Translations under genes and position numbers: made by a program
Notes under the pieces: model-generated
The model's input: only the letters and a program-made list of their open reading frames with translations
Told to the model about the DNA's origin: nothing
Databases searched by the model: none
In this document: positions 1 through 64,000 of the stretch, in pieces
How positions within the stretch are numbered: position 1 is the first letter of the stretch
How the letters are laid out: every line of letters begins with the position of its first letter
Source of the DNA: Patescibacteria group bacterium
Lineage (GTDB): Bacteria > Patescibacteriota > Minisyncoccia > Minisyncoccales > RBG-13-36-15
NCBI GenBank assembly: GCA_018609195.1
Contig: JAHCSE010000001.1
Coordinates: forward strand, 9,559 to 73,558
Direction of reading: 5' to 3'
Length of the DNA stretch: 64,000 bases

Positions 1-310
1 CTCTAAAAACTAAAGCCAATTGGCAAGAAAGTAAGACCTCTTCTAAAACTCGCTCTTTCCAGCTGTAAAATTTTCTATTTTGATAAGCAATTTTCTTTAG
101 GAAAAATCTCCCTCCTTCACCCTTTCTTAGAATAACGATAGCTACCGGGAAATTCGGTTCCTTCCCAGAAGAGGAATCGCATCCAACAATGATATCATAA
201 AATTTTTCTGGATGCTGCATCATATAACCAATTAACTCTCCCATAACTTCCTTTACACTCAGTTTTCCCTTCGTGGGATTGTAAAAATAACCTTGTTGAA
301 ATCTTTCCAT
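1..310 (-). CDS. YkuK/DUF458-like RNase H-fold protein (3' end cut by window edge)
   Basis: Own translation from ATG at 310: MERFQQGYFYNPTKGKLSVKEVMGELIGYMMQHPEKFYDIIVGCDSSSGKEPNFPVAIVILRKGEGG..., open to position 1. Family call is from memory of the DUF458 N-terminus. Confidence 0.45.
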   Translation of the reverse strand, partial: MERFQQGYFYNPTKGKLSVKEVMGELIGYMMQHPEKFYDIIVGCDSSSGKEPNFPVAIVILRKGEGGRFFLKKIAYQNRKFYSWKERVLEEVLLSCQLALVFR

Positions 311-343
311 GTTACTAAATAATAGCAAGAAGCTTTAAGGAAG

Positions 344-1105
344 TCAACTTCTACTAACTGCTTTTACTAATATAACAAATTCTCTGGGATCTAATGAGGC
401 TCCCCCAACTAATAAGCCTTGAAAATTTGCCTCAAAAATGTAGGAGGCGGCGTTCTTGCCATTCACGCTTCCTCCGTAGAGAATTTTTATGGTTTTAGCT
501 AATTTTTTGTCATAGATTTTGGAAATAACTTTTTTAATAACATCGAGAGATTTTTTAGCTTCCCTTGGTGAACAAGCTTTTCCTGTTCCTATTGCCCAAA
601 CAGGTTCATAAGCGATTGCTAATTTTGAGTTTTGAATGTTGAATGCTGAAATTTTTGATAGAGCTTTTTTTAATTGATTTTTTAATATTGTTTGTGTTTT
701 GCCCTGTCCTCTCTCTTTTCGAGTTTCACCAATACATAAAATTGGGCTTAATTTTCTCTTGAGAGTCACTTTCAATTTTTTATTTATCATTTCATCAGTT
801 TCCTTTAAATATCTTCTCCGTTCAGAATGACCAATAATAACATATTTACAACCTGAATCTTTTAGCATTTTAGGAGAAATTTCTCCTGTAAAAGCTCCCT
901 TTTCTTCCCAGAATACATCTTGTGCGCCTAAATGGGGTTTGTAGTTTGTAGTTTGCAGTTGGGATAAATAAAGAAATGGTGGACAGATAACCACTTCTAC
1001 ATTTTTAACATTTTTTATCCCTTTCTTAAGTGAATTAAAAAGCTGCTTAGCTTCAGTCAAAGATTGAGGGTTCATTTTCCAATTTGCGACAATGAGTGGT
1101 TTCAT
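344..1105 (-). CDS. tpiA: triosephosphate isomerase
   Basis: 253 aa with VANWKMN, IGHSERR and AYEPVWAIGTG motifs. Confidence 0.92.
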   Translation of the reverse strand: MKPLIVANWKMNPQSLTEAKQLFNSLKKGIKNVKNVEVVICPPFLYLSQLQTTNYKPHLGAQDVFWEEKGAFTGEISPKMLKDSGCKYVIIGHSERRRYLKETDEMINKKLKVTLKRKLSPILCIGETRKERGQGKTQTILKNQLKKALSKISAFNIQNSKLAIAYEPVWAIGTGKACSPREAKKSLDVIKKVISKIYDKKLAKTIKILYGGSVNGKNAASYIFEANFQGLLVGGASLDPREFVILVKAVSRS

Positions 1106-2208
1106 TGTTTCCTTAAATATTCAGCTGCTTTTTCCGGCTCAATAGTCGAAATTTCTATCCCTGTTCCCAGTTCAAAACCGGCCCAGACCCCAGTTTTAGG
1201 TAATACTTCAAAATGCCAGTGATAGTGATCATAATTTTTGCCATCGCAGGGAGCAGTATGTAAGAAAAAATTATAGGCAGGGTCATTTAAACCCTTAAAG
1301 ACTCTTTTGAGAGTCTGTTGAAGAGCTTCCGCCAAAGCCCATTTTTGCTCCTCATTTACTCGTTCAAAATAGGCGTGATGTTTGAGGGGGAAAATTCTGG
1401 TCTCAAAAGCCACTCTGGAAGCAAAAGGACACAATACCACAAAATCTTTATTTTTAAAGATAATCCTTCTGCCGTCTTTGAGATCCCAGTCAATCATTAC
1501 GCAATGGACGCACTTTTTATTTTCTTCAAAAAAGCGTTCAGATCCTTGAAGACTGGATTGAATATCAGGATCGGTTAAGGGCATGGCAATAATTTGAGAA
1601 TGGGGGTGGAAAACTGATGCTCCAGCTTCTGCTCCCTGATTATGGAAAATGGAAACGTAATTAACAAATTTCTCATTCATTAAATTCAAATATCTCTCTT
1701 GATAGGCATCTATTACCTCTTTAATTTGCTCTATTGAAAATTGAGCAATCTGTTTTACATGATCTCGGGTGATAACTACCTCATGAAAACCCATAGCATC
1801 CATTAACTGATAAGGACCTTCGGTTCTTTCATTTAAACTGGTATCTCTGGCAAAAGCTGGAAATTTATTAGGAATAACAATAGTTGTCCAGTTTTTAGGG
1901 ATGTCTAGGGGCCCGTCTTTAGCAGGAGGGCGGAGGGTGGGTTGGAGACCAAAGGGTACTTTTTTGCCTTCAGTGAAAATCAAAGTTGGTTTTTCTTGAG
2001 TTTCCAAATGACAAAAAGGGCAGGTCTTTTTTGGGGCGATAACAACTTTCCTTTTTTCTCTTTTAAAGGTCTCTGGCCGCTTAGCTCTGGCTGTAGCAAT
2101 AGTTATCCAGTCTTTAGAAACAAGGTCAAAACGAAGTTCGGAGGGACAAACTCCTGGGGGGCAAACCTTTAATTCTTTTTCGATCATTTTGATATGTTTT
2201 TTAGCCAT
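1102..2208 (-). CDS. galT: GalT-type hexose-1-phosphate uridylyltransferase (HIT superfamily)
   Basis: 368 aa with CPFC zinc knuckle, IPNKFPAF and FHPHSQ (HxHxQ) active site. Overlaps tpiA by 4 nt. Confidence 0.75.
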   Translation of the reverse strand: MAKKHIKMIEKELKVCPPGVCPSELRFDLVSKDWITIATARAKRPETFKREKRKVVIAPKKTCPFCHLETQEKPTLIFTEGKKVPFGLQPTLRPPAKDGPLDIPKNWTTIVIPNKFPAFARDTSLNERTEGPYQLMDAMGFHEVVITRDHVKQIAQFSIEQIKEVIDAYQERYLNLMNEKFVNYVSIFHNQGAEAGASVFHPHSQIIAMPLTDPDIQSSLQGSERFFEENKKCVHCVMIDWDLKDGRRIIFKNKDFVVLCPFASRVAFETRIFPLKHHAYFERVNEEQKWALAEALQQTLKRVFKGLNDPAYNFFLHTAPCDGKNYDHYHWHFEVLPKTGVWAGFELGTGIEISTIEPEKAAEYLRKQ

Positions 2209-2932
2209 ATTTTTTCGTGATCACATTCCATCTTATTTGGAAAACCTCAAAAAGCATCTTTATCATTCCTTTCAGTTTTACCTTGCTTTCAGGATCATTA
2301 ATCCACTTTACCGGGATCTCTTTTACTTTATAACCTAATGTCTTAGCTATTACTAAAATTTCAACATCAAAAGCCCAGCGATTAATTTTACATTTTGGTA
2401 AAATATCATCTACCGCCTTTTGTGTAAATCCTTTAAAACCACATTGAGTATCCCAAATCCCCCACAAGCCAGAAACTACCTGAACAATTAAATTAAAAAT
2501 ATCCCCCAATCTCCTTCTTATGAAAGATTGAGGAACAGCAATGACAGCTCCCTTGATATCTCTCGACCCAATAACAACTTCAAAACCCTTTTCAAGCTCT
2601 GGCCACATTTTCTCAACTTGATCAATAGAAGTAGCATTATCAGCATCAGTAAACAATCTGTACTCCCCTTTTGCCTCTAACATTCCTTGCCTTACCACAA
2701 AACCTTTCCCATTATTTTCTTTATTATCAATCAATCTCAGATTTTTTATTCGACTTTGTAAATTTTTTACAACTTCGGCAGTCTTATCTTTTGAGCCATC
2801 ATTAACCACAACTATCTCAGAATCATAATTTTGCTTTCTTAAATACTTATCAATCTCAGTCAAAGTTTTTGGCAAACGCCTTTCTTCATTATAAACAGGA
2901 ATGATAACGGATAAATAAGTTCTATTTGGCAT
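2201..2932 (-). CDS. family 2 glycosyltransferase (polyprenyl-phosphate hexosyltransferase-like)
   Basis: 243 aa with SVIIPVYNEE, VVNDGSKD and TDADN (DxD), indicating a GT-A fold. Confidence 0.8.
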   Translation of the reverse strand: MPNRTYLSVIIPVYNEERRLPKTLTEIDKYLRKQNYDSEIVVVNDGSKDKTAEVVKNLQSRIKNLRLIDNKENNGKGFVVRQGMLEAKGEYRLFTDADNATSIDQVEKMWPELEKGFEVVIGSRDIKGAVIAVPQSFIRRRLGDIFNLIVQVVSGLWGIWDTQCGFKGFTQKAVDDILPKCKINRWAFDVEILVIAKTLGYKVKEIPVKWINDPESKVKLKGMIKMLFEVFQIRWNVITKKYG

Positions 2933-2970
2933 TAGATTATTTTAGCACAAAAATTTTTAGAAACAAAAAC

Positions 2971-2995
2971 GGGGCGTTCAGCTAGCTGACACCCC
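2971..2995 (-). terminator. intrinsic terminator of small gene 3019..3246
   Basis: GGGGCGTTCAGC/GCTGACACCCC hairpin followed on the minus strand by GTTTTTGTTT. Confidence 0.6.
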
Positions 2996-3018
2996 TTTTA
3001 AGATAGGTATTTTGTGAA

Positions 3019-3246
3019 TTAGAAGGTGATGAGATAGATCTGATCCCCTCTCGGTGTTTTACAGGATTTCACTTCACGGTACTTATCGGCGAAGAATACT
3101 CGAATCCACTTTATTGCTTGGAGTGCATCATCATCAGGATTGCCTTTATTTGGCTCAGCGCTCATTGAAAGCGTTACATTGCCAGGTCTATCATGCTGGA
3201 CTACTTGAACTCGGAGCTGAACTGTCTTGTCGAACAAAACTGTCAT
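3019..3246 (-). CDS. hypothetical small protein (75 aa), cassette 1
   Basis: ORF with strong SD (AAGGAGGT 8 nt before ATG), its own TTGACA-N17-TATATT promoter and its own terminator. Locally GC-richer than the flanks. No family recognised. Confidence 0.55.
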   Translation of the reverse strand: MTVLFDKTVQLRVQVVQHDRPGNVTLSMSAEPNKGNPDDDALQAIKWIRVFFADKYREVKSCKTPRGDQIYLITF

Positions 3247-3309
3247 TCCCAGAACCTCCTTTTCTCCTCTGCCAAATGATCAGGACTTATGGAATTTTGT
3301 GCTGATTGT

Positions 3310-3338
3310 AATATAATCTATTGTTATAATTCTGTCAA
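3310..3338 (-). promoter_or_regulatory. sigma70-like promoter of cassette 1
   Basis: Minus strand TTGACA-gaattataacaatagat-TATATT. Shares AATAGATTATA and the leader AGCACAAAWTTCCA with the promoter at 3710..3738. Confidence 0.6.
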
Positions 3339-3347
3339 TAAAAAAAT

Positions 3348-3373
3348 GGGGCGCTCAGCCACTCGAGCGCCCC
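3348..3373 (-). terminator. intrinsic terminator of small gene 3422..3655
   Basis: Perfect 9-bp stem GGGGCGCTC/GAGCGCCCC followed by a T-run on the minus strand. Confidence 0.7.
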
Positions 3374-3421
3374 TTTCGGATGTGAACCCATTTTAGGCCT
3401 GGGTGAAGGATGAGAGATTTC

Positions 3422-3655
3422 TTATCTTCTTTTCCCGAACTCTAACTCTTTTGTTATAACAGCTATCGCTTCCTCCCTGTTTTTAGCAAATCTTATCGTC
3501 TGACCGGAGACCCAGGCAGTCCATGGGCGCTGGCGCCAAGAGTAATGCGTTATACCAGTAAAAAATTCCCTCGGGAAGTTTTGCATTTGTTCCTTAGTAG
3601 GGTCTTCAATGATTTTTATCGTCCTCCCAGCCACTATTATCTCTCCTGGCTGCAT
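3422..3655 (-). CDS. hypothetical small protein (77 aa), cassette 2
   Basis: ORF with purine-rich SD (GGAAAGGGAGAG), its own promoter and terminator. GC-richer than the flanks. No family recognised. Confidence 0.55.
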   Translation of the reverse strand: MQPGEIIVAGRTIKIIEDPTKEQMQNFPREFFTGITHYSWRQRPWTAWVSGQTIRFAKNREEAIAVITKELEFGKRR

Positions 3656-3709
3656 TTCTCTCCCTTTCCTATCTATAAAATGCAGGGCGTGGAAATTTGT
3701 GCTAACTTC

Positions 3710-3738
3710 CCTATAATCTATTATTCCAAATTTGTCAA
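3710..3738 (-). promoter_or_regulatory. sigma70-like promoter of cassette 2 (inside the 3' end of map)
   Basis: Minus strand TTGACA-aatttggaataatagat-TATAGG, homologous to the promoter at 3310..3338. Confidence 0.5.
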
Positions 3739-4470
3739 TACTCGGCTGCCATTTTTTGTTACCGCAATTGTTTGTTCAAAATGGGCTGAAAGAGAACCAT
3801 CTTGAGTTTCATAGCCAAACCCATCTTTTGTTTTTTTAAGTTTCCAATCCCCTATTGTTACCATAGGTTCAATGCAAATTACCATACCTTCTTTTAGCTC
3901 AATTCCTTTATGTCTTTTCCCATAGTTTAAAATTTTTGGGTCCTCATGTAATTCTTTGCCAATTCCGTGGCCACAGAGTTCTCTTACTACATTGTATCCT
4001 TGAGATTCCACATATCTTTGAATGGTATTTGAGATATCCCCTATGGTATTTCCTGGCCTTACTTTTTTAATTCCTCTTTTTAAAGCCTTTTTTGTTACTC
4101 TTATTAATCGTAATGTTTCCGGATTAACTTTTCCTACTGGTAAGGTCACCGCCATATCATTGTGAAAACCCTTATATAAAATCCCCAAATCCAAAGTTAA
4201 AACATCTCCTTCTTTCAAAACTCGATTAGAAGGAACAGAATGGACAATCTCTTCGTTGATTGAACTACAGAGACAGGTTGGAAAACCTTCATATCCTTTG
4301 AAAGAACATTTCCCCCCATATTTTAAAATCAGGCTCTCTGCGAGCCTGTTCAGTTCTTTAGTCGTTATTCCCGGTCTTACTTTCCCTATCAATTCTTTCA
4401 TTATCTTGCCAAGAATTTTTCCACCTTCTGTCATGATTTGAATTTCTTCTGAGGATTTAATCGTTATCAT
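3721..4470 (-). CDS. map: methionine aminopeptidase type I
   Basis: 249 aa with pita-bread motifs DLGILYKGFHNDMA, CGHGIG and ICIEPM. Canonical position after adk. Confidence 0.92.
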   Translation of the reverse strand: MITIKSSEEIQIMTEGGKILGKIMKELIGKVRPGITTKELNRLAESLILKYGGKCSFKGYEGFPTCLCSSINEEIVHSVPSNRVLKEGDVLTLDLGILYKGFHNDMAVTLPVGKVNPETLRLIRVTKKALKRGIKKVRPGNTIGDISNTIQRYVESQGYNVVRELCGHGIGKELHEDPKILNYGKRHKGIELKEGMVICIEPMVTIGDWKLKKTKDGFGYETQDGSLSAHFEQTIAVTKNGSRVLTNLE

Positions 4471-5159
4471 TTTAAAGCCTTTAAAATATCTTGAAAAACT
4501 GCCTCCACCGATTGTTCGCCATTAACTTCTTTTATTTGTAATCCGTGTTTTTTGAAATAATCTATCAAAGGAAGTGTTCTTTCTTGATATTCTTTTAATC
4601 TAACTTTAATCACTTCTCTGGTATCATCCTTACGAATTATTAATCTTGAACCATCTAAGGGACATTTTCTCAATTTGGCGGTTTCTTGTGTATACAAAAT
4701 CGGATGGCGCATTAACTTACAGATTCTTCTTCTTGTGCCTCTCCAGATAGATTGTTCTGGGCTTAATGTGATAAGAATTATTTTTATATTTGAGGCCTTA
4801 TATAATTTTTTTAGAAAAGGGGTAACTTCTTTCCCTTCGTATAGAGTCCGAGGAGAGCCGGCTATCGACAGTCCCTTCCCCACCTTTGCTAGTTCTTTAA
4901 TCTTATTTTTTATCCAAAAAACAATTAAAGGAGGACTCATTAGTTTTCCCCTCTCTCGCATTTTTTTTTCTTCAATTAAAAAATATTTCTTTCCTTTAAC
5001 AATAATAAAATCGTCTTTTTTAATATTTTTTAAATTAGCGTCGATAATCCTACTTGTCTCCAAGTAATACAAATTCAATTTCTCAGCTAATAACTCAGCT
5101 TGGGTCCCTTTCCCAGATCCCGGCGGCCCTAATAATATAATCACTTGTTTATTACTCAT
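4467..5159 (-). CDS. adk: adenylate kinase
   Basis: P-loop GPPGSGKGTQ and a LID segment. Canonical secY-adk-map order. Confidence 0.88.
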   Translation of the reverse strand: MSNKQVIILLGPPGSGKGTQAELLAEKLNLYYLETSRIIDANLKNIKKDDFIIVKGKKYFLIEEKKMRERGKLMSPPLIVFWIKNKIKELAKVGKGLSIAGSPRTLYEGKEVTPFLKKLYKASNIKIILITLSPEQSIWRGTRRRICKLMRHPILYTQETAKLRKCPLDGSRLIIRKDDTREVIKVRLKEYQERTLPLIDYFKKHGLQIKEVNGEQSVEAVFQDILKALK

Positions 5160-5178
5160 TACTTTCTTTTTGAGAACA

Positions 5179-6465
5179 TTAAAAAGTTTCGTATTCTCGC
5201 ATTTGAAGTTGGGCTCTGACTTGACGCATAGTCTCTAAAACCACTGAAACCACAATAAGCAAGGCTGTCCCCCCCACCAGAAACTGGAAAAGCACCACCC
5301 CAGTTATACCTTGAACAATAATGGGTAAAACGGCAATTGTCCCTAAAAATAAAGCCCCAATTAATAAGATTCGATTTAAAACATAATATAAAAAGTTGGC
5401 GGTTGAAGGTCCTGGCCTGATGCCTGGGATAAATCCTCCCATTTTTTGCAAATTAGAGGAAATGGCTTTGGGGTCAAAGGTGACAGCTGTATAAAAATAG
5501 GTAAAAAGGCCGACTAAAAGAAAATAGAGAATTCCGTAACTCCAAGGGTTTCTGGCAGGGTCCACAATACTTCCTATGGTTTGAGCTATATTTGAAATCA
5601 TACCTTCCCCACCCGCTAAAAAACTGGCAATCATTCCTGGGAAAAGTAAGATAGATAAGGCAAAAATGATTGGAATAACACCAGCTGGATTGATATTTAA
5701 GGGTAAATAGGTGGAAACACCACCGTACATTCGCATACCCCTGACTCTTTTTGCATAAGAAACCGGAATATTTCTTCTGGCCTCATTTACTAAAACCACT
5801 CCGGCAATAATAGCTAAGGCCCCAGCAAAAAAGAGCAAATAGGCGGGAATCCTTGAAGGATCATAAGTAATAATCAGTTGGCGGATATTATTTGGAAGAG
5901 CAGAAACAATCCCAGCAAAAATTAAAAGGGAAATACCATTGCCAATCCCTTTTTCTGAGATTAACTCCCCGAGCCACATTAAAAAAACAGCTCCAGCAGC
6001 GACAGTCAAAAGAGAAGTTAAAAGAGAGATTGGAGAAAGAGTCCCAATAATATTTTGACGCTGAAGTAAAATGAGAAGCCCGTACCCTTGAAGAGTAGCG
6101 AAAGGAACAGTTAAAAGGCGCCCATATTGATTAAATTTTTGGCGCCCCGTCTCCCCCTCCTCTTTATAAAGCTTCTCTAGCTGAGGAAAAATCATTGTGA
6201 GCAACTGCAAAATAATAACTGAAGTAATATAAGGCCCCAATCCCAGCATGATAATGGAAAGGTTATCAAGGGCACCGCCGGTAAAAATATTTAATAATCC
6301 CAAAAGTTGATTGGCCTCAAAAAATTCCCTCATTCTTGCGAGATCAATTCCTGGAATAGGAATATTAGCCATTATTCGAAAAATGACAAAAATTCCCAAG
6401 ATAAACAAGATTTTGTTGCGGAGATCACGGATCTTAAATATTTGGATGATTTTTTGATACCACAT
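5179..6465 (-). CDS. secY: preprotein translocase subunit SecY
   Basis: 428-aa polytopic membrane ORF directly after rplO, with typical SecY N-terminus and length. Confidence 0.95.
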   Translation of the reverse strand: MWYQKIIQIFKIRDLRNKILFILGIFVIFRIMANIPIPGIDLARMREFFEANQLLGLLNIFTGGALDNLSIIMLGLGPYITSVIILQLLTMIFPQLEKLYKEEGETGRQKFNQYGRLLTVPFATLQGYGLLILLQRQNIIGTLSPISLLTSLLTVAAGAVFLMWLGELISEKGIGNGISLLIFAGIVSALPNNIRQLIITYDPSRIPAYLLFFAGALAIIAGVVLVNEARRNIPVSYAKRVRGMRMYGGVSTYLPLNINPAGVIPIIFALSILLFPGMIASFLAGGEGMISNIAQTIGSIVDPARNPWSYGILYFLLVGLFTYFYTAVTFDPKAISSNLQKMGGFIPGIRPGPSTANFLYYVLNRILLIGALFLGTIAVLPIIVQGITGVVLFQFLVGGTALLIVVSVVLETMRQVRAQLQMREYETF

Positions 6466-6468
6466 GTT

Positions 6469-6900
6469 TTATTTTATTACGCCTCCTGCTTTCTCAATTT
6501 TCTCTTGAGCTTGCTTTGAAACCTGACATTCTTCAATTGATAACTTTTTTGTCAGTTTCCCTTTTCCTAGAATTTTAACCTGGGGCAATCTTCCTTTTAT
6601 TTTACGAAATATTCTTTTCTCATGCAAGACTTTAGGAGTAATTGTATCTCCCTCTTTAAATTTTTTTTCTAAAATTTCAACATTAATTACAGTTGGTTTT
6701 AATTGAAAACTCTTAAATCTATATCCTCTCAATTTTGGATACCTTTTTATCAATTCTCGAATAATGGGCTTTAATCTTCTGCCTGCTCTCGATTTTTGAC
6801 CTTTCATTCCCTTACCAGAATAAGTTCCGCGTTTACCCCCTCGGCCAACGCGCTTTTTTCTCTTTCTTTTATAATTTGGTTTTAGCTGATGAAGTTGCAT
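6469..6900 (-). CDS. rplO: 50S ribosomal protein L15
   Basis: KRVGRGGKRGTYSGKGMKGQKSR motif; position in the spc operon. Confidence 0.93.
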   Translation of the reverse strand: MQLHQLKPNYKRKRKKRVGRGGKRGTYSGKGMKGQKSRAGRRLKPIIRELIKRYPKLRGYRFKSFQLKPTVINVEILEKKFKEGDTITPKVLHEKRIFRKIKGRLPQVKILGKGKLTKKLSIEECQVSKQAQEKIEKAGGVIK

Positions 6901-6975
6901 AAATAATGGCTAAATGGCTCAATGGTTAAATGGTTATTTTTAACATAGCCATGTAGCCATTTAACCATGTAACCA
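6901..6975. repeat. degenerate short tandem/inverted repeat spacer (AATGGYTAAATGG units)
   Basis: aatggctaaatggctcaatggttaaatggtta ... tagccatgtagccatttaaccatgtaaccatt. Occupies the slot where rpmD (L30) normally lies. Confidence 0.7.
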
Positions 6976-7449
6976 TTATCTCGGTGCTTTTAACTGTTTT
7001 AACGCCTCGATGGTCGCTCTCGCATTATTCAACTTATTGCTTGTCCTTCCCAGAATCTTTGATGAAACATTTTTTATTCCAGCTAAAGTACAAATCACTC
7101 TTACTGTTCCTCCTGCTACCAGTCCCCTTCCTCTTCTTTGAGGTTTCAATAAAACTTTAGCTGGCCCAAATTTAGCATAAACTTCATGGGGAATAGTATC
7201 TTCAACAATGGGAATGGTAATTAAATTTTTCTTAGCTAATCTGGTAGCTTTTTCAATGGCTTGAGCAACATTAAGGCCTTTCGCCACTGCCACCCCAATT
7301 TTCCCTTCTTTATTACCAGTCACCACCACTGCCCGAAAGCTAAAACGCCGACCACCGGCTGTCACCCGAGTCACTCGAGCCAAATCTAAAAGCTTTGATT
7401 CAAATTCTTCCTTTTTTTCTTCTGCAATTATTTCTACCATATAGAACAA
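6976..7449 (-). CDS. rpsE: 30S ribosomal protein S5
   Basis: RVTRVTAGGRRFSFRAVVVTGN and GIKNVSSKILG motifs. Confidence 0.93.
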   Translation of the reverse strand: MFYMVEIIAEEKKEEFESKLLDLARVTRVTAGGRRFSFRAVVVTGNKEGKIGVAVAKGLNVAQAIEKATRLAKKNLITIPIVEDTIPHEVYAKFGPAKVLLKPQRRGRGLVAGGTVRVICTLAGIKNVSSKILGRTSNKLNNARATIEALKQLKAPR

Positions 7450-7860
7450 TTAAAATTTTAATCCTCCTTCTCTTGCTCCTTCGGCTAGCGCTTTTACTCT
7501 TCCGTGGTATTTGTAACCTCCTCTATCAAAAACTACTTTTTCAATTTTCTTTTTTAAAGCTTTTTCCGCAATTAATTTCCCGACCTTATAAGCTACGGCA
7601 ACTTTTCTCGTCAATTGCTTTTGGGTCTTTTTTATTTCAGTTTTTTGCCTGCCCCGCATCGAATTTTTGCTGGTGCGAGGTTTTTGAATCTCTTGGTCGC
7701 TGGAAGCTGCAAGAGTCTTGCCATTTTCATCATCGATTAATTGAGCATACATATGCTTTGCTGATCTAAATACACAAAGCCGAGGCCTCTGAGCGATGCC
7801 ATAGATCTTGGCTCGTACTCGTCTGTGGCGTCTAAATTTTTTTTGTTGCTTTTCTCGCAT
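7450..7860 (-). CDS. rplR: 50S ribosomal protein L18
   Basis: [16 protein letters not shown] and [26 protein letters not shown]. Start moved to MREKQQ (ATG ending at 7860) because the upstream 32 codons of the track ORF are encoded by a repeat spacer. Confidence 0.88.
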
Positions 7861-7956
7861 AAGATTTATAGCTGGTATTTTGTAGCTGGTAGTTCGGGAT
7901 ATTCGAATTTTTTCAAAATCTTCCCAAACTACAAACTGCCAACTACTAACTGCCAA

Positions 7957-8544
7957 TTAAGCTTCAGTTGCCGCCTTCTTTCCTGCCTTTCTTCGAATAA
8001 CTTCCCCAAAATATCTAATTCCTTTCCCTTTATATGGTTCAGGGGGCTTAACCTTTCTTATTTTAGCTGCAATCTGCCCCACCAACTCTTTATCAATTCC
8101 TGAAACAGAAATTACATTCTTTTCTACTGAAAATTTTATTCCCTCTGGAGCTTTTATTTTTACAGGATGAGTAAATCCAACTCGCAAAACTAAATCTTCT
8201 CCCTCAATTAAAGCTCGATAGCCCAAACCCTCTATTTCTAATTTTTTTTCGTAACCCGTAGTCAATCCCTCAATGGAGTTAGCTAAAAGACTCCTAGTTA
8301 AGCCCCAAAGAGCTTTAGTTCGCTTGGTTTCTATTCGGGGAGAAACCACTAAAATTTTTCCCGAGGGGCGAGCTTGAGGCGGGAGGGTGATCGAAGGAGT
8401 AGCGTCCTTCAATTCAATTTTAATTTCAGGCGGAAGCTCTTTCGAAAGCTCGCCCTTTGGACCTTTAATCGTCACTTTCTCCCCTTCAATTTTGACTTCA
8501 ACCCCTTGAGGTATTTCAATTGGTTTTTTGCCTACACGACTCAT
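7957..8544 (-). CDS. rplF: 50S ribosomal protein L6
   Basis: SRVGKKPIEIPQGV N-terminus, two-domain L6 length, operon position. Confidence 0.92.
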   Translation of the reverse strand: MSRVGKKPIEIPQGVEVKIEGEKVTIKGPKGELSKELPPEIKIELKDATPSITLPPQARPSGKILVVSPRIETKRTKALWGLTRSLLANSIEGLTTGYEKKLEIEGLGYRALIEGEDLVLRVGFTHPVKIKAPEGIKFSVEKNVISVSGIDKELVGQIAAKIRKVKPPEPYKGKGIRYFGEVIRRKAGKKAATEA

Positions 8545-8548
8545 AAAT

Positions 8549-8938
8549 TTACCAAATTTCGCAAATAACTTCTCCTCCTATTTTCTGCTTCCTTGCTTCT
8601 TTATTAGTCATTAACCCTTTTGAAGTTGAGATAATTGCTATTCCATAACCTCCTCTTACTAGTTTTAACTCTTTTGTACTCTTGTAAATTCTCTGACCAG
8701 GTTTTGAAATCCTTTTGAGACTAGAGATAGAGGGTACCTTTCCTTCATACTTTAAAGTAATTTCAATAATTTTATTTATATTTTTTCCTTTCTTCTCCAC
8801 TTTTTCTAAAAAACCTTGATGTTCTAAAATTTTAGCAATTTCATATTTCAAATTAGAAAAAGGCACATTTACCTTCGGATGCGAAACAGCTTTCGCATTA
8901 CGTATTCGGTTAAGAAGATCAGTTATTGGATCTGTCAT
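8549..8938 (-). CDS. rpsH: 30S ribosomal protein S8
   Basis: MTDPITDLLNRIRNA N-terminus and GGEVICEIW C-terminus. Confidence 0.93.
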   Translation of the reverse strand: MTDPITDLLNRIRNAKAVSHPKVNVPFSNLKYEIAKILEHQGFLEKVEKKGKNINKIIEITLKYEGKVPSISSLKRISKPGQRIYKSTKELKLVRGGYGIAIISTSKGLMTNKEARKQKIGGEVICEIW

Positions 8939-9005
8939 AATTCATATTAACATTTAAACGTTTAAGTATTTTAACATTTTATTTGTTTGTATGTCTAAAT
9001 AAAAG

Positions 9006-9191
9006 CTACCAGCTGCTTTTCTTAACTCCTGGTATCTCTCCTCTATTTGCCATTTCCCGAAAACAAATCCGGCACAAACCGAATTTTCTCATATATCCTC
9101 TTTTTCTCCCACATCTAAAACATCTGCGAACAATTCGAGTCGAAAACTTTGGTTTCTTTAAAGATTTTGCAATCTGTGCTTTAGTAGCCAT
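9006..9191 (-). CDS. rpsN: 30S ribosomal protein S14, zinc-ribbon (type Z)
   Basis: 61 aa with CFRCGR...CRIC (CxxC-CxxC) and KSSW C-terminus. Confidence 0.92.
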
Positions 9192-9199
9192 GTTTTGTT

Positions 9200-9757
9200 C
9201 TATGTTTTAATTGGGAATCCCAGCGACTTTAACAACTCTATTCCCTCCTCTTTGTTTTTAGCTGTCGTAACCACAGTTATTTCCAAACCGAAATTTAATT
9301 TTGTTTTTTCTGGGGATATTTCCGGAAAGGCAATATGTTCTCGAATACCTATAGTTAAATTTCCTTTTTTATCAACAGAATTTGAATTAATCCCCCGGAA
9401 ATCTCGGGATCTAGGTAGGACAATATTAATTAATCTTTCTAAAAAATCATACATTATTTTTCTTCTCAGGGTGGCTTTCGCTCCTATTGGCTGGTCTTTT
9501 CTAATTCTAAAACCAGAGATTGGCTTTTTAGCCTTACTCAAAATAGGCTTTTGTCCGCAAATTAAAGCTAAATCATTCAAAATACTGTCTGCAATTTTCT
9601 TTTGCTCCTCTGATGTTTTACCAGCTATAAATTTACCAAAGCCAGTATTGACTATCACTTTCTTAATGTTAGGAACAGCCATAGGATTTTTGTAGCCAAA
9701 CCTCTCTTTCATAGCCGGTATCACCTCTTTTTGATACTTTTCTTTTAAACTAAGCAT
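9200..9757 (-). CDS. rplE: 50S ribosomal protein L5
   Basis: 185 aa; PRSRDFRG and [11 protein letters not shown] motifs; operon position. Confidence 0.92.
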
Positions 9758-9769
9758 AAAGTAAAATTA

Positions 9770-10075
9770 TTACACTTCTTGACCACATTTTTTACAGATC
9801 CTATACTTTTTACCCTCAGTCACCTTATATCCAACTCGAGTAGCCTTCTCACACTTTGAACAAATTAGTTTAACACTGGAGACATGAATGGAAGCTGGAA
9901 ACTCTATAACTTGGCCTTTTTCTCCAGATTTGCGAGCTCTGCGATGTTTTTTTCTTACATTAATCCCCTCAACCACAATCCTTTCTTCTTTAGGAAGAGC
10001 CTTCAAAATCTTGCCCCGTCTCCCTCGGTCTTTCCCCGAAATTATTAAAGCTATGTAACCTTTTTTTATTTTCAT
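9770..10075 (-). CDS. rplX: 50S ribosomal protein L24
   Basis: KOW motif (KIKKGY..ISGKDRGRRGKI). Also carries a C-terminal CxxC...CxxC knuckle. Confidence 0.9.
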   Translation of the reverse strand: MKIKKGYIALIISGKDRGRRGKILKALPKEERIVVEGINVRKKHRRARKSGEKGQVIEFPASIHVSSVKLICSKCEKATRVGYKVTEGKKYRICKKCGQEV

Positions 10076-10076
10076 A

Positions 10077-10445
10077 TCAAACGAGTTCCTCTGCTAAAGC
10101 TGCTATTTTTTCAAATCCTTTCTCTCTTAATTCATAAGGCACAGGACCGAAAATTCTTCCTCCCTTAGGCTCTTTCTTTGTCTCTAAAATAACTGCTGCA
10201 TTATCATCAAAACGCACATAGGTCCCATCTTTTCTCCGGTAGGGTTTTCTTTGACGAATAATTACTGCTCTGACTATCTCGTGGGTTTTCACTGATCTTC
10301 TCGGTTCTGCCTTTTTAACTGTGGCCACAATCACATTTCCAATTTGAGCATATCTTCTTCTTGTTCCTCCCAACACTCGAAAACACTGAATAACTTTTGC
10401 TCCAGTATTATCGGCTACTTTTAACATTGTTCTTGGCTGAATCAT
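10077..10445 (-). CDS. rplN: 50S ribosomal protein L14
   Basis: MIQPRTMLKVADNTGAK N-terminus; 122 aa. Confidence 0.95.
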   Translation of the reverse strand: MIQPRTMLKVADNTGAKVIQCFRVLGGTRRRYAQIGNVIVATVKKAEPRRSVKTHEIVRAVIIRQRKPYRRKDGTYVRFDDNAAVILETKKEPKGGRIFGPVPYELREKGFEKIAALAEELV

Positions 10446-10541
10446 AAGCGCTTCGCTAAAATAAAATATTAAATATAAAAGGTAAAATATTTTTTTAACT
10501 TTTGATTTGTGTTTTTTATTTTTGCTTTTTTATCTTTTATT

Positions 10542-10775
10542 TTAGGCTTTGCCGATTACTCGCCATCTCTTCTCTTTACTTATTGGCCGACATTCTTCAA
10601 TAACAACTTTATCTCCCATATTATATTCTTCCTTTTCATCGTGGACTTTATATTTTTTATGGACTTTATATCGCTTTTTATATTTTGGATGTTGTATAAT
10701 CTCTTCAATTTCAACCACTATTGTTTTCTGCATTTTATTAGAAATAACTTTTCCAATTAATTGACGCTTAGGCAT
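10542..10775 (-). CDS. rpsQ: 30S ribosomal protein S17
   Basis: 77 aa; GKVISNKMQKTIVV and HDEKEEYNMGDKVVIEECRPISK motifs. Confidence 0.92.
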   Translation of the reverse strand: MPKRQLIGKVISNKMQKTIVVEIEEIIQHPKYKKRYKVHKKYKVHDEKEEYNMGDKVVIEECRPISKEKRWRVIGKA

Positions 10776-10787
10776 AAAAATTGTTGG

Positions 10788-10967
10788 CTAACTTTTTAAC
10801 ACCGTTAATATTCTCGCAATACCTTTTCTTATTTTTCTTAGCTCTCTAACATTTTTTATTTTCTTTGAAGATAGGTCAAATCGAAGTTGACGTAACTTTT
10901 CTCGGTTATTTTGGAGTAACCTTTGAAGTTCAGGTGTTGATTTTCCTTTTAACTCTTTAGCTTTCAT
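10788..10967 (-). CDS. rpmC: 50S ribosomal protein L29
   Basis: Own translation (59 aa, below the ORF-track cutoff): MKAKELKGKSTPELQRLLQNNREKLRQLRFDLSSKKIKNVRELRKIRKGIARILTVLKS. Lies between rplP and rpsQ as expected. Confidence 0.88.
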   Translation of the reverse strand: MKAKELKGKSTPELQRLLQNNREKLRQLRFDLSSKKIKNVRELRKIRKGIARILTVLKS

Positions 10968-10993
10968 ATTTTAAGTACAGCTTTCTTAATTAT

Positions 10994-11410
10994 TTATTTA
11001 CGGAAGACAAATTTTGTTTTGATTGGTAATTTATTCCCCGCTCTCCTCAAGGCTTCCTTCGCCTGTTCCATTTTTATCCCTTCTAACTCAAAAATAATCC
11101 GGCCTGGTTTTATTGGAAAGACATAATGATCAACTGATCCTTTCCCCCCACCCATTGGAACTTCTGTCCCTTTCATAGTCACTGGTTTCTGAGGAAAAAT
11201 TCTAATCCAAAGCTTCCCCCCTTTTTTCAAATATCTAATAATCGCTCTCCTCGCTGCCTCAATTTGCCTGGAACTAATCCATCTACTCTCAAGGCTTTTT
11301 AAACCAAAGCTACCGAGGACAAGCTCCGTTCCTCGGGTCTCAATCCCTTTCGATCTCCCCTTTTGCCATTTCCTATGTTTAACTTTTTTTGGGTAAAGCA
11401 TATTATTCAA
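10994..11410 (-). CDS. rplP: 50S ribosomal protein L16
   Basis: [16 protein letters not shown] and GKGSVDHYV motifs. The true start may be the ATG at 11401 (MLYPKK). Confidence 0.92.
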
Positions 11411-12047
11411 ATTTTTCTCCCTTATAAATCCAGACCTTCACCCCTATTACTCCATACGCACAAAAGGCTTCGGCAGTTGCATAATCAATATCCGCTCTTA
11501 AGGTCTGACGGGGAAGCCTTCCTTTTTTCTGCCATTCCTTTCTCGCAATCTCTCTCCCGCCCAATCTGCCCGAAACCTCTACCCTCGCCCCTTGGACTTG
11601 TTTTGAAGCCATGATTCTATCCAAGGCCTGTCTTAATACTCTTCTATAGAAGATTCTCTTTTCTATCTGCTGAGCCATCCATTGGCTAACCAATTGAGCA
11701 TGGGCCCAGGGGTCTCTAATCTCTCGAATTTCAACTTTAACCTCCCTTTTTTTATCTGCAGTTAAAATCTTTTTCGCTAAATCTTTTCTTAGTTTCTCAA
11801 TTCCTTCTCCCCCTCGACCAATAATTAAACCGGGTCGGGATGTCGTTATGATAATATTTAATTTCCCAGCAGATCTTTCAATTTCAATTTTCTCCAGGCC
11901 CATCTGGCTTAATCTTTTTTTTAAAAATTCTCTAATTCGGAAATCTTCCTCTAAAAATTTAGAGAAATCTTTTTTAGTTAGCCACCTCGAACCCCAATCG
12001 GCTGTCTCTTTTATTCTAAAAATTTTGGGATGAACTTTATGAGCCAT
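11403..12047 (-). CDS. rpsC: 30S ribosomal protein S3
   Basis: [12 protein letters not shown]-terminus, KH domain, [13 protein letters not shown]. Confidence 0.94.
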
Positions 12048-12049
12048 TT

Positions 12050-12541
12050 TTAGAAGGCTTTCCGCCTAAAGACCCGTTTAACCTCCCTTTCTACTTTCGG
12101 TCTGGGTAAGACTATCTCTGGCCTTAATTTAGGTTTCTCTTTTTTGAGAATTTTAATCTTTTCCACTTTTTCTACCTTTTTTGCTTCCTTAACTTTTTTA
12201 GGTTTTTTCGTAACCTCCTCTAATATCAAAGTGATGTGGGAAGTCTTTTTTTGAATTTCTGAAACCTGTCCCCGGGCTCGGGGCATCCATCTTTTTAGTT
12301 TTGGTCCCTCGTCAACTGTGATTTTTGAAATATAAAAATTGTCCTCAGTTAATTGGAGAGTATTTTTAGCATTGGAGATCGCTTGCTTTAAAAGCTTAAG
12401 TAAAGGAAGAGCTGCTCTTTTGGTAGTAAAATTTAAAATAGTTTGGGCTTCTAAAACTGACTTTCCCCTAACTAAATCAGTAACTAATCTCACTTTCCGG
12501 GGAGCAATTCGTAAATATCTTAACTTAGCTGTAACTGGCAT
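12050..12541 (-). CDS. rplV: 50S ribosomal protein L22 (Lys-rich C-terminal extension)
   Basis: AKLRYLRIAPRKVRLV N-terminus and KRWMPRARGQ motif, plus a tail of about 50 aa rich in K/E. Confidence 0.9.
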   Translation of the reverse strand: MPVTAKLRYLRIAPRKVRLVTDLVRGKSVLEAQTILNFTTKRAALPLLKLLKQAISNAKNTLQLTEDNFYISKITVDEGPKLKRWMPRARGQVSEIQKKTSHITLILEEVTKKPKKVKEAKKVEKVEKIKILKKEKPKLRPEIVLPRPKVEREVKRVFRRKAF

Positions 12542-12576
12542 AAAATAATAAACAAGATTGGTTATTCTTTTTCCTT

Positions 12577-12888
12577 TTATTTTAGTTTCTCTGTCTCTTT
12601 TGCTCTAGTTTTTTCCTCTAATTCTCTTTGCATCCTACCACCATGTCTAAAAAACTTCGTGGTTGGGGCAAATTCTCCCAATTTATGACCAACTATCTCT
12701 TCAGTTATAGTAACTGGAATATGTTCTTTGCCATTATGAACGCCGAAAGTAAAGCCGACCATTTCCGGAGTGATGGTACAGCTTCTTGACCAAGTCTTAA
12801 TAATTTCTTTCGTACCAGGTTTTAGATTTTTAATTTTTTTTAATAATTTTTGGTCAACAAAAGGACCTTTCTTTAATGAACGTGCCAT
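12577..12888 (-). CDS. rpsS: 30S ribosomal protein S19
   Basis: [19 protein letters not shown] and [10 protein letters not shown] motifs. Confidence 0.94.
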
Positions 12889-12889
12889 A

Positions 12890-13684
12890 TTATTTCTTTT
12901 TTCTTCTTTGAATTATGTATTTATCTGTCCATCTTTTTTTTCTGGTCCTCACCCCTCGAGCTGGTTTTCCCCAAGGAGTTTTTGGATGTTTCAAGCCAAT
13001 GGGAGCCTTCCCCTCCCCTCCCCCATGGGGATGATCAGGAGGAATCATGGCTGTTCCCCGAACAGTAGGTCTCCTTCCTTTTAATCTTGTTCTTCCTGCT
13101 TTGCTAATTATCTCGTAAATTTTTTCAGGGTGAGAGACCATTCCAATTGAAGCGAAACATCGATTGGAAATTTTTCTAATTTCTCTAGAAGGCATCTCCA
13201 AATGAGTAAATTGATCTTCTTGGGCCAAAACCCGAGCTCCGGTTCCAGCCCCCCTGACCAGTTTTCCTCCCCTGCCTGGCTCAATTTCAATATTATAGAT
13301 CATGGTGCCTAAGGGAATATTTTTTAATTTCATTCGATTTCCAGCAGATATTGGGGCTTTCTCTGAAATCTGAACCTCATCTTTAATTTTTAAGTTTTGG
13401 GGAGCTAAAATATATCTCCTCTCTCCATCCTCATATTCCAGAAGAGCTAAAAACCCAGATCTGTAAGGATCGTATTCAAGAGATATGACTTTAGCTTTCT
13501 TTCCCATTTTTTCCTGGCCAAAATCAACAATTCGATAGAGCCTTTTTACCCCTCCCCCTCGGTGCCGCACCGTAATCCTGCCACTTGATCCTCTGCCGGC
13601 CGCACTCTTTAAGTGCAGGAGTAATCTTTTTTCGGGCTCTTTTTTAGATAATATTTTAATTGATGTTGATTTATCTCTTTTCAT
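12890..13684 (-). CDS. rplB: 50S ribosomal protein L2
   Basis: [11 protein letters not shown] and [14 protein letters not shown] motifs. Confidence 0.95.
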
Positions 13685-13696
13685 AAAAATTAAGTT

Positions 13697-14113
13697 TTAT
13701 CTTGGCAACACTTCAATTTTTTGTCCCTCTTTTATTTTGACTATTGCTTTTTTATATCCTTTTCTCCAGCCAGTTATTCTCCCTAATCTTCTCCTTTTTT
13801 GAGGAATCTTTATAATTTTAACATCTACGACCTTCACTCCATAAAGACCTTCAATTACCCTTTTAATCTCAATCTTATTAGATCTGGAATAAACTTTAAA
13901 AACGTATTGATTTTTTTTAGTCAAATCGGTAGCTTTCTCTGTGATATGGAGGGATTTTAATATTCGATAGGCATGAAGGGGAATTCCCTTTCTCTCAATT
14001 CTTTTTTCTTCTGGAGGAATTTCAGGTTCTCTCACTTCCTTCACCTTCTTTTCTGGAATTTCTCTTTTCTCTTTTTTAATTTTTTTCTTTCGAAAACGGT
14101 CTAAAATTCCCAT
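13697..14113 (-). CDS. rplW: 50S ribosomal protein L23 (N-terminal K/E-rich extension)
   Basis: L23 core (YVFKV...IKRVIEGLYGVKVVDVKII) preceded by about 45 extra residues. Confidence 0.88.
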   Translation of the reverse strand: MGILDRFRKKKIKKEKREIPEKKVKEVREPEIPPEEKRIERKGIPLHAYRILKSLHITEKATDLTKKNQYVFKVYSRSNKIEIKRVIEGLYGVKVVDVKIIKIPQKRRRLGRITGWRKGYKKAIVKIKEGQKIEVLPR

Positions 14114-14132
14114 ATTGTTATTACAGAGCGAA

Positions 14133-14271
14133 GTCGCTCGCCCTCCTCCAGCCTTTGGCTGGCGGTCGCCTTCGGCGACCTTCGGGCTCGCTCTTTAGAA
14201 ACCCTCGGTTTCTAACACTCGCTTCGCTTGCTGTTTTCCTACACGGGAGAACCTATGGTTCTCCCGACCCC
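14133..14271 (-). repeat. module A element, copy A1 (4 hairpins)
   Basis: Sense strand: GGGGTCGGGAGAAC-CATAG-GTTCTCCCGTGTAGGAAAACAG..TTAGAAACC-GAG-GGTTTCTAA..GTCGCC-GAA-GGCGAC..CCAGCC-AAA-GGCTGG..AGGAGGGCGAGCGAC. Confidence 0.85.
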
Positions 14272-14923
14272 TCTCCATTTTGGGCAGCAAATTGGGTTTC
14301 AGGAATGTCTCTTTTATTATATTTATTGATTCTTTAGGTATTAATAAATATTTGAAAGAAAGTAAGTCCAAGGGATTTAAATCTTTAGTCTGGGTAGTTT
14401 CTACTTTAGGAATATTTTTTGAGGCTCTAATGACAGCTTCCTCTTTTGTAGGAAGAGCAATCAAACAAGATGCTTTTTTTATTGGTAGATTATTTAAAAT
14501 CTCAACAATCAATTTTGTCTTTGGTTTATCTAATTTTAAAGAATCCAAAAGAACTATTAAATTTTCTTTAGCTTTCGTTGATAATACCATAAACAAAGCT
14601 TTTCTTCTCATTTTTTTAGGAATTTTTTGCTTAAAAACTCTCGTTTTTCTTGGTCCAAAAGTGATTCCTCCTCCTCGCCAGATTGGAGAACGAATAGAGC
14701 CTGCCCTCGCTCTCCCTGTTCCTTTTTGCCGCCAGGGTTTTCTTCCTCCACCCCGAACCTCAGCTCTAATTTTGGTATGAGCGATAGGAATCCTTCTATT
14801 TGCCATCTGGCTCACCACTACCTGATGTACTAAATCAGGATTGATTTTCACATCAAAAATTTCTTTTGGTAATGAAGTTTTCCCAACTTCTTTTCCTTCT
14901 TGATTGTAAGTCTTAATAAACAT
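14195..14923 (-). CDS. rplD: 50S ribosomal protein L4 (C-terminus reads into repeat A1)
   Basis: L4 motifs (RGGGRKPWRQKGTGRAR). There is no stop before the repeat, so the last ~25 codons (..ERGRENHRFSRVGKQQAKRVLETEGF) are encoded by element A1. Confidence 0.9.
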   Translation of the reverse strand: MFIKTYNQEGKEVGKTSLPKEIFDVKINPDLVHQVVVSQMANRRIPIAHTKIRAEVRGGGRKPWRQKGTGRARAGSIRSPIWRGGGITFGPRKTRVFKQKIPKKMRRKALFMVLSTKAKENLIVLLDSLKLDKPKTKLIVEILNNLPIKKASCLIALPTKEEAVIRASKNIPKVETTQTKDLNPLDLLSFKYLLIPKESINIIKETFLKPNLLPKMERGRENHRFSRVGKQQAKRVLETEGF

Positions 14924-14931
14924 AAGTTAAT

Positions 14932-15080
14932 AGCGAGGGTAAGTTTTTCAAAGAGCATCTCGGAGGCATCGCTGGCATGGTGTCCGAGCGCAACGAGGAA
15001 CAGCGACGCCGAGAGTTGAACAAAATTTTCCTCGCTGGGGAAAATTATTGTGTCTCTTTGAGGAAGCTTTGCCCGAACGC
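14932..15080 (-). repeat. module B element, copy B1 (149 nt)
   Basis: About 91% identical (13 mismatches by eye) to 20288..20436. Fills the whole rplC-rplD spacer. Imperfect terminal inverted repeats GCGTTCGGGCAAAGC / GCTTACCCTCGCT. Confidence 0.85.
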
Positions 15081-15674
15081 TTATCCTCTAATTTCAAGCA
15101 GTGTTCCTTTTGCTCCTGGTACTGCTCCCTTCACTGCTAATAAATTATTTTCTGCATCAACTTTCACAACTTTTAAATTTTTCACTGTAACTCTTTCAAA
15201 GCCCATTCTGCCTGGCATTTTTTTTCCTTTAATCACTCTCTCTGGGAATGAAGAACCAACAGATCCCGGAGTTCTGGCTTCATGCTTTACTCCGTGAGAA
15301 GCTCCTCTTCCAGCAAATCCCCATCTTTTGACTACTCCGGCAAATCCTTTTCCTTTTGAGATACCAGAAATTTTCACTTTTTCTCCTTCCTCAAAAATTG
15401 AAACATCAATCTTTTGCCCTTCTTTAAAATCCTTTGCTTTATTTTTAAATTCTCTTAGAAATCTGAAAGGTTTTTTCCTCAGTGGTTTTTTAATCCGCTT
15501 TTTTTTCTCTATTTTTTTAAAACCGAGTTGAATAGCTTCGTACCTATCTTTTTCTTCGGTCTTCACTTGCGTGACAAAACAGGGGCCAGCCTCGATTACT
15601 GTTACTGACAAGACATTACCTTTTTCATCAAATATCTGGGACATTCCTAATTTTTGACCAAGAATAAACTTCAT
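15081..15674 (-). CDS. rplC: 50S ribosomal protein L3
   Basis: 197 aa; GKGFAGVVKRWGF and FKEGQKIDVS motifs. Confidence 0.93.
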   Translation of the reverse strand: MKFILGQKLGMSQIFDEKGNVLSVTVIEAGPCFVTQVKTEEKDRYEAIQLGFKKIEKKKRIKKPLRKKPFRFLREFKNKAKDFKEGQKIDVSIFEEGEKVKISGISKGKGFAGVVKRWGFAGRGASHGVKHEARTPGSVGSSFPERVIKGKKMPGRMGFERVTVKNLKVVKVDAENNLLAVKGAVPGAKGTLLEIRG

Positions 15675-15873
15675 ACTTTCCTACGAATTACTCTATCGCT
15701 AAGCGACTCCCCGGAGGGTTGATATTTGCGAATATACGAATAATAATTTTCCAACAAAATACCGGGCACTAACCCGGTACTTTATTTTGTAGGTTAGTTA
15801 ATTTTATAATTTTATAAATTTTTGAAATAATTATTTCTTATCATAATGAGATAAAAAATATATTCGTAGGTAT

Positions 15874-15900
15874 CTACATTTTTATTTCGATATCACCTCC
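15874..15900 (-). repeat. orphan duplicate of the last 8 codons + stop of rpsJ
   Basis: ctacatttttatttcgatatcacctcc versus 16010..16036 ctacatttttatttcgatgtcaactcc (25/27 identical). Lies on the far side of element A2. Confidence 0.85.
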
Positions 15901-15990
15901 GTCGCTCCGCTCCTTAGAAACCCGCGGTTTCTAACGCTCGCTTCACTCGCTGTTTTCCTACACGGGGAGACACCCAGTCTCCCCGACCCC
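15901..15990 (-). repeat. module A element, copy A2 (short form, hairpins 1-2)
   Basis: Sense: GGGGTCGGGGAGAC-TGGGT-GTCTCCCCGTGTAGGAAAACAG..TTAGAAACC-GCG-GGTTTCTAA-GGAGCGGAGCGAC. Confidence 0.85.
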
Positions 15991-16009
15991 TTCTGTGCGG
16001 AGTTGCCAT

Positions 16010-16354
16010 CTACATTTTTATTTCGATGTCAACTCCGGCTGGTAAATTTAAATTCATCAGAGAATCGATCACTTTTGAGCTAGGATTTAAAATATCAATG
16101 AGTCTTTTGTGAATTCTCGTTTCAAACTGTTCTCGGGCATCTTTGTGGATAAAAGAAGATCTATTGACGGTGTATTTGTGAATTTCAGTTGGTAAGGGGA
16201 CAGGTCCCGAGACCTCCGCCCCATATCTTAAAACAGTCTCCACAATCTGCCGAGCACTGCTATCTATAACTTTGTGGTCATAGGCTTTAAGCCTTATCCT
16301 AATCCTTGGCTTAACTTCTTCCTCAATTTCTTTTGATTTTTCCTTAACTTTCAT
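16010..16354 (-). CDS. rpsJ: 30S ribosomal protein S10
   Basis: 114 aa; [15 protein letters not shown] and [14 protein letters not shown] motifs. N-terminal K/E extension. Confidence 0.94.
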
Positions 16355-16376
16355 CTTAAAAAGGACAAAAAATTTT

Positions 16377-16447
16377 TAGGTTTTAGCGTTTAGGATCTAG
16401 GTCTATTAAGTGATATTAAATTTAAAAAAACTCGACGCTAAAACCTA
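16377..16447 (-). terminator. long hairpin between tuf and rpsJ (attenuator/terminator candidate)
   Basis: 12-bp stem TAGGTTTTAGCG/CGCTAAAACCTA followed on the minus strand by AAAATTTTTT. Confidence 0.4.
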
Positions 16448-16458
16448 GGCGCTAGACC

Positions 16459-17658
16459 CTATTTCACTATCTTCGTCACCACTCCTGCCCCCACTGTCTT
16501 TCCTCCCTCTCTGATGGCAAATCTTTGTTTTTCTTCCAAGGCGATAGGAAAAATTAATTTGATCTTCAAATTAACCGTATCCCCTGGCATAACCATTTCT
16601 GTACCTTCTAGTAAAGTTACCTCTCCTGTAACATCGGTGGTCCGGAAATAAAATTGGGGTTTATAACCAGAAAAGAAAGGAGTATGCCTTCCCCCTTCTT
16701 CTTTCGTTAGCACATAGACTTCTCCTTCAAAATCAGTATGGGGGGTAATTGAACCCGGTTTAGCTAGAACCTGACCTCTTTCCACTTCTTCTTTTTTTAA
16801 TCCCCTTACTAAGATTCCAACATTATCTCCTGCTCTTCCTTCGTCAAGTATTTTGTTAAACATTTCAATACTCACAACCACAGTTTTAATAGTAGGTCGC
16901 AAACCAACCAGTTCAACTTCTTCATTAGGGTGAACTATTCCCCGTTCGATTCTGCCCGTAGCCACCGTTCCTCTCCCTGCAATAGAGAAAACATCTTCAA
17001 TAGCCATCAAAACGGGTTTATCAATTTCTCTCACTGGTTCTGGAATAAAATCATCTAAGGCTTTAACCAAATCCAAAATTGGTTTAGCTTTTTCATCATC
17101 AGGGGAACTGGCCTCCAAGGCTTTCAAAGCCGATCCTCTAATTATTGGAGTTTTATCTCCTGGGAAACCATATTTTTTCAAAAGCTCCCTGAGTTCTGAC
17201 TCCACTAAGTTAATCATCTCTTGATCTTCTACGAGATCGCATTTATTCAAGAAAATAACAATTGAAGGCAGACCAACCTGTCTTGCTAATAAAATGTGTT
17301 CTCTAGTCTGGGGCATGGGGCCATCAGGAGCAGAAACTACTAGAATTGCTCCATCCATTTGAGCAGCTCCCGTAATCATGTTTTTGATGTAATCTGCATG
17401 GCCTGGACAATCAATATGAGCGTAGTGTCTTTTCTCGGTCTCGTATTCAACGTGAGTAATATTGATAGTCAATCCTCGAGCCCTTTCTTCGGGAGCTGAA
17501 TCAATTTCCTCCACTGTCTTTTTTGAGGTCCGCAATCCTTTTAACCCCAAGATTTTCAAAATAGCGGCAGTCAGCGTAGTCTTTCCATGATCGACATGGC
17601 CAATTGTCCCTACGTTGAGATGGGGTTTTACCCTTTCAAATTTTTCTTTCTCTGCCAT
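16459..17658 (-). CDS. tuf: elongation factor Tu
   Basis: [18 protein letters not shown] and NKCD GTPase motifs; 399 aa. Confidence 0.97.
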
Positions 17659-17748
17659 TTTGTAAGAGCTTCTAGGTTCTCGCTTCTAGGTTTTAGAAAT
17701 TTACTAATTATCTATAAGCTGAAAGCTAAAAGCTGATCTTATATTATT

Positions 17749-17776
17749 ATCTTAGTAAACCCTGAAAAATAGTCAA
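17749..17776 (-). promoter_or_regulatory. candidate sigma70-like promoter for tuf
   Basis: Minus strand TTGACT-N16-TAAGAT about 90 nt upstream of the tuf ATG. Confidence 0.4.
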
Positions 17777-17847
17777 GCTAGTTTACTAACTAATTTCCTT
17801 TGTATCAAAAATTCCTAACGGGGTCAATAGATTGGTTGTGGATTATC

Positions 17848-17925
17848 CTATTTCCTCTTTCCCTCAATGATCTCCTGAGTAATATTCTGAGGTACTTCTC
17901 CGTAATGGTCGAATTCCATCGTAAA
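17848..17925 (-). pseudogene. orphan second copy of the last 25 codons + stop of fusA
   Basis: Encodes [25 protein letters not shown] versus the fusA end [25 protein letters not shown] (22/25 aa identical, 54/78 nt identical). Confidence 0.85.
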
Positions 17926-18089
17926 GTCGCTCCGCTCCTCCAGTCTTCGGCTGGCGCTCCCCGCCAACATCTTCGAAGTTGTGGCGGGTCGCTTCGCTCC
18001 GCTCCCCAGACACCTCTCGGTTTCTGGCGGTCGTCGCTTCGCTCCTCCCTGTTTTCCTACACGGGAAAACACCCAGTTTTCCCGACCCC
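17926..18089 (-). repeat. module A element, copy A3
   Basis: Sense: GGGGTCGGGAAAAC-TGGGT-GTTTTCCCGTGTAGGAAAACAG..CCAGAAACC-GAGA-GGTGTCTGG..two further hairpins..GGAGCGGAGCGAC. Confidence 0.85.
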
Positions 18090-18120
18090 TTTCTGCTTCA
18101 CTATGGAGTTTTATCTAAAA

Positions 18121-20256
18121 TTATCTCCGTTTGCCTTCTATAATTTCTTGTGCGATGTTCCCTGGCACTTCACCGTAGTGATCAAACTCCATAGTAAACG
18201 TTCCTCGGCCTTCGGTCATCGATCGCAAAGCTGTGGCATAACCAAACATCTCAGCCAGAGGAACTTTAGCTGAAATTATTTTCAAATTTAACCTATCTTT
18301 TGTTTCTTCAATCTTCCCCCTCCTCGCTCCTAAATCCCCAATAGTATCTCCAAAAAATTCAGAAGGAATAATTACTTCTAATCTCATTATCGGTTCAAGT
18401 AAAATAGGTTTTGCTCTTTTGGCGGCCGTTTGCAAAGCAGCAGATGCAGCTATCTTGAAAGCAAATTCTGAGGAATCAACCTCATGATAGGAACCATCAT
18501 AAAGAGTCACTTCGATGTCAACCATAGGATAGCCTGCAGTTATCCCTTTTTCCATAGCTTCCTTCACTCCTTTTTTCACAGCGGGGATAAATTCTTTTGG
18601 GATGATTCCTCCTTTAATCTCGTCGATAAATTCAAATCCCTCTCCTCGTGTTTTGGGCCGAATTTTCAAGAAAACATGACCATATTGGCCTCTGCCGCCT
18701 GATTGTCTAATATATTTTCCTTCAGCTGAAGTTTCCTCTTTTATTGTTTCTTTATAGGCAACCTGAGGTCTTCCGGATGAAGCTTCCACCTTAAATTCTC
18801 TTCTCATTCGATCATTAATTATCTCTAAATGGAGCTCCCCCATTCCTGAGATAATAGTTTCTCCCGTTTCTAAATCACTTTTAATTTTAAAAGTGGGGTC
18901 TTCCTCAGCCAATCTTTTCAAAGCTAAACTCATTTTCTCTTGGTCGGCCTTCGTTTTCGGTTCAATTCGAATGGAAATGACAGGTTCTGGAAAGGTAATT
19001 TTTTCTAAGACAATGGGGTTATCAGGGTCACAAAGAGTATGACCAGTACTAGTTTTTTTTAATCCAACCGTAGCCCCAATATCTCCAGCGAAAAACTCTT
19101 GTACTTCCTCACGATCTGCCGCATGCATCCTTAAAATTCTCCCAATTCTCTCTTTCTCGCCCGTAGTTGCATTTAATACATAAGAACCTCTTTTTAAGCT
19201 ACCTGCATAAACTCGGAAATAATTTAAAGTTCCAACATAAGGATCAGCAGCAGATTTAAAAACCAAAGCGGAAAATGATTCTGAATCTAAAACTTTTCTT
19301 TCAATTTCCTGACCATTTCGAGGATCAACTCCTCTCACCGGAGGTAAATCCAAGGGGCTAGGCAAAAAATTCACAATTCCATCTAAGAGAGGCTGAATTC
19401 CTTTATTTCTCAAAGCTGATCCACAAAATACCGGGATGAGTTTGTAGGAAATTGTGGCTTTTCTCAATACTTCTCTCAATTCATTGATTGAAATTTCCTT
19501 TTTGGCTAAGTATTTCTCTAAAAGTTTCTCATCTTCAGCTGCAATTTTCTCCACTAATTTTTCTCGCCACTCTTTAGCGATCTTGCGCAAATTTTCAGGT
19601 ATCTCTTCTTCAACAACATTCTGGCCAAAGTCACCTTCAAATTTTAAGGCTCGCATTGTAAAGAGATCAATCACTCCTTCAAAATTTTCCTCGCTACCAA
19701 TTGGTAATTGAAGAACCACCGCCTGGGGAGATAATTTTTCCCAAATTGATTGCAAGCTCTTTTCAAAAGAAGCTCCTGTCCTATCCATTTTATTGATAAA
19801 GCAAATTCTGGGAACAGAAAATCTATCTGCTTGATGCCATACCGTCTCAGATTGAGGTTCTACTCCTGCTACTCCATCGAAAATCACTACCGCCCCATCC
19901 AAAACTCGCAAAGATCTTTGTACTTCCGCTGTAAAATCAATATGGCCAGGAGTATCAATAATGTTTATTCGATACTCATCTTTTTTGCTTTTTTCTTTGG
20001 ATTGACCGGGGGCGGTGTGTGGGTGATAGGTGGATGGAGTCCAAAAACAAGTAGTGGCTGCAGCTGTAATAGTAATTCCCCTTTCTTTTTCTTGAATCAT
20101 CCAATCCATTATTGCCTCCCCTTCATGAACTTCTCCAATTTTATGAGAAATTCCAGTATAGAAAAGCACCCGCTCAGTAACGGTTGTTTTCCCAGCATCG
20201 ATATGAGCAATAATACCAATATTGCGAGTTCGTTCTATTGGATACAAACGAGGCAT
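18121..20256 (-). CDS. fusA: elongation factor G
   Basis: [17 protein letters not shown] and NKMD motifs; 711 aa. Confidence 0.97.
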
Positions 20257-20287
20257 AATTTGTAGAAGCGGATTTACGCGGATCTAA

Positions 20288-20436
20288 AGCGAGGGTAAGC
20301 TTCTCAAAGAGCATCTCGGAGGCGTCGCTGGCAAGGTGTCCGAGTAAAGCGAGGAACAGCGACGCCGAGAGTTGAACAAAATTTTCCTCGCTGGGAAAAA
20401 TTATTGTGTCTCTTTGAGGGGGCTTTGCCCGAGCGA
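20288..20436 (-). repeat. module B element, copy B2 (149 nt)
   Basis: See B1. Contains a 10-bp stem GGCGTCGCTG/CAGCGACGCC and a long-range stem CTCAAAGAG/CTCTTTGAG. Confidence 0.85.
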
Positions 20437-20452
20437 ATCACCAAGCCAAATG

Positions 20453-20603
20453 GTCGCTCGCCCTCCTCCAGCGCAGAGCGCTGGCGGACGCCTTTGGCGT
20501 CCTTCGGGCTCACTCCCCAGACACCTCTCGGTTTCTGGCGCTCCTTCGCTTTCGCTCAGTCACTGTTTTCCTATACGGGGAAACACCCAGTTTCCCCGAC
20601 CCC
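20453..20603 (-). repeat. module A element, copy A4
   Basis: Sense: GGGGTCGGGGAAAC-TGGGT-GTTTCCCCGTATAGGAAAACAG..CCAGAAACC-GAGA-GGTGTCTGG..GACGCC-AAA-GGCGTC..CCAGCGC-TCT-GCGCTGG..AGGAGGGCGAGCGAC. Confidence 0.85.
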
Positions 20604-20609
20604 TTTCTG

Positions 20610-20635
20610 CCACTTTGCGTTACCACGCAAAGTGG
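20610..20635 (-). promoter_or_regulatory. 10-bp hairpin enclosing the rpsG stop codon
   Basis: CCACTTTGCG-TGGTAA-CGCAAAGTGG on the sense strand. The stop codon is in the loop, and the 3' arm abuts element A4. Confidence 0.7.
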
Positions 20636-21087
20636 GCAAAAGCTCTATTCGCCTCTGCCATCCTGTGAGTATTTTCTTTCTTTTTCACTGCCCAGCCAGT
20701 GTTATTTGCGGCTTCTATCATTTCTTCAGCCAATTTCTCTCTCATTGGTTTTCCTTTTCTTGATTTGGCAGCTTGGATAATCCAACGCATAGCTAAAGTT
20801 AGCCTTCTTTCCCCTTTCACTTCTCTCGGAACCTGATAGGTAGCACCTCCAATTCTTTTCGCTTTAACCTCAAGTAAGGGGGAGGCATTTTTCAGAGCCT
20901 GATCAAAAACTTCCAAGGGGTCTTTTTTCGTTTTTCCTTTAATTATATCAAAGGCCTGATAAACAATTCTTCTCGCCAGCATCTTTTTCCCTCGCCGCAT
21001 TACCTGATTGATAAACTTTGATACAATGATGTTATTGTAAACCGGGTCAGATGTAATTTCCCTTTTTTCTTTTTTCTTCCTCCTCAT
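20620..21087 (-). CDS. rpsG: 30S ribosomal protein S7
   Basis: 155 aa; [14 protein letters not shown] and RAFAHFAW C-terminus. Confidence 0.95.
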
Positions 21088-21090
21088 AAA

Positions 21091-21501
21091 TTATTTTTCT
21101 TTTTTTGTTCCATACCTTGATCTTCTTTGTTTTCTCTCCTCCACTCCTCCCGCATCTAAAACCCCCCTGACCACATAATATCTTACTCCTGGTAAATCCT
21201 TCACTCTTCCTCCCCGAAGTAAAACTATTGAGTGCTCTTGCAAATTATGGCCTTCCCCAGGTATGTAAGCTGTAACCTCCATACCATTGGTCAATCTTAC
21301 TCTCGCTACTTTTCTTAAGGCAGAATTTGGTTTCCTGGGAGTAACGGTAAATACTTTTAGACAAACTCCTCTTTTGAAAGGAGAAGGATAAAATTTTGGT
21401 CTATTTTTTAATACATTAAAGCTAAATTCCAAAGCTGGCCTCTTTCCAGGTTTTTTAATTCTCTTTCTCCCTTTTTTGATTAGTTGATGAATAGTTGGCA
21501 T
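21091..21501 (-). CDS. rpsL: 30S ribosomal protein S12
   Basis: [29 protein letters not shown] and [12 protein letters not shown] motifs. Confidence 0.96.
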
Positions 21502-21618
21502 AAACCCTACGAATTACGAATCAGTACGAATATACGAATAAATTTCCCCGACCCCTTCCGACGTGGGCTGCTATTTCTGTTTCGCAGACAATAGTAACAT
21601 TATCCTCTCAAAAATAAT

Positions 21619-21636
21619 TAAGCGGCTGACCGCTTA
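21619..21636 (-). terminator. terminator after the M50 protease gene
   Basis: TAAGCGG-TCAG-CCGCTTA followed by ATTATTTTT on the minus strand. Confidence 0.55.
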
Positions 21637-21671
21637 CATTTGAGATTATCAAATATTTTAATTTAAGTCAA

Positions 21672-22370
21672 TTAAATTCCAATAATAAACTTGAAAACTG
21701 CAAATATTAATGAAAATAAAGGTATTACGCCAGAGATTACCAGAAAAAGAAAAAATATCAAAATAAACATTCCATATGTTTCTAAATAAAATTTAATATG
21801 TTCTAAACGATAAGGTAAAATACTATAAAGAACTTTTGAACCATCTAAAGGTGGAATGGGAATTAAATTAAAGATAGCTAAAAGAACATTTAAAAAGACA
21901 ATGAAGCTAAAAATAAGAAAAACTGGAGCGAGGGGAGAAGCCTGAAGCAAGGAAGGTAAATCTTCTGTTCTCGCAGAAAAGAAAGCAAAAATTAAACTTG
22001 TTTTCAACTCTTGAGAAAGAGGCAAAATCCGGCTCAAAACCCCAAAAAGCATCGCTAACAAAAGGTTGGCAGCAGGTCCTGCTAGGGCAATTTTAGCTGG
22101 TCCCCATTTCTGATCTCTCAAGTTATAAGGATTGAAAGGAACAGGTTTTGCATAGCCAAAAAGGATTGGGCTTCGAAACAAAATTAAGAGTAAGGGTAAA
22201 AAAATGGAACCGAAAGGATCTAAATGCTTTATTGGATTTAAAGTAAGCCTGCCTGCGTATTTTGCCGTAGGATCACCCAAAAAATAAGCCGCTTGCCCAT
22301 GGGAAACTTCATGAATAACAACTGAAAAAAGTAAAACAATTAAAGAGAAGAGCAATAAGATAATTTCCAT
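21672..22370 (-). CDS. site-2 protease family (M50) zinc metalloprotease
   Basis: 232 aa, polytopic, with HEVSHG (HExxH) in the first TM helix. Confidence 0.8.
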   Translation of the reverse strand: MEIILLLFSLIVLLFSVVIHEVSHGQAAYFLGDPTAKYAGRLTLNPIKHLDPFGSIFLPLLLILFRSPILFGYAKPVPFNPYNLRDQKWGPAKIALAGPAANLLLAMLFGVLSRILPLSQELKTSLIFAFFSARTEDLPSLLQASPLAPVFLIFSFIVFLNVLLAIFNLIPIPPLDGSKVLYSILPYRLEHIKFYLETYGMFILIFFLFLVISGVIPLFSLIFAVFKFIIGI

Positions 22371-22434
22371 ATTATTTCATTTTAGCAAATTAAAAGTTAC
22401 TTGTAAAAACTGGAAACTCTGTTAAGTTTAATAT

Positions 22435-22623
22435 ATGTCTAAAAAATGCTCAATCTGTAGCAAGGGCTCCATGTTGGTTTGGCGAAGAGTTAAACTCCGG
22501 GGAAAATATAATCCAACTATAAAAAGAAGGCAATACCCTAATTTACAATGGGCAAAGTTGCCTTCTGGAAAAAGAGTTTTAGCTTGTACAAAATGTATTA
22601 AGGCGATGGGGAAAAGAAAATAA
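22435..22623 (+). CDS. rpmB: 50S ribosomal protein L28
   Basis: 62 aa; CSICSKG...NPTIKRRQYPNLQ...CTKC. One of few plus-strand genes. Confidence 0.85.
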   Translation: MSKKCSICSKGSMLVWRRVKLRGKYNPTIKRRQYPNLQWAKLPSGKRVLACTKCIKAMGKRK

Positions 22624-22697
22624 AAAATAATTAGCATATAAACACCCTATCTATTTTTTATCTTTTATATTTTATATTTGATTTTGAGCGAAGCGAA

Positions 22698-22770
22698 CGG
22701 GGCATAGTGTAATGGTTAACATTTGCGCATGGGGTGCGTAAGATTCTGGGTTCGAATCCCAGTGCCCCGA
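22698..22770 (+). tRNA. tRNA-Pro (anticodon GGG)
   Basis: Manual cloverleaf: acceptor CGGGGCA/TGCCCCG, D arm GTGT-AATGGTTA-ACAT, anticodon arm TGCGC-ATGGGGT-GCGTA, T arm CTGGG-TTCGAAT-CCCAG, discriminator A. CCA is not encoded. Confidence 0.88.
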
Positions 22771-22845
22771 CTAAAAGCAATTTCTCTCAATCCTAAGGAA
22801 AACATCTCTGAGAGATGAAAAAATTGAGGAACATGGTTTACAAAT

Positions 22846-23895
22846 ATGAGTAATAAATTTATTGTATCCTTAACTTTTATCATCTTTCTGGTTATTGTCG
22901 GAGGCCTTTTGTGGTTAGCCATTCAAAGTGACAATGCCGTTAGTGCCTTGCTTTCTTTTACCGCTGGGCTTTCCATGATATTTTTGCCCTGCACCTTGCC
23001 GTTAGCTTTTGTTATTATTCCTATTGCTGCCAAAGAACAAAAGCAGGGTCGAGCCCTGGGTATTGCGGTAGCTTTCGGTTTGGGGCTTTCGGTGACTCTG
23101 GCGCTTTATGGAATTGTCACAGCTTTCTTAGGTGATTACTTTGGACTTGATCAATTCACAAGAGTAATGTTTGTTGTAGCTGGAGCAATGGCTCTCATTT
23201 TTGCCTTGACCGAACTTAAGCTTTTGCAAATCCCACTTCCGATATTTACGCATCGTATTCCTAATTGGATTACGGGAGGATACGGCAAAACTTTTCTTTT
23301 AGGGATGTTTTTAGGAAATGCAGGAATTGGGTGTCCCAATCCTGCTTTTTATGTACTCTTAACCTACATCGCCTCTACAGGTTCATTGGTAACGGGAGGC
23401 TGGTTGGGCTTGGTTCACGGCCTCGGTCGAGCCACGCCTCTTATATTCCTCGTTCTTTTGACAATACTGGGAATCAAAAGTATCCAGTGGATGGGTAAAG
23501 CATCAGCAAAAATTCATATTTTAACTGGCGTAGGGTTAGTTCTTGCCGGAGCATTTATCCTTACCTATGGTCTTTTTGGTATGCACTGGTGGGAAGATTC
23601 TATATTTCATGCTTCATGGAATAGATCTGTATATAACATAGCTCCGAATCTTGCCGAACAACCCGGCCATCCTGTTGCCGAAGGAGTATGGGAGGCGCCG
23701 TCATGGGTAGGATGGTGGTCGCTAATCATATTCATGCTGATTCCTTTCATTTGGTATAAGCTCAGACACGGGGTGAAAAATAAAGTGTTTTGGATTGTGA
23801 GTGCATTCTTGATTCTTCTGGGGCTTTCTGCATCAGCTGGACTTATAGAGGTTGAGCATGGGCACGGAATTGAAGTTGAACAGGAACAACTTTAA
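22846..23895 (+). CDS. CcdA/DsbD-like thiol-disulfide transporter family membrane protein with Trp-rich C-terminal extension
   Basis: 349 aa, polytopic, with intramembrane Cys motifs LPCTLP and GCPNP. Confidence 0.6.
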   Translation: MSNKFIVSLTFIIFLVIVGGLLWLAIQSDNAVSALLSFTAGLSMIFLPCTLPLAFVIIPIAAKEQKQGRALGIAVAFGLGLSVTLALYGIVTAFLGDYFGLDQFTRVMFVVAGAMALIFALTELKLLQIPLPIFTHRIPNWITGGYGKTFLLGMFLGNAGIGCPNPAFYVLLTYIASTGSLVTGGWLGLVHGLGRATPLIFLVLLTILGIKSIQWMGKASAKIHILTGVGLVLAGAFILTYGLFGMHWWEDSIFHASWNRSVYNIAPNLAEQPGHPVAEGVWEAPSWVGWWSLIIFMLIPFIWYKLRHGVKNKVFWIVSAFLILLGLSASAGLIEVEHGHGIEVEQEQL

Positions 23896-23967
23896 TTATA
23901 GGCGTTACGATACAATAATTTTTTTTCAAAATAAGTTTGTACAAAATTTAGTAAATGCAACAAAAAA

Positions 23968-23990
23968 GCGCCACAATGTGGTGCCTTTTT
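23968..23990 (+). terminator. terminator after 22846..23895
   Basis: gcgccacaatgtggtgc hairpin followed by CTTTTT. Confidence 0.55.
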
Positions 23991-24135
23991 GAAGCCCTGC
24001 CTTCTTTCTAGAGAATCTTCCGGTAAATCATTTCTAGTGGGTGTCCGCACCCTGAGCCCACGGGCTCAAGAAATGTAGGACTCCCGAGAAAGAACTTTTG
24101 TTCCAGAATCTGGCTAGAAAAAACGAACAGGGCTA
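23991..24135. ncRNA. candidate structured small RNA of unknown class
   Basis: GC-rich ~145-nt block between convergent genes. Closing stems AGCCCTG/CAGGGCT and TTTCTAG/CTAGAAA. Inner stem CATTTCT/AGAAATG encloses hairpins GGGTG-TCCG-CACCC and GAGCC-CACG-GGCTC. Strand undetermined. Confidence 0.4.
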
Positions 24136-24251
24136 ATTTTATTGTAGCAGTTTAAGAAACTCAGTCAAGGTTTAAAATTTTACATATTTCTTCAGGATAT
24201 CCACAGTTTATTAACTATTTCCAAAAATTTTATTAGCTTTCTAAAGTATTT

Positions 24252-25325
24252 TCAGAAATGTAAAACATCTACCATTTGTTTAATTAAAGAAAGAACCACT
24301 GCCGGAGGCAATAAACTGTAAGAAGGAACTCCTTTATCATCAGGAAAAACCCAGGGTTTTTCAATTATTTCCACCTTTTTATCTTCCTCTATCCACTTAT
24401 AGTTATATTCGGGAGTAATTTCATAATCATCTACATATTCTTTTACCCTCTCTACAGGAACTGAATTTCTCAGAAGAATCCTGGGAATTCCATAAAGAGC
24501 GAAGGCTTGTTTAATCAACCGTTCATCCATTGTAAAACGCCTCTTTATTGGCTCTATTCCTCGCTCATCTCCTTCTTTTGCGACCATTTTTATTTCCTGA
24601 CAAGTGGGATTATCACAAATAAAGAAAAACTTTTTGCTCAGTTCATCGTATCTAACTTCTTTCGCTGGATGAAGCCTTAAATTTCTGGGGGTTTGACAGT
24701 TAGGACACACTACTCGAAATTTCATTCTCTCGTCAATTACTTTTCCAGGAACATCAATCAAAATAAAGACATCAGGGTCAGATCTGTAACCAATAAGGTC
24801 TCGGAAAAATAAAGAATATGAGATCTGATCCAAATCTCTCGGAAAACCATCTATAAAAAGGGCTTTTCTTTCCATTTTGTCTATCTCTCCTTTCGCTAAG
24901 GCTAAAATAAATTCAGTTGGCAAAAGAGTCTCCGTATTTCTACTCAAGAGTTTTTCAATTGCTTTCTCAATGGGAAGGAAGCCTCGATAATTTGAGGAAA
25001 GCCGGTGTATCAATTCTTCTTTGTTTTTTTGTTCTAAAATTTCTTGGTGCGATTTTCGAACGATATCTCCAATCGAAACGTGACTCACGCGTTCTTTATT
25101 AACAATCTCTGCAAATATCTTTGAGTAAGTTCCTTTGCCAGAATTCTTTTTCCCCAAGAGATAAGCAATGAAAGTATTTTTCTTGAGATACTCTCTTAAT
25201 TTCTTGATTTCCGATCCCGCCTTGAACTCAAAATATTCCTGTATCTCTTTGGGATCAGCTAAATTGAATTTCCGAGTGGGACCTTTAATTTTTGTTTTAA
25301 AAATCGGGAAGTTAATATCCCTCAT
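24252..25325 (-). CDS. long adenylate-kinase-family nucleotide kinase
   Basis: 357 aa; P-loop GKKNSGKGT and a zinc-type LID (CPNC...CDNPTC). Much longer than the canonical adk at 4467. Confidence 0.6.
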   Translation of the reverse strand: MRDINFPIFKTKIKGPTRKFNLADPKEIQEYFEFKAGSEIKKLREYLKKNTFIAYLLGKKNSGKGTYSKIFAEIVNKERVSHVSIGDIVRKSHQEILEQKNKEELIHRLSSNYRGFLPIEKAIEKLLSRNTETLLPTEFILALAKGEIDKMERKALFIDGFPRDLDQISYSLFFRDLIGYRSDPDVFILIDVPGKVIDERMKFRVVCPNCQTPRNLRLHPAKEVRYDELSKKFFFICDNPTCQEIKMVAKEGDERGIEPIKRRFTMDERLIKQAFALYGIPRILLRNSVPVERVKEYVDDYEITPEYNYKWIEEDKKVEIIEKPWVFPDDKGVPSYSLLPPAVVLSLIKQMVDVLHF

Positions 25326-25364
25326 AGTCCTACGAATTACGAATATTTACGAATATACGAACAG

Positions 25365-26219
25365 TTATTTTATTTTTAGATTTGTTCCGTCAGAAATAAT
25401 TTTAATATCTCCGTCTTCATCAGTCCTCAGCACTTTTATACCATGTTTCTTTAAAGTTTCCAAAGTTTCTTGATGGGGATGTCCGTAGCGATTATTCCTG
25501 CCGACCGGGATTACGGCGATCTCAGGAGTAACAGCTTCCAGAAACTCTTCGGCAGTTGAGGTCCTGCTGCCTTGATGAGCTACTTTTAAAATATCAGAAT
25601 CAATGAAAATGTTTTTCTCAACCAATGTTTTCTCCACTGATTTATAGATATCACCAGTCAGCAAAAAAGAATTTTCTCCAAAAACTAATCGAGCGACAAT
25701 TGAAGTATTGTTCGTATTTTTCACCGTTTTTCCTTCTAAATTTTCAGATGGATGTAAAATGTCTAAACGAGCTCTAGATGCCCCTATCCTTTGGCCAGCT
25801 TTGGCAATGAAAATCTGAGCTCCCTCTTTTTGAATTAACTTTTGCCATTCTCGAGCTTCGGACGTATCTTTCACAATTCCCGTCCATAAAATATTTTCCA
25901 CTTTATATCTTTTTAACACCTCCAAAAGCCCAGCAAGATGATCTTTATCAGGATGAGTTAAAATTATAAGATCAATCGTTCTATCGAAAAAAGGTATTTC
26001 CTTTCCCAGTTTTTCCAAAATAGTGGAATCCGGTCCCCCATCAATTAAAATTTGATGCGATTGCGGGGTTTCAATAAAAATAGCATCACCTTGGCCGACA
26101 TCAAAAAAAGTAACCTCAAGGAATCTTGGCTGGCTTAAATCGTAAACAGCAATCCAGGCTAAGATATTAAGGAAAAACAGAATACCTAAAATAATAAAAG
26201 CACTGTTATGCTTTTTCAT
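25365..26219 (-). CDS. membrane-anchored MBL-fold hydrolase (ComEC C-terminal-domain-like)
   Basis: N-terminal TM helix; DVGQGDAIFIE and ILTHPDKDHLAG metallo-beta-lactamase motifs. Confidence 0.75.
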   Translation of the reverse strand: MKKHNSAFIILGILFFLNILAWIAVYDLSQPRFLEVTFFDVGQGDAIFIETPQSHQILIDGGPDSTILEKLGKEIPFFDRTIDLIILTHPDKDHLAGLLEVLKRYKVENILWTGIVKDTSEAREWQKLIQKEGAQIFIAKAGQRIGASRARLDILHPSENLEGKTVKNTNNTSIVARLVFGENSFLLTGDIYKSVEKTLVEKNIFIDSDILKVAHQGSRTSTAEEFLEAVTPEIAVIPVGRNNRYGHPHQETLETLKKHGIKVLRTDEDGDIKIISDGTNLKIK

Positions 26220-26298
26220 TGATTTTATTATAACGAACTATGTTCGATATATCACGCTGCGCGTGCTATAGGTTAGTTTATTGTGATTGAAAACAAAA

Positions 26299-26317
26299 AA
26301 CCGCCTTCTTGGCGATT
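26299..26317 (-). terminator. family terminator AATCGCCAAGAAGGCGGTT(T)n, copy a
   Basis: 7-bp stem AATCGCC/GGCGGTT, loop AAGAA, then a T-run. Downstream of 26339..26704. Confidence 0.6.
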
Positions 26318-26338
26318 AGAATGGTATTTTAGTAACTT

Positions 26339-26704
26339 TTATTTTTTATACCTTCGTTCATTAGTTTTATAACCAGTATCTGATGACCAAATAAGAAACA
26401 GCCTCTTTTTAAACCCTCCCTTAATCTTTGTACCCTCTTTCTGGGCATTTTTTATTTGCTGATTTGTAATTCCCTTAAATCTCTTTATTTCCTGAACAAC
26501 ATCTAAAACATCGGCTAACTCTGAAATCAATTTCTTTTTAGTTTTTGCGGCAAGTAAACCGTCTGCTTCTTCCCCTACTTTTTTTATGAGTTCTTTTTCA
26601 AAATCTTTTGCGTTTAATTTTCTTATTTTAAAATCGCCCCCGCTCTTTTTAATCTTTTCTGGTATTTTGTCACGAATTAGCTTATTGTAGCATATCTTTT
26701 TCAT
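26339..26704 (-). CDS. MazG-like nucleoside triphosphate pyrophosphohydrolase
   Basis: 121 aa; YNKLIRDKIPEKI N-terminus and EEADGL...ELADVLDV helices. Confidence 0.65.
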   Translation of the reverse strand: MKKICYNKLIRDKIPEKIKKSGGDFKIRKLNAKDFEKELIKKVGEEADGLLAAKTKKKLISELADVLDVVQEIKRFKGITNQQIKNAQKEGTKIKGGFKKRLFLIWSSDTGYKTNERRYKK

Positions 26705-26722
26705 TATTTCATTCTATCAAAA

Positions 26723-26741
26723 AACCGCCTTCTTGGCGATT
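26723..26741 (-). terminator. family terminator, copy b
   Basis: Identical 19-mer aaccgccttcttggcgatt. Downstream of 26823..27479. Confidence 0.6.
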
Positions 26742-26822
26742 TTTTTGTGGCTTCATCTATGAAAAGAAAAAGGCGACACGATAACCTCGGGTCGCCACTA
26801 AAAAAGAACAATTATAGTTTTG

Positions 26823-27479
26823 TTATTCAAGCCTATAATCCATAATATCCAAGAACCAATAACCTTCCATTTTAACTGGCCTGCTTTTCAGTATCCTTAT
26901 TTTCTTCTTAAATAGCGGGCCATCTACTACAAGGGTATGGTATTCGCCGTTCTCACCGCAAGGGTCAATATGTTTATATGCTCTCAAGTCTTTAAGAAAT
27001 TCCATATCCAGTCTTCTTCCAATCCACTCTTCACCAAGAAGACTTGCTTGGGTGCTTACTATTATTGCCTCAAATCCCGAATCTATGAATTCTAAAAGAA
27101 TTTCTTCTGGATTGCGACCCCAGAGAGGTTCAACCAACCGAAGACCGAGTTCTCCGCAAATCTTCTCTGCCCACTCTAAACAGTGCTGGAGGTGAATATC
27201 ACCAAAGACCATTCCCGATACTCCTCCTGGAAGCAATCTCCGCACGGCTTCCTTAAATTCTTGTTCGTATCCATCGGGCGTAGTCTCTACTTGCAAAATG
27301 GGAATACCCATTACTTGGGCTTGTGTTTGGATAAGCCCGGCTTCTATGCCGTGGAATCGGACACGCTTGAATTCTCTGGAAATAGTGTTGAAGAGATACG
27401 AAATATCATATCCTTCACGCTTTGCCTTATAGACGGCAAGGCAACTATCTTTGCCGCCGCTCCAAGAGGAAATATACAT
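26823..27479 (-). CDS. Dph6/MJ0570-type PP-loop ATP pyrophosphatase
   Basis: 218 aa with SWSGGKDS PP-loop. Paralog of 34119..34805. Confidence 0.7.
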   Translation of the reverse strand: MYISSWSGGKDSCLAVYKAKREGYDISYLFNTISREFKRVRFHGIEAGLIQTQAQVMGIPILQVETTPDGYEQEFKEAVRRLLPGGVSGMVFGDIHLQHCLEWAEKICGELGLRLVEPLWGRNPEEILLEFIDSGFEAIIVSTQASLLGEEWIGRRLDMEFLKDLRAYKHIDPCGENGEYHTLVVDGPLFKKKIRILKSRPVKMEGYWFLDIMDYRLE

Positions 27480-27728
27480 TTTTCTCTTCCCTCCTTAACT
27501 GCAGATGTATTTTAAGTTAATTTAGATATTTGTAAAGAGTTAGGTTATATAGATTTTCACAAAAACAATCATTCAATAAAGAGTGGCGTTTTATTTTTTT
27601 AGGCTCCCAGACGGCGACTCAAACCCTTAAACCCTCACCTCCAACTCAAATTTAAGCCAATTATTGGACCATTGTCTATGGTCTCTCAGATTACGAACGG
27701 TGGTCTACTAATGGTTATTAAGGATAAA

Positions 27729-27747
27729 AACCGCCTTCTTGGCGATT
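27729..27747 (-). terminator. family terminator, copy c
   Basis: Identical 19-mer. Downstream of 27842..28087. Confidence 0.55.
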
Positions 27748-27841
27748 AAGTTGGCTCCCCAGTCTAAATCTTATTATAATTTTGGAGGATTGGGAATATG
27801 TGCAACATCTAAGAAATCGGGTAAGTGGTCTGACTCCCAAC

Positions 27842-28087
27842 TCATACCTGTAGAAAAACCCCAAAGAACTGAAGGCCAAATCCAATAGTAAAAAGGATAA
27901 AGCCAACTTTTCCCAACTTCCTACCTTTTAGGTGTCTCTTTTGCTTGTAATTACCTTTGTGATCCATATCTACGATAAGATCATCATCGACATTCTCATG
28001 TGCTCGCAAATAAGGATATAGCATCACTAACGATGCCGCTGTATTAAATAAGAGTCCTACCAAAATTAAAATGATAGAAAGGTCCAC
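27842..28087 (-). CDS. small two-TM membrane protein
   Basis: 81 aa; two hydrophobic helices flank a charged loop (ENVDDDLIVDMDHKGNYKQKRHLKGRK). Lies 5 nt after the 28093 gene. Confidence 0.5.
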   Translation of the reverse strand: MDLSIILILVGLLFNTAASLVMLYPYLRAHENVDDDLIVDMDHKGNYKQKRHLKGRKLGKVGFILFTIGFGLQFFGVFLQV

Positions 28088-28092
28088 AAATT

Positions 28093-28917
28093 TTATTCTT
28101 TAACCCGTGGAATTAAATCTTTTAACGACTGCTCATCCATTGGCCCAGCAAACTCAACAAGAATGTTATCTACTTCCTTATAACTCTCCGGGTCTTTTAA
28201 CTCCATGTAAGTCATTTTCAAAGCAATTAAAGTGGTCACCATAGCATTTTTTAGAGCCTCCATATTTCTCAAGGTATAATGTGCACCGCCATACCTATTC
28301 CAATCAAAATCTTCATTGAAAACATCTACACTATCCAAAAGTGCGGCGTAAGAACAATGTGTATACTTAGAAAAACCTCTATATACATCTGTGGCCATGC
28401 TGTAAGGTGACAAACCATGCTCTTCCACAGATTTAATGGATCCCTTCTTAATAAATTCATCTGACAACCGGCGAGCTACTCTATTCGTAATTATTTCACC
28501 CTCAAACCATTTTTTAAGATGCGTCTGTTCTTTGTCTAAATGAAATGTGTGAATTAGATCTAAATTTTCGTTGATTGATCGAGTCAACTCCATTATCTCA
28601 AAGTTATATCCTCTCCTAGCTAAAAGAAAAATTGCCTCCCATGTCTGAAGTACCTTCCCATATATTAAGTAAACAGCGCACAGAGTGGTTTGTTCTGATA
28701 TCTCCGGTATTAGACTTTTTAATTTTCTAACTTTCTCCTCTATCTGAAAGTGAATAGACTCCAATCCTTTTAACTTTTCTTGAATGTCCTGCAAATCTTT
28801 TCCTTGTTGTTGTTGAGGATAAGATGGATTCTGCTCAAAATATTTCCTCCCTCTGTGCGCCCTCATCTTAGCAACACGATCTTGAATAAGCTGCTTTATT
28901 TTTTCATCGAGACTCAT
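28093..28917 (-). CDS. hypothetical protein (274 aa)
   Basis: ORF trimmed to MSLDEKIKQL (ATG ending at 28917), because the track's TTG-start extension runs across the family terminator at 28938. No family recognised. Confidence 0.5.
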   Translation of the reverse strand: MSLDEKIKQLIQDRVAKMRAHRGRKYFEQNPSYPQQQQGKDLQDIQEKLKGLESIHFQIEEKVRKLKSLIPEISEQTTLCAVYLIYGKVLQTWEAIFLLARRGYNFEIMELTRSINENLDLIHTFHLDKEQTHLKKWFEGEIITNRVARRLSDEFIKKGSIKSVEEHGLSPYSMATDVYRGFSKYTHCSYAALLDSVDVFNEDFDWNRYGGAHYTLRNMEALKNAMVTTLIALKMTYMELKDPESYKEVDNILVEFAGPMDEQSLKDLIPRVKE

Positions 28918-28937
28918 ATATATAATTCTAACAAAAA

Positions 28938-28956
28938 AACCGCCTTTTTGGCAATT
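28938..28956 (-). terminator. family terminator, copy d (variant)
   Basis: aaccgcctttttggcaatt. Downstream of the 29072..29224 gene. Confidence 0.5.
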
Positions 28957-29071
28957 TGTGCAGCTGAAAACATCAGACCAAAATTTGATGCCCTTGAGCT
29001 GTTTCAATAAAAATAGAAAACCCAAAACCCTTTTAAGGCCTTGGGCTAAATAGTTTATAGTCTAAGGTTAT

Positions 29072-29224
29072 TTACTTTCCCAAAATTCTATACATTTTGG
29101 TGCCACATTTCGGGCAGGTTCCAGTCAAAGCTCTTCTCGTTGTTCCTCCCTTTCCCTTCATAGATACTTCTTTCTCATCTTGTATTTCTCTTTTGGCTTT
29201 ACATTTTACGCAATAAGCTTCCAT
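29072..29224 (-). CDS. DUF5679-like zinc-ribbon micro-protein (50 aa)
   Basis: Own translation: MEAYCVKCKAKREIQDEKEVSMKGKGGTTRRALTGTCPKCGTKMYRILGK. CxxC...CxxC pattern; below the track cutoff. Confidence 0.65.
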   Translation of the reverse strand: MEAYCVKCKAKREIQDEKEVSMKGKGGTTRRALTGTCPKCGTKMYRILGK

Positions 29225-29391
29225 AATTTTTTTATAGGTTGTAGTTTTAAGTTTTTAGATTTGATCGACCTTTTCCCTTTTTGTTCGTGGATTCCTTTGC
29301 CCCGTATCATCCGCCCAGGGCGGATTGGTGTGGGGTACTTATCCACAGGTTTATTTTAGCTTAATTTAAGCTAAAGATATAGTCAAGCCCC

Positions 29392-30594
29392 TTAAACTAT
29401 CTGAACAGAGGAATTTTTTACTGCCTCTTTAACTAATTTTTCAATATTTAGTTTTTTTTCTGTTTTTAAAATATCCTCTACTCTAGATTTCGTTTCAGGA
29501 TGTTTTGGTAAGAATCGAGAACAGCAATCTTGATGAGGCAAAATGGAAACATCAAAAGTGCCAATTTCTTTGGCTTTTTGTATTATCTCTTCTTTATCTT
29601 GGGAAATTAAAGGCCTGAAAACCGGGAGTTCAATTGTCTCTTCAATTACTTTTATATTCTCCAAAGTCTGGGAAGCAACTTGTCCAATACTTTCTCCGGT
29701 GAAAATTCCCAAAGCCTTTTCTCTTTTTGCTATCTCCTCCGCTATCTTTAACATAAATCTCCGATAGAGAATTACTCTTAATTTTGCTTGAGTTTTCATT
29801 AAAATCTCCTTTTGAATGTCAGCAAAAGGAATTAAATAGAGTTTTGATTTTCCCTGATAATCGCTTAAAATTCTGACTATTTTTATTGCCTTTTCAATAG
29901 AGGCTTTAGAGGCGAAAGGGTAGGCATGGAAATGTAAAAAAATAACTTTTACTCCTCTTTTCATTGCCAAAAAAGAAGCTACTGGTGAATCAATTCCACC
30001 TGAGAGCAGAGAAACTGCCTTTCCACTGGCACTAATTGGTAATCCTCCCTGGCCTCTGATTTTCTCCAAATATAAAAAAGCATAGTTTTCAACGATTTCA
30101 ATAAAGCAAGTTACATCTGGATTTTCCAAATCAACTTTAATTTTCGCTTGCGAGCCTAAGCCTTGGCGAAGGCGGGGTTTTTGAGTCTTTAATTTTTTTA
30201 AAACGTACGCCCCTACCCGCTCGTTGATCTGTGGGGAAGTTAACGAGAATTCTTTTTTTGATCTTTTGGTTGCAATTTTAAAAGTTTTAAATTTTTTATC
30301 CCTTAAAAGCTCAAGGGCCTTCTCTTGTATATTTTTTATTTTTTGAGGACAGCTAACAGCTAAAGCAGAATAGGCGATACCAAAAACCTTCTTGATATTT
30401 TCCTTAATCTCTTTTTCGTTTTCCTTTCCTTTTTTAGTTAATTTCACAATTATTCTCCCAGAAATTCTTTTAACAAATTCAAAAGAAGCGGATCCTAGGC
30501 TCCGCTTAATATTCTCCACTAATTTTTTTTCAAAAAATCTTCTATTCTTTCCTTTCAATCCAATCTCATGATAATGGCAGATAACAAAATCCAT
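29392..30594 (-). CDS. thiI: tRNA 4-thiouridine synthase ThiI
   Basis: SGGIDSPVA PP-loop and THUMP-like N-terminal half. Start set at MDFVICHYHEIGLKGKNR; the track ORF begins at an upstream TTG. Confidence 0.85.
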   Translation of the reverse strand: MDFVICHYHEIGLKGKNRRFFEKKLVENIKRSLGSASFEFVKRISGRIIVKLTKKGKENEKEIKENIKKVFGIAYSALAVSCPQKIKNIQEKALELLRDKKFKTFKIATKRSKKEFSLTSPQINERVGAYVLKKLKTQKPRLRQGLGSQAKIKVDLENPDVTCFIEIVENYAFLYLEKIRGQGGLPISASGKAVSLLSGGIDSPVASFLAMKRGVKVIFLHFHAYPFASKASIEKAIKIVRILSDYQGKSKLYLIPFADIQKEILMKTQAKLRVILYRRFMLKIAEEIAKREKALGIFTGESIGQVASQTLENIKVIEETIELPVFRPLISQDKEEIIQKAKEIGTFDVSILPHQDCCSRFLPKHPETKSRVEDILKTEKKLNIEKLVKEAVKNSSVQIV

Positions 30595-30657
30595 CTTGTT
30601 TAGGATAACAAAAAAAATCTCTTGAGCCAAGAGTTATTTCGTTCTTTTTAATTTAAA

Positions 30658-30679
30658 CTGCCCTTTTATAAAAGGGCAG
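30658..30679 (-). terminator. terminator after cobO
   Basis: CTGCCCTTTTATAAAAGGGCAG palindrome. Confidence 0.55.
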
Positions 30680-30731
30680 TCTTTGTTACATTTATTGGTA
30701 AGCTCTCGATGGTTTTACTTTTTCGTACCAT

Positions 30732-31253
30732 TTAGTATTCAACCCCTATTTTTGCTAAAACCCCTTTTTTAAAAGGGTGTTTTATTTCTTTACATTCAGT
30801 TGCCAAATCAGCAATCTTAATTAACTCTTTGGGGGCACCTCTCCCAGTAAGAATTAAATCTACTTCAGAAGGAGCTTTTTTTAGAATTTCCAAGACTTCT
30901 CTTAATTTAATGAGATTTAAAGAGATGGCAACATTTACTTCATCTAAAATTATCAAGTCAAATTCTCCAGAATGAATCGCATTTTTGGCAATTTTTAAGG
31001 TCTCTCGGGCTGCAAGTTCGTGAACTTCTCGGGGAAGCTTGTCCCCCATTATCCCAACAAAACCTTCTCCGCCTTTTATCAATTGAAATTTTGGTTCTAG
31101 GCTTTGGATGGTCTTTTCCTCGCCAGTTGGCCATTTTTTACTTTTAATGAACTGAATCATCAAAACTCGCTTTCCCTGGCCAACTGCCCGAATTCCCTGG
31201 CCAATGGCAGCTGTCGTTTTCCCTTTTCCATTCCCAGTAAAAACAAAAATCAT
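30732..31253 (-). CDS. cobO: ATP:cob(I)alamin adenosyltransferase (CobA/CobO/BtuR type)
   Basis: 173 aa; P-loop GNGKGKTTAA and ILDE motif. Overlaps nrdJ by 4 nt. Confidence 0.85.
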   Translation of the reverse strand: MIFVFTGNGKGKTTAAIGQGIRAVGQGKRVLMIQFIKSKKWPTGEEKTIQSLEPKFQLIKGGEGFVGIMGDKLPREVHELAARETLKIAKNAIHSGEFDLIILDEVNVAISLNLIKLREVLEILKKAPSEVDLILTGRGAPKELIKIADLATECKEIKHPFKKGVLAKIGVEY

Positions 31254-33553
31254 GTTTGAGGTATTTGAGCAGGTACACTCCCTTCTTCAGAGTCAAACTC
31301 ACACACACCTCCTACACAGGCTAACTCTTTGAAACCTGTGGTTTCATCTTCTTTCTCATAAACGATAATCTGGGCAAAGTCAACTTTTGGTAGTTTCTCT
31401 ACCAGTTCTTGATATTTTTCCTCATCGATTTCCTCGTAGGGAGCAAGTCGATAGACATGTTCTGCGCGTGGAATAAAAGAGAGCCCTCCTAAAATATTCC
31501 AGTTATCATAAAGCCAGTATGTAGCTTGAATCCACTCGTTCTCACCTACAGAAACGGTAACTGAGGGATTATGCTCGGTGAAATTTTCCTTCACCATCTT
31601 CCAGTGTCTAAGTTGATCGAGTGCTGTTAAATCATTTCGGAAAACAGCTCTCTCGGGAGATTTTACTGGAAACTCAAGCACAAAGGTCGTGGCCGAGTCC
31701 TCGAGCTGTCCAACTTCAGGATGATATGGAAATTTTTGTTCTTTCAACATTTGGAAAAGAGGGTCATTTGCCGATATACGAACTCGTCTAATATAAAAGG
31801 GAGAGTGTCGAGGGTGCATACCAGAGGCAGCATCCACAAGTTGAGATAATGTACCTGAAGGTTTGACACAGGTGATGCAGGTTGATTCCGAAATCCCAAA
31901 TTTCTTGGCATATTCACGATTGATTTCGAGCGATCTTTCCCGAAGTTTCCTGAGGGTTTCGGCTGATCTAGCTGCAGGACAATCCCACTGACCGGTTATC
32001 GAAATTCCTAAAAGCCTTTCCTCCTCGCAGTTTTGCTTCCATTCTTTTGAAAGATAAGAAAAATTGGTGAGAGTAGATTGATAGGTACCGAGCAAGGTGG
32101 CGATTTCGATCTTTTTCAGAAGAGATTCTTCAGTATCCTCGGGTCTGGCCACTACCTCGGTTAAATTGCAAAATTGTTTGGATCTTAATATAATTTCTCC
32201 GCATGGATTTGTGCCGGCAGTGGCCCAATATTTTTTAAATGTCTTCCAGCGCCTCTCTGGTAATTGATGTTTTAATCCTCCTCTATTAAAAATGCCTCTC
32301 TCGCCAGTTCCACTTTTAGCGAGCGCTAACCATTCTTCAAGAAACTGGATTGCGCTGGGTTTCTCATTATAAACCGCGGAGTTGTTGGCCATCGATCTCT
32401 GAGGATCAGTAACATAAAACTGGCCAGCTTTAGCTCCCCTCATATCTTCATCGTCGAGATCAGAAAGGGATATTAAAGCAGATCTTCGCACTCCACCCAT
32501 CACTACAATTTCCCCAATTTTGCAGATAATGTCATGAACATCAAGATTGGAGAGGCGTTTTCCTTGACGACTCAAAACTTTAGAGCGAACAAAATCTAAA
32601 AGTGATTTAAGTGCCCCAGGGCCTGAACTTCGACCTCCCATGGTCTTTAACTTTGATCCTGCTGGCCGAATCTTGGAGTAATCAAATATAATATCTTTAC
32701 CATTATACCAGGCTTTAAGTCCGATAGTTAACGCATCTCCCCATCCCTCTTTGCTGTCTAAAATTACATGGGCAGGTAATACTTGACCGGTCTGGCGTTT
32801 CACAATTGGTAGCTGCTGGACCGTTTGACTCTCCACTGAGAAGCCAACTCCTGTACCGCACATTAAAAGATATATAATTTCAGCAAAATCACGAAACTCG
32901 CTTGGTGCAATAAAAGAACAGTTATACACTGAGACATTGGAAGCCCTCGCTGCTTTCCCGGCAGCCCATAAAAGTCTCATCGATGGCATCACTTGATGAT
33001 TTAGGATTGCCTCTTTTATTTCCTGGTATTCGTTATCTCTTAACTTCTTGCCAAGATTCTCTCTCATGAAATCCACATAGCGATTGACCGTCTCAATCCA
33101 GGTTTCTCTCCTTCCCTCCTCTTCAATCCAGCGAGAATAAGTACGATAATAAATAAACTCAGCCAGCTCATTCCTGAAATATTTCCTACTCTTTCGCACA
33201 AGACCCTGCACCCGCTCGGGAATTAACTTCTTTTTTTCCCGAACTTCAGCTCTTGCTTGCCGATAGAGAATGTAAGCTTTTGCTGTCTTTGGAAAATCTC
33301 TCAGAATCAGAGTTTCTTCTACTAAGTCTTGAGTCCCCTCCACTTGAGGAATGTGAGGAGGAGGATAACGCTTCTCGAGTTTTTTCACTACCCTGTCTGA
33401 AATTCGAAGAGGATCTCGCGAAAGATTCCCTTCCCCAGCAGCTTGCATTGCTTTGGAGATTGCATTGGTAATTCGATTTTGGTCAAACGGAACAATATTG
33501 CCTTCTCTTTTTCGAATTTCTTTAATTTTATTTTTCAATTTTGGAAGCTGCAT
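31250..33553 (-). CDS. nrdJ: class II (adenosylcobalamin-dependent) ribonucleotide reductase with N-terminal ATP-cone
   Basis: 767 aa; ATP-cone (VRKREGNIVPFDQNRITNAI), TNPCGEI active-site loop, C-terminal Cys pair. Confidence 0.88.
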   Translation of the reverse strand: MQLPKLKNKIKEIRKREGNIVPFDQNRITNAISKAMQAAGEGNLSRDPLRISDRVVKKLEKRYPPPHIPQVEGTQDLVEETLILRDFPKTAKAYILYRQARAEVREKKKLIPERVQGLVRKSRKYFRNELAEFIYYRTYSRWIEEEGRRETWIETVNRYVDFMRENLGKKLRDNEYQEIKEAILNHQVMPSMRLLWAAGKAARASNVSVYNCSFIAPSEFRDFAEIIYLLMCGTGVGFSVESQTVQQLPIVKRQTGQVLPAHVILDSKEGWGDALTIGLKAWYNGKDIIFDYSKIRPAGSKLKTMGGRSSGPGALKSLLDFVRSKVLSRQGKRLSNLDVHDIICKIGEIVVMGGVRRSALISLSDLDDEDMRGAKAGQFYVTDPQRSMANNSAVYNEKPSAIQFLEEWLALAKSGTGERGIFNRGGLKHQLPERRWKTFKKYWATAGTNPCGEIILRSKQFCNLTEVVARPEDTEESLLKKIEIATLLGTYQSTLTNFSYLSKEWKQNCEEERLLGISITGQWDCPAARSAETLRKLRERSLEINREYAKKFGISESTCITCVKPSGTLSQLVDAASGMHPRHSPFYIRRVRISANDPLFQMLKEQKFPYHPEVGQLEDSATTFVLEFPVKSPERAVFRNDLTALDQLRHWKMVKENFTEHNPSVTVSVGENEWIQATYWLYDNWNILGGLSFIPRAEHVYRLAPYEEIDEEKYQELVEKLPKVDFAQIIVYEKEDETTGFKELACVGGVCEFDSEEGSVPAQIPQT

Positions 33554-34122
33554 TATTTTATTGTACCAAATTTTGTTTTGGGCAACAAAATGGCTCTCTT
33601 TAATAGATAGTATATGAGTCTTTTATTCAAAACGAACTCGTAAACTCCGAAAAACAAGGTGACATAGAAAAGATTTCCTAAAATTGTATTTTTAAAAAAT
33701 AGTAAAGCCATGTAATAAGAAAGAAGCAATCCAGAAAGATCCTCTGGATACCAAGGGGTAAAAGCCCAGACAGCAAAATTAGTGATGAGATAAAACAATA
33801 GCGCTGCAAATAAAGAACTACTCAATATCATTCCCGGGCCTTTGTGTTTCCTCAACCAAAGGCCTATTAGACCGATTATACCAAAGCTCCCATATACTGC
33901 AATCATTAATTTTAAGCTATAAAACCCGATAAAATAATCACTTATCAACATGGCGAGAAGAGGCGCAACCAAGAAATACTTTTTTCTAAGATAAACACCG
34001 CCAAACAAAGAAATAGCTGCAATGGGAGCAAAATTAGGGGGGTGGGGCAAAAGCCTTAGACTCACTCCGATGATAATTAAGACCAATACACCTAAAATTT
34101 CTAAAATTTTTTCTTTTTTCAT
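33553..34122 (-). CDS. ECF-S-component-like membrane protein (DUF6580-type); putative corrinoid transporter by context
   Basis: 189 aa, about 6 TM helices, LLPHPPNFAPI motif. Translationally coupled to nrdJ. The function is an inference. Confidence 0.5.
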   Translation of the reverse strand: MKKEKILEILGVLVLIIIGVSLRLLPHPPNFAPIAAISLFGGVYLRKKYFLVAPLLAMLISDYFIGFYSLKLMIAVYGSFGIIGLIGLWLRKHKGPGMILSSSLFAALLFYLITNFAVWAFTPWYPEDLSGLLLSYYMALLFFKNTILGNLFYVTLFFGVYEFVLNKRLIYYLLKRAILLPKTKFGTIK

Positions 34123-34805
34123 TTATTTTTTAGGGATACTTTTTGTATATTCATATACATTAGCGAATCTTTTGCATGCTTCGAATAAACATTTATATGA
34201 ATGCTTTTCTTAAATGGTGGCCCATCTACAACCATGGTATGATACTCCCCTTGTTCCCCACAAATATCAAGCCCCGTTTCGGCATTTATTGCCCGCAACC
34301 GCTCTAAAGAATCCTTCTTAAGTTCCATTCCAAGCAAATTATCATCCGTAAACCAAGGTTTCTTTATACAAGTAAAAATTAATTTAAATCTGTATGAAAG
34401 AAGTCGATTAAGAAGTTCTAATCTATCACGTCCCCACAGTGGAGTTAGGACACCAATACCTGAATATTTACTGCATTCTCTTACCCAATTAGGGTGGCCA
34501 TCAACTTCTGCAATATCGCCAGTTATTAATGTAGCTATTCCGTGTTTTTCTTTTAAAGAATGAATAGCTTTTTCATAGCTTTCTTTGAATGGCTCATTAA
34601 CCTCCAATGCATAATGTGGAATACCCAAAGCTTCTGCTTGATATTTCATAAAACTAAGAGGATGAGCAAGAAATTCTGGTTCACTGGGAATGAACGTAAC
34701 TAGACTTATAACTCTATATCCCAACAACTTTGCTTCATAAAGAGCCAAAGAAGAATCTTTCCCACCAGTCCACGATACGGCTGCGTTCCTCATCACTTTA
34801 TTCAT
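34119..34805 (-). CDS. Dph6/MJ0570-type PP-loop ATP pyrophosphatase
   Basis: 228 aa with SWTGGKDS PP-loop. Paralog of 26823..27479. Confidence 0.7.
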   Translation of the reverse strand: MNKVMRNAAVSWTGGKDSSLALYEAKLLGYRVISLVTFIPSEPEFLAHPLSFMKYQAEALGIPHYALEVNEPFKESYEKAIHSLKEKHGIATLITGDIAEVDGHPNWVRECSKYSGIGVLTPLWGRDRLELLNRLLSYRFKLIFTCIKKPWFTDDNLLGMELKKDSLERLRAINAETGLDICGEQGEYHTMVVDGPPFKKSIHINVYSKHAKDSLMYMNIQKVSLKNK

Positions 34806-34829
34806 AATTTAATAATTCCCAATTTTATA

Positions 34830-35297
34830 TCATTCAAATTGAGATTGAAAAAATTTCCATTCTACGATATCTCCATCTTCTAACTGAAACTGGCTTGCTC
34901 CAACTTGCGCGTATTCATTGTTGACCCAATACTGCCAGTATTTATTATCTTTACCATTTTCTTTATCACCAATTTGTTTAATAAAGGAGCCAAATTCTGG
35001 GTGCAAATCATAATCTAACGCAAAAGGATTTTCTGTATCACTTGAGCAAATCTCTAATAAATCAAGTACAGTTCTTTTTTCTTTTAGTTTCTGATTATTG
35101 CAAGTGATAATTTTCCCATCTGAAAAATCAAGCATCAAAGAAACACTAATTTCTTCTTTTGGTTGAACAGATTTCTCAAAATCTTGAACTGGAGGAGGCG
35201 CAATCTCTCCTTGAAAAATAAAAGAGCCTGCTGTTAAACCTAAAGCAAAACCAGCTCCGAAAATGATGATAGTTTTCATTCCATTAAACATCTTCAT
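34830..35297 (-). CDS. membrane-anchored DUF4430 (transcobalamin-beta-domain-like) protein, putative B12-binding
   Basis: 155 aa; N-terminal TM helix; YWQYWVNNEYAQVGASQFQLEDGDIVEWKF C-terminus typical of DUF4430. Confidence 0.65.
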   Translation of the reverse strand: MKMFNGMKTIIIFGAGFALGLTAGSFIFQGEIAPPPVQDFEKSVQPKEEISVSLMLDFSDGKIITCNNQKLKEKRTVLDLLEICSSDTENPFALDYDLHPEFGSFIKQIGDKENGKDNKYWQYWVNNEYAQVGASQFQLEDGDIVEWKFFQSQFE

Positions 35298-35308
35298 AGA
35301 AATAAAAA

Positions 35309-35605
35309 TTAAAATCGAGGAATTAAACTCATAATTCCTTTCGAACCAACTAAAACGGCAGCAATCAGGAAAAGGAAGTTAGGAAGAACTACCCAAAAAC
35401 TTAAGAGAAGCAATCCTCCTCCCGTAATATCCATCAGGCCTCCGATATCTAAGGGAAAAAGAAAACCTTTTATCAATAAATAGCCCCCGAAAATAATTAA
35501 AATGAGTAGAGAAACATCCACTTGAAAGGCTCTTGATAATAATAAGCCTGCACTCGCGATGTCCATTAATCCCAAGGAGAACATAAAAGAAATTAAAAAT
35601 CCCAC
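35309..35605 (-). CDS. small polytopic membrane protein (98 aa)
   Basis: First ORF after the cobalamin riboswitch. GTG start (an alternative ATG lies 7 codons in). About 3 TM helices. Confidence 0.5.
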   Translation of the reverse strand: MGFLISFMFSLGLMDIASAGLLLSRAFQVDVSLLILIIFGGYLLIKGFLFPLDIGGLMDITGGGLLLLSFWVVLPNFLFLIAAVLVGSKGIMSLIPRF

Positions 35606-35679
35606 CTCGAGTGGGATGGAAACTCCCCAAGCTTAGTCGCTTGGGTTGGCCTTTCCCTTTGCTCGAAGGTAGAGGTTAA

Positions 35680-35826
35680 AAAAATGTGTCCTCCTCCGTT
35701 AAAACTTTGGAGGACATGGATGGCATTCTGACTTTCACAGTTACGGCATAGTCCCGGATTTCCTGCCCGCATCGCTATACGAAGTATTGCAGGCGGGTCA
35801 CCGGAGTTCCCCATCCGTTTTCAAAG
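35680..35826 (-). promoter_or_regulatory. cobalamin riboswitch with terminator expression platform
   Basis: Sense strand: GGATGGGGAACTCCGGTGA...GGAAATCCGGGACTATGCCGTAACTGTGAAAGTCAGAATGCCATCC (B12-box-like AGTCAGAATGCC; P1 stem GGATGG/CCATCC). This is followed by the hairpin TGTCCTCC...GGAGGACA and T7. Confidence 0.78.
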
Positions 35827-35837
35827 TCCGTTAATAA

Positions 35838-35867
35838 ATAATATCAGCTTGCACGAAGTAGTGTCAA
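35838..35867 (-). promoter_or_regulatory. sigma70-like promoter of the riboswitch operon
   Basis: Minus strand TTGACA-N18-TATTAT just upstream of the aptamer. Confidence 0.6.
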
Positions 35868-35915
35868 GAGAAAATCTGGGGATAACTGATTTAATTTGGA
35901 GAGATTTCTTAAAAT

Positions 35916-36494
35916 CTAAATTTTACCTACTAATTTTAATCCGGGTTTTAAGGTTCTCTTTCCAGGTTCCCAACTGGCTGGGCAAACCAATCCTTTGTGT
36001 TCTCTGACAAATTTAGCTGCCTGCAATTTTCGTAAGATTTCTTTGACCGATCTGCCAATGCTATTGTTGTGCATTTCAAAAGCTTTAAGCTGACCATCAG
36101 GATCAATAATGAAAGTTCCTCGTAAAGAAAGACCTTCTTTTTCAATGTAGGTACCAAATTCTTGGCAAAGCTTTCCCGTTGGATCAGCTACCATCGGGAA
36201 TTTAATCTTTTTAATCGAAGGAGAATTATCATGCCAGGCCTTATGTACAAAAGCCGTATCGGTGCTCACACTTAAGATCTCTGCTCCCAATTTCTTAAAT
36301 TCAGAATAATATTTCGCAGCTTCTTCTAATTCTGTTGGGCAAACAAACGTAAAATCAGCAGGATAAAATAGCAATATAATCCATTTTCCCTTGTAATCAG
36401 AAAGTTTAATTTTTTTTATTTTTCCACTATGAAAAGCTTCCAACTCAACATCAGGTACTTTTTGATCAATTTTAACCATAGTTTTGTTAAACAA
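35916..36494 (-). CDS. 2-Cys peroxiredoxin (AhpC/Prx1 type)
   Basis: 192 aa; FTFVCPTEL peroxidatic Cys motif and a resolving Cys (GLVCPASW). Confidence 0.9.
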   Translation of the reverse strand: MFNKTMVKIDQKVPDVELEAFHSGKIKKIKLSDYKGKWIILLFYPADFTFVCPTELEEAAKYYSEFKKLGAEILSVSTDTAFVHKAWHDNSPSIKKIKFPMVADPTGKLCQEFGTYIEKEGLSLRGTFIIDPDGQLKAFEMHNNSIGRSVKEILRKLQAAKFVREHKGLVCPASWEPGKRTLKPGLKLVGKI

Positions 36495-36588
36495 TTTTAA
36501 TTTTTATTGCGACCTTTTACCCCGTTAGAAATTTGTTCTTTCTACACTTTCTCCATTGTATTTGGTATTTCTAACGGGGTTTACTTTA

Positions 36589-36957
36589 TTAAATAAATAT
36601 TATTTTCCCTAAAACTAAATTTTTATTCACTTGACCAAAATTTTTACTCGATTCTGACCAGGAAACAGTGCCTTCTACAAAATAAAAATTATTTTTTATT
36701 TCTTTCACTTTTTTCACAAATATTTCTTTTCGGTTTTTTGGGTTTTGAAAAACAATAAAATCAGAAACTTTGGGTTTCAACAAATTAGTGGCCAAATACC
36801 TTTTCTCCGGAACTAAATTTGGCCAAGCTGATTCCCCTTCAACTTTTACCAGAAAAATCAATCCCAAAATTTTAGTAAAGTTTATCAGTGATTTCTTTAT
36901 AGGATTTAAATCTCTCTGGGACATTTTTAACCTCATAGAAGATTTTCGCAATTTCAT
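36589..36957 (-). CDS. sodX: S26-family peptidase, Ni-SOD maturation protease SodX-like
   Basis: GESAWP (catalytic Ser) and FVKKVKEI (Lys) motifs. Immediately downstream of sodN. Start uncertain because the ORF overlaps the sodN 3' end. Confidence 0.6.
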   Translation of the reverse strand: MKLRKSSMRLKMSQRDLNPIKKSLINFTKILGLIFLVKVEGESAWPNLVPEKRYLATNLLKPKVSDFIVFQNPKNRKEIFVKKVKEIKNNFYFVEGTVSWSESSKNFGQVNKNLVLGKIIFI

Positions 36958-37345
36958 CTACTGCATCTAATAATTTCTTGGCAGCTGTTTCATTTACTTC
37001 CTGTTTATTTTGAGAGCAAAGTTTTACTGCCTTCCAGAAAAGTTCATGAAGATTAGGAAACTTCTCGAGATGTTCTTCTTTGAAGAAATCAGACCACAAA
37101 ATCTCAAGTTCCTTTTTGCAAAGCTCTGCATGGTCTTCCTTATTTTTGATTCTTCTTGCCACGCTATTGAAATACTGCAAAAGAGAGTCTTTGTCCATAA
37201 TATCTCTTGGTAATTCCAATTCCTTCAATTGTTGAATCATCCTGGCAACGGTTTTCGCAGCAATTTTGGCAGGAGTAGGTTCATAAATTGCACAAGGAAT
37301 ATCACAATGCGCTTGAGCTATAATTTTTGGAAAAAAATTCATCAT
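36872..37345 (-). CDS. sodN: nickel superoxide dismutase precursor
   Basis: MMNFFPKIIAQA pro-peptide followed by the HCDIPCAIYEP Ni-hook. Start trimmed from the track ORF, whose extension crosses an upstream hairpin. Confidence 0.82.
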   Translation of the reverse strand: MMNFFPKIIAQAHCDIPCAIYEPTPAKIAAKTVARMIQQLKELELPRDIMDKDSLLQYFNSVARRIKNKEDHAELCKKELEILWSDFFKEEHLEKFPNLHELFWKAVKLCSQNKQEVNETAAKKLLDAVDEIAKIFYEVKNVPERFKSYKEITDKLY

Positions 37346-37498
37346 AATCTTCGATCTATTTAAAGGAAAACTGACCTCGACCTTTCCCCCCACCACTTCT
37401 GCACTCGCTTTATGATACTTGTGCCAAAGGCACAAGTAGAAAAGTGGTGGGGGGTTTATCTAAGATTTTTATCATTTTGAATAAAAAAATCAAGTTTT

Positions 37499-38530
37499 TC
37501 AAAAAATCTCTGCGAAAAGTTTATTTGAAAAATAAATAACTTGCCAGAAATCTTTAGAAAATAAATCTTTTAAAGATGGTCTTTCTGGAGAAACGTGGCC
37601 GTACTTTTCAGATATTACTACCGTCTTTTTGCCAGAGTAAATTTCAGAAAGAAAAAGAGAATGAGGAAAAGGAATTAATTGATCCTTTTTTCCATGGAGA
37701 ATAAAGAGAGAGGCTTTAACTTCTGGAACCACGGTTTTTGGCGAGAGCGATTCGAGAATTTCATTGGTATAAGGTGGCAAGTCTCGAAAAAGTTTTTCTA
37801 ACTCTTCTCTCTGTTTGCTTTCCATAATTTTTTCAATAATTATTTTTCCTTCCAGAGTTTTTTCTTCTTCAAAAAATCTTTGAAGATTTTTTTCCACTAC
37901 CTCTTTAATTCTCAATGAAGGATCCCAAGAATTTACCTTTTCTTGATAAACAAAACTTTCAGAAAGCACCTCTTGAATAAGTTGCTTTGCATCAAAGTAT
38001 CCACCACTCCATAAAATGTATTTAACTTTCTCTTGAATCTCAGGATCTGCAGCTGCCAAGAAAGCAAGAGAGGAACCTACGGAAAGACCAAAAAAACCAA
38101 TTGTGCTAGAATCAATATAAGGTTTCTTTTCAAGGAATTGAAAGGCCTCTACAAGATTTTTTATTTCTTTTTTATCAATCAAGGAATCTTTTAAAGCTGA
38201 CGAGTCAACAGTGATAACCACTACTCCATTTTGTACCAATCCTTGAAAAAGTTTTTGTAAATTTTTCTCCTCAGCTCCTTGAGGATGAATACCAAGAGAA
38301 ATAACAACCCCCGGGTGCCTATTGTCATCAGCTGGACGGAAAATATAAAAGGTGGAGTCTTTATCTTTGGGGTAAATTTCTTGAATTACATCTTCTGAAA
38401 GTTCGGTTGCCTCTATTGGTAAAATAGAGAAGAGGAAGCTCAATGTTTTGAATGTCATTCCCAAGGGAGTAGCAACGAAAAGAAAGGTAATTACTGCCAA
38501 AAAAATAAATATTACAATAAAGAGCCTCAT
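37499..38530 (-). CDS. alpha/beta hydrolase (membrane-anchored)
   Basis: 343 aa; GLSVGSS nucleophile elbow; C-terminal GHV; N-terminal TM helix. Confidence 0.6.
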   Translation of the reverse strand: MRLFIVIFIFLAVITFLFVATPLGMTFKTLSFLFSILPIEATELSEDVIQEIYPKDKDSTFYIFRPADDNRHPGVVISLGIHPQGAEEKNLQKLFQGLVQNGVVVITVDSSALKDSLIDKKEIKNLVEAFQFLEKKPYIDSSTIGFFGLSVGSSLAFLAAADPEIQEKVKYILWSGGYFDAKQLIQEVLSESFVYQEKVNSWDPSLRIKEVVEKNLQRFFEEEKTLEGKIIIEKIMESKQREELEKLFRDLPPYTNEILESLSPKTVVPEVKASLFILHGKKDQLIPFPHSLFLSEIYSGKKTVVISEKYGHVSPERPSLKDLFSKDFWQVIYFSNKLFAEIF

Positions 38531-38555
38531 TGATTATTCTTAAGTAAATACAAAT

Positions 38556-39476
38556 ATGCCTTGGCTTATTTTTGCAATTTTAGCTTATTTCTTTTTTGCT
38601 ATCAGCGTTTTTATTGATCGATTTTTAATGAAAGGTCCCCTGAAAAGTCCTTTCGCCTACGCCTTTTACGCAGGAGTGTTGACGAGTAGCGCAGTCTTTT
38701 TGCTTTTTTTGGATCTCGTATTTGATTTTTTTGAACCAGTATCTGTCACAACAATCACTCTTGGGCTTCTGGCTGGTTTTTTCGCAGTATGGACCTTATT
38801 GGTCTGGTTTACTTTGGTGTTAAAAGAAGAGGTATCGAGAGCAAGCCCAACGGTAGGGGCAATTCAGCCTATTTTTATAGTTGGAATTTCTTTATTATTC
38901 TTTCTCAAACAGGCCCTCCCTTCTCTTAATGAACTTTCTGCCTTTGTATTATTTTTGATAGGAAGTGTGATAATAATGCAAAAACCTGGAGAATTTCCTT
39001 TATTAAAAAATCACACAGCTCTTTTTATCTTGAGTGCTTTTTATTTTGCCTTTAGCTGGGTGATGCTAAAAACTATTTTTTTGTTAACTAATTTTTGGAC
39101 TGCTCTCTTTCTTTTGGGCGCGGGGGCTGTAATTGGAACAGCAGCCTTGCTTGTATTTCCAGAAACTCGCTCAGATTTAGCTAAAAAAGGTTTGCCAATT
39201 CAAAAAAGGGTTTTTCTCCCTTTTCTGATTGGTAGGGTCACCGGGGCATTGGGAGCAATTTTCCAATTGGTTGCTATCCGTTTTGCAACAATCACCCAGC
39301 TCCCTCTCATTGGAGCATTAACAGGAATTCAGTTTCTCTTTCTTTATGTAATTCTTTTCTTTTTTATCGGTCGATTCCCTCAAATGGAAGAACAAATGAC
39401 AGGTAAAGCCTTTTTCCAAAAACTCGGAGGAGTGGCAATTATTGGCCTTGGATTCTTAGCTTTAACTTTTGGATAA
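38556..39476 (+). CDS. DMT/EamA-like 10-TM transporter
   Basis: 306 aa with two-fold repeated hydrophobic architecture. Plus strand. Confidence 0.5.
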   Translation: MPWLIFAILAYFFFAISVFIDRFLMKGPLKSPFAYAFYAGVLTSSAVFLLFLDLVFDFFEPVSVTTITLGLLAGFFAVWTLLVWFTLVLKEEVSRASPTVGAIQPIFIVGISLLFFLKQALPSLNELSAFVLFLIGSVIIMQKPGEFPLLKNHTALFILSAFYFAFSWVMLKTIFLLTNFWTALFLLGAGAVIGTAALLVFPETRSDLAKKGLPIQKRVFLPFLIGRVTGALGAIFQLVAIRFATITQLPLIGALTGIQFLFLYVILFFFIGRFPQMEEQMTGKAFFQKLGGVAIIGLGFLALTFG

Positions 39477-39499
39477 TTATTTATGGTGAGCTTGTCGAA

Positions 39500-40279
39500 C
39501 TACTGAACGGTTAATTCTCCTTTCATGCCGTTTGCCCGGTGGCCAGGAACTGAGCAGAAAAAGGTATAAGTTCCGGAGGCTGAAGCAGTAAATTCAATCG
39601 TATCTGTCTTGCCAGAACCAATAGTTTTTGTTCCTACTCCTAATTCAGTAATTTTAAAATTGTGGATAATACTGCCATCGTTCCTGAAAGTTATTTTCAG
39701 TTGATCCCCAGCTGAAACAGTGATGGAAGCTGGGCTAAGACTAAATTCAGTACCACTGACGGTAATCTCTCTCACTATCGATGCTGGAGCAATACTCTTT
39801 GTAACCGTCATTGACTTTACCACAATCTTATCATCAACTTTCACTGGTACATCATCTCCTGGAAACTCATAGATGTCATCTCCATCATCAATATGGATCA
39901 TGGCAAAAAGGAAATTCTCTCCTTCTTGAAGCTCACTTACCACAACAGAAATGTTATTGTAGGTTCCAGATTCAACGAAATCAGAATTCCCAAGAACTTT
40001 CCCTGGTTTTCCATCTTCTGAAAGGTGAATCACAACATAGCCTGGGTCTTTAAAGCTTACCTCTTGGATAGTCACTTGATCTTCTGTAACCTGCTGATCC
40101 TGAACAGTAATCGCAGCCTGGGTTACTGGTGGTAGGAGTACTGTAGGTAGTGCTTCTGGTGGCTGATATCCTCCTTTCAATAGAAAATAGCCACCAATAA
40201 TAACCACCAAAATAATCACTATCACCCCTATCCACTTACACCCGCACATCTTCTCTGATTTACAAATTAGACATTTCAT
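39500..40279 (-). CDS. membrane-anchored type-1 copper (cupredoxin/plastocyanin-like) protein
   Basis: C-terminal domain with Cu ligands H (IHNF), C-x2-PGH-x4-M (FFCSVPGHRANGM). Cys-rich N-terminus plus a TM helix. Confidence 0.75.
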   Translation of the reverse strand: MKCLICKSEKMCGCKWIGVIVIILVVIIGGYFLLKGGYQPPEALPTVLLPPVTQAAITVQDQQVTEDQVTIQEVSFKDPGYVVIHLSEDGKPGKVLGNSDFVESGTYNNISVVVSELQEGENFLFAMIHIDDGDDIYEFPGDDVPVKVDDKIVVKSMTVTKSIAPASIVREITVSGTEFSLSPASITVSAGDQLKITFRNDGSIIHNFKITELGVGTKTIGSGKTDTIEFTASASGTYTFFCSVPGHRANGMKGELTVQ

Positions 40280-40377
40280 AATTTTTTATCTTTAATTTTT
40301 TATTTTAAAGCTCGACCTTTTACATCCTAATTATATTCTAACAAAAATTAAATAATTTCAAATATCCCTGGCCTTTT

Positions 40378-40842
40378 TTATTTTTCCTCAATTCTTTTTA
40401 TTTTTTTAATTCGCCTTTTATGGCGAGGTAATTGGCTAAATTTTGTTTTTAAAAATTTCTTCACAATCTCTCTTGCTTTTTTCTCTCTGATTTCCCAACC
40501 ATCAAGGCATAAAATATTAATGTCATCTTCCTCTCTTAGTTTTTTTGCCTGTAAAGGGGTAAAAGCTTGAGCTGCCCTAATACCTTTGATTTTGTTTGCT
40601 ACAATACATACTCCAGCTCCAGAACCACAAATTAAAATTCCTTTATCTTTTGTTTTAGCCACTTTTTTGGCAACGGGAATTGCAAAGTCTGGGTAGTCAT
40701 CTTTTGGATCAAATTTTGTGTTTCCCAAATCTCTATAATCAATACCTAATTTTTTGAGGTATTTTTTTATTACCTTTTTTAGCTTAAAACCATTATGGTC
40801 AGCTCCCAGAAGAATTTTCATCTCGTTAAAAATTTCTTTCAT
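40378..40842 (-). CDS. rpiB: ribose-5-phosphate isomerase B
   Basis: LGADHNGFKLK and ILICGSGAGVCIVANK motifs. Confidence 0.88.
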   Translation of the reverse strand: MKEIFNEMKILLGADHNGFKLKKVIKKYLKKLGIDYRDLGNTKFDPKDDYPDFAIPVAKKVAKTKDKGILICGSGAGVCIVANKIKGIRAAQAFTPLQAKKLREEDDINILCLDGWEIREKKAREIVKKFLKTKFSQLPRHKRRIKKIKRIEEK

Positions 40843-40858
40843 GTTTTTATTGAACCAA

Positions 40859-41692
40859 TTAACCTATGCACAGCTCTCTCGCTTCCTTCTGAAGTTTTTT
40901 GACAGCCCTTGGCTGAAGGCCAATTATTTGAACTAAATCGTATAATGAATATTTTAATATATCTTTAGCTAACATCAGTTTCTTTTCAGCTAATCTCTGT
41001 CTGGCGTATTTCGTAAGCGAAGGTAAAATCGTAATCGGGTAAAGTCCCTTCTTCTCAATTAAATACTCCAAGCTTTCATCTCTCGGATAGTGCCAACCAA
41101 TGATTTTCAAACCGACACAGCGAGCATAGCCAATTGCCTCACTCGTGCATCTGGTATTCGTTACCAACCAAGCTTGATGAAAATGCTGCCCTTTTTCTCT
41201 GATTTTTTCCCAAGCCTTTTTTATATCTAAAAATCTGGCAAAAGTATACAAAGCTACTTTTATATCAGAACGGCTCCCCCGGCTATTGTGATATTTGCAC
41301 TCAACCATAAAATGCTTTTTTCCTTTCTGGGCAATGACATCAATTTCATGACGAACACAATATCCCCTCACTATTCTTCCTATTTTTGTATTATAACCAT
41401 ATCCTCTTAAAATTTCTGAAACGTATTTTTCAAAAAGAAAACCAGCTGGCCCCAATTTCATAATCGCTCTTTTTAGATTATATCGAGCAGCTAATATGGG
41501 ATTTTCTCTTCTCAGGCATTGCGTAACTTGACTCAAAATCTTTCCCGAACTATCGCCGGGGACAATAGTTCTGGCCACCTCCTGACAAACTTCTTGAGCC
41601 AGTTTTGGCTGAACGCCAACCCGTTTGAGGGAGCTATAGATTTTCTCTTTGCTGAATTTTTCTTTCTCACCTGAAGCTTTGATTATATCCAT
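40859..41692 (-). CDS. ATP-cone domain fused to Mrr/PD-(D/E)xK restriction-endonuclease-like domain
   Basis: N-terminal ATP-cone (IIKASGEKEKFSKEKIYSSLKRVGV), core HEIDVIA...FMVECKYH, and a C-terminal HhH-like tail. Confidence 0.65.
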   Translation of the reverse strand: MDIIKASGEKEKFSKEKIYSSLKRVGVQPKLAQEVCQEVARTIVPGDSSGKILSQVTQCLRRENPILAARYNLKRAIMKLGPAGFLFEKYVSEILRGYGYNTKIGRIVRGYCVRHEIDVIAQKGKKHFMVECKYHNSRGSRSDIKVALYTFARFLDIKKAWEKIREKGQHFHQAWLVTNTRCTSEAIGYARCVGLKIIGWHYPRDESLEYLIEKKGLYPITILPSLTKYARQRLAEKKLMLAKDILKYSLYDLVQIIGLQPRAVKKLQKEARELCIG

Positions 41693-42405
41693 TATTTATT
41701 TCGGATAGGTGTCTTTTTAATAATAGCAAAAGCCTCTTCTGCTGAATCAACAAGATGAAAAATTTGCAGATCCTTTCTCCTCACTGCTTTTTGTTTTTTG
41801 AAAACCTCGTTTTCAATCCAATGAAATAATGGCTGCCAATACTCTTTGCCAACAGCAACAACAGAAACTTGCTGAGGTAATTTTCTCGTTTGGATTAAAG
41901 TCACCATTTCAAAAAATTCATCCAAAGTACCAAAACCACCAGGAAAAAAGACATAGCCGCAACAAGCAGAAGAAAGCATTACTTTCCGAGTAAAAAAATA
42001 GTGAAAACCAATTGGGCTTTTGACATATTCGTTCATGCTCTGGCCTTCGGGAAGTTGGATGTTAATGCCAACCGATTCTCCCCCGACTTCAAAGGCTCCC
42101 CGATTGGCAGCTTCCATGATTCCGGGCCCCCCGCCAGTCATTACCGCATAACCTGCTTTAGCCAATAATTGAGCTAATTTTCTGGCTTCTTGATAATAAG
42201 GATTTTTGGGAGAAAAGCGAGTTGAGCCAAAAATAGCTACTGATTTTTTAAAATCTGCGATAAACTGAAAACCCTCCACAAATTCAGCCATTATTCTAAA
42301 AATTCTCCACTGGAAGGTCTTTCTAAAATCCTCTTTTACTGGAGGGAGTTCACTTTCTGGCAGACAAATTATTTTTTTTAATTTTGGAACTTTTGATTTT
42401 TTCAT
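41692..42405 (-). CDS. LOG family (TIGR00730) nucleotide phosphoribohydrolase
   Basis: GGGPGIMEAANRGA and PGGFGTLDE motifs. Confidence 0.85.
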   Translation of the reverse strand: MKKSKVPKLKKIICLPESELPPVKEDFRKTFQWRIFRIMAEFVEGFQFIADFKKSVAIFGSTRFSPKNPYYQEARKLAQLLAKAGYAVMTGGGPGIMEAANRGAFEVGGESVGINIQLPEGQSMNEYVKSPIGFHYFFTRKVMLSSACCGYVFFPGGFGTLDEFFEMVTLIQTRKLPQQVSVVAVGKEYWQPLFHWIENEVFKKQKAVRRKDLQIFHLVDSAEEAFAIIKKTPIRNK

Positions 42406-42416
42406 TATTCGTAGGA

Positions 42417-43328
42417 TTATCTCTTCACTTTATGGTGGCCGAATTGTTCTCTGAGAGCGGAAAGGATTTTTCCAGTATAGTTTGGTTTCTTCTGGCTTGA
42501 GACGCGGAATTGAAAAGAATCTTCAATCACTTTCACTTTAATTTTCCATTTTTTAGCTACTTTCACCGTCCACTCCCCTTCCCCGGTATGAGAAACCTTA
42601 CCTGAAACATCTTGAAGATTCTCACCATGTTTTTCAAAGGCTTTTTTTAACCAATCCATTAAGCGAGATTGAATGACGCTGCCGTAATTATAAACATCAG
42701 CCACTCTTTTTAAATCAAGTTTAAAAGGAGCGCTTCGTATCAAATTAAAACCTTCTGCAATTGATTGCATCATTCCATACTCAATCCCGTTGTGAACCAT
42801 TTTCACAAAGTGGCCAGCTCCCACTCCCTCAAAAAATTGAAAACCATTTTTCGTTGCCAAATCTCTAAAAAGGGGTTTTAACTTTTCAAAGTTTCTTTTC
42901 TTCCCTCCAATCATTAAGCAAGCGCCTTTCCGAGCTCCCTCTGGACCTCCTGATACCCCCACATCGAAAAACTCAATTCCTTTCTTAGCAAGTTTTTTTG
43001 ATCTTTTTATTGAATCTAAATAAAAAGAATTGCCTCCATCAATCACTATATCTCCTTTTTTTAAAAAATATATTAAGCCGCCCTTCCTAAATAAAACCTC
43101 ATCTACTGGTTTTCCAGCGGGTATCATTAACCAAATCAATCTTGGAGGAGAAAGTCTTTTTATTAAATCTTCTGGAGAATCAACAGAAATTGCTCTTTTC
43201 TTTGACAATTCTTTTTTCGGTCTAGGATTTTTATCGTAAACAATAACTTTCCAATTTCTTCCCAGTAATCTCAAAGCCATATTTTTCCCCATTTTCCCTA
43301 AACCGATAAGACCTATTTCTTTTTTCAT
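42417..43328 (-). CDS. gnd: 6-phosphogluconate dehydrogenase, short (decarboxylating) type
   Basis: IGLIGLGKMGKNMA Rossmann motif and GAGHFVKMVHNGIEYG. Confidence 0.82.
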   Translation of the reverse strand: MKKEIGLIGLGKMGKNMALRLLGRNWKVIVYDKNPRPKKELSKKRAISVDSPEDLIKRLSPPRLIWLMIPAGKPVDEVLFRKGGLIYFLKKGDIVIDGGNSFYLDSIKRSKKLAKKGIEFFDVGVSGGPEGARKGACLMIGGKKRNFEKLKPLFRDLATKNGFQFFEGVGAGHFVKMVHNGIEYGMMQSIAEGFNLIRSAPFKLDLKRVADVYNYGSVIQSRLMDWLKKAFEKHGENLQDVSGKVSHTGEGEWTVKVAKKWKIKVKVIEDSFQFRVSSQKKPNYTGKILSALREQFGHHKVKR

Positions 43329-43348
43329 ATTTTTTTAATTCTCAAATT

Positions 43349-44602
43349 TTATTTTCGTAAAATTTTCCTGGTCTCTTTTTTATACAATTCAACTCCTGGT
43401 TGGTCAAAGGCATTCACGCGCATCAACTTTGCCAAAAAGATAATTTCTATCATTTTCATTTGAAAGAGCGCTCCCAGACTTCTTTCATCCAATTCTGGCA
43501 AAATTGTCTCGGTAAAAGGGAGTTTTTTCTTGATATAGGCCTTTTTCACTCCCTCAAAAATTGCCAAAGTGAGTTCCCAGATTTTCTTTCCTTCGCTCCC
43601 CGGAAAAAGGAAATCAAGATCTCTATTTGGAGGAATCTGAAAGTCATGATTTAAATTTTTAACAAAAACAAAATTGATTAATTTATCCCTTGGCCCATCA
43701 AAATAAAGTTGAGCTAAAGAGTGAAAGTCAGTAGTGCCAACCGTAACAGTTGGAGTAATACCCTTTTTATCTTTGCCTAAACTTTCTGCCATTAATTGAC
43801 AATACCATCTCCCAAAGAATTCCAAATCCGGGGGAAAGACAAAATTACTATAAATGTTTTTCCCTTCCTTGTAGTGATAAAAAATGATTAAAGCTGAAGC
43901 TAAGGCTGGGTTTTTTAAAGGATTTGCTATCAAACAAATTTTATTTACCTCCTTAGCTCCCGCAAGCAACTCTTTTGGGTCAACCCCTGCCAAGGCTAAG
44001 GGAAAAATGCCAACATTACTCAAAACAGAATATCTCCCAGAAACCTCTTTCGGAATGGAAAGTATGGAGTAATTTCTTTTTTTCGCAAAATCCCAAAGAA
44101 TTGATCCTTCATTAGTGATGACAAAGATTTTAGGTTGATATCTTTTCAGAACTCTCAAAAGAACAAAAAAATTGGCAATGGTCTCAAAAGTCTTGCCTGT
44201 TTTACTCACCAGACAAACTGCAATCTCATCTCTTTTAAGAGGAGCTAATTTCAATTTTGAAATAAGTTCAGAAAAAGAAAGAGGGTTAAGAGTGTCAAGG
44301 AAAAAAATTTCAACTAAATCTGCTTTCTTTCTTTTCAGTGCTTTATAGACTGCCTCCGTCCCCAAACTCGATCCTCCAATTCCTACTACAATAATCAACT
44401 TGAGATTTTTTGGAATTTTTTTTAAAAAAATTGGCTTTTCAGTAGGTAACAATAAAAAACTTTCTGGAAATTTATAATTCTTTTCTTTTAAAATATTTTT
44501 AATCTTTTTCAGATAATTACTAATTTCTCCTTTTTTGTGAAAAAAAGTCAAAGGTACTTGGCTAATTTTTTGGAAGTTAAATTGGAACATGGGTCTCATC
44601 AT
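43349..44602 (-). CDS. pgi: glucose-6-phosphate isomerase
   Basis: 417 aa; VGIGGSSLG and SKTGKTFET motifs. Confidence 0.85.
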   Translation of the reverse strand: MMRPMFQFNFQKISQVPLTFFHKKGEISNYLKKIKNILKEKNYKFPESFLLLPTEKPIFLKKIPKNLKLIIVVGIGGSSLGTEAVYKALKRKKADLVEIFFLDTLNPLSFSELISKLKLAPLKRDEIAVCLVSKTGKTFETIANFFVLLRVLKRYQPKIFVITNEGSILWDFAKKRNYSILSIPKEVSGRYSVLSNVGIFPLALAGVDPKELLAGAKEVNKICLIANPLKNPALASALIIFYHYKEGKNIYSNFVFPPDLEFFGRWYCQLMAESLGKDKKGITPTVTVGTTDFHSLAQLYFDGPRDKLINFVFVKNLNHDFQIPPNRDLDFLFPGSEGKKIWELTLAIFEGVKKAYIKKKLPFTETILPELDERSLGALFQMKMIEIIFLAKLMRVNAFDQPGVELYKKETRKILRK

Positions 44603-46030
44603 TTAAAATTTGCTTTTCGGCCCCTCAGATCCTGGTTTATACATTTTCAAAGGGGAAAGATTTTTTTGCCAACCTTTTAAAATTTGATCAATAAATCGCC
44701 AGCTATTCAGAGTCTCTCCGGTACTGACAAACAAAGTCTGATCACCCAAAAAAGAATCAATTAAAAGTTTTTCATAGGCTTCTAAAAGTTTTGCTTTGGG
44801 ATAGGCTTCTTGATAAATAAAGTGGAAAGTTTTTTTCTCAATTTCCATTTTTGGTCCTGGCTTTTTGACATTAAAACAATAGGATATGCCTTCTTTAGGT
44901 TGAATTTGAAAACATAAAGTATTTTTATAATGTTCTAACTCAGCTGGTGGACAAAAAAGACAAGGAGTGGTTTGTCTAAAAGTGATTAAAATCTCAGCTA
45001 CGTCCTGGTTTAATTTTTTACCACTTTCTAAATAAATAGGGACTCCCTCCCACCTTGGATGATGTAAAAAAGTCTTGATTTTAAAATAAGTCTCTCTCCG
45101 GGAATGGGGTTTAACTCCTGGGATTTCCAAATAGCCCTGGTATTGCCCTCTTACCGTATTCATTTTAATATCTTTTTTCGTCATTTTGGGGAGATATTTC
45201 AAAATCTCCGCTTTTTTTTCTCTAATCTCTTGGGGAGCTAAGTTAGGAGGAGCATCCATTGTGATTAAAGCCAGCATTTGTAAAAGGTGGTTTTGGCCAA
45301 CATCTCGTAAAGCCCCGAGGGGATCATAGAATAATCCTCTCTTTTCCACACCTTCTTTCTCCAAAAGCCTTATTTCAATTTTTTCAATAAAATCTTTGTT
45401 CCAGAGATTCTCAAAAACTGAGTTGGCAAAACGGAAAACTAATAAATTGGAAATCGTCTCTTTGGCTAAATAATGGTCAATTCGGAAAACCTGAATTTCT
45501 TTAAATAATTTGCCTAAAAGTTGATCCAACTTCTGAGCTCTCTCTAAATCTTGGCCAAAAGGCTTTTCCACCAAAACTCGAGTCCACCCTTCCTCAGGAC
45601 TACAAGGTTGCGTCAAACCGGATTTAGCTAAATTTTTAAAAATTATTTCATAATAATTTGGCGGGACAGCCAAATAAAATAATTTATTGGCACAAGTTCG
45701 AAATTTTCCATCAATGTGGCCTAATTTTTTACCTAGTGCAAAATAGCTTTCCATATTTTCAAAAAGCCCTGGTTGGTAGGAGAATTTTTTCAAAAGATCC
45801 TCAACCTTTGGGCTTTTTTTTAATAAATTTTTTCTTAACCAACCTTGATATTCTTTTTCTGTAAAATTTTCTTTTGCAAAACCAATAACTTGAAACATCT
45901 TTGGCAGAAAACCAGTTTGAGACAAATGCAAAATGCTTGGGAGTAATTTCCTTTCCATCAAATCTCCAGTGGCTCCAAAAATTATTAAAATCGTTGGGAA
46001 ATTTTCTAATTTCCTTTCAAGATTTTTCAT
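44603..46030 (-). CDS. zwf: glucose-6-phosphate 1-dehydrogenase
   Basis: FGATGDLMERKL, RIDHYLAKE and EKPFG motifs. Confidence 0.92.
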   Translation of the reverse strand: MKNLERKLENFPTILIIFGATGDLMERKLLPSILHLSQTGFLPKMFQVIGFAKENFTEKEYQGWLRKNLLKKSPKVEDLLKKFSYQPGLFENMESYFALGKKLGHIDGKFRTCANKLFYLAVPPNYYEIIFKNLAKSGLTQPCSPEEGWTRVLVEKPFGQDLERAQKLDQLLGKLFKEIQVFRIDHYLAKETISNLLVFRFANSVFENLWNKDFIEKIEIRLLEKEGVEKRGLFYDPLGALRDVGQNHLLQMLALITMDAPPNLAPQEIREKKAEILKYLPKMTKKDIKMNTVRGQYQGYLEIPGVKPHSRRETYFKIKTFLHHPRWEGVPIYLESGKKLNQDVAEILITFRQTTPCLFCPPAELEHYKNTLCFQIQPKEGISYCFNVKKPGPKMEIEKKTFHFIYQEAYPKAKLLEAYEKLLIDSFLGDQTLFVSTGETLNSWRFIDQILKGWQKNLSPLKMYKPGSEGPKSKF

Positions 46031-46287
46031 AGATACTTAAGTTCTTTTACGTATGTGAGCCAGGGTTTTATCTCCACTGTCACCTGCTTTCCAGCGAATT
46101 CGTTTCGCTTCATATCTTCTAAAATCTCAGTATTTATCTCGCATTCTTTGCATTCACTCTTTATTGTAATGCCGAATTTACTTCCTGCCCAGCACCAGAG
46201 CGAAGCTCGGTGCTGGGCTAGTCCCGCACCGAAACAAAGTTTCTGGTGCGGGGCCCAGAGATACATTGTAATTTTTACTGATTTCAT
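46027..46287 (-). CDS. small protein (86 aa) carrying an in-frame palindromic GC-rich insertion
   Basis: ATGA overlap with zwf. Residues ~13-35 (APHQKLCFGAGLAQHRASLWCWAG) are encoded by two GC hairpins. Confidence 0.45.
   Translation of the reverse strand: MKSVKITMYLWAPHQKLCFGAGLAQHRASLWCWAGSKFGITIKSECKECEINTEILEDMKRNEFAGKQVTVEIKPWLTYVKELKYL
46186..46258. repeat. double-hairpin GC-rich palindromic element inside a CDS
   Basis: CCCAGCACC-AGAGCGAAGCTC-GGTGCTGGG and CCCGCACC-GAAACAAAGTTTCT-GGTGCGGG. Shares the GCGAAGC motif with module A. Confidence 0.75.
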
Positions 46288-46304
46288 ATTCTAATCCGGA
46301 GTTT

Positions 46305-47420
46305 TTACCCAAAAGTAAATGTAAAGACCTGAAGTCCTGGTGAGTGAATTATTATTTCTAACGTGTGCCATCCGTACTCCTTCCCCGTATCTACAAGATT
46401 ATAGAGTTTTGATTCTTTGACCTTCGCGAATGACTTCCCCTCTTTAAAAAACGAGTCAGCCCCTTTGTTTTGCTCGGTAAGATATTCTCCATCGAGCTTT
46501 ACTTCAAGCGTAATCTCTGAATTTTCTCGATTTTCGAGCACTACATTTACCTTATTGGCCTTGTAGCGAAGGATGAGTTTTCCTTTCTCATCCACAAATT
46601 CTGCAAATTCAGGGTTAATACTCCAAGTGCCCACAAAATAAAAGCGGTTTCGCGCGATGCGCTCAGGTTCTACAAATGTATGTGGTTCATTCGGGCGAAC
46701 ATTTTTATCTTTATTACCAAGATTATTTATGCGCAAATACCCGAGATATATTTCCGGAGTCCCAATTTTTCGGAACTCAACACCAAGAGGTGCTTCTTTG
46801 ATTTCTGAAATTTTGTCAATCGAGAGAAATCCAGCTTCCAAAAGAAGCTGTTGAATTGCTCGTTCGGTTTCTGCATAACGGCCCTCTCCGAAATGATGGT
46901 AACGAATATTTCCATTAACGTCTATCAAATATTCAGCCGGCCAGTATTGGTTTTGAAAGGCATTCCAGGTTTTGTGATCGTTGTCCAAGGCAACGGGATA
47001 TTCCAGATTATATTTGCGAACTTCTTGTAAAACATTTTCCTTCTTTTTTTCAAAATCAAATTCCGGAGAATGAACGCTTAAAAGAACAAAGCCGCTATCT
47101 TTATATTTTCGATGCCACTCCGAAAGATGCGGAAAGGTACGGATGCAGTTAATGCAGGTGTAGGTCCAAAAATCGACCAAAACTACTTTGCCTCTTAGTT
47201 CCTCGAGGGTCAATGGCTCGGAATTAATCCAATCTTCAATACCTACCAACTCAGGTGCCTTTCTTTCAATGGGCAATTTTTGTAATTGCGGAATGGGCAT
47301 GATTCCTTTGAAAGTAATAAGACCTTTTTTATTTAGATATGAAATAGTACCCGCGATCAAAAGAAGCGCTAAAAGAAATAAAAAAATATACCTCATTGAA
47401 GTAATTTGCTTTGCAAACAA
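46305..47420 (-). CDS. membrane-anchored thioredoxin-fold protein with C-terminal beta-sandwich (DipZ C-terminal-like)
   Basis: VVLVDFWTYTCINCIRTFPHL (CxxC) redoxin domain plus about 170 aa of C-terminal domain. Confidence 0.7.
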   Translation of the reverse strand: MFAKQITSMRYIFLFLLALLLIAGTISYLNKKGLITFKGIMPIPQLQKLPIERKAPELVGIEDWINSEPLTLEELRGKVVLVDFWTYTCINCIRTFPHLSEWHRKYKDSGFVLLSVHSPEFDFEKKKENVLQEVRKYNLEYPVALDNDHKTWNAFQNQYWPAEYLIDVNGNIRYHHFGEGRYAETERAIQQLLLEAGFLSIDKISEIKEAPLGVEFRKIGTPEIYLGYLRINNLGNKDKNVRPNEPHTFVEPERIARNRFYFVGTWSINPEFAEFVDEKGKLILRYKANKVNVVLENRENSEITLEVKLDGEYLTEQNKGADSFFKEGKSFAKVKESKLYNLVDTGKEYGWHTLEIIIHSPGLQVFTFTFG

Positions 47421-47429
47421 ATGTGCTTT

Positions 47430-48185
47430 TTAGTTTTCTTGAACCCAATTAAGTTTTGCTATATGCGGAATCCACCCCTCTTTATCGACAGGCATATAGA
47501 TAGCTTCATACGTTTGCCCTGGCTTCAATCTCGGTTTTGGCTTAGGTTCATGATAATAGTAGGGCACCTCCACATCTATATCCGGAAAGCGCCACTTCTG
47601 TAAAAGTGAATAAATACCAGTTACCATTTTCTTGCCATCATTAATCAATAAAAATGATATCCAATAGGGATGCCCCTGCTCTTTTGGCCACGAAAATTCT
47701 GGTTCTTTTTGTTTTGAAATTGAGAGAACATCATTCTTTTGAATTGACGGTAGGGTATCAATTTTACCAAGAACAGTATTAGAGGCGATAATTTTCCTCC
47801 CTTTTCGAGCTCTTATTATGTAATGTGCACGGTCCTTATAATTATCGGTTACAAAGGCATAAAGGGAACCCTCAAACATTGGGAGTAATTTCGCATTAAT
47901 CTTCTTAAACGAATTGTAATTCTTGCAATCTTGATCCTTGCTTAACCTGCATTCCCATAACTCAAAATCTCTCGCTTTCACTGCTGGCCGAAATAGAATA
48001 GTGGTTGGTTCTGATTCACCCTTTTTTAACAAATCTACCTTCCCGCCGTATACACAGGCAAGAATAAATTTTGAACCAAAAAGAATCTTCGCCCGATGCG
48101 CCAAAACAGATTTATACGAAATCCATGCCGCTAACTTAATAAAAGTGCGACCTAAGATATTTTTTGTATCAAAAAGGAAAAACAT
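47430..48185 (-). CDS. hypothetical protein (251 aa)
   Basis: Intact ORF packed between the Trx-fold gene and ccdA. No family recognised. Confidence 0.5.
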   Translation of the reverse strand: MFFLFDTKNILGRTFIKLAAWISYKSVLAHRAKILFGSKFILACVYGGKVDLLKKGESEPTTILFRPAVKARDFELWECRLSKDQDCKNYNSFKKINAKLLPMFEGSLYAFVTDNYKDRAHYIIRARKGRKIIASNTVLGKIDTLPSIQKNDVLSISKQKEPEFSWPKEQGHPYWISFLLINDGKKMVTGIYSLLQKWRFPDIDVEVPYYYHEPKPKPRLKPGQTYEAIYMPVDKEGWIPHIAKLNWVQEN

Positions 48186-48202
48186 TAATACGGATCCTTC
48201 TA

Positions 48203-48979
48203 TTACAAATAATCAAGTATCCGCTCGTAGTCTATAAATTGCAAAGCTCTAAACCCCCAGGAAATTAAGAGCACCATCTTATTAGTAAGAAGCAGGATAC
48301 CAAGGAGGATAAGGAATGCGCCTCCGATAATTTCTACCCAGTGTAAATATCGAGTTATTTTTGTAATCGCAGAGGATACTGCTCCAATACCAGCGGCAAT
48401 AAGTAAAAAAGGGATAGCTAACCCCATAGAGAAAACGAAAAGGAGAAAGCCGCCCTGAAAGGCGGTAGAAGAAGTCGAAGCAAGAAAGAGAATTGCACCA
48501 AGAATTGGTCCCACACATGGTGTCCAGCCAGTGGCAAAAGCTGAACCAAGTAGAGCTGAACTCAATGGATTTCCGCGTCTGACTTGAAAAGGGAGTCTTA
48601 CCTTTCGTTCTTTGCTGAGGAATGAGGTAAGAAAAGGAATCCTGAAAATTCCTAACATAGAGAGACCGAAAAGTATGACAAATACGCCGGCAATACGCGT
48701 GAGCCAAATGCGATAAGCGCCAAAGGCTTGCCCTGCAAGACCTGCTAACGTTCCGAAGAGAACAAAAATAACCGTGACTCCCGCCATAAAAAATAGGCCG
48801 TTCAAAAAAATCTTCCTGCGGGCACTTCTTGCTTTTGTAGGATCTCTGAGTTCTTCAGCAGAGGTTCCACTGATAAAACCTAAATAAGCCGGTATAAGAG
48901 GAAGAGTGCAAGGGGCTAAGAACGTAATAATGCCGGCAATAAAAGCCGGGATAATGAGGGCAATTACTTCAGGGGTCAT
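48203..48979 (-). CDS. ccdA: cytochrome c-type biogenesis/thiol-disulfide transporter CcdA
   Basis: Canonical motifs LAPCTLPLIPAYLGF and WTPCVGPILGA; 258 aa. Confidence 0.85.
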   Translation of the reverse strand: MTPEVIALIIPAFIAGIITFLAPCTLPLIPAYLGFISGTSAEELRDPTKARSARRKIFLNGLFFMAGVTVIFVLFGTLAGLAGQAFGAYRIWLTRIAGVFVILFGLSMLGIFRIPFLTSFLSKERKVRLPFQVRRGNPLSSALLGSAFATGWTPCVGPILGAILFLASTSSTAFQGGFLLFVFSMGLAIPFLLIAAGIGAVSSAITKITRYLHWVEIIGGAFLILLGILLLTNKMVLLISWGFRALQFIDYERILDYL

Positions 48980-49506
48980 AATGCAAAAAGTTGTTGTACC
49001 TTAGATTTCATCTCATCAAAGGTCATGGGGCCCCGCTTATGGAAGAGGATATTTCCTTCTCCATCAACAAAAATTGTCTCTGGCATAGAAAATCCTCCGA
49101 TTGAGCGATAAAAAGAATCTTTGGGATCGAGGAGGAAAATAAGGGTATCTGTCACACCGAGATCATCTGTATAGCTCTTGGTTAGCTCAAGAGATTCAGC
49201 TCGGTCAATTGGAATAATGGTGATTTTATCTCCAAATTCCTGTTGGAGTTTTGCAAAATCCCCCAGTTCCTTAACGCAGAATGGACACCACACTGCCCAG
49301 GAATTTACAATAATGGATTTGCCTTGGAAATCGGAAAGAGCCACTGTGTTGCCACTATAGTCTTTCAAACTGAAATTGGGCGCTGGCTCAGGTTTTGGGG
49401 GCGTAAGAGTTTGAGTATCCTGTTTCTGACCCCCGCCCGAAACTATAAAAAAGATGATAATGGAGGCAAGAATAATAATTCCCACCACTACAAAGATTTT
49501 ATTCAT
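48976..49506 (-). CDS. TlpA/ResA-like membrane-anchored thioredoxin
   Basis: VNSWAVWCPFCVKE CxxC motif and N-terminal TM helix. Overlaps ccdA by 4 nt. Confidence 0.82.
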   Translation of the reverse strand: MNKIFVVVGIIILASIIIFFIVSGGGQKQDTQTLTPPKPEPAPNFSLKDYSGNTVALSDFQGKSIIVNSWAVWCPFCVKELGDFAKLQQEFGDKITIIPIDRAESLELTKSYTDDLGVTDTLIFLLDPKDSFYRSIGGFSMPETIFVDGEGNILFHKRGPMTFDEMKSKVQQLFAL

Positions 49507-49562
49507 AATAAATGCTAAAGCGAACCCACGGATGTATCACATTGCCGTGGGTTTGCTAAGAA

Positions 49563-49721
49563 TTATGCACATCCACCGCAGCCCCCTTTTTCTTTATGAG
49601 TATGTCCGCACTTCGAACATTTTTCCTGACGCTCCGCTCCACAGCAGGTCCCAGGGCTTTCAGTAGACTCTGAACCACAGCCGGGACAAATATGTGTTTT
49701 TTCGGTTGTTTCTTCTGCCAT
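49563..49721 (-). CDS. 8-Cys micro-protein 1 (52 aa), unannotated
   Basis: Own translation: MAEETTEKTHICPGCGSESTESPGTCCGAERQEKCSKCGHTHKEKGGCGGCA. Paralog of 51189..51338. Confidence 0.6.
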   Translation of the reverse strand: MAEETTEKTHICPGCGSESTESPGTCCGAERQEKCSKCGHTHKEKGGCGGCA

Positions 49722-49778
49722 ATTTTATATTTTTTGAAAATTTAATTTTACAATTTTTTCGACCTTTTCTTGGTTGTA

Positions 49779-50834
49779 TTATTTATACAATTCGGTATCT
49801 GGATAAGCTGCCACCCACGAAAACCAAAAAGCAGAAAAGGGATTGATGCGCTCCTCGCTGCCATCTGGCAATATCTTAAACATCCTGATCACATCAAGTT
49901 CTTTATCAGGCCGCAAGATAATAGTGGTATCTTGAAAAACATCCTCTACAGTGCCTTTTTCTTTTACTGCATCAATGTGGTATGCCTTAGCTTCTCCATT
50001 GATAACAATCCCGAATACAAAAGCATCATTAGGAAGTCGGGTATCAGTAGGTTTGGCAAGGGATAATGCCAAGTTTGTAGTTGAAAAATAATCGCCATAA
50101 GGCTTTGAGCCATAAAAGCGAAGAGCTCCCGTATCTTTGGAAAGAATTTCGCCATCAGGATGTAATTTTTTCCAGTTGCCGTAGCGCATCTGGTCTGAGG
50201 GCAATACTTTGAGTTTTGTTCCTGTCATTTCTCCTACAGCGGCTTCTCCCAAAATTTGCGGCCACAGGCTATCTGTCTTCCTATCATACATCACCAAGTT
50301 TGCCTTCCAGAGTTTTCCTGAGGTTCCAAACTCAACTCTCTCCCCTTTTACCAGAGGATCAAATATATACCCAGTGAGACAGAGAGGACAATAAGTAACA
50401 AGAACGCGTTCTCCCTCCACAATATCATTGACGATTTCATGCCAGACAGTAATCTGATAGGGATAAAAACGGTGAGTGTTTCCTCTCGAAAAAGCAATAC
50501 CTGGCTCTTCATCACTTAACCACTGATTTGCCTCTGTAATAGAAATAAACTTTGGATTATCAATAGAGGGAATGCCGTCTTTGGGCGGACCTCCACTAAT
50601 AATTTCTTCCAAAGGTATACTATGTTTAACTCCATCCGTCACCATAATTTCTTTTTCGGTTACCACAATTTCTTTTTCTCCTTCTTTGGTGATAATTTCC
50701 TCTTCTATGAGAACTTTTTCCTCTCGTGTTTCTCCTTTCGGCAGTTCAAACCTTTCTTTTCCAAATCTTTGGAAAATTAAAAAACCTACTCCTAAAAGAA
50801 TTAAAACTAAAATAGCAATATTAATAATCTTCAT
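49779..50834 (-). CDS. DUF3179 domain protein (membrane-anchored)
   Basis: GGPPKDGIPSIDNPKF motif, WHE...VTYCPLC, and an N-terminal TM helix. Confidence 0.7.
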   Translation of the reverse strand: MKIINIAILVLILLGVGFLIFQRFGKERFELPKGETREEKVLIEEEIITKEGEKEIVVTEKEIMVTDGVKHSIPLEEIISGGPPKDGIPSIDNPKFISITEANQWLSDEEPGIAFSRGNTHRFYPYQITVWHEIVNDIVEGERVLVTYCPLCLTGYIFDPLVKGERVEFGTSGKLWKANLVMYDRKTDSLWPQILGEAAVGEMTGTKLKVLPSDQMRYGNWKKLHPDGEILSKDTGALRFYGSKPYGDYFSTTNLALSLAKPTDTRLPNDAFVFGIVINGEAKAYHIDAVKEKGTVEDVFQDTTIILRPDKELDVIRMFKILPDGSEERINPFSAFWFSWVAAYPDTELYK

Positions 50835-50844
50835 TGGAATCTTT

Positions 50845-51099
50845 TTACTTTTTAGCCCACTGTTTTACCCTTTCGTAATCAACTTCGCCACAAATGAAAT
50901 CTTCGTTTGCAGTGTTGAAGAAAAATGGTACTCCCATACACCTCCCCTCCGCATATTCTCTCATTTTTTGAGCACTGTCTTTATTATGCCACACTTCGTA
51001 TTTTTCAACTTTTACCCCTTCTTCTTTCTCTAATCTCTCTATCAAAGGGTGCATATTCATACAATGAGGGCATTCTTCCCCGTAAAATTCCAAAAGCAT
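50845..51099 (-). CDS. small thioredoxin/glutaredoxin-like protein
   Basis: 84 aa; FYGEECPHC CxxC; GVPFF cis-Pro region. Confidence 0.75.
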   Translation of the reverse strand: MLLEFYGEECPHCMNMHPLIERLEKEEGVKVEKYEVWHNKDSAQKMREYAEGRCMGVPFFFNTANEDFICGEVDYERVKQWAKK

Positions 51100-51188
51100 G
51101 AGGTTAAAAAATCTGAAAGGCGCCTTAAAAACGAACCAGTCGCTCAGCTCCTTGTAATGCTTCGTATTAAAAGGCGTCTCAGGCTATT

Positions 51189-51338
51189 TTAAGCTGCGCA
51201 ACACTCTTTGGCGTACTTACCCGAACCACATCCACAAACCTTTTCTCTTGATGCACCACAACACGTTCCTCCTTCTTCACCCTCGGGAGGTGTACTGCCA
51301 CAGCTTTGGCATTTGTACTGGTCTTTTTCTTCAGCCAT
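51189..51338 (-). CDS. 8-Cys micro-protein 2 (49 aa), unannotated
   Basis: Own translation: MAEEKDQYKCQSCGSTPPEGEEGGTCCGASREKVCGCGSGKYAKECCAA. Confidence 0.6.
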   Translation of the reverse strand: MAEEKDQYKCQSCGSTPPEGEEGGTCCGASREKVCGCGSGKYAKECCAA

Positions 51339-51465
51339 AAATTGCTAAAAATTTAACGGTATTTTTGTTTTTTCGACCTTTCCCCGTAGAGAAATTTTGA
51401 CATCCGCCTTTGGCGGAAATAGTGTTTTGTTTAACAAAACACCAGTCAAAATTCTTCTACGGGGT

Positions 51466-51780
51466 TTATTTTAATAATCCTTTAATTTTTTCAGCAAGGG
51501 AGTAGCAAGCCATTCTCCCAATCTTCACCCTTCTTACCAAACCTGCTCTCTCAAGTAAACTCAATTGATGGGAAACAGCGCTTATACTAATATGTAAAAT
51601 TTGTGAAAAGTCAGTAGGACACAATTTTTTATAGTGTTTGAGCAAAAAAATAATTTTAAGGCGGGTGGGGTCAGAACAAAGATAATAAAAACTGCTTTTT
51701 TCTTTAATTTTTTGAGAAAGTTTTGCTAATTCTCTCTGGGAATTTTTGATTTCTCTTCCCTTAAGAAGCATTAATTGCAT
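51466..51780 (-). CDS. ArsR/SmtB-family transcriptional regulator
   Basis: 104 aa; winged HTH (DPTRLKIIFLL...ISISAVSHQLSLLERAGLV). Confidence 0.8.
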   Translation of the reverse strand: MQLMLLKGREIKNSQRELAKLSQKIKEKSSFYYLCSDPTRLKIIFLLKHYKKLCPTDFSQILHISISAVSHQLSLLERAGLVRRVKIGRMACYSLAEKIKGLLK

Positions 51781-51798
51781 ATTTGCTCAACTATTTAA

Positions 51799-51826
51799 AT
51801 ATTATCTGGATAAAAAAACTTGTCAA
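51799..51826 (-). promoter_or_regulatory. promoter of ArsR-1 with TTATC-N2-GATAA inverted repeat in the spacer
   Basis: Minus strand TTGACA-agtttttttatccaga-TAATAT. Confidence 0.5.
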
Positions 51827-51941
51827 GTGGTAGGTTGTGGAAAACTCAACCTTAAGAAATAAAAAGCCACTTTAAAACTTGGGGGTTTAAACTTTTGAAT
51901 CAACATGTTTTTGTCTTATTACTCTTTTTCCTTAAGATTAA

Positions 51942-52799
51942 CTACGGCAGAATTTGAAGTAGCCGTTCGCTTAACGTGATTACAATATTAAAGGCACCCA
52001 TAAGGATGAGGAAAAAGCCTCCTAATAACCTGATAGGTTTCATTTGCCTAACCAATGTTTGTGTCAAGGATTCTCTCGCAAATCCAGCTATAACTGAAAG
52101 TGATATCATGAGCAAAGCCATAACAGTACTTGCAAGTATAAAGACAGTTAAAGCAGAGGATAACCCGCCGCCACTCAAGGCAAAAAGAGAAAGTCCACCA
52201 ACTAAGGGAGCTACACAACCTATCCCAGCTAAAGTATATCCAAATCCAAACATAAAAAATTTACCAAACATTCCGCGGCCTCTTTTCGATATTTCAGTGC
52301 CAAGATGTTCCACTTTTCCTAAACTGACGAATACTTTATTGGTTACCAATGCCAACCCAAGTCCTATCAACAAAACACCAATGATTCGTCTAAACCATAG
52401 CAGTGCCGTTGTTCCTGGTTTAATAAAATTAATAAATGTTTCTCCCAAAAGTCCGATGACAATTCCGAAAAGAATCATAAACGCTAAAAGACCTAATGCA
52501 GCATAGAATCCATTACGAATCAGTTTTCCTCGAGAAAGTACTCGCCCTCCCCCACTCACCACCTCTGTTTGATAAACCAAATAAGATGGGAGGATCGGTA
52601 AAACACACGGATTAAAGAAAGCCGCTATCCCGACACCTAAGCCAGCGACAATAAGCGTAACCAAGGATATATCCGATGGTTTCATAAAACTTTTTGTAGC
52701 CGAAAAGAGGTAAAATCCGATAACTGCTATAACAATAAAAAACACTGCTAAGCCGATGTAAAGTAGAACAGGATGAGTTTTTGTCTGAGTATTATTCAT
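51942..52799 (-). CDS. CcdA/DsbD-like thiol-disulfide transporter paralog
   Basis: 285 aa; FFNPCVLPILPSYLVY and GIGCVAPLVGG motifs. Confidence 0.72.
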   Translation of the reverse strand: MNNTQTKTHPVLLYIGLAVFFIVIAVIGFYLFSATKSFMKPSDISLVTLIVAGLGVGIAAFFNPCVLPILPSYLVYQTEVVSGGGRVLSRGKLIRNGFYAALGLLAFMILFGIVIGLLGETFINFIKPGTTALLWFRRIIGVLLIGLGLALVTNKVFVSLGKVEHLGTEISKRGRGMFGKFFMFGFGYTLAGIGCVAPLVGGLSLFALSGGGLSSALTVFILASTVMALLMISLSVIAGFARESLTQTLVRQMKPIRLLGGFFLILMGAFNIVITLSERLLQILP

Positions 52800-52896
52800 A
52801 GGTACTATTTGAAGTTATAAGCTATTAGTTAATCATTTTAGAACTCGACCTTTGATTTCTTTTTCTTTAACTAATGCCCTCGTGGTTATAATAGGT

Positions 52897-53064
52897 TTAT
52901 TGATGCCTGTCCTGTAGGACGTGCTTATTAATTTCGAGATTGCAGCTTTTGTGTTCTCTGCACCAAGCCTCACATTTCTCTGCCCACTCTTCATCTTCAT
53001 ACTTATATCCACATTCCTCGCATTGATATAATTCTTTGTTTTCTTGTTCTATTTTCTTAACCAT
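52897..53064 (-). CDS. Cys-rich zinc-ribbon protein (55 aa), unannotated paralog of 57515..57700
   Basis: Own translation: MVKKIEQENKELYQCEECGYKYEDEEWAEKCEAWCREHKSCNLEINKHVLQDRHQ. Overlaps the upstream gene by 8 nt. Confidence 0.65.
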   Translation of the reverse strand: MVKKIEQENKELYQCEECGYKYEDEEWAEKCEAWCREHKSCNLEINKHVLQDRHQ

Positions 53065-53332
53065 TTTGGGGAGATAATTCTTTTAATTTTTCTACTAACT
53101 TATTTTTATCAAGCCCTCCAACTGCAAAAAGCTCTCCATTAACGACAATACCAGGCGAAACCATAATACCGTATTCCTGAACCATTTTCTGGCCTTGTTC
53201 AGAAAACATATCAATGTATTCAATTTCCGCATCTGGAAATTGGGGTTTAATTTCTTCTTCTAAAGTTTTCTTTGCCGTGGCACAGTGACTACACCCTGGT
53301 GTTGAAAGTTCTTGAATTTTTATCTTATTCAT
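53057..53332 (-). CDS. small thioredoxin-fold protein (redox-active disulfide protein 2-like)
   Basis: 91 aa; TPGCSHCATAKK CxxC; SPGIVVNGE. Confidence 0.75.
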   Translation of the reverse strand: MNKIKIQELSTPGCSHCATAKKTLEEEIKPQFPDAEIEYIDMFSEQGQKMVQEYGIMVSPGIVVNGELFAVGGLDKNKLVEKLKELSPQNG

Positions 53333-53882
53333 ATTCTCTTAAGGCTTGGAAAGAATTATCTAATATATTATTGACCTTATCCCAATATCCTTGACTGATA
53401 GCATCATTCAACTCCTCTTCAATAAATACTTCGAGAGAGACTCCTCGTTCTGCAAGTCCTTGAGCGAGTATGCTTAATTTGAATTCAATTTCTTGAGGAA
53501 TTTCTGTTACTTGCCCCCGAGAAGTAGTGCCGGTATATGCCTGGTCAGCAAGGATACGAGCAGAATATGCTTGAAAAATTGAAGCATCTATAATTTGTTC
53601 TTTCGTAATGCTCGTAGAATCATATATTACCCAACCAGAATCAGTTCTCGGGTCAGCATCTGCTTGCACAACTCCTGGTATGCCCAATAAGGAATTTACC
53701 ACACTTGAACGACATCCCAGACAAAACATATTGTTAATCTCCAAATCCACCTTCCGAAGGTTTGCTTGGACAACATCTCCTCCAAGAGAAGTATCCTTAC
53801 TGCTGCCACCGAATAGAAACACTCCTCCGATAATTGCCCCCACAATAATTATTGACAATGGTATGAGAAGACTCTTATTCAT
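53325..53882 (-). CDS. membrane-anchored heavy-metal-associated (HMA) domain protein
   Basis: N-terminal TM helix; NNMFCLGCRSSVVNSLLGIPGVVQADAD is an MxCxxC ferredoxin-like metal-binding domain. Confidence 0.65.
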   Translation of the reverse strand: MNKSLLIPLSIIIVGAIIGGVFLFGGSSKDTSLGGDVVQANLRKVDLEINNMFCLGCRSSVVNSLLGIPGVVQADADPRTDSGWVIYDSTSITKEQIIDASIFQAYSARILADQAYTGTTSRGQVTEIPQEIEFKLSILAQGLAERGVSLEVFIEEELNDAISQGYWDKVNNILDNSFQALREYE

Positions 53883-53905
53883 AGAGGTTTAATAATAGTG
53901 TAAGT

Positions 53906-54075
53906 CTACTACATCCCCCAAATAAAAAATATAGTAAACATCCACATGCTTGTTAAAACTAATATTCCGCCTGCAACCTTTTTCATTGTTTCTGTTTTTC
54001 CAATCATTGTTTTGAAAAAAGTGTGCTTACCCTGTCCGATAAATACGGTAACTGCAATAAGAAATAGGGCTTGAA
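53906..54075 (-). pseudogene. orphan 3'-terminal fragment of a CcdA-like gene
   Basis: About 93% identical (about 12 mismatches in ~170 nt by eye) to 55384..55553, the 3' end of 55387..56214. No upstream coding part remains. Confidence 0.8.
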
Positions 54076-54077
54076 AT

Positions 54078-54200
54078 TTAAAAACCCGCAGCTCGTTCCA
54101 TGACTTCAGCCACTTGTTCTTTTGTAATGTTTTTTGCTATTTTGATTACACTTTCGCAGCAGGTGCAATCTTTTATATGGATTATAGTTAGCGTTGTCAT
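54078..54200 (-). CDS. 40-aa ORF resembling a truncated HMA domain
   Basis: Own translation: MTTLTIIHIKDCTCCESVIKIAKNITKEQVAEVMERAAGF. May be a gene fragment. Confidence 0.3.
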   Translation of the reverse strand: MTTLTIIHIKDCTCCESVIKIAKNITKEQVAEVMERAAGF

Positions 54201-54235
54201 AATATGTGTTTAATTAGTTATTATTTTTCTATACA

Positions 54236-55357
54236 TTACCTTACTGAAGTATATTCTCCGAGCAGACCTTTTTTCGATAATACTATCTGCCATTGCTGGG
54301 CTTTTCGAGCCCGGAAGGATCCTGCAGCCGAGAGAAGATAGTATTTCCACATTCGATAAAATCTATCCCCATATTTAGTGCGCAATTCATTCCAGTGCGA
54401 ATTAAAGTTGTCCCACCAGTGCATAAGAGTCGTATCGTAGTGAGTACCAAAGCTATGCCAGTCCTCAAGAACAAACAGCCCTTCCGCTGCCTTTGCGATC
54501 TGTTTGTATGACGGAAGCATTGTATTCGGAAAAATATATTTCAAATACCACGGATCCAATCCAATTGAGGACGTACTAACACCTCCTGCGTCTAAGAGAA
54601 AAAGTCCATCATCGCTAAGCATGGAGTGAACCTTTTCCATGTAGAGTCGGTAATTTTTGTATCCGACATGCTCAAACATCCCTAACGAAACAATATGGTC
54701 AAACGTTCCATCAATATCACGATAATCCTGTAGACGAGTTTCTGTCGGCAAATCACCGCGCTGTGCGTTCGCATAGTCCGCCTGCTCTTTCGACACCGTA
54801 ATCCCTACACATTGAGCCCCGTAGCGCTCAGCAGCAAAGTTGATAAAGCTGCCCCACCCTGAGCCAATATCGAGAATTCGATCGCCTTTTTGTATTCCAA
54901 GTTTCCTGCACGTAAGGTCGAGTTTTAATTCCTGTGCCTCGTCAAGTGTTTGCGCATTCTTCCAGTACCCACATGTGTAGGTCAGTCGTTTGTCGAGCAT
55001 TGCCTTAAATAAGTCATTGCCAATGTCATAGTGATCTTCTCCAACCTGAAACGCGCGCAAACGCGGCATGTTGATGAGCTTTGCCTTGAGATAATTCCAT
55101 ACCAATACTGGATTTATGCGTGCCTGTTTTTCAAGTCTCGAGCGAAGAACTTTGTTAAAAAATTCATCAAGCTCTTTCACGTCCCACCAGCCGTCCATAT
55201 ACGACTCACCAAGCCCGAGAGAGCCCTGGCTTAGGACACGACCGTAGAATTTCTCGTTGTGCACTTGAATATCCCATGGTCGATCGCCATTGATTGTAAT
55301 ACCTGCCTCCGAAGCTAATTGTTCAATAACTACTTTAGGTGTAAACGGCATATTCAA
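54236..55357 (-). CDS. cfa: cyclopropane-fatty-acyl-phospholipid synthase
   Basis: 373 aa, colinear with classic Cfa (GSLGLGESYMDGWWD, VLDIGSGWG, GMFEHVG, YDTTLMHW). Visibly GC-richer than its neighbours. Confidence 0.88.
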   Translation of the reverse strand: MNMPFTPKVVIEQLASEAGITINGDRPWDIQVHNEKFYGRVLSQGSLGLGESYMDGWWDVKELDEFFNKVLRSRLEKQARINPVLVWNYLKAKLINMPRLRAFQVGEDHYDIGNDLFKAMLDKRLTYTCGYWKNAQTLDEAQELKLDLTCRKLGIQKGDRILDIGSGWGSFINFAAERYGAQCVGITVSKEQADYANAQRGDLPTETRLQDYRDIDGTFDHIVSLGMFEHVGYKNYRLYMEKVHSMLSDDGLFLLDAGGVSTSSIGLDPWYLKYIFPNTMLPSYKQIAKAAEGLFVLEDWHSFGTHYDTTLMHWWDNFNSHWNELRTKYGDRFYRMWKYYLLSAAGSFRARKAQQWQIVLSKKGLLGEYTSVR

Positions 55358-55386
55358 TTATTTTTCTACAAACGTTAGAAAGATTA

Positions 55387-56214
55387 CTACATTCCCCATA
55401 TAAAGAATATAGCAAACATCCACATACTTGTTAAGACTAATATTCCGCCTGCGACCTTTTTCATTGTTTCTGTTTTTCCAATCATTGTTTTGAAAAACGT
55501 GTGCTTTCCCTGCCCGATAAATACGGTAACTGCAATAAGAAATAATGCTTGAGCAAGACTAAAAATCAGAAAGCTTGAAATACTGACTAAAAATTCTCCA
55601 CCCACAAGAGGGAAGAATACCAATGGTAAAAAGATGGGCAAGAAACACATCAATCCTCCAGCCCCATATACAATGCCAAAGCCAAAAAGATTAACGCTTT
55701 GTGAACGCCCACGACTCATTTTATTAACTTTATCTCTGAAGGAAGAAAGAAAATTAATATTGATAGATTTGCCACGCAAAAAAGCAATGCCGATAAACAA
55801 AATGAGAATTGCAACGGCAAATTTCAATTGGCTAGCATAGGAAGCCAGAAATGTCCCGATAGTCGCAAAAAGTAAACCAAGGACAATAAAGAAGCTGAAT
55901 ACACCGAGTGAGGCAATAATGCCAAGCTTGATACTTCTTTTAATTGGCGAGTGTTTTTCTTCTCCCTCGTCCATTCCAAGATAAAAAGACATATAAGCCG
56001 GAAGCACTCCTAAGGAACAGGGTCCAAAATTCACAATAAGCCCGGCAATGAAAGCAAAGCCCAAAATACCAAGCGTGCTAAAGGCAGCAAGATTGCTTGT
56101 CTGGGGAATAATAATCCCATACAGAACTTTCCAGCCAAAGATACTGGCAACCACAAAAATAGTAAGTGCTGCCAATATCCAAATGCTATAAGTTACTATT
56201 TTTGACTTAATCAT
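55387..56214 (-). CDS. CcdA/DsbD-like thiol-disulfide transporter paralog
   Basis: NFGPCSLGVLPAYMSFY motif. Start set at MIKSKIV (4 nt after the stop of the upstream gene) rather than the track's 56286. Confidence 0.68.
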   Translation of the reverse strand: MIKSKIVTYSIWILAALTIFVVASIFGWKVLYGIIIPQTSNLAAFSTLGILGFAFIAGLIVNFGPCSLGVLPAYMSFYLGMDEGEEKHSPIKRSIKLGIIASLGVFSFFIVLGLLFATIGTFLASYASQLKFAVAILILFIGIAFLRGKSININFLSSFRDKVNKMSRGRSQSVNLFGFGIVYGAGGLMCFLPIFLPLVFFPLVGGEFLVSISSFLIFSLAQALFLIAVTVFIGQGKHTFFKTMIGKTETMKKVAGGILVLTSMWMFAIFFIWGM

Positions 56215-56218
56215 AAAA

Positions 56219-57076
56219 TTAAGGAAAAAGAATTTTTGTAAATGGAGTGATGAAAACAGAAGAAAGAATAAGGAAAATTCCGACAATAAGAAGTAGAACG
56301 CCGCTTACTCTTTTGATAGCAACGGTTGATTGGCGAAGACTTTGGAGTAAAGTTTCTTTGGAAAAAGCAATGAGCAGTGATACAACAATCATCAGAAGTG
56401 CCATTACTAATGAATAAACCACAAAAGCCAGAAACGCATCTGAGAAGCCACCTTGAGATAGTGCAAATACAATGAGCCCACCCATGATTGGGCCTCCACA
56501 ACCGATACCAAGTAGTGGATAGCCAAAACCATAGCCATAGAGTTTTCCAAATCCCGCTTGTTTTTCTTCCGGCAATGATTTCGGATGCCATAAATGCCCT
56601 AATCTCCCAAAAGGATTCCCTCTCCCTGTGGCGTGGCTAAAACCAAGATACAGAAGAAACACTCCTACAATGCCACGCAGCCATCTTACTGGTATGCTTG
56701 GGTTTTCTCCTGCAAGCCCTAATGATTTCCCAAAACCAGCTCCTAAAATACCAATGCCAATACCGAGTAAAAGATTAAAGGTGATAAGACCTAATGCTGC
56801 TGCTAATCCAGAGAGGAGTAGTTTCGTTGCTGACTTTTTACTTTCACCTTCTTTTGTTGTGTAGTATTGAGCAAAGTAGGCAGGAAGCAATGGAAAAGCA
56901 CAAGGGTTAAAGAAACTTGCCACTCCTGCAACTACCGCAACAAATAGTAACCCAAAAGCAGCACCTCCCTTCATTATGTTGATAACAAACCAGATAAATA
57001 ACCCATACCCGCCTGCTACCAAAACAAAAATAATAAAAAAAAGAAAAATGAGCTTGCTCCAATCTTTTAACGACAT
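56219..57076 (-). CDS. CcdA/DsbD-like thiol-disulfide transporter paralog
   Basis: 285 aa; FFNPCAFPLLPAYFAQY and GIGCGGPIMGG. Overlaps ArsR-2. Confidence 0.72.
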   Translation of the reverse strand: MSLKDWSKLIFLFFIIFVLVAGGYGLFIWFVINIMKGGAAFGLLFVAVVAGVASFFNPCAFPLLPAYFAQYYTTKEGESKKSATKLLLSGLAAALGLITFNLLLGIGIGILGAGFGKSLGLAGENPSIPVRWLRGIVGVFLLYLGFSHATGRGNPFGRLGHLWHPKSLPEEKQAGFGKLYGYGFGYPLLGIGCGGPIMGGLIVFALSQGGFSDAFLAFVVYSLVMALLMIVVSLLIAFSKETLLQSLRQSTVAIKRVSGVLLLIVGIFLILSSVFITPFTKILFP

Positions 57077-57369
57077 AGCTTTTTGCAGAATTTGTTAATA
57101 TGCTTATCCATTAACCCAAGAAGCGGCTTTGTTGTTTCTTTGTTTAGAGTATAAATGCGTTCTTTTCCATTTCTTTCCATGCTTACAAAACCACATTTTT
57201 GAAGCCGTCCTAAGTGATGCGAGACAAGACTTTGCTCATAGCCAAGTTTCTTGGCAATAGCAGTTACATTTAGCTTTCCTTTTCGAAGCAAATGGATAAT
57301 ATCCCACCTTGTTTTATTCCCCAGGGTTTCAAAAAAGATTTTATATGGTTCGCGAATAATTCTCTTCAT
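57067..57369 (-). CDS. ArsR/SmtB-family transcriptional regulator
   Basis: 100 aa; LGNKTRWDIIHLL...QSLVSHHLGRLQKCGFV winged HTH. Confidence 0.82.
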   Translation of the reverse strand: MKRIIREPYKIFFETLGNKTRWDIIHLLRKGKLNVTAIAKKLGYEQSLVSHHLGRLQKCGFVSMERNGKERIYTLNKETTKPLLGLMDKHINKFCKKLCR

Positions 57370-57376
57370 AGTATGA

Positions 57377-57404
57377 ATTATATTTCATATGAAACTTATG
57401 TCAA
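57377..57404 (-). promoter_or_regulatory. consensus promoter of ArsR-2 with palindromic operator; transcript probably leaderless
   Basis: Minus strand TTGACA-taagTTTCATATGAAA-TATAAT. The 12-bp perfect palindrome fills the spacer, and the -10 box ends only 7 nt before the ATG. Confidence 0.65.
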
Positions 57405-57457
57405 GTGTATTTTTCCACAAGAGTTCTCATTGTTTTGTTTTGTATAGAGATATAAAA

Positions 57458-57476
57458 AACCGCCTTCTCGACGATT
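57458..57476 (-). terminator. family terminator, copy e (variant)
   Basis: aaccgccttctcgacgatt. Downstream of 57515..57700. Confidence 0.5.
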
Positions 57477-57514
57477 GATTAAGATTTCAGCCTACCCTGT
57501 TGCTCCCTATTTCT

Positions 57515-57700
57515 TTAGCTCTCTGACTTCTCAAGGAAAGCAGGTTCTTTCACAGCGTGCTCGGTAATCTCAAGGTTACAGCTTTTGTGTTCCAAGCACC
57601 AAGCCTCGCATTTCTCTGCCCACTCTTTTTCTCTATAAGTAAAACCGCACTCTCTGCACTGGTAATACGTTTTATTGTTTTGAGTAATAACTTTTGGCAT
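57515..57700 (-). CDS. Cys-rich zinc-ribbon protein (61 aa)
   Basis: YYQCRECGFTYREKEWAEKCEAWCLEHKSCNLEI. Paralog of 52897..53064. Confidence 0.65.
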   Translation of the reverse strand: MPKVITQNNKTYYQCRECGFTYREKEWAEKCEAWCLEHKSCNLEITEHAVKEPAFLEKSES

Positions 57701-57729
57701 AAATCACTTATATAAAAAGCAAAAGTAAA

Positions 57730-58107
57730 TTATTCATTACTTCTTCTCCAAAATCTAAAATTTTCTGGCCAGGCACTAATCGCTAAAGCCAAGGCTGCAG
57801 TAAATAATCCAATATCGCGAACTGTAATTGTATTAATACCAGAGACTGTAAGAACGGTGACTAAGTGCAAAGCTCCAAGAAGTGCTGCTAACCAAGTGAA
57901 GTAATCTATTAAAAGCAAAGCACCAATAATAATATCAAAAAGGGCTGTTCCAATCATTACTCCTTTTAAGGAGATTGGTAAAAGATTAGCTGCCCAGGGT
58001 TGCACGTAGCCTCCCCACCCTACTGGGTCCCGTAAAATGAGAATGCCAATCCACAAGAAAGTAATGGCCATTCCCACTCGTAATATGTGAAATGCACTTG
58101 ATTTCAT
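57730..58107 (-). CDS. DoxX-like 4-TM membrane protein
   Basis: 125 aa; ILRVGMAITFLWIGILIL N-terminus and four hydrophobic helices. Confidence 0.5.
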   Translation of the reverse strand: MKSSAFHILRVGMAITFLWIGILILRDPVGWGGYVQPWAANLLPISLKGVMIGTALFDIIIGALLLIDYFTWLAALLGALHLVTVLTVSGINTITVRDIGLFTAALALAISAWPENFRFWRRSNE

Positions 58108-58175
58108 AAATAATACTAGATTTTAAAGAATATGAACTTTATCTTCGATAAAGACCGTATAATTTTCGTTTCGCT

Positions 58176-58589
58176 TCAAATTATAAGCTCGCTAATTAAT
58201 ACAATAAGTCCCATAGCAAAAACGGTAAAGGCAGACAGTACACACCAAAAACACCAAGCTTTGATAACCCGCCATTGAAGATAGGTCAAAATGATTGATA
58301 TAACTACTCCAGCTCCAATAAGAATCTTTACCAACATATCCCAAAAGATCAGTGGTTCAACCCCAATTATCAAAAAAGCAGTGAAAAGGGAAATTAAAAC
58401 ATAAAATGTAAATCCCAAAACTTCATTATGAATACCAATAATTTTATTGTACTTACTTCCCAAGACTTCATAGCACTCCTCGCCGAAAATACAGACAGGT
58501 TCCTCTTTTGCTATTCTTTTACGAATTAAATAAACTGTCTCTGAAATACCTATGGCGGCGAGTGTGAAAAGAAGGGCATGTGGAGTCAT
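58176..58589 (-). CDS. vitamin K epoxide reductase (VKOR) family protein
   Basis: 137 aa; loop Cys pair (PVCIFGEEC) and a TM CxxC (AWCFWCV). Confidence 0.68.
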   Translation of the reverse strand: MTPHALLFTLAAIGISETVYLIRKRIAKEEPVCIFGEECYEVLGSKYNKIIGIHNEVLGFTFYVLISLFTAFLIIGVEPLIFWDMLVKILIGAGVVISIILTYLQWRVIKAWCFWCVLSAFTVFAMGLIVLISELII

Positions 58590-58594
58590 GGTTG

Positions 58595-58810
58595 TTATTT
58601 TCGCTCTTGATCACGGTGGATGAGCGTCCCTACACCAAAGGCAATGGAAACAAGTAATAATGTTATTGCGTCATTGTAAAAATCTCCTTGAGACAATCCA
58701 AGAAAAGTGCCATACGTTCTCACAATCCAAGCGCCAAAGAGCGATAATATGCCTAAAATTCCAGAAATCATGGCAACGTGGTGTAAAATTGGTGACCATT
58801 TCATATTCAT
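58595..58810 (-). CDS. small two-TM membrane protein (71 aa)
   Basis: ORF between the SPFH and VKOR genes with two hydrophobic helices. Confidence 0.45.
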   Translation of the reverse strand: MNMKWSPILHHVAMISGILGILSLFGAWIVRTYGTFLGLSQGDFYNDAITLLLVSIAFGVGTLIHRDQERK

Positions 58811-58837
58811 AGAATGTATCTAATAAATTTACGTTTA

Positions 58838-58895
58838 GGCCTGCCTGCCCCGTAGGGAAGCGAAGCTTCTCCTTCGGGGCTTAATCTTACAGGCC
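58838..58895 (-). terminator. nested GC hairpin after the SPFH gene
   Basis: GGCCTG..CCCCG..GGAAGC-GAA-GCTTCTCC..CGGGG..CAGGCC. Contains the GCGAAGC mini-hairpin motif. Confidence 0.5.
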
Positions 58896-58917
58896 ATTTA
58901 TTGTTCAATAGGGTCTC

Positions 58918-59703
58918 CTATTTTTCATTTCCCTCGTTCTTGTTCTCTTCTGGTAATTTTTTGCCAAATCTTTCAAAGGCTCTAAGAATTTCCAAAGGCA
59001 CAGCAAAAATAATCGTATTTGATTTATCAGAGCTTATATCATTGATTGATTGAAGAGTTCTTAAATGAAGGGCTCCCTTAGCCTCAGATAGAGTCCGGGC
59101 AGCTTTTGCCAGATTACCGGAGGCAATTACTTCTCCTGCGGCCTTAATAATTATTGCTCTTTTTTCCCTTTCTGCTTCAGCTTGCTTTCCAATTACCCTC
59201 TTCATTCCTTCTGGTAAAGTTATATCTTTTAATTCCACATTGAGAACTTTAATTCCCCAAGGATCGGTAGCCTTATCTATAATGCTTCTTATGTTTTCTG
59301 AAACCCTGTCTCTTTGAGAAAGGAGGCCATCTAAATCTACTTGACCTACGGCATTTCGCATTGTTGTTTGGGCTAACTGAGAAATGGCAAAGAAAAAATC
59401 CTCTACTTCCAAAACTGCCTTATCAGCTTCTTGGACTTTATAATAGATAACAGCATTAACCCTAACTGAGATATTATCCTTGGTAATTGCCTCCTGATCT
59501 GGTACATCTACCGCCTTTACTCTTAAATCTATTTTTCGATAAAACTGAACAATAGGCAAAACTATTCTCCAGCCAGGTTCCATCAAACCGATATACTTAC
59601 CCAGCATAAACTTAACTCCCTTTTGATACTGATTAATCTGCTTAATGGAGGTTAAAATAATCAAGACAATTATTGCTAAAATTACCCAACCTATATTTGG
59701 CAT
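58918..59703 (-). CDS. SPFH/band-7 (stomatin/slipin-like) protein
   Basis: 261 aa; N-terminal TM helix, KDNISVRVNAVIYYKV, and an EAEREKRAII coiled region. Confidence 0.85.
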   Translation of the reverse strand: MPNIGWVILAIIVLIILTSIKQINQYQKGVKFMLGKYIGLMEPGWRIVLPIVQFYRKIDLRVKAVDVPDQEAITKDNISVRVNAVIYYKVQEADKAVLEVEDFFFAISQLAQTTMRNAVGQVDLDGLLSQRDRVSENIRSIIDKATDPWGIKVLNVELKDITLPEGMKRVIGKQAEAEREKRAIIIKAAGEVIASGNLAKAARTLSEAKGALHLRTLQSINDISSDKSNTIIFAVPLEILRAFERFGKKLPEENKNEGNEK

Positions 59704-59723
59704 ATTTTTTTGAAGTTAATTAA

Positions 59724-60359
59724 TTATTCGACCTTTAAGGAACCCAGCATTCCATTGGCGCGGTGACCAGGGATAGCACAATAATACTCAAAGGTACCTA
59801 GCTTATCGGGTATGAAAGAGACAGTTTTCGATCCAGTACCATAGTAACCACCAGATAGTGAGTAGTTAACTCCTAGTTCATCGATAGTAAAAGTATGGGT
59901 GCCAGAGATGGAAAAGTTAATCTTAAGTTCTTGTCCTTTTTGAACCGTTGCTGAATTTGGAATAAACGCAAAGTTGCGTGCCGTCATTGAAATCTCTTTA
60001 GTTGGAAGTGGCTCAGGAGTAGGTTCAGGTTCAGGGGTTGGCTCAGGCTCTGGAGTAGGTTCTTGCATAGGTTCAGGTTCAGACTCTGGTTCTGGGGTTG
60101 GTTCGGGTGTAATCATCTGTTCTTCTGTCAGTGCTGGAGCGATTGCCTCTTCTTCATCTGGGAGAGACACCTCCTCGGGTGGACTAGGAATTTGTTCTCC
60201 TGGGGCGACTTTTTCTGGTGCTAGAGGCCCGGTTGGAGTTGGAGTTGGGGCTTGATAACCTCCTTTTAAAATAAAATATCCACCCACAATGACTGCAAAC
60301 GCCACCGCTGCAATAATAATACCCCACGTTACTTTATCCATATATTCCCTACCTTTCAA
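59724..60359 (-). CDS. membrane-anchored cupredoxin with Pro/Glu/Thr-rich linker
   Basis: C-terminal domain with GTHTF...YYCAIPGHRANGM type-1 Cu ligands. The true start may be MDKVTW (ATG ending at 60341). Confidence 0.75.
   Translation of the reverse strand: MKGREYMDKVTWGIIIAAVAFAVIVGGYFILKGGYQAPTPTPTGPLAPEKVAPGEQIPSPPEEVSLPDEEEAIAPALTEEQMITPEPTPEPESEPEPMQEPTPEPEPTPEPEPTPEPLPTKEISMTARNFAFIPNSATVQKGQELKINFSISGTHTFTIDELGVNYSLSGGYYGTGSKTVSFIPDKLGTFEYYCAIPGHRANGMLGSLKVE
60007..60108 (-). repeat. coding tandem repeat (PEPTPEPEP linker)
   Basis: ggttcaggt/ggctcaggc-type 6- to 9-nt periodicity encoding (T/E)PEP repeats. Confidence 0.7.
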
Positions 60360-60891
60360 TAAATTCTTTTATTTTATCTTCATCAAAACCATCTAAAATT
60401 TCTCTTTTGTTAAGCTTGGTTAAGATAATTTTCCCATCATAATTATTGGGAGCTAAATAAACATTGTCTGGGTATTGTTTTACTAAAGCTGTGATCTTTT
60501 CTATTAAACCTAATTTACACTTAAACTTATCACAGTTGTATTGAATGATAACTCCTGGTTTGCCTCTGCCATCGGCATGCTCTAACATGTGTTTTTGGAT
60601 GACTTCTGGTATAGGTTGCGAAAGAATGTGAGCTGGGGGTATTGCTTCTGAATGATTAAGGAGTGTCGTTGGAGGTAAATCAGGACTGCTGGTTAAAAAC
60701 CATCCTAAACCAAAAATTCCTCCTCCTATCACCAAGACAATTAAGCTTAAATTTAGTGTCTTTTTAAATCGCAGTCTCCGTCTTCCCCCCTCTTGTTCTT
60801 TTTGTCTAAGTTTTCTTTTGAGAAGTCGACGCTCTTTTTTTGTCAGTTGTTGATCCTCAACGAGAACCTTGTTTTTCTCTAATTCCTCCAT
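60349..60891 (-). CDS. membrane-anchored DUF3105-like protein
   Basis: 180 aa; basic N-terminus plus a TM helix; HMLEHADGRGKPGVIIQYNCDKFKC core. Family assignment is tentative. Confidence 0.4.
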   Translation of the reverse strand: MEELEKNKVLVEDQQLTKKERRLLKRKLRQKEQEGGRRRLRFKKTLNLSLIVLVIGGGIFGLGWFLTSSPDLPPTTLLNHSEAIPPAHILSQPIPEVIQKHMLEHADGRGKPGVIIQYNCDKFKCKLGLIEKITALVKQYPDNVYLAPNNYDGKIILTKLNKREILDGFDEDKIKEFIER

Positions 60892-60917
60892 TTTCCTTTA
60901 AGTAAAACCGGATCCTT

Positions 60918-61613
60918 TTATTTCAGATCAGCCAATGCCTGATCTACTGCGGCCTTGAAGGTTGAGTAAGGAACTGCTCCAGGAATGGATCGCCCATTTA
61001 CAAAACTTCCCGGAGTCCCTCTTACTCCTGTCTTTATCCCCTCTTGATAATCAGCGGCTACCTTATCTTTGTATTTTCTGGAAGAAAAACAACTATTAAA
61101 CTGATCTATATTAAGCCCGAGATTTCCTGCTAATTCTTGATAAAGTGCTTTTCCCAATCTGGATTGATTTTCAAATGCGCCATCTACAAACTGCCAAAAT
61201 CCATCATTTCCCGTTTGTTCCCAGACGCACTCGGATGCTTCAGCTGCAGGGGTTGCCTGAGGATGAATTTGGTCTAAAGGAAAGTGCTTGTACACCCAAC
61301 GGACTTGACCGGAATACTCTGCCAAAATCTGCTTCAGAGTGGGATGAAGTCTATCGCAAAATGGACACTCAAGATCAGAATATTCAACAATAGTTACGGG
61401 GGCCTCAAAATCTCCTCGGATATGATCTTTCTCGGAAATAGTAAGCGTTCCTCCTGGACTTCCTTTTTGAGACTCTGTTTGAGAAATATCAGCCTGCGAT
61501 TTTTGAGTTAATCCAGTGGATTGTTGAGGGCTTTTTGTATAAATCAAAGCTCCAACAATCAGTAAAGCACCTACAATTATTGAGACTGGTAAATATAATT
61601 TTTCTCCTCTCAT
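60918..61613 (-). CDS. DsbA-family thiol:disulfide oxidoreductase
   Basis: YSDLECPFCDRLHP CxxC, GTPGSFVNG cis-Pro loop, N-terminal TM helix. Confidence 0.82.
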   Translation of the reverse strand: MRGEKLYLPVSIIVGALLIVGALIYTKSPQQSTGLTQKSQADISQTESQKGSPGGTLTISEKDHIRGDFEAPVTIVEYSDLECPFCDRLHPTLKQILAEYSGQVRWVYKHFPLDQIHPQATPAAEASECVWEQTGNDGFWQFVDGAFENQSRLGKALYQELAGNLGLNIDQFNSCFSSRKYKDKVAADYQEGIKTGVRGTPGSFVNGRSIPGAVPYSTFKAAVDQALADLK

Positions 61614-61730
61614 AGATTTATTTGAATAAAGTATAATCCGACCTTTTCCCCCACCACTTTTTGATTCGCTTCGCGAATGAGTCCATGAATATATCCAAAA
61701 GTGGTGGGGGATTTTTATCTCATATCAACT

Positions 61731-62225
61731 TTACCAAGTATTTTTAATCTTGGCAAGCCCGCCTAAGTTTTTTTTCAAAAAATTTGGGTGGGCAAGGATT
61801 TTTGAAATAGCCTCCCTTGGTCTAATTTTATCTGTATTTATAGAAAGATCAGGTTTTAAAGGTTTTTCCATTTCTCGGTTTAAAATGTGAATAACTTTAT
61901 CTGGAAGGCTTGGCTTCCTTTCTTTATTTCTTTTGAGACAAGTTTCTAAAGAGCAATAAAGATAAATAGTTAAAGCTTTCTTTGAATTTACTAATTTGTA
62001 CACCATATTTTGCCACTTTCTTTTATAAAAAGTGGCATCAATTAAAAGAAAATCTACCTTGTTTTTATTCTCCTTAACAATTTTCCCAATTTTTTCGTAG
62101 ATTCTGCCTGAAATTTTATCAGAGGAGAAAAGCTTTACAGTCCCGAGCTTTTGGAGTTTTCTGGCCAAAAGCCGAGCAATAGTCGATTTTCCCACGCCGG
62201 GAATTCCAGAAAAAATTATAATCAT
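61731..62225 (-). CDS. P-loop kinase-like ATPase
   Basis: 164 aa; IIIFSGIPGVGKST Walker A motif. Confidence 0.5.
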   Translation of the reverse strand: MIIIFSGIPGVGKSTIARLLARKLQKLGTVKLFSSDKISGRIYEKIGKIVKENKNKVDFLLIDATFYKRKWQNMVYKLVNSKKALTIYLYCSLETCLKRNKERKPSLPDKVIHILNREMEKPLKPDLSINTDKIRPREAISKILAHPNFLKKNLGGLAKIKNTW

Positions 62226-62337
62226 AATATTTTAAATCTGCCAAAATCATTCATATCTTAGGGCATCGGCTGGTTTAAATCTGGCTGCTCGGATTTATTT
62301 ATACAAAGTCTGCTCCTCTACGATGCGAAACTAGAGG

Positions 62338-62664
62338 CTATTTTAATTCTCCTTTTATCCAATTGATATAATCTTTGTTCATGCCTTTAATTTCAATAAA
62401 CCCAATAAAGGGAAGCTTGTCTGAATGAAGTCTTTTTACTTCCTTTGCCACCAAATTATATTTCTCTTTGAAGGTTTCAATAATTAAAGTGGCCCCTTTC
62501 GCTTTCTCAATCTTTCCACTTTTTGGGGGCCAATAGTAAACAGCCAAGTGCCGGGGAATGATATCAAAACAAACTGAGGACCTCTTTTTTAATATTTTCT
62601 CCCCTATGAATTTTGCTTCTTTTATACTATTGCAATTGACTAAAATCCAAATTACTTGAGTCAT
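62338..62664 (-). CDS. cutA: CutA-like divalent-cation tolerance protein
   Basis: Core VIWILVNCNS...VCFDIIP...YYWPPKSGKIEKAKGATLIIET. Start trimmed to MTQVIW, since the track ORF overlaps nth by more than 100 nt. Confidence 0.55.
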   Translation of the reverse strand: MTQVIWILVNCNSIKEAKFIGEKILKKRSSVCFDIIPRHLAVYYWPPKSGKIEKAKGATLIIETFKEKYNLVAKEVKRLHSDKLPFIGFIEIKGMNKDYINWIKGELK

Positions 62665-62668
62665 AAAA

Positions 62669-63346
62669 TTAACGTGATGTAAACCAACGATTGGCAGCAG
62701 GAGGATAGATTTTTGTGAGAGGGTGAGATTTACAATCGTGCGATCTCGCAGGACAAATTTTTCTTCCATAGTCAATCATCCGATAGGTAAAATCGGACCA
62801 TTCTTTTTTTGGTAAAATTCTCATGAGATCTTTTTCGATCTTATCTGGATTTTTTGAGTCGGTTAAATCAAATTTTAAGGAAAGGCGCCTTACATGTGTA
62901 TCAACAGCTATCCCCTCTACTATTCCGTAAACATTACCTAAGACAATGTTTGCAGTCTTTCTGCCAATTCCAGGAAGCTGAGTTAATTCCTCCATACTTT
63001 TTGGAATCTTTCCTTTGTACTTTTCTTTAATAATTTTGGCAGTTGAAAGTATATTTTTTGCTTTCGTTTTATAAAGTCCTATTTCTCTGATATCTGCTTC
63101 AAATTCTTTCAAATTAGCTTTTGCATAATTATCAAGAGTTTTGTATTTTTGAAAAAGACTTTTCGTAACCTCATTAACTTTTTTATCAGTCGTTTGGGCA
63201 GACAAAACTACAGTTACCAGCAGCGCCCAATTGTTTTTATAATGTAAAGCAATTTTTGTTTTAGGAAATAATCTTTTTAACTCTTTCACAATTTTTAAAA
63301 TTCTTTCTTTTCTCTCTTGAAATTTTTTATCCTCTTTAGCGTTCAT
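62669..63346 (-). CDS. nth: endonuclease III
   Basis: HhH-GPD (LTQLPGIGRKTANIVL), catalytic K/D region, C-terminal Cys cluster. Confidence 0.85.
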   Translation of the reverse strand: MNAKEDKKFQERKERILKIVKELKRLFPKTKIALHYKNNWALLVTVVLSAQTTDKKVNEVTKSLFQKYKTLDNYAKANLKEFEADIREIGLYKTKAKNILSTAKIIKEKYKGKIPKSMEELTQLPGIGRKTANIVLGNVYGIVEGIAVDTHVRRLSLKFDLTDSKNPDKIEKDLMRILPKKEWSDFTYRMIDYGRKICPARSHDCKSHPLTKIYPPAANRWFTSR

Positions 63347-63390
63347 TCTCTTTTATTGTATTGGAATTTTAATTCCGATACAACACAGGA

Positions 63391-63512
63391 GGGGTCGGGA
63401 GGATTGGGTATCCTCCCGTATAGGAAAACAGGCTTTCAGGTGAGCGAAGCGAAGACTGAAAACGTTAGAAACCGTGGGTGTCTAAAGAACATGGTGCCGA
63501 GCGTTAGCGAGG
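63391..63512 (+). repeat. module A element, copy A6 (opposite orientation)
   Basis: Plus strand: GGGGTCGGGAGGAT-TGGGT-ATCCTCCCGTATAGGAAAACAG..GAGCGAAGCGAAG..TTAGAAACC-GTG-GGTGTCTAA.. Confidence 0.8.
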
Positions 63513-63550
63513 TCTATGTTCTTATACCGCATTTTATTCACAAACAAAAA

Positions 63551-63567
63551 AGACCCGAAACGGGTCT
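63551..63567 (-). terminator. terminator after thyX
   Basis: GACCCGTTTCGGGTC followed by TTTTTT on the minus strand. Confidence 0.65.
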
Positions 63568-63583
63568 TTGAAATACTGGCCAA

Positions 63584-64000
63584 TTACTTGTAGAGAGAAT
63601 CAATTGCATCACTTTCCCCTGTCCAATACTCTTTATACCAAGTTTGGAATAAAATTGGGAATTGCTCGGCAAAAATTTCGGCGATTTTCATAGCATACCG
63701 GCGGTGTTCCTCTTGGGCATGCCAATCACAGCGCAGGTTGAGAAAGTTAAAGAGCTCTATTCCATCGCTGTTGCGCAAAACTTGAACATAAAAACAGTAA
63801 GGAAGGAATCGTTCAGCGTACTTTGGAGGTATCCCCTTTAGTAAAAATTCTCCATAGCGGTTTCTCCGCTCTTCCACATATTCGTTAAAAGCTTGGGTTA
63901 ACGCGGTGTTCTCTCTCTGATTAAATTGTTCGAAGACATATCTCGATCCTTTGGTCTGTGCTCTCCATTGTTGGGGAATATAAAAGTGGTCAGTAATTTC
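63584..64000 (-). CDS. thyX: FAD-dependent thymidylate synthase ThyX (5' end outside window)
   Basis: The frame is open to the window edge upstream of the track's GTG start. C-terminal FLNLRCDWHAQEEHRRYA matches the ThyX NLR..LR....AQ.EIR.YA signature. Confidence 0.6.
   Translation of the reverse strand, partial: EITDHFYIPQQWRAQTKGSRYVFEQFNQRENTALTQAFNEYVEERRNRYGEFLLKGIPPKYAERFLPYCFYVQVLRNSDGIELFNFLNLRCDWHAQEEHRRYAMKIAEIFAEQFPILFQTWYKEYWTGESDAIDSLYK

Follow-up and report, generated by a model that had tools for sequence, protein, structure and literature searches.

The same noncoding module, which we call module B, lies at two places in the str-S10 gene cluster of a Patescibacteria genome: between rplC and rplD, and again upstream of fusA. 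What is this module, and how did it come to stand between genes of this kind? The initial annotation of the 64,000-nt stretch analysed here (the window) had left two answers side by side: the module could be a MITE bounded by terminal inverted repeats, or a structured RNA lying between cistrons. Both copies lie at the coordinates it had given, and its count of 13 mismatches across 149 nt was correct; when the comparison is confined to the element proper, CG(C/T)TCGG...CCTCGCT, 12 mismatches remain in 148 nt (91.9% identity). The genes and both copies are all on the minus strand, so that the shared orientation it described holds, and the sequences it quoted are the minus-strand reading. The features discussed below are as follows.

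14932..15079, minus strand: B1, full element CGTTCGG...CCTCGCT, 148 nt, filling the rplC-rplD spacer (match to covariance model R1, E=3.9e-10)
15073..15079, minus strand: B1 5′ terminal motif CGTTCGG (family consensus CGCTCGG), 1 nt past the rplC TAA
15032..15038, minus strand: B1 P3 heptaloop CCAGCGA, invariant family-wide and complementary to both termini
14974..14981, minus strand: B1 junction motif ACCATGCC (family consensus GAGACCATGCC)
14932..14938, minus strand: B1 3′ terminal motif CCTCGCT, 8 nt before the rplD ATG
20288..20435, minus strand: B2, full element CGCTCGG...CCTCGCT, 148 nt, lying between the rpsG relic and fusA (match to R1, E=1.2e-10)
20429..20435, minus strand: B2 5′ terminal motif CGCTCGG
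20388..20394, minus strand: B2 P3 heptaloop CCAGCGA
20330..20337, minus strand: B2 junction motif ACCTTGCC, an A-to-T variant of the family motif
20288..20294, minus strand: B2 3′ terminal motif CCTCGCT
15081..15674, minus strand: rplC (L3, 197 aa, PF00297), its stop directly before B1
14195..14923, minus strand: rplD (L4), starting 8 nt past B1; the tail of its ORF extends into module A1
18121..20256, minus strand: fusA (EF-G), starting 31 nt past B2
20438..20452, minus strand: 15-nt relic of the rpsG 3′ end, CATTTGGCTTGGTGA, encoding HLAW*
20453..20619, minus strand: module A4, which separates the live rpsG stop (20620-20622) from the rpsG relic and B2; it was inserted there and is not part of B

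Read along the genes, the rplC TAA (15081-15083) is followed by a single linker G (15080), B1 (15079-14932), the 8-nt spacer ATTAACTT and the rplD ATG (14923-14921). At the second site module A4 is followed by the rpsG relic, a TT linker, B2, 31 nt and the fusA ATG (20256). A relative, L004, carries a B-like element behind its live rpsG stop, the same arrangement as that of B2 behind the relic. The 38-nt core of B occurs exactly twice in the window, against 0.00 occurrences expected from 100 shuffles, and blastn, nhmmer and the covariance model found no third copy in the 64 kb. An independent assembly of the same organism (Logan contig L001) confirmed the junction between rplC and B1. That contig ends inside module A2 and inside B1, as repeats would predict, and B repeats account for assembly breaks in the ribosomal-protein operons of these organisms.

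The stems named in the initial annotation are all present in the minimum-free-energy folds of B1 and B2: an imperfect terminal pairing, CTCAAAGAG/CTCTTTGAG (one mismatch in B1), TTTTCC..GGAAAA, and GGCGTCGCTG/CAGCGACGCC (one G-U in B1). Relative to shuffled sequences, the fold-energy z scores of the two copies are -2.7 and -3.6 when the gene strand is folded, and -3.1 and -3.7 for its complement. We searched for relatives with the motif pattern CGCTCGG..CCAGCGAG..CCATGCC together with covariance model R1, and recovered 13 distinct full-length members, two of them the window copies, as well as four truncated ones, all in Patescibacteria contexts. Full-length members span 136-153 nt, and the density in the sequence read was two copies per 64 kb in the window and one per related locus of 2-15 kb. 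One subfamily of about 90% identity occupies five junctions (rnc|rpsP, rpsU|, rpsH|dnaJ, PBP| and fusA|).

Several searches returned nothing of this kind. Exact 20-mers of the B core had no match in the genome or metagenome contig collections, neither of which holds the source genome, and 13 pattern matches in viral contigs yielded none that the covariance model confirmed. A first gapped pattern run on genome contigs hit mostly GC-rich genomes, chiefly a conserved Collinsella gene, and was rejected; 3 of its 120 loci were real (L022, L046 and L120). Rfam gave no gathering-score match in the window and no match at E<=1 in seven relative loci, and at E<=10 over 13.9-21.7 kb it returned only chance-level lncRNA matches. 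We found no account of B-type elements in the literature on CPR/Patescibacteria repeats. The family is apparently undescribed and outside any known family.

Across the family, a long covarying closing helix (P1/P2) leads into a three-way junction with the P3 hairpin and a P4/P5 arm. The termini, 5′-CGCTCGG and CCTCGCT-3′, form two GC clamps flanking a UC/CU bubble, so that 4 of the 7 terminal positions are paired (GC clamp plus pyrimidine bubble), and the adjoining part of P1 is complementary but hypervariable. The P3 loop CCAGCGA is invariant, and the P4/P5 arm is followed by the invariant junction motif GAGACCATGCC. In all, about 35 nt are invariant, concentrated in the P3 hairpin loop, the junction strand and both tails, and all helices covary. 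A plain MAFFT alignment violates this fold, and RNAalifold run on it yields only 16 pairs; we therefore turned to the covariance model, with two copies as its seeds, and scored pairing in the remaining 11. The initial annotation had proposed a covariation analysis once more copies were known, and on these 11 non-seed copies the helices proved to be kept by compensatory substitutions. Pair cells were paired in 91.9% of cases, compared to 64.6% in shuffles (0 of 500 reached the observed value) and 33-48% with slid partners, and 37 of 44 pairs had changes on both sides. Moderately diverged pairs of copies differed by 7-11 compensatory and 3 disruptive changes.

The opposite strand folds 10-14 kcal/mol better than the gene strand, a gain that we attribute to the C-richness of the gene strand, and free folds contain 41 G-U pairs on the opposite strand compared to 10 on the gene strand. 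In the consensus helices this asymmetry disappears and wobble is scarce on either strand, with 6 G-U and 10 A-C among 468 cells, a tally that favours neither RNA nor single-stranded DNA. UUCG-type loops cap P5 on the gene strand in several members, and 2 of the 12 differences between B1 and B2 are one-sided yet keep the pair, such as a G-C to G-U change in P4. Promoter and intrinsic-terminator searches turned up nothing specific to B above background. A conserved small ORF from an invariant AUG was considered and rejected; by our own reading it has 9 codons in six members and varies in length and sequence in the others.

Comparison with relatives points to the origin of the two copies. At the rplC-rplD junction, the empty site of relative L007 reads GGATAAG|ATTATG, and the filled site of the window reads GGATAAG, then B1, then ATTAACTTATG, a precise insertion. 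No target-site duplication was found at any of 13 copies, nor in this comparison of filled and empty sites. The rplC|rplD junction is occupied in 4 of 10 relatives and empty in 6; the rpsG|fusA or rpsG|tuf junction is occupied in 3 of 7 and empty in 4. B1 resembles B2 (92%) far more than it resembles the orthologous copy in L005, with which it has only motifs in common, and L004 has its own subfamily at both its rpsG and rplC sites. Such paralogue-over-orthologue similarity could stem from gene conversion instead of recent transposition. Four related loci (L007, L133, L140 and L046) have 5′-truncated copies with intact 3′ ends stacked downstream of intact ones, and two (L005 and L156) contain mini-derivatives and tandem units with B termini. 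A duplicated gene 3′ end accompanies the L005 mini-element, as it does module A. Precise entry next to a stop codon without target duplication, sporadic occupancy, within-genome likeness and stacked truncated 3′ ends together lead us to regard B as insertional.

Insertion alone would also suit a classical MITE of the cut-and-paste type, bounded by terminal inverted repeats and mobilised by a DDE transposase, and B is indeed small, noncoding and repeated, with partly complementary termini and variable presence among relatives. We nevertheless regard this reading as largely refuted and very improbable. Neither the 13 copies nor the filled and empty sites show a duplication, only four of the seven terminal bases pair and do so as a GC clamp, the internal loops are conserved as much as the ends, the orientation bias is absolute, copy number is low in the sequence available, and no autonomous partner IS was seen. 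The initial annotation had suggested looking for a related IS with the same termini; a survey of the window together with some 270 kb of related loci revealed none, nor any ORF-sized segment bounded by B termini. The outcome that it had named as contrary to its proposal, an IS or MITE family with ordinary duplications and no structural conservation, is not what these copies present, since duplications are absent and covariation is strong. The 10 ORFs neighbouring the operon include no transposase or reverse transcriptase, and no mobilising enzyme, RAYT, TnpA or TnpB gene was seen near the window operon or in the annotated related loci.

The position of B relative to genes is as regular as its fold. 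Wherever the upstream flank of a copy could be read, which was the case for 15 copies, the element points the same way as the ORFs around it. In 11 of these 15, CGCTCGG starts 1-6 nt past a live upstream stop; with B2, 2 nt past the relic rpsG stop, the count is 12 of 15. Two upstream ORFs extend a few codons into the element. Elsewhere B follows rpoB, mraZ, rnc, rpsH, rpsU, frr, rseP and a PBP gene, and neither the upstream nor the downstream gene is constant across copies. Left flanks vary (TAAG, GATT, TAGT, TGAG, AGGC, CAAT and others), even inside one subfamily. A ‘guide’ link between the variable P1 bases and the flank was dropped, as one subfamily occupies different flanks.

These contexts speak against B being an autoregulatory leader for a ribosomal protein or elongation factor (an L4 or S7 site, for example) duplicated within str-S10, the idea that the two window copies on their own would encourage, since both lie in that cluster directly before rplD and fusA. 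The family also stands behind rpoB, mraZ, rnc, frr, rseP and the PBP gene, it is absent from most related S10 and str operons, and no Rfam ribosomal-protein leader matches it; we find this reading barely credible. More generally, a conserved regulator of rplD and fusA is not borne out, given the 6 of 10 and 4 of 7 junctions that lack B and the other hosts elsewhere.

A broader version, in which B is a host-beneficial cis-acting operon RNA that is occasionally duplicated, has more to recommend it. Such an RNA might be a 3′-UTR or intercistronic binder of a protein or ligand, a processing or stability element, or a termination-coupled switch. The strict gene orientation and stop-codon adjacency would suit it, as would hosts devoted to translation and housekeeping (S7, L3, S8, S21, EF-G, RRF, RpoB, RNase III and MraZ), the UUCG-type P5 loops on the gene strand, the one-sided, pair-keeping changes between B1 and B2, and the invariant nucleotides of the loop, junction and tails set among covarying helices. 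About 35 invariant nt and strong covariation exceed what most selfish repeats keep, which fits a functional RNA. However, close relatives lack B at the same junctions, no neighbour gene is constant on either side, within-genome paralogues are closer than orthologues, and the stacked truncated copies and mini-derivatives resemble mobile-element debris. No Rfam family matches, and the near absence of G-U pairs would be odd for a long-lived functional RNA. We consider a host-beneficial RNA unlikely.

The debris raises another possibility, that B is mobile or self-processing at the RNA level, as a small ribozyme, an intron-like insert or a SINE-like retroelement copied from its 3′ end. Copies that are 5′-truncated and 3′-intact are the expected leftovers of target-primed reverse transcription, and precise insertion without target duplication is compatible with such a route. 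The P3 loop CCCAGCGAG(G) is complementary to CGCUCGG (6/7) and to CCUCGCU (6-7/7) and nearly complements a joined-ends sequence, and joined-end motifs, CCTCGCT-n-CGCTCGG, occur inside hairpin loops in the window (63503-63520) and in L135 and L156. It is conceivable, if far-fetched, that the P3 loop pairs in turn with both termini and that B would thereby cleave, excise or circularise from the operon transcript, the released RNA being the transposition intermediate. If so, excision would give back the spacing that originally separated stop and start, leaving the insertion without a phenotype, and the RNA intermediate would explain stacked copies without 5′ parts. B would then represent a new class of selfish element acting at the level of RNA: a ribozyme element, similar to an intron or a SINE, that lies between the genes of CPR bacteria. 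Against this, no ribozyme or intron family in Rfam matches, 148 nt is small for a self-splicing intron, and no reverse transcriptase lies nearby, in the window operon or the annotated related loci. The complementarity of loop and termini involves only invariant bases, beyond the reach of covariation, and is perhaps a by-product of the repeated CGCT motif. Group II introns are, in addition, reported to be absent from Patescibacteria (PMC13011429). An RNA-level element of this kind therefore strikes us as improbable.

We favour a reading, to which we give a probability of roughly 60%, in which B1 and B2 are one subfamily of uncatalogued noncoding insertion elements of Patescibacteria (CPR, Parcubacteria/Nealsonbacteria-like), REP/ERIC-like, non-autonomous and co-transcribed with their operons. 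Both original alternatives survive in part: B is repeated, inserted, noncoding, co-oriented with its genes and folded into a covarying structure, but the data support neither a classical MITE nor a conserved role in regulating rplD or fusA. The element may have been spread by machinery that is strand-specific and reads the conserved termini and loops, perhaps in the manner of REP/RAYT or by another route through single strands; alternatively, it may have moved by recombination with its anchor in the conserved genes on either side. Once in place, B would be transcribed within the operon mRNA and fold there. A ribosome terminating at the upstream stop would melt the base of P1, which in B1 would release the 3′ arm located 8-16 nt ahead of the rplD AUG, and the B1 fold would bring GAGGA at the rplC end near that AUG. 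The fold may be the reason why an operon with translational coupling can tolerate the insertion, and B may, like REP and ERIC elements, affect how stable neighbouring cistrons are or how they are translated. From the geometry we infer that such coupling clearly applies only to the start-proximal copies, B1, L046, L130 and L140.

The initial annotation had also seen in the juxtaposition of B2 with module A4 a sign that the two modules combine as a BIME-like mosaic. Their adjacency is real, but module A was found only in this organism, which leaves A4-B2 as a single instance and the mosaic doubtful. Two GAGCGAC sites, at 7019 and 51145, that we had considered as further copies of module A are coding sequence. 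Both modules are enriched for the tetramer CGCT/AGCG, with opposite polarity, and the reverse complement of the module A 3′ end is GTCGCTCG, matching the B 5′ end. At the level of these short motifs, the match suggests that the two modules have a recognition motif in common, not that they form a modular BIME.

The genomes of CPR/Patescibacteria are very small and densely packed, with little noncoding DNA, and to our knowledge almost nothing has been described of their repeats and noncoding RNAs. An element behind the stops of their most highly expressed essential operons would be either a remarkably well-adapted parasite of the genome or a form of operon control that has gone unrecognised. Its termini, loop and junction motifs and covariance model provide a searchable signature for CPR surveys and for finding the mobilising enzyme, and its position offers a way to test how translationally coupled operons accommodate structured inserts, a long-standing question.

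Among known systems, ERIC/IRU elements of enterobacteria and Correia/NEMIS elements of Neisseria are likewise imperfect palindromes of 100-160 nt in transcribed intergenic regions, co-transcribed with their neighbours. They fold in the mRNA, can alter the stability or processing of neighbouring cistrons, and are sporadic among strains. Correia elements carry inverted repeats of 26 bp along with a TA duplication, and ERIC elements occur in either orientation; in contrast, B has no duplication, one orientation, invariant loops and a branched fold, and its hosts belong to a different phylum. The mycobacterial MIRUs are tandem units of 46-100 nt with small coupled ORFs. Like B, they lie between operon cistrons in gene orientation with ends abutting the stop and start codons of their neighbours, an arrangement that in MIRUs has been argued to preserve translational coupling, whereas B is a single structured unit in which the short ORF from a conserved AUG varies in length and sequence.

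Integron attC sites share with B an imperfect hairpin of similar length that is conserved in structure rather than sequence, a place directly behind a stop codon, gene orientation and strand-specific recognition. B differs from them in having conserved internal loops and no RYYYAAC or GTTRRRY core sites, and it is flanked not by cassettes but by core housekeeping genes whose order is conserved. Palindrome-associated (HUH) repeats derived from IS200/IS605 resemble B in their precise insertion without target duplication, their strand specificity, and their structured ends, which have conserved mismatches and no true terminal inverted repeats. For IS200/IS605-type elements the insertion point lies 3′ of an unvarying tetra- or pentanucleotide, whereas the left flanks of B vary, its variable P1 bases do not track the flank, and no TnpA or TnpB lies nearby, although TnpB-like genes have been reported in Patescibacteria (PMC13011429).

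A further parallel in character is with the REP/BIME/REPIN elements of Proteobacteria and their RAYT (TnpA_REP) transposases; B has no sequence similarity to REPs. REPs are 20-40-nt hairpins or simple doublets whose hallmark is a GTAG or CGTC tag (PMC3733652); B is 136-153 nt long, with a three-way junction and conserved internal loops, lacks such a tag and ends in CGCTCGG and CCTCGCT. B is also of low copy number in the available sequence, has a single gene orientation, and has no RAYT gene in the loci read. According to the account of Liang et al. (2015) given in PMC12306157, many REPs are found no more than 15 nt from a stop codon, where ribosomes stall on them. REP subfamilies differ by complementary changes in their stems (PMC3733652), and B subfamilies are set apart in the same way. 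Both are extragenic, structured, noncoding repeats in transcribed spacers at gene 3′ ends, imperfect palindromes with a conserved mismatch near the base, and low-key, non-autonomous elements, which in B extend to the mini-derivatives and tandem units of L005 and L156.

Module B, a 148-nt structured repeat, occurs twice in the minus-strand str-S10 ribosomal-protein cluster (rpsL, rpsG, fusA, tuf, rpsJ, rplC, rplD, rplW, rplB, onward), whose host is placed by L3 homologues in the Patescibacteria/CPR, near Parcubacteria and Nealsonbacteria.

14932-15079, minus strand: B1, 1 nt past the rplC TAA and 8 nt short of the rplD ATG
20288-20435, minus strand: B2, 31 nt short of the fusA ATG

The copies differ at 12 of 148 positions and share a 38-nt core that occurs twice in the window against 0 expected occurrences, bearing out the initial annotation's observation of two copies; neither sequence search nor a covariance model found a third copy in the window. 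The 5′ side of B2 carries A4, a copy of module A (the other repeat of the window), then a relic of the rpsG 3′ end (15 nt, HLAW*) and a TT linker. B has a G+C content of ~50%, compared with 37.7% for the window, and the contig of a second assembly of the same organism is broken within A2 and within B1, as is expected at repeats.

Having collected relatives' S10 operons via their L3 proteins, we found elements of similar length but different sequence at the same operon places. Related loci are designated by L numbers.

L004: element directly past the rpsG stop, and a second directly past the rplC stop, cut by the contig end
L005 (the same as L006): element directly past the rplC stop
L002: contig ends 8 nt past the rplC stop, on ACGCTCAG
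L007: fusA preceded by a B-like element that the contig start truncates (L007 1-250)

Four blocks are common to B and the relatives' elements: the 5′-terminal CGCTCGG, CCCAGCGAG, ACCATGCC and the 3′-terminal CCTCGCT. Searches of public collections for these blocks yielded three Patescibacteria matches among genome representatives (L022, L046 and L120) amid GC-rich noise, and 13 metagenome matches representing 8 distinct loci; every match in the viral collection was noise, with no relative of B. The family comprises 13 distinct full-length elements (136-153 nt), including the two window copies, and four truncated ones. No Rfam family was matched by B in the window or by seven relatives' loci, and our literature search found no paper on such repeats or structured RNAs in CPR. 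B represents an apparently new family of intergenic insertion elements in CPR, conserved in structure.

The same architecture is predicted for every family member, and the stems listed in the initial annotation are all present in the predicted folds of B. At the base, the conserved termini form GC clamps (CG...CG and GG...CC) around a UC/CU bubble, above which a long closing helix, P1/P2, leads to a three-way junction. The P3 hairpin has a 7-nt loop, CCAGCGA, that is invariant in the family, and the P4 helix encloses a short P5 hairpin, with the invariant GAGACCATGCC next. A covariance model seeded on two copies (L004a and L133) recovered all the others with E = 1e-10 to 1e-24. Covariation, a check proposed at the outset, is evident in the 11 non-seed copies, on which pair counts were taken: both sides have changed in 37 of 44 pairs, the covariation score is 0.71 against a control of 0.22, and 91.9% of pair cells are paired, compared with 64.6% in shuffles (0/500 reach 91.9%) and 33-48% with partners slid, a figure that is somewhat inflated by fitting the alignment to the model but has a large margin and a pattern seen by eye. 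Moderately diverged pairs of copies show 7-11 compensatory versus 3 disruptive changes, and in the youngest pairs, B1/B2 included, the two kinds are about equal in number. Pairing is nearly pure Watson-Crick (424 Watson-Crick cells, 6 G-U and 10 A-C), so wobble counts are uninformative on the folding strand and on the level of the constraint (RNA or single-stranded DNA), and the opposite strand's more favourable folding energy, relative to the gene strand, is most simply a composition effect. Such a covarying fold is consistent with a host-functional RNA, which we rank first among rival explanations; an RNA-level self-processing or retro-mobile element ranks second. Patescibacteria are reported to lack group II introns and to have TnpB-like genes (PMC13011429).

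At rplC-rplD, the empty site in L007 reads GGATAAG/ATTATG and the filled site in the window GGATAAG-B1-ATTAACTTATG, revealing an exact insertion with no target duplication; the rpsG-fusA spacer in L005 is likewise empty, at 3 nt. Among the relatives examined, occupancy is 4/10 at rplC-rplD and 3/7 after rpsG, and the closest relative by L3 identity (L003, 86%) is without the element. The initial annotation had offered a MITE with terminal inverted repeats or a structured intercistronic RNA. That reading is partly right. Repetition, insertion and a covarying fold agree with it, but a classical MITE, the third-ranked rival, is very unlikely: B shows no target duplication, its terminal inverted repeats are weak, its interior loops are conserved and it has a single orientation, and no partner IS was found in the window or the related loci read.

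One subfamily occupies both window sites and another both L004 sites, paralogues being more alike than orthologues; either each genome's active subfamily re-invaded the same sites, or gene conversion homogenised the copies. A single ~90%-identical subfamily is spread over five different junctions. Debris also accompanies intact copies in L007, L133, L140 and L046, as 1-2 extra ~30-nt 3′ ends on their 3′ side, each with terminal CCTCGCT and resembling 3′ arms of other subfamilies. Two stacked 31-33-nt relics in L007 (1-250), …TTGTTGCCTCGCT and …CCACTTGCCTCGCT, follow the B-like element and resemble the 3′ arms of L140-like and L120-like subfamilies. Toxin-antitoxin genes (HigB-like, HicB-like, MNT/HepT) lie at fusA-tuf and rplC-rplD in L158 (3052-3976 and 6486-7628), so the same operon junctions also take other selfish cargo.

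We surveyed position in the 15 copies with a readable upstream flank, and all 15 are co-oriented with the neighbouring genes. CGCTCGG starts 1-6 nt past the upstream stop codon in 11; B2 starts 2 nt past the relic rpsG stop, in L120 and L132 the upstream ORF, respectively rpoB and a PBP gene, extends 5-7 codons into the element, and the position is ambiguous in L140, the remaining copy.

Occupied junctions: rplC-rplD, rpsG-fusA, rpsG-tuf, after fusA, after rpsU, rpsH-dnaJ, rnc-rpsP, rpoB-rpoC, mraZ-rsmH, frr-rseP, before rseP, rseP-proS, after a PBP gene

These varied gene contexts, with the patchy occurrence, rule out a ribosomal-protein leader, ranked fourth. The gap to the next start codon ranges from 8 to 83 nt, and a conserved AT-rich leader or promoter-like motif (ATTCGTATATTCGTA...) lies 3′ of the element in four loci, so the element is stop-proximal, not start-proximal. 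B is, then, a repeat inserted precisely at operon-gene stop codons, strand-specific and under structural constraint. An AT-rich motif, TTCGTATATTCGTA … ATTCGTAATTCGTAGGgtt-ATG in gene sense, is found at window 21506-21538, 25329-25361 and ~15725-15745, 3′ of B elements in L005, L022, L131 and L134, and directly 5′ of several start codons (rpsL, an ADK-like gene, rsmH, dnaJ), and probably represents a promoter or 5′ leader specific to the lineage.

We infer that B is non-autonomous, its termini and loops being recognised by some enzyme, and that it is transcribed as part of the operon mRNA; it does not stand out by promoter or terminator signals. A ribosome whose A site holds the stop codon would cover the first ~8 nt of the element and so melt the GC clamp and the beginning of P1, and in B1 the freed 3′ arm would lie 8-16 nt before the rplD AUG. 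Folded B1 would return the rplC-end GAGGA to within ~12 nt plus a helix end of that AUG, compared with the ~8 nt by which the corresponding AGGA precedes the rplD ATG in relatives lacking B. On this model the fold plausibly keeps translational coupling and Shine-Dalgarno geometry across the 148-nt insert, which would explain why only well-folding copies persist. REPs ≤15 nt from stop codons stall ribosomes (Liang et al. 2015, as cited in PMC12306157), and by analogy B may lower or tune the upstream gene's expression.

The proposed BIME-like mosaic of A and B is weakly supported: A was not found in the relatives searched, only in this organism, so A4-B2 is one adjacency rather than a recurrent mosaic. 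The modules nevertheless share sequence. On the gene strand, B is enriched in CGCT (2-6 per element versus ~0.8 expected) and A1-A4 in the complement AGCG (4-8 versus ~1.3), and the reverse complement (GTCGCTCGC) of the constant A 3′ end (GCGAGCGAC) matches the B 5′ end. A fifth copy of A (63400-63530, minus strand), inverted relative to A1-A4, lies in a spacer past an intrinsic terminator and starts, in gene sense, AAGAACATAGA-CCTCGCT-AA-CGCTCGG-CACCATGTTCTT, CGCTCGG then being followed by CACCATG; this is a joined 3′-end/5′-end B-type motif within a hairpin loop. The simplest reading is a common recognition motif in opposite polarity.

Other features of the window are as follows.

15872-16037, 17848-18121 and 20438-20637, minus strand: A insertions, each followed by a second copy of the upstream gene's 3′ end (rpsJ, 30 nt, 28/30 identical; fusA, 26 codons, live and relic ends with many synonymous differences; rpsG at A4, live HFAW*, relic HLAW*); this resembles acquisition along with the gene end of a donor, by homology-facilitated illegitimate recombination, or else long variable target duplications
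14195-14300, minus strand: rplD ORF extends ~30 codons into A1 before its stop (242 aa versus 212-223 aa in most relatives); L4 may have an element-encoded tail
26286-26317, 26710-26741, 27716-27747, 28925-28956 and 57445-57476: five copies of the small hairpin motif AAAAAACCGCCTTCTTGGCGATT (family D5/D7), a repeat that may be terminator-like or bind protein
30732-31253: BtuR/CobO adenosyltransferase gene
35713-35827, minus strand: AdoCbl-II (cobalamin) riboswitch, 39.1 bits, over the Rfam gathering threshold
52442-57682: several 70-173-nt direct repeats of 70-92% identity (53902/55380, 52920/57556, 52442/56740), suggesting duplicated genes or a repeated cassette

Smaller units have the same termini. 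A 28-nt hairpin mini-element follows rplW in L005 (9659-9706; compare L156 11690-11716), its inserted TCGCTCGGCAAC pairing with the native rplW end GAAGTCTTGCCTCGCT; the native Pro-Arg-stop codons CCT CGC TAA, which are seen in the live gene of L156, are by coincidence the same as the B 3′ terminus, and L005 rplW is now stopped by a recoded duplicate of its own end (…CCT AGA TAG). The fusA-tuf spacer of L156 (~7990-8100) holds tandem 46-nt units, CGCTCGG-hairpin-CCTCGCT, and the permuted junction CCTCGCT-n-CGCTCGG lies in the loop of a hairpin at 63.5 kb in the window and of single hairpins at L156 3595 and L135 ~3886 (minus strand). The tandem units and single loop hairpins are small members of a termini-defined superfamily, of which B appears to be the large, branched member.

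Among known kinds, the hallmark of REPs is a GTAG or CGTC tag (PMC3733652); B, without either, far larger and branched, is not strictly a REP. Nor is it an attC site, having no core sites, or an IS200/IS605-type end, having no fixed flank. The nearest counterparts of B in kind are REP, ERIC and Correia-type repeats, though it is a member of none of them.

Follow-up and report, generated by a model that had tools for sequence, protein, structure and literature searches.

What kind of sequence separates the two copies of the rpsJ gene end, and why does it begin with bases complementary to the start of the segment that is duplicated? Within the 64,000-nt stretch of Patescibacteria DNA that was analysed as a whole (hereafter, the window), rpsJ is followed on the minus strand by a short linker, a structured core and a second gene end. 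The coordinates of these parts and of related copies elsewhere in the window are collected in Table 1, in which X1 denotes the gene end that adjoins the gene and X2 the displaced one. An earlier note on this DNA had described the rpsJ arrangement, and when we re-read the minus strand, its sequences and coordinates proved correct to the base.

Table 1. Positions of the rpsJ element, its parts and the other copies in the window.
Feature	Position	Strand	Remarks
rpsJ ORF	16354..16010	minus	
rpsJ end, GGAGTTGACATCGAAATAAAAATGTAG	16036..16010	minus	
Linker ATGGCAACTCCGCACAGAA (rpsJ)	16009..15991	minus	directly 3′ of the rpsJ end
X1 (rpsJ)	16008..16037	minus	last 9 codons with the C ahead of them, stop TAG (16012..16010) and the next 2 nt
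Guide CAACTCCG (rpsJ)	15998..16005	minus	3′ strand of hairpin P1
Purine-rich linker CACAGAA(G) (rpsJ)	15991..15997	minus	leads from guide to core
Core, "module A" (rpsJ copy)	15901..15990	minus	90 nt; covariance model
Hairpin S1 (rpsJ core)	15985..15963	minus	after GGGGT
Invariant joiner GTGTAGGAAAACAG (rpsJ core)	between S1 and S2	minus	
Hairpin S2 (rpsJ core)	about 15949..15935	minus	
Hairpin S3, TTAGAAACC-GCG-GGTTTCTAA (rpsJ core)	15934..15914	minus	
Terminal mini-hairpin GGAGCGGAGCGAC (rpsJ core)	15913..15901	minus	core end
X2 (rpsJ)	15872..15900	minus	displaced second gene end; 25/27 identity plus common AT
fusA copy	17848..18198	minus	X1 18198..18121, spacer, guide, core to 17926, X2 17925..17848
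fusA guide AAACTCCATAGTGAA	18111..18097	minus	
rpsG copy	20438..20635	minus	P1 5′ strand CCACTTTGCG 20635..20626; core to 20453
rpsG X1 CACTTTGCGTGGTAA	20634..20620	minus	
rpsG guide CGCAAAGTGG	20619..20610	minus	
rpsG X2 CATTTGGCTTGGTGA	20452..20438	minus	
Copy between rplD and rplW	14118..14296	minus	intergenic class; flanks CCCAAAATGGAGAG and TTCGCTCTGTAATAACAAT-ATG
Opposite-strand copy	63357..63521	plus	precedes the start codon of a minus-strand HhH-GPD glycosylase gene by 11 nt

At rpsJ, the guide CAACTCCG (16005..15998) is the exact reverse complement of CGGAGTTG (16037..16030), and the first 8–12 nt of X1 form the 5′ strand of hairpin P1. RNA folding gave a P1 of 12 bp with one A-G mismatch (CGGAGTTGaCATC / GATGgCAACTCCG), to which GATG at 16010..16007 contributes, and the folding z-score was −3.97 against shuffled sequences. 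The second copy, GGAGGTGATATCGAAATAAAAATGTAG (15900..15874), is identical to the gene end at 25 of 27 positions, and the identity between X1 and X2 continues for 2 nt (AT) beyond the stop codon. X1 encodes GVDIEIKM*, the same as in 22 of 22 relatives, and is the functional gene end, while X2 encodes GGDIEIKM* and is probably a relic, since the V-to-G change hits a residue that is invariant in the 22 relatives. The core between them has 60% G+C in a genome of 38% G+C and scored 100 bits (E about 1e-26) with a covariance model. Elements of this kind break metagenome assemblies: exact look-ups of the S10 and L3 proteins returned the same strain only, with contigs broken at the element, and contig L118 stops inside the rpsJ copy. 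The strain is also contained in the metagenome SRR5189788. Translational bypassing like the "hopping" in T4 gene 60 was considered because the duplicated rpsJ segment starts with GGA, and was dropped because the gene is already complete with X1 and more than 130 nt would have to be bypassed.

The covariance model of the core found exactly five copies in the window, each with E<1e-20. Three of them, at rpsJ, fusA and rpsG, have the layout in which gene end X1 is followed by the reverse complement of its own start, then by the core and X2; the fusA case, which the earlier note had already put beside rpsJ, is real, with X1, guide and X2 all located. A third duplicating case, at rpsG, is absent from that note. 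The copy between rplD and rplW has no clear guide or duplication, and a short P1 that we first considered there is probably spurious. The L4 reading frame has no stop codon ahead of this copy and enters it for ~34 codons, to a TAA at 14197..14195. Besides lengthening reading frames in this way, the elements leave behind orphan tRNA and gene fragments, which confuse annotation. In the opposite-strand copy near 63.4 kb, which belongs to a hairpin-only class, P1 is a plain hairpin (TGTATTGGAATT-TT-AATTCCGATACA), the 3′ domain is deviant (GAACATGG..CTATGTTC), and no clear duplication was seen. The rpsJ and fusA guides have AACTCC in common, which hints, as a single case, at off-target hopping.

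Other Patescibacteria genomes, among them several Saccharibacteria MAGs with copies (for example L004, L018 and L037), show the same layout at >20 independent loci, which are protein-gene ends and tRNA T-loops. In 34 of 61 family members, the linker had an exact complement of 8 nt or more just upstream, compared with 7 of 61 in a control with reversed linkers, and for complements of at least 10 nt the counts were 21 of 61 and 0 of 61. Guides are variable in sequence, 8–19 nt long, and lie 5′ of the core beyond the purine-rich linker (family consensus roughly CAGRARG), with their partner site 6–110 nt upstream. X1 and X2 are direct repeats of 15–113 nt at protein-gene and tRNA ends; X2 directly abuts the core end GCGAC(T), and the spacer between X1 and guide is 0–16 nt, being longer at tRNAs. 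Where a duplication is present, it starts within 0–3 nt of the start of the complementarity, with an offset of 4–7 nt at tRNA sites. The duplication start follows the guide: in the fusA copy of L017, the guide starts 3 nt later than that of the window and the duplication start is shifted equally. The same structured core was found at >10 unrelated target sequences. Recurring at three window genes and at more than 20 independent loci elsewhere, with long guide complements at 21 against 0 in the control, the pattern is not coincidence.

The earlier note had taken the pattern to suggest sequence-guided insertion or copying. Neither an enzyme, nor an RNA intermediate, nor a partner gene was found, and so guided insertion or copying is a mechanism that we infer from the sequence arrangement. 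A guide complementary to the insertion point, combined with two copies of the gene end and an intact gene, does suggest a new kind of sequence-guided mobile element. We put the probability at about 0.5 that the rpsJ feature is a mobile element that is non-autonomous, is directed by its guide and either produces or carries long duplications of its target.

The core identifies a family of small (about 0.1–0.2 kb), GC-rich, structured, non-coding elements that is confined almost to Patescibacteria (CPR bacteria). A scan of species-representative genomes yielded about 49 true copies, nearly all of them in Patescibacteria, and the covariance model recognised 66 copies among the loci collected. Stems S1 and S3 covary strongly: 97.8% of the cells are paired, 133 are changed on both sides, and none of 500 shuffles was as good. 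The invariant single-stranded stretches of the core are GGGGT, GTRTAGGAAAACAG and the terminal GAGCG..GCGAC, and three copies (L094, L128 and L057) are circularly permuted. None of the elements contains an ORF, the inserts being 0.1–0.2 kb long, and viral contigs, scanned twice by pattern, yielded no true copy. Rfam returned no family match at the gathering score for the window, or at E<=10 for 6.8 kb and for the 181-nt element, and on this ground we assigned the element to none of its listed families, such as group I, HDV, hatchet, twister or HEARO. The literature that we searched reported conventional group I introns in tRNAs of Patescibacteria (PMC13011429) and gave no description of this element, and as far as these searches show, the family is apparently undescribed. 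A Pfam scan of the 20 larger non-ribosomal ORFs in the window found no reverse transcriptase (such as a SINE-type partner), transposase (such as the Y1 enzyme TnpA), recombinase, integrase or ligase, so that the co-occurring reverse transcriptase or recombinase envisaged in the earlier note was not encountered among them. A MITE was rejected because the ends (GGGGTC... and ...GAGCGAC) are not inverted repeats and the duplication is 15–113 nt, not fixed and short.

The expectation that the linker would be complementary in all copies held for a large subset and failed for the family as a whole. About 45% of family members have no detectable duplication and some have no guide hairpin, and thus the architecture is a property of a large subset, not of every copy. 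Outside the duplicating layout there are the hairpin-only class and an intergenic class that immediately precedes start codons, of which many copies fill the entire spacer between two genes, end at a fixed distance of ~18 nt from the next start codon and carry a conserved flank, TGACTTAGTATTACCACT-ATG, upstream of nusG, groEL, rpsN and rplF. A partner for the conserved 5′ flank of this class, CCCAYATCGGA, was sought nearby and in the 3′ flank, and neither a partner nor a consistent duplex was found. Since the family members without duplication have conserved flanks of their own, mobility with duplication may be only part of the biology of the family.

A rival explanation is a cis-acting host RNA. 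The core could be a host-beneficial RNA at cistron boundaries, serving for example in processing or "punctuation", as a stabilising element or as a translation-initiation leader, with its hairpin with the gene end acting as a 3′ stabiliser or termination regulator and the duplications arising as by-products of copying-in. The spacer-filling copies that stop ~18 nt before a start codon fit this reading, as do copies that adjoin a tRNA or tmRNA at its 5′ end (L097, L029). The genes that flank the elements encode ribosomal proteins, EF-G, EF-Tu and tRNAs, and about 78% of copies are sense to their neighbours, mostly in highly expressed operons; this bias could reflect either an RNA-level role or a replication-strand bias. 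P1 is moreover preserved by compensatory change: at rpsG, X1 differs by two synonymous changes between the window and L007, and the guide has changed to match both of them, while fusA provides a third pair of matched changes. Antisense copies exist, however, and close relatives often lack copies, with sites left empty in the same operons, so that the distribution is much patchier than that of a regulator that the host needs. The 8–19 nt guide whose edge is the duplication edge would also be left unexplained, and we consider a cis-acting host RNA to be quite unlikely.

The guide-directed mobile element is favoured by the comparison of relatives. In L007, the closest relative found (EF-G 82% identical), the fusA and rpsG sites are occupied and the rpsJ site is empty, from which it follows that the rpsJ event was recent, as the earlier note had proposed, and that the end was duplicated in place. 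Both rpsJ copies have TAG followed by AT where L007 has TGA followed by CC, so that the resident sequence served as the source of the copy. Across the same operons of 80 relatives (552 kb), only two copies were found, and none at the fusA, rpsJ or rpsG ends. Four genomes have a copy at the same fusA codon, one of them being a Saccharibacteria genome whose EF-G is 65% identical. Purely vertical inheritance is ruled out by the empty sites among relatives. L017 has an antisense copy within the 5′ part of fusA, and the segment duplicated there is 113 nt long, comprising the upstream region and the first 21 codons, with the intact fusA on the X1 side, which indicates that duplication acts at the DNA level, independent of gene orientation.

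The V-to-G change in S10, a W-to-stop change in the rpsG X2 of L007 and the loss of the stop codon in the X2 of L003 indicate that X2 copies are probably relics. At fusA and rpmG, synonymous sites between X1 and X2 are saturated and pN is 0.07–0.14, in agreement with the earlier description of the fusA duplication as old or foreign; to judge from these sites, X1 may be of foreign or old origin at both genes. A difference of the same bearing was seen at the L066 tRNA, where X1 and X2 are followed by different terminators. The long X2 of fusA retains an intact reading frame in four of four genomes, with differences that are almost only synonymous. This fits a relic only if the juxtaposition was recent or gene conversion is frequent, and tracts of 45–60 identical nt in L007 and L017 support gene conversion. 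An ancient insertion followed by neutral evolution of the fusA X2 was excluded, with pN/pS far below 0.5. A diversity-generating retroelement was also dismissed, the differences being of all types and mostly synonymous instead of adenine-specific, with no reverse transcriptase nearby.

The intact X2 frames would be expected if the element were an intron-like catalytic RNA, self-splicing or self-cleaving with host ligation, from which X1, guide and core are removed and the upstream gene is joined to X2. The guide would pair alternately with the X1 start and the X2 start, setting two reaction sites, and the X1 stop codon would make the unspliced mRNA functional too, so that both copies would be under selection. 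In line with this, X2 is always in frame with its stop at the same position (fusA, rpmG, L022, L074, L018), and X1/X2 divergence is almost purely synonymous (pN 0.07–0.09, pS saturated). The guide is also able to pair with the X2 start, and in tRNA copies this helix is kept, with tandem G-A pairs or an inserted mini-hairpin. In the window, the lost L4 stop would be replaced if joining occurred past the element, giving ...ETFLK-FAL*. Conserved joiners, covarying stems and circular permutation are features of small ribozymes, the bias of about 78% toward sense copies suits an RNA that acts in transcripts, and Patescibacteria are rich in group I introns in tRNA and rRNA genes (PMC13011429). Set against this, no Rfam group I, group II or ribozyme family matched the 181 nt even at E<=10, pairing involves the downstream side of the junction only, and there is neither a U-G pair nor a terminal G. 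At tRNA sites, a hairpin resembling an intrinsic terminator separates the tRNA from the guide. The antisense copy in L017 could not be spliced from the fusA mRNA and has the same kind of duplication nonetheless; together with the damaged downstream copies (S10 V-to-G, L007 S7 W-to-stop, L003 stop loss), it argues against an ordinary spliced intron. We regard the intron-like reading as unlikely.

Duplication of a gene end in a way that preserves the gene, with tRNA and translation genes as targets, is classic for integrative elements, examples being e14 and phage 21 in icd. The copies could accordingly be decayed integrase-type elements (prophage, ICE, IME or CIME-like) that brought a replacement gene end, X1 and X2 being their attL and attR repeats, and the divergence of X1 from X2, like that of orthologues from different species, would suit such an origin. 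The inserts are only 0.1–0.2 kb long, however, and have no ORF or integrase remnant; one core occurs at more than 10 different targets where an integrase family would have one attachment core; integrase recombination has no use for guide complementarity or for its compensatory evolution; and the scans of viral contigs found no copies. This makes an integrase remnant very improbable.

Under the guide-directed mobile element, the guide would pair with one strand of the target and thereby fix the joining point, and insertion would leave the target segment, from the joining point to just past the gene end, in two copies. X1, upstream of the guide and contiguous with the gene, would keep the gene whole, and X2, right after the last core base, would be the displaced copy, which decays or stays X1-like through gene conversion. 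Insertions would survive only where the gene terminus is so near that the duplication restores it, which would explain why copies lie in tRNA T-loops and where essential, conserved genes end. New sites would be reached by transposition with a long target-site duplication of variable length, most likely through an RNA copy of guide and core, by staggered breaks with fill-in or by reverse transcription, with a copying factor that may be encoded elsewhere. Several duplications, including that of L022 (66 of 66 positions identical), end exactly at the stop codon or the mature tRNA end, which counts against random staggered breaks, as these predict no such ends. Established units of X1, guide and core may then spread in a homing-like manner from lineage to lineage, each time into the same conserved site.

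A more far-reaching version, which we consider rather improbable, is that the core is a new, self-mobilising catalytic RNA that cuts and joins at the guide helix and is copied back into the genome. The guide would find its partner in a plentiful target RNA or in a DNA strand that is exposed, the cut would fall at the 5′ edge of the guide helix, and the 3′ end of the core would be joined to the downstream fragment; either the resulting chimera of guide, core and target tail or an excised circle of X1, guide and core would be copied into the genome. Were this true, the element would be an RNA-guided transposon with minimal need for protein that automatically duplicates the gene terminus it interrupts, and organisms with minimal genomes would offer a reprogrammable, RNA-only targeting module.

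If the preferred reading of a guide-directed mobile element holds, CPR bacteria, whose genomes are among the smallest and most streamlined, carry an unnoticed class of mobile element with a conserved RNA core of ~90 nt and a programmable guide. Its target would be set by a short, exchangeable complementary sequence and not by the DNA-binding specificity of a protein, and the host would be spared because the element rebuilds the terminus of the essential gene that it enters. Such an element would join features of homing introns, of integrative elements that replace gene ends and of RNA-guided transposition.

Each of these systems resembles the elements in part. Like group I introns, they are structured and RNA-like, with a 5′ guide that pairs at the junction and is able to pair with two similar sequences (compare P1/P10), and they occupy conserved sites in conserved genes and tRNAs with a patchy, homing-like distribution in the same phylum. 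Unlike group I introns, they have a core of 90–190 nt instead of 200 nt or more, a guide that pairs with the downstream segment and at most 0–3 nt upstream, no U-G pair, an end in GCGAC without terminal G and no match to Rfam Intron_gpI (the P3–P9 core); the host gene is whole without splicing because its end is duplicated, and one copy is antisense. With integrative elements in tRNA genes, icd, rpsI and rpmG, they share the order of gene with element-side end, insert and displaced original end, the preference for tRNA and translation genes, and two copies that may differ like orthologues. They depart from these in having no integrase, an insert 100-fold smaller, a target-complementary guide and one non-coding core at many unrelated targets.

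In IS200/IS605 elements, PATEs, the omega RNAs of TnpB/IscB and IS110 bridge RNAs, as proposed here, base pairing beside a hairpin or scaffold specifies the target or cleavage site, and these systems further resemble the elements in strand-specific insertion, the absence of terminal inverted repeats and a guide that adjoins a structured scaffold. The guides of 8–19 nt, which pair 6–110 nt upstream, differ from the 4–5 nt DNA guides of IS200/IS605 TnpA, whose cleavage site directly adjoins the element end, and from the flank-derived guides of omega RNAs, and none of these systems makes a long target duplication. They have a transposase, nuclease or recombinase gene alongside, which for bridge and omega RNAs lies next to the RNA within the transposon or at its end, whereas none flanks the elements, and no Rfam match, for example to HEARO, was found.

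SINE-like retroposons, which move by target-primed reverse transcription, are likewise non-autonomous structured RNAs with a precise 3′ junction, an untidy 5′ junction with extra bases and target-site duplications of variable length (15–113 nt here), and in R2-type elements, the helix of the 5′ HDV-like ribozyme uses upstream target sequence, much as the 5′ region of the elements forms a helix with the target. The bacterial host, duplications of up to 113 nt, the absence of a poly(A) or simple-repeat tail and the complementarity of the guide to the start of the duplicated segment set the elements apart from SINE-like retroposons. HDV-like and hatchet ribozymes cleave at the 5′ base of their first helix. 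The elements match none of their Rfam models in sequence or structure, yet the plan is compatible: a P1 whose sequence is free adjoins a conserved core on its 5′ side, the unit boundary is the 5′ base of P1, and circularly permuted variants occur naturally.

At the rpsJ copy on the minus strand, the gene end contiguous with the gene (X1) is followed by a linker holding a guide complementary to the start of X1, by the element core, and by a displaced second gene end (X2). We re-read this sequence and found every detail in the earlier note to be accurate. Identity between X1 and X2 reaches 2 nt beyond the stop codon, so that the duplication passes the gene terminus. The core has a G+C content of 60%, against 38% for the window, and the region folds as RNA into a 12-bp hairpin (P1), formed by the linker with the start of the gene end, plus two strong core hairpins, with a z-score of -3.97 relative to shuffles. 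In the window the core motif CCCGTRTAGGAAAACAG was found at five places, against 0.03 expected, and a covariance model recovered the same five copies and no further ones. At fusA the duplication spans 78 nt and the guide 15 nt, while the rpsG copy, absent from the earlier note, reads CCACTTTGCG-TGGTAA-CGCAAAGTGG, its hairpin loop being the final six gene bases, with CATTTGGCTTGGTGA directly after the core. No clear duplication was found at the copies downstream of rplD and at 63.4 kb (opposite strand).

Positions of element parts and of related or neighbouring features (window coordinates unless a locus or contig of another genome, L, is named)
Feature	Position	Strand	Remarks
rpsJ ORF	16354..16010	-	3' end GGAGTTGACATCGAAATAAAAATGTAG
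rpsJ linker ATGGCAACTCCGCACAGAA	19 nt directly after ORF	-	
rpsJ guide CAACTCCG	16005..15998	-	exact reverse complement of CGGAGTTG (16037..16030)
rpsJ element core	15990..15901	-	90 nt, GC-rich, 3' end GGAGCGGAGCGAC
rpsJ X2 GGAGGTGATATCGAAATAAAAATGTAG	15900..15874	-	directly 3' of core; 25/27 identical to gene end
rplD (L4) frame	14195..14923	-	
Inserted terminal-domain hairpins CCGCCACAACTTCRAAGATGTTGGCGGGGAGCGCCAGCCGAAGRCTGGAG	fusA copy 17926..18000; L060 1195..1352	-	near-identical
Circularly permuted cores	L094 (second copy) ~2140..2300; L128 8660..8770; L057 ~565..650		adjoin tRNA or rpsS-rplV junctions
tRNA T-loop variants	L035, L050, L053, L061, L066, L023 (downstream copies); L052, L094, L108		recur across tRNAs and genomes
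Intergenic class	L014, L033, L034, L055, L064, L091, L106, L112, L123, others		
Second intergenic module	20257..20437, 14924..15085; L007 7440..7685	-	window copies ~90% identical
AdoCbl-II (cobalamin) riboswitch aptamer	35713..35827	-	scores above Rfam gathering score
Ribonucleotide reductase gene	31250..33553	-	
Two paralogous small cysteine-rich ORFs	49565..49720, 51190..51335	-	translated motifs MAEE..CPGCGS..CCGAE..CSKCGH..GGCGGCA and MAEEK..CQSCGS..CCGAS..CGCGSGK..CCAA

To assess the guide across the family, we compared the 23 nt before the core with the preceding 260 nt in the 61 copies whose flanks were long enough. A perfect complement of 8 nt or more was present in 34/61 copies, as against 7/61 in the reversed-sequence control, and one of at least 10 nt in 21 against none, which bears out the claim that the complementarity is no coincidence. 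It does not extend to a universal rule, as some 45% of copies belong to other classes with their own conserved flanks and no duplication. In direct duplications, the upstream copy starts 0–3 nt from the 5' end of the complement and the downstream copy starts from the last base of the core. The fusA site is occupied at one and the same codon in four genomes (the window, L007, L004 and L017), so that distant lineages share sites; relative to the window, the L017 guide (AAATTCCATTGT) starts 3 nt deeper in the gene, and the duplication there likewise begins 3 nt later. The duplication edge therefore tracks the guide and not the codon, and the earlier proposal that the duplication begins where the complementarity begins holds. 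Further protein-coding duplications were found at rpmG (L086) and in L022, L074, L018 and L009. Many duplications stop exactly at a stop codon or tRNA 3' end, including the 66/66-identical case in L022. The rpsJ and fusA guides have AACTCC in common, which hints at possible off-target hopping followed by adjustment.

Nine tRNA genes carry the same arrangement, in which a complete tRNA is followed by a terminator-like hairpin, a T-loop guide, the core and a second tRNA 3' part. In the displaced copies the T-loop TTC either has become GA, so that tandem G-A pairs face the guide, or has a GCGAAGC-type mini-hairpin after it; these copies keep their pairing with the guide, through a three-way junction or tandem G-A pairs, so that both sides are paired.

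A scan with a 17-mer of one genome per species (596 Gb) returned 117 loci, of which ~49 are true elements, nearly all in Patescibacteria (Saccharibacteria, Paceibacterota, Parcubacteria and others); the remainder is close to the number expected by chance for a 17-mer in 596 Gb. A covariance model raised the count to 66 among the collected loci. From 5' to 3', the element comprises a variable guide, a purine-rich linker, GGGGT, hairpin S1, the invariant joiner GTRTAGGAAAACAG, variable hairpin S2, CG, hairpin S3 (TTAGAAACC-GNG-GGTTTCTAA), a terminal helix of GAGCGA repeats (tandem G-A pairs) that may hold inserted hairpins, and a final C. Covariation in S1 and S3 is strong, with 97.8% of cells paired and 133 changed on both sides; none of 500 shuffles did as well, and slid controls gave 27–62% pairing. 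Three circularly permuted copies are opened in the S1 loop, beginning with the S1 3' strand and GTGTTGGAAAA(A)YAG and ending with GGGGGTCGGGG. Some 78% of copies point the same way as the genes beside them, as would suit either an RNA intermediate or a preference for one replication strand. In the intergenic class, CCCAYATCGGARRG precedes the core, with no pairing partner found for it when sought, and YTRAYTTWGTAKTACCACT stands immediately before the start codon ATG of the following gene (nusG, groEL, rpsN, rplF or an M50 peptidase). The terminal-domain hairpins of the window fusA copy recur in another MAG (CR_Bin_053), in a copy at a site other than fusA, which suggests that elements or genomes have exchanged modules.

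The comparison of presence and absence that the earlier note had proposed revealed a patchy distribution. Among the 80 closest EF-G matches from metagenomes (59–84% identical over the C-terminal 259 residues), none carried an element behind fusA, and the str/S10 operon DNA taken from them (552 kb) held no more than two copies, each located elsewhere. The rpsJ end is plain in all 22 relatives covering it, and the rpsG end in all that cover it except L007, the closest genome found (EF-G identity 82%, nucleotide identity 78–80%). For an element so unevenly distributed, a cis-acting RNA of the host is an improbable reading. In L007, rpsG and fusA are occupied and rpsJ is empty, which dates the rpsJ insertion to after the split between the two genomes; since X1 and X2 at rpsJ both have TAG+AT, where L007 has TGA+CC, the duplicate was copied from resident sequence. 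The event at rpsJ is thus recent, as the earlier note had it. At rpsG, P1 differs between the window (CCACTTTGCG/CGCAAAGTGG) and L007 (CCATTTTGCC/GGCAAAATGG) by two synonymous S7 codon changes, each matched in the guide, and fusA supplies a third compensatory pair (GAG/CTCC versus GAA/TTCC). The pairing itself is therefore kept, whether by selection or by templated correction.

We next considered whether X2 is in use. An intron-like RNA, with X2 as spliced exon, is the main rival here, and it could account for the frame and stop-codon position retained in most protein cases and for the X1/X2 pairs at fusA (window, L004) and rpmG (L086), which differ at nearly every synonymous site and at few amino acids (pN 0.07–0.14, pS saturated). 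Such divergence would equally be expected if X1 had come with the element from another lineage, in the way that integrative elements bring replacement gene ends, and the fusA ends of relatives, about equidistant from X1 and X2, support a foreign X1. Several X2s are damaged: at rpsJ, X2 encodes G where X1 and 22/22 relatives encode V; in the rpsG X2 of L007 a stop replaces the conserved final W; and the X2 of L003 has lost its stop codon. Terminator-like hairpins stand between tRNAs and their elements. A second element in L017 lies antisense within the 5' part of fusA and has duplicated 113 nt with one mismatch, comprising the upstream region and codons 1–21; on the X1 side the gene is intact, and an orphaned start continues into the antisense core. 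This copy cannot take part in splicing of fusA mRNA, and its duplication logic is unchanged, so that duplication occurs in either gene orientation. Long copies in L007 and L017 share identical tracts of 45–60 nt, and gene conversion therefore acts between them. Because of the damaged copies, the terminators, the antisense copy, the divergence pattern and the conversion tracts, we treat X2 as a probable relic, and we consider the intron-like reading unlikely.

The best-supported reading, to which we give a probability of roughly 0.5, is a non-autonomous, guide-directed mobile element. The guide would pair with one target strand and so fix the junction; new insertions would arise via an RNA copy of guide and core, with staggered breaks filled in; and established X1-guide-core units would spread by homing-like replacement. 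Of the sequence-guided insertion or copying proposed earlier, the non-random, guide-linked duplication stands, and the guided mechanism is something we infer rather than demonstrate. No partner recombinase, reverse transcriptase, transposase or ligase was found by Pfam among the 20 larger non-ribosomal ORFs of the window, no mobilising enzyme lies within any element, and pattern scans of viral contigs found neither such an enzyme nor a true element copy. Remnants of an integrase system are a very improbable source.

Several further observations concern the surroundings of the copies. Window ORFs of at least 130 aa lie almost all on the minus strand, as do 4/5 element copies. The rplD frame lacks a stop at the ...ETFLK* position usual in relatives and extends ~34 codons into the inserted element, to a TAA in S3; in L055 the rplO frame crosses into its element in this same reading frame (..RGRENxRFSRVGKQ..). 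A second intergenic repeat, ~160 nt long (TTCGCTCGGGCAAAGC..CCTCAAAGAGACACAATAATTTTTCCCAGCGAGGAAAATTTTG..), occupies the whole spacer at both rpsG-fusA and rplC-rplD. L007 retains it at rpsG-fusA, as do apparently L124 and L120, both without the main element. It could serve as a leader or as a regulatory RNA, or represent a further mobile module. The AdoCbl-II aptamer lies ~2.2 kb upstream of the ribonucleotide reductase gene start on the same strand, with three ORFs between. The GGAGCGGAGCG-like strings in both cysteine-rich ORFs match the 3' motif of the element only in part and by chance. A public assembly of the window's strain (L118, contig SRR5189788_74148) breaks at 2118, inside S1 of the rpsJ element, and the element repeats thus fragment short-read assemblies of such genomes.

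No Rfam family matches the element, even when its 181 nt were searched by themselves at E<=10, and our literature search found no description of the family, the nearest published work being on ordinary group I introns in Patescibacteria tRNAs (PMC13011429); we rate it a new kind of element. Its guide logic and homing ecology recall group I introns, its replacement gene end recalls integrative elements, and its choice of targets by base pairing recalls IS200/IS605 elements and the omega RNA and bridge RNA systems, but the element failed a defining feature tested for each of these, and we therefore file it under none of the systems compared. Its junction anatomy resembles that of SINEs, and the precise 3' junction, the 0–16 extra 5' bases and the variable duplication length are reminiscent of target-primed reverse transcription.

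Follow-up and report, generated by a model that had tools for sequence, protein, structure and literature searches.

A probable non-coding gene-end replacement cassette at the 3′ end of fusA in a Patescibacteria genome

The translated end of fusA in this Patescibacteria genome is probably not its own. In the window, that is, the whole 64-kb stretch of DNA that was analysed, positions 18198..17926 are best read as an inserted non-coding gene-end replacement cassette placed exactly before the native tail, with a probability that we put at about 75%. The cassette is 273 nt long: an apparently imported tail, closed by a stop codon of its own, is followed by a short trailer, a 15-nt arm (L) and a ~170-nt structured element (E). 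EF-G would be completed by the imported tail, and the native tail would be left as an untranslated relic. The features of the locus are as follows.

18121..20256, minus strand: fusA (EF-G) in its currently translated form, from the ORF list; 711 aa, the final 25 codons being the putative imported tail
18121..18198, minus strand: tail1, the putative imported gene end and first part of the cassette; 25 codons plus TAA
18112..18120, minus strand: short trailer carried past the imported stop codon, from reading the sequence; unlike the native trailer after tail2
18097..18111, minus strand: guide-like arm L, 15 nt; reverse complement of tail1 nt 1-15, with one G-U
17926..18096, minus strand: element E, copy A3; covariance model, 87.5 bits, E=4e-21
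17848..17925, minus strand: tail2, the putative native fusA end, now displaced; runs on into the native spacer and tuf promoter

The initial annotation had described the fusA 3′ end as present twice around copy A3, and its coordinates and counts all hold. The two tails are identical at 54/78 nt and 22/25 aa, and their 24 differences are distributed 3/2/19 over the three codon positions, with 19 codons changed synonymously. In copy A3, GC-rich hairpin modules come after a conserved structured core (17999..18093) and end in the 13-mer GGAGCGGAGCGAC (17938..17926), which abuts tail2 (17925..17848). This boundary motif occurs seven times in the window compared to 0.02 expected, and the arrangement of duplicated tails and boundary motif is not due to chance. 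The linker word AAACTCCATAGT (18111..18100) was confirmed as the exact reverse complement of ACTATGGAGTTT (18195..18184), and the complete helix at fusA spans 15 bp including one G-U (18198..18184 with 18111..18097). The duplication is not an assembly artefact, which the initial annotation had considered: an independent Logan assembly (L225, from SRR5189788) reads X-tail1-stop-L-start of E, base for base, and an equivalent architecture was found at the identical fusA site in five further assemblies (L006, L009, L019, L154 and L201). A promoter-like site is located downstream of tail2 at 17776..17749. The only ORFs overlapping the insert are by-products of composition, including a 74-aa frame (17848..18072) that runs through E into tail2 and was taken not as a real gene but as a by-product of GC-rich sequence.

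Relatives were compared as 8-kb loci. The EF-G of the window is 92% identical to P0001 and 85% identical to P0002. In the closest relative, L001 (92% EF-G identity), fusA is uninterrupted and lacks the element, which provides the insertion-free allele that had been sought; its tail resembles the distal copy. The L001 tail and downstream spacer are collinear with tail2 and its spacer, with a match of 71/78 over the tail and an orthologous spacer. The fusA body of the window is 0.87-1.00 identical to L001 and 0.73-0.82 identical to L002, and tail2 repeats this pattern (0.91 to L001 and 0.74 to L002). Tail1 has an identity of 0.88 to the allele of L002, an 85% relative, and 0.74 to L001. By this comparison, the proximal and translated tail1 is foreign, and tail2 is a displaced native relic. 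The proposal of the initial annotation that the element brought one tail in from a remote fusA allele is thus supported, with the proximal translated copy as the imported one and the distal copy as native. The left boundary of the foreign tract could be bracketed to a position 1-8 nt 5′ of tail1. In a second pair of filled (L154) and empty (L085) sites, with upstream regions identical at 181/200 positions, tail2 was identical to the native tail at 76/78 positions.

Several observations bear on the origin of the carried tail, whose 25-residue peptide is conserved across 120 homologues and hardly varies within the group. A rare GGC Gly codon is common to tail1 of the window fusA, L154 and L009 cassettes and was found in no native tail. 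The arm L of the L009 cassette still complements an ACG codon that has since been lost from its tail1, and in L096 and L043 the trailer carried with tail1 differs from the resident trailer. The gene tail thus appears to travel with the cassette. The differences between tail1 and tail2 would be nearly all synonymous because each served as a working fusA end in a separate lineage until the transfer, and the EF-G gene would be intact because the cassette supplied its own last 25 codons.

There is a slim chance that the arrangement is instead an ordinary target-site duplication diverging in place, with tail1 under protein-level selection and tail2 neutral or occasionally homogenised. Perfect or near-perfect duplications of 66-113 nt do exist (L019a, L024 and L201), and between 15 and 113 nt are duplicated in cassettes with inserts of 136-273 nt, as in staggered or replicative insertion. 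However, the two tails of the window differ by 31% and tail1 is nearest to the allele of another lineage, while the insertion appears to be young since tail2 differs by only 9% from the native tail of L001; we therefore agree with the initial annotation that a decaying duplication does not fit. Furthermore, neutral decay of tail2 would not be nearly all synonymous, and the carried and resident trailers differ.

The insertion point appears to be set by base-pairing of L. The arm forms a helix with the opening 8-20 nt of the duplicated segment (A), and across 27 cassettes the L:A helix had a mean length of 12 bp compared to 6.1 in mismatched controls. The helix starts no more than 2 nt from the junction in 12/15 cassettes (offsets 0 to -2), the spacing from L to the conserved core is constant at ~3 nt, and the target nucleotide paired to the final base of L is the one that directly follows the 3′ end of E. 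When L019b and L201 were compared, a 3-nt shift of L went with a 3-nt shift of the junction. No common motif was found among the junction sequences of 17 cassettes, and the only inverted pair in the cassettes is that of L with the target sequence itself. An omegaRNA/TnpB-like arrangement, with E as the scaffold and the native tail as the 3′ guide, was dropped because there was no shared motif upstream of the junctions and no nuclease gene, and because L was left unexplained.

An intron-like reading had been put forward in the initial annotation as a spliced or alternative 3′ exon. Positions 18198..17926 would then be removed from the mRNA or used alternatively, with tail2 as a real 3′ exon and both tails under selection. 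X joined to tail2 stays in frame (by construction), L could conceivably switch its pairing between A and A*, marking both junctions, most E copies are co-oriented with the target gene, and group I introns are common in Patescibacteria. We nevertheless consider this very unlikely. The unspliced gene is already complete, and splicing would be of no gain to the host since tail1 provides the full end and a stop codon. No intron or ribozyme family was matched, even at E<=10, and E terminates in C and not G (..GAC), with GUGYG...AY termini absent. In the window L pairs with A at 14 Watson-Crick positions plus one G-U over 15, but A* is matched at only 11/15. In six copies E runs opposite to both flanking genes, and in L019a it runs opposite to its target gene, the displaced ends are damaged at rpsG, rpsJ and many tRNA copies, and orthology with L001 accounts for tail2. 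Specific candidates were also rejected: a group I intron, since there was no RF00028 match even at E<=10 and E ends in ..GAC; a group II intron, since no family matched and an insert of 136-273 nt is well below the size of such an intron; the known families of small self-cleaving ribozymes (HDV-like, hammerhead, twister, hatchet and pistol), since no covariance model matched; and an HDV-like fold, prompted by GGGGUCGG, since the required P1 partner is missing from the sequence. Translational bypass or read-through was rejected because a second in-frame stop is found two codons after tail1 and not every insert has a length divisible by three.

The repetition of the gene 3′ end just downstream might also recall the template and variable repeats of a DGR, and DGRs are said to be common in the Patescibacteria phylum. 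Such a pair at the fusA 3′ end can be practically dismissed, as it is ruled out by the substitution pattern: the mismatches are not adenine-specific (A in tail1 at 8/24 and in tail2 at 8/24), and the substitutions are synonymous and not diversifying. In addition, no reverse transcriptase was seen nearby when N-termini were inspected by eye.

The element is not confined to fusA. Family E was defined by a covariance model (R1), after first pattern scans, and the model matched 5 copies within the window plus 73 at loci elsewhere in the Patescibacteria. E is a widespread, Patescibacteria-wide element family. The family core has the form GGGGTCGGG-hairpin-CCCGTRTAGGAAAACAG ... YYAGAAACC-loop-GGTKTCTRR with covarying helices, to which copy A3 conforms; 98% of helix cells are paired, with double changes in 52 cells compared to 13 in shuffles. 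The family is apparently undescribed so far, as no published description was found when the literature was searched by topic and by sequence string, and the novelty claimed earlier for a ~160-nt non-coding element in an essential gene looks right. Rfam, searched with gathering thresholds across the whole window and with E<=10 across the fusA locus, returned one tRNA and one cobalamin riboswitch, both elsewhere, and a single noise match; E belongs to no Rfam family. A metagenome scan with the pattern of the junction between E and tail2 gave 99 stretches, nearly all of them ordinary EF-G genes with ..GD|FTMEF, and only L154 and L201 were cassettes. A scan of viral contigs using the core word gave a single match, by chance. 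None of the ~78 elements was an ORF-bearing (autonomous) copy, the longer copies containing only nested non-coding insertions, and inspection by eye of N-terminal sequences in the 64-kb window revealed no obvious transposase, integrase or reverse transcriptase.

A duplicated gene end flanks ~30 E copies, at fusA, rpsJ, rpsG, pgk and tRNA 3′ ends, and T-loops are disrupted in displaced tRNA copies. The other copies in the window are listed here.

20438..20634, minus strand: rpsG cassette (copy A4), from the covariance model and duplicated end; tail1 HFAW* 20634..20620, L 20619..20610, E 20609..20453, displaced tail HLAW* 20452..20438
15874..16036, minus strand: rpsJ cassette (copy A2), from the covariance model and duplicated end; tail1 GVDIEIKM* 16036..16010, L 16004..15997, E ending at 15901, displaced tail GGDIEIKM* 15900..15874
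14133..14275, minus strand: copy A1 at the rplD end, from the covariance model
63387..63520, plus strand: copy A5, intergenic and antisense to both flanking genes, from the covariance model

The rpsG insertion site is empty in L001, and the rpsJ site is empty in L002, where the protein ends in GVDIEIKM*. Both displaced tails are damaged, by F to L in rpsG and V to G in rpsJ. At copy A1 the L4 reading frame continues into E and the 3′ flank runs directly to the rplW start codon; a clear tail duplication is lacking, and this insertion is also present in L002. Copy A5 has a 5′ hairpin of its own (GTATTGGAATT/AATTCCGATAC).

About half of the E copies have no recognisable duplication, one group has conserved flanks just 5′ of start codons, and another has its own conserved 5′ hairpin. 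On these grounds E may additionally, or originally, be a cis-acting RNA. A further alternative is that E is mainly such an RNA, acting as a leader or in processing or stability, that was spread passively by homologous recombination after natural transformation and left the duplications as by-products. The core sequence and structure are strongly conserved phylum-wide, in about half of the copies E sits directly 5′ of a start codon, joined to it by a conserved linker (..TTACCACTATG), the sense orientation is preferred (~75%), and PMC10187176 describes Saccharibacteria as naturally competent, which would favour passive spread. We regard this as improbable, though worth keeping in mind, because passive recombination leaves unexplained the target-specific L, the tie between the junction and the end of the L helix, the location of insertions in conserved motifs within the coding sequence of essential genes, and the foreign tracts starting within a few nt of the junction. 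The distribution is also patchy, with E at this site in 0/5 fusA loci reached through protein similarity.

Returning to the replacement cassette, L would be the guide that fixes the integration point in the recipient and would also set the left boundary of the unit mobilised from the donor. A first insertion would duplicate the target, and from then on the gene end would move with the element because L sets the left boundary. The active single strand would be the sense strand, and the catalyst would act in trans. If the tail-L-E unit is excised or copied, a free or circular junction would join GAGCGAC to TTTACTATGG. Recombination would homogenise or delete cassettes whose carried tail resembles the resident tail, and long-lived cassettes would be strongly recoded because those with similar tails are lost or homogenised. 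The tails in L201 are identical and those in L009 and L154 are mosaic. Codons for the same residue differed between the tails at 19/22 positions in the window fusA and 21/23 in L006, compared to a mean fraction of 0.54 (sd 0.12, max 0.83) in native-native tail pairs (n=55). A codon-usage simulation gave P = 3e-4 for the window fusA and 1e-4 for L006, and in either cassette the longest identical run shared by the tails was 5 nt, compared to 11.4 on average for native-native pairs. In this limited comparison, of the two most diverged fusA cassettes with few and non-independent native tails, the cassettes exceed unrelated native tails in synonymous difference, which suggests a sieve against recombination. 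For the identical duplications in L019a, L024 and L201, de novo target duplication fits equally well as within-population homing.

Among known systems, the E cassette looks like a new, tiny, non-coding variant of the replacement gene ends of the e14/icd type. According to PMC13626634, citing Hill et al. 1989, e14 and phage 21 supply a replacement end to E. coli icd and leave the displaced icdC as a downstream pseudogene, and the icd and icdC ends differ mostly at synonymous sites. The likeness is that a displaced native end is found downstream and the gene is completed by sequence that appears to be element-borne; e14 and the islands in 3′ ends of tRNA, tmRNA and protein genes also enter the 3′ part of the gene, as E does. 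However, e14-type elements are at least 15 kb and have a tyrosine integrase and a fixed att core, whereas the E insert is 136-273 nt without a meaningful ORF. No recombinase was seen among the N-termini of the window and the ~78 copies are ORF-less, and in place of a common att core the 17 motif-less cassette junctions are accompanied by a target-specific inverted arm. Mitochondrial mobile ORFs of fungi and algae (GIY-YIG/LAGLIDADG) leave a partial C-terminal copy of atp6 or cob downstream of the insert (PMC6279837). These encode a homing endonuclease, whereas E is non-coding with no linked nuclease. In Allomyces atp6 the foreign end reportedly replaces the resident end.

IS200/IS605 elements have subterminal hairpins and a single active strand, and their sites are chosen by guide pairing near the hairpin foot. 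E may resemble these and the non-autonomous PATEs in its hairpins and, as proposed here, in the use of one active strand and guide-paired site choice. The IS200/IS605 guide is 4-5 nt long and the target word is fixed; these elements depend on TnpA (Y1) and leave the target unduplicated. With E, the arm measures 8-20 nt, 15-113 nt are duplicated, the targets share no word, and Rfam gave no match of IS605 type. PATEs insert 3′ of a fixed 4-5-nt word without duplication, which is not what the E cassettes show. In exon-pairing introns, the junction likewise marks the end of a helix, formed between an internal segment and the exon, but E has no intron core, its guide pairs 3′ of the insertion point, and it carries a stop and full gene end, so that splicing is not needed. 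In CTX phage attP and integron attC, a folded hairpin of inverted target-like copies mimics a duplex, one strand is exchanged, and replication fixes the product. The A-B-L hairpin of E is of similar form; XerCD or IntI recognise conserved boxes in attP and attC, whereas the E hairpin has a different sequence at every target. MITEs and Rickettsia palindromic elements (RPEs) are also small, non-coding, structured and multi-copy, some within genes. E has neither the terminal inverted repeats nor the fixed-length duplication of MITEs, and RPEs insert in frame and are translated; unlike the E cassette, neither brings a replacement gene end.

A bolder and rather doubtful idea is that E represents a new class of protein-less, self-guided homing element with a programmable 8-20-nt arm and a maximally recoded rescue gene end. 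A structured single strand of ~100-170 nt would insert at the helix end, in conserved motifs of essential genes and tRNAs, and would be moved by a trans factor or as incoming single-stranded DNA during natural transformation. The rescue gene end would be selected for the greatest possible nucleotide difference from the resident copy. If true, this would be a natural counterpart of engineered 'home-and-rescue' gene drives.

The fixed geometry of arm and junction points to nucleic-acid-guided insertion by a gene-less element, which, if confirmed, would be a new and possibly programmable mobility principle. The beyond-saturation recoding of two tails may serve as a natural test of the identity needed for direct-repeat recombination. 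For annotation, an essential Patescibacteria protein can have a C-terminus that derives from another lineage, pseudo-ends and pseudo-tRNA halves are to be expected downstream of E, and short-read contigs break within E. The element would sit harmlessly in essential genes (EF-G, ribosomal proteins, tRNAs and PGK) because it supplies a spare gene end, and it would, if this is true, be a successful selfish element even in the smallest bacterial genomes.

The 3′ end of fusA was present twice in the window, on either side of the structured non-coding element E, with the following layout:

18121..20256, minus strand: fusA, the EF-G gene, ending in tail1
18198..18121, minus strand: tail1, the proximal fusA end (25 amino acids and stop)
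between tail1 and L, minus strand: trailer of 9 nt
18111..18097, minus strand: L, AAACTCCATAGTGAA, a short arm complementary to nt 1-15 of tail1, with one G-U
17938..17926, minus strand: 3′ boundary of E, GGAGCGGAGCGAC, which terminates the GC-rich element and abuts tail2
17925..17848, minus strand: tail2, the second fusA end (25 amino acids), directly 3′ of GGAGCGGAGCGAC

The two tails were identical at 54/78 nucleotides and 22/25 amino acids, with 3, 2 and 19 differences at the first, second and third codon positions, respectively. The counts and coordinates of the initial annotation, which had described a duplicated end diverged almost only at synonymous sites, thus hold. The left junction was the same, base for base, in an independent assembly of a different run, whose contig stops within the repeat, and this exact match showed that the duplication is no assembly artefact.

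The host belongs to a Nealsonbacteria-like lineage of Patescibacteria. In its nearest relative found (locus L001, EF-G homologue P0001, EF-G identity 92%) fusA is uninterrupted, and tail2 and the sequence beyond it are collinear with the tail, the spacer and the tuf promoter region of L001. An identity profile was made in 78-nt windows over the 3′ part of fusA against L001 and an 85% relative, L002. Identity to L001 and L002 was 0.87-1.00 and 0.73-0.82 in the gene body, 0.91 and 0.74 in tail2, and 0.74 and 0.88 in tail1. From this profile and the collinearity, tail2 is judged to be the resident fusA end and tail1 to have been imported from another lineage along with the element, the inserted block being 18198..17926 (273 nt). 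The earlier proposal that a tail had come in with the element as a replacement gene end was therefore right about a foreign tail; the import is the proximal tail1, and the insertion-free allele of L001 matches tail2. A second, independent pair, L154 (filled) and L085 (empty), showed the same pattern, with 181/200 identical positions upstream and 76/78 between L154 tail2 and the native L085 tail. The tail peptide is near-invariant among 120 homologues, and alleles from two lineages are therefore expected to differ mostly at synonymous sites; peptide conservation and a two-lineage origin are sufficient by themselves to give the synonymous pattern first noticed.

The distal copy had also been suggested to be a spliced or alternative 3′ exon. 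This was rejected, since a complete end with its stop already lies 5′ of the element and there is no intron or ribozyme signature. Some E copies lie antisense to the genes on both sides, and displaced ends at other sites carry damage (F to L in rpsG, and V to G in rpsJ, where the family has GVDIEIKM); in displaced tRNA ends the T loop is interrupted or altered. Either a mini-hairpin of the GCGAAGCG type splits the T loop of these displaced tRNA 3′ halves, or GTGAGA stands in place of TTCGA; the position of the change coincides between independent lineages, and the proximal tRNA copy is intact (L025, L037, L052, L055, L063, L068; L054, L096, L110).

In about 30 of 76 E copies the order of parts was X-[A B]-L-E-[A* B*]-Y. 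Here X and Y are outer flanks, each bracketed unit is one copy of the target, which starts at the insertion point and extends past the gene end, and L and A are reverse complements. The targets, all highly conserved motifs, were six fusA 3′ ends (the window, L006, L009, L019, L154 and L201), the 3′ ends of pgk and of at least a dozen tRNAs (the latter beginning at the T arm), rpsJ and rpsG within the window, and, antisense, the fusA 5′ end of L019 in the same gene as its 3′ cassette. Such motifs are typical of homing targets. The L019 gene thus has cassettes at both ends (1160-1251 and 3457-3533); the antisense one duplicates 113 nt comprising the promoter and first codons (G1 motif region), and the second lies in sense at the usual fusA 3′ site.

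The L:A helix had a mean length of 12 bp, compared to 6.1 bp in mismatched L/A combinations. Among 15 well-defined cassettes, it began at the junction nucleotide in seven and no more than 2 nt from it (offsets 0 to -2) in 12, and L ended ~3 nt short of the conserved core. Between cassettes L019b and L201, L was displaced by 3 nt and the junction by an equal 3 nt, and comparison of 17 junctions gave no common motif. On this sequence evidence, the insertion point appears to be set by base-pairing and not by a word read by a protein, and guide-defined insertion is slightly favoured as the mechanism.

In every case L fitted the proximal copy no worse than the distal copy, and in L009 it retains a match to an ACG codon since lost from the proximal tail by conversion. 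A GGC glycine codon is common to the proximal tails of the window, L154 and L009 and occurs in no native tail. The proximal-copy trailers of tRNA and pgk cassettes are unlike the resident trailers, and those of two nested cassettes in L096 record successive invasions. The perfect duplications (L019a, L024 and L201) are compatible both with a recent insertion that duplicated its target and with within-population homing. An initial insertion of L and E would duplicate the target, after which the L:A helix would set the left end of the moving unit, so that the gene end would travel with E. To the explanation of the window's fusA end as such, with tail1 imported in a cassette and tail2 as the displaced relic, we give a probability of about 0.75.

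In the window and in L006 the two tails differed beyond chance expectation. When only positions with the same residue in both tails were counted, 19/22 codons differed in the window and 21/23 in L006, compared to a mean fraction of 0.54 (sd 0.12, max 0.83) in 55 native-native pairs from diverged lineages. Two independent draws from the genome's codon usage gave 10.5 ± 2.2 differing codons of 21, with 18/21 observed in the window (P = 3e-4); the corresponding test for L006 gave P = 1e-4. The longest stretch of identity shared by tail1 and tail2 was 5 nt at both loci, and among native-native pairs it averaged 11.4 and was as low as 5 in only 2/55. The L009 and L154 tails are mosaics of identical blocks beside blocks with almost all codons different, and those of L201 are fully homogenised. 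Cassettes with a resident-like tail would be converted or deleted via direct repeats, and persistent cassettes would therefore be strongly recoded. For this small sample of non-independent lineages, such a recombination sieve is a suggestive, tentative explanation.

E is widespread in Patescibacteria and appears to be undescribed. The window has five copies of its core: four follow rplD, rpsJ, fusA and rpsG, and one is intergenic on the opposite strand. A word scan of species-representative genomes gave ~47 true copies, all in Patescibacteria, with hosts ranging over Parcubacteria-type lineages and Saccharibacteria, and a covariance model built on 28 copies found 73 in the fetched loci. Two hairpins covary (98% of cells paired, double changes in 52 cells versus 13 in shuffles) and are joined by almost invariant sequences. 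No Rfam family matched E (gathering threshold over the window, E-value <=10 at the locus), topic and sequence-string searches of the literature found no description of it, and it was not found in a viral collection scanned with the core word. None of ~78 copies bore an ORF, and inspection of N-termini in the window showed no linked gene. G-T/G-U pairs are confined to the sense strand, the 720 nt of sense-strand E contain GCGNAGC 7 times (compared to 16 on both strands of the whole window and 0 on E antisense), and about 75% of copies run in the same direction as their neighbours, with six antisense to both; the structured strand is therefore the sense strand, which may act as RNA or as single-stranded DNA. 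As DNA, GCGAAGC is a very stable mini-hairpin.

Roughly half of the E copies lack a duplicated flank (among them L015, L016, L022, L036, L057, L066, L077, L095, L108, L114 and window 14100-14133). In these, the 5′ flank, CCCAYATCGGAAGGGG, is conserved, as is a 3′ linker (..TTAGTATTACCACTATG) that abuts the start codons of various unrelated genes (nusG, rpsU, rpiB-like and others), so E, besides its cassette role, may serve as a portable leader or contain one. The rplD reading frame (14195-14923) has no stop of its own and enters E, with a C-terminal extension (..PKMERGRENHRFSRVGKQ..) from the conserved core; this insertion is older and shared, because the same arrangement is present in L002 (7825-8526). 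A truncated 5′ stub of E (CCCACGTCGGAAGGGGTCGGGGAAA, 21547-21571) lies upstream of rpsL and is followed by TTCGTATATTCGTACTGATTCGTAATTCGTAGG, a motif that is repeated at about 15690-15735, upstream of rplC, and at about 2333-2365 in L002 and may be a conserved leader.

Two matches were found in the whole window at the Rfam gathering score, and no others:

35713-35827, minus strand: AdoCbl-II cobalamin riboswitch (39.1 bits)
22698-22770, plus strand: tRNA gene

A 148-nt repeat, B, which can fold into a long hairpin and has no Rfam match, is present in 92% identical minus-strand copies between rplC and rplD (14932-15079) and between the rpsG cassette and fusA (20288-20435). L001 has only its last ~40 nt at the same place, and in L006, a Saccharibacteria locus, the displaced tail of fusA is followed by a related sequence. 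Codons 75-94 of the window's EF-G (19975-20040) form a divergent segment 10 residues longer than LNLEKKKENE of the 92% relative; homologue lengths of 700 to 729 aa suggest that this G-domain site is a hypervariable insertion point. Five AAAAAACCGCCTTCTTGGCGATT-like copies after genes (26286-28956 and 57445-57476) are probably a shared terminator hairpin. In another relative (L220 3600-3900, host of P0094), a second small structured element, other than E, lies in the last fusA codons, where the duplicated end is recoded (attgaaggaaagagaaggtag versus attgaaggcaaaaggcgataa, both IEGKRR and stop), and L222 (3670-3720) has an apparent short remnant of it.

A DGR was ruled out by a substitution pattern that is not adenine-specific, and, judged by its repeats, target duplications and junction sequences, E is neither a MITE nor an IS200/IS605 derivative. 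The guide-plus-hairpin, single-strand logic of IS200/IS605 is the closest mechanistic analogue of the cassette. The nearest biological precedent is the replacement end of the e14 type: prophage e14 in icd likewise brings a replacement gene end, and unlike the cassette it bears an integrase. The two icd ends also differ synonymously (PMC13626634). Another precedent is found in mitochondrial homing endonuclease genes, which C-terminal duplications adjoin (PMC6279837). The cassette is a small, non-coding, guide-bearing form of this known strategy of the replacement gene end.
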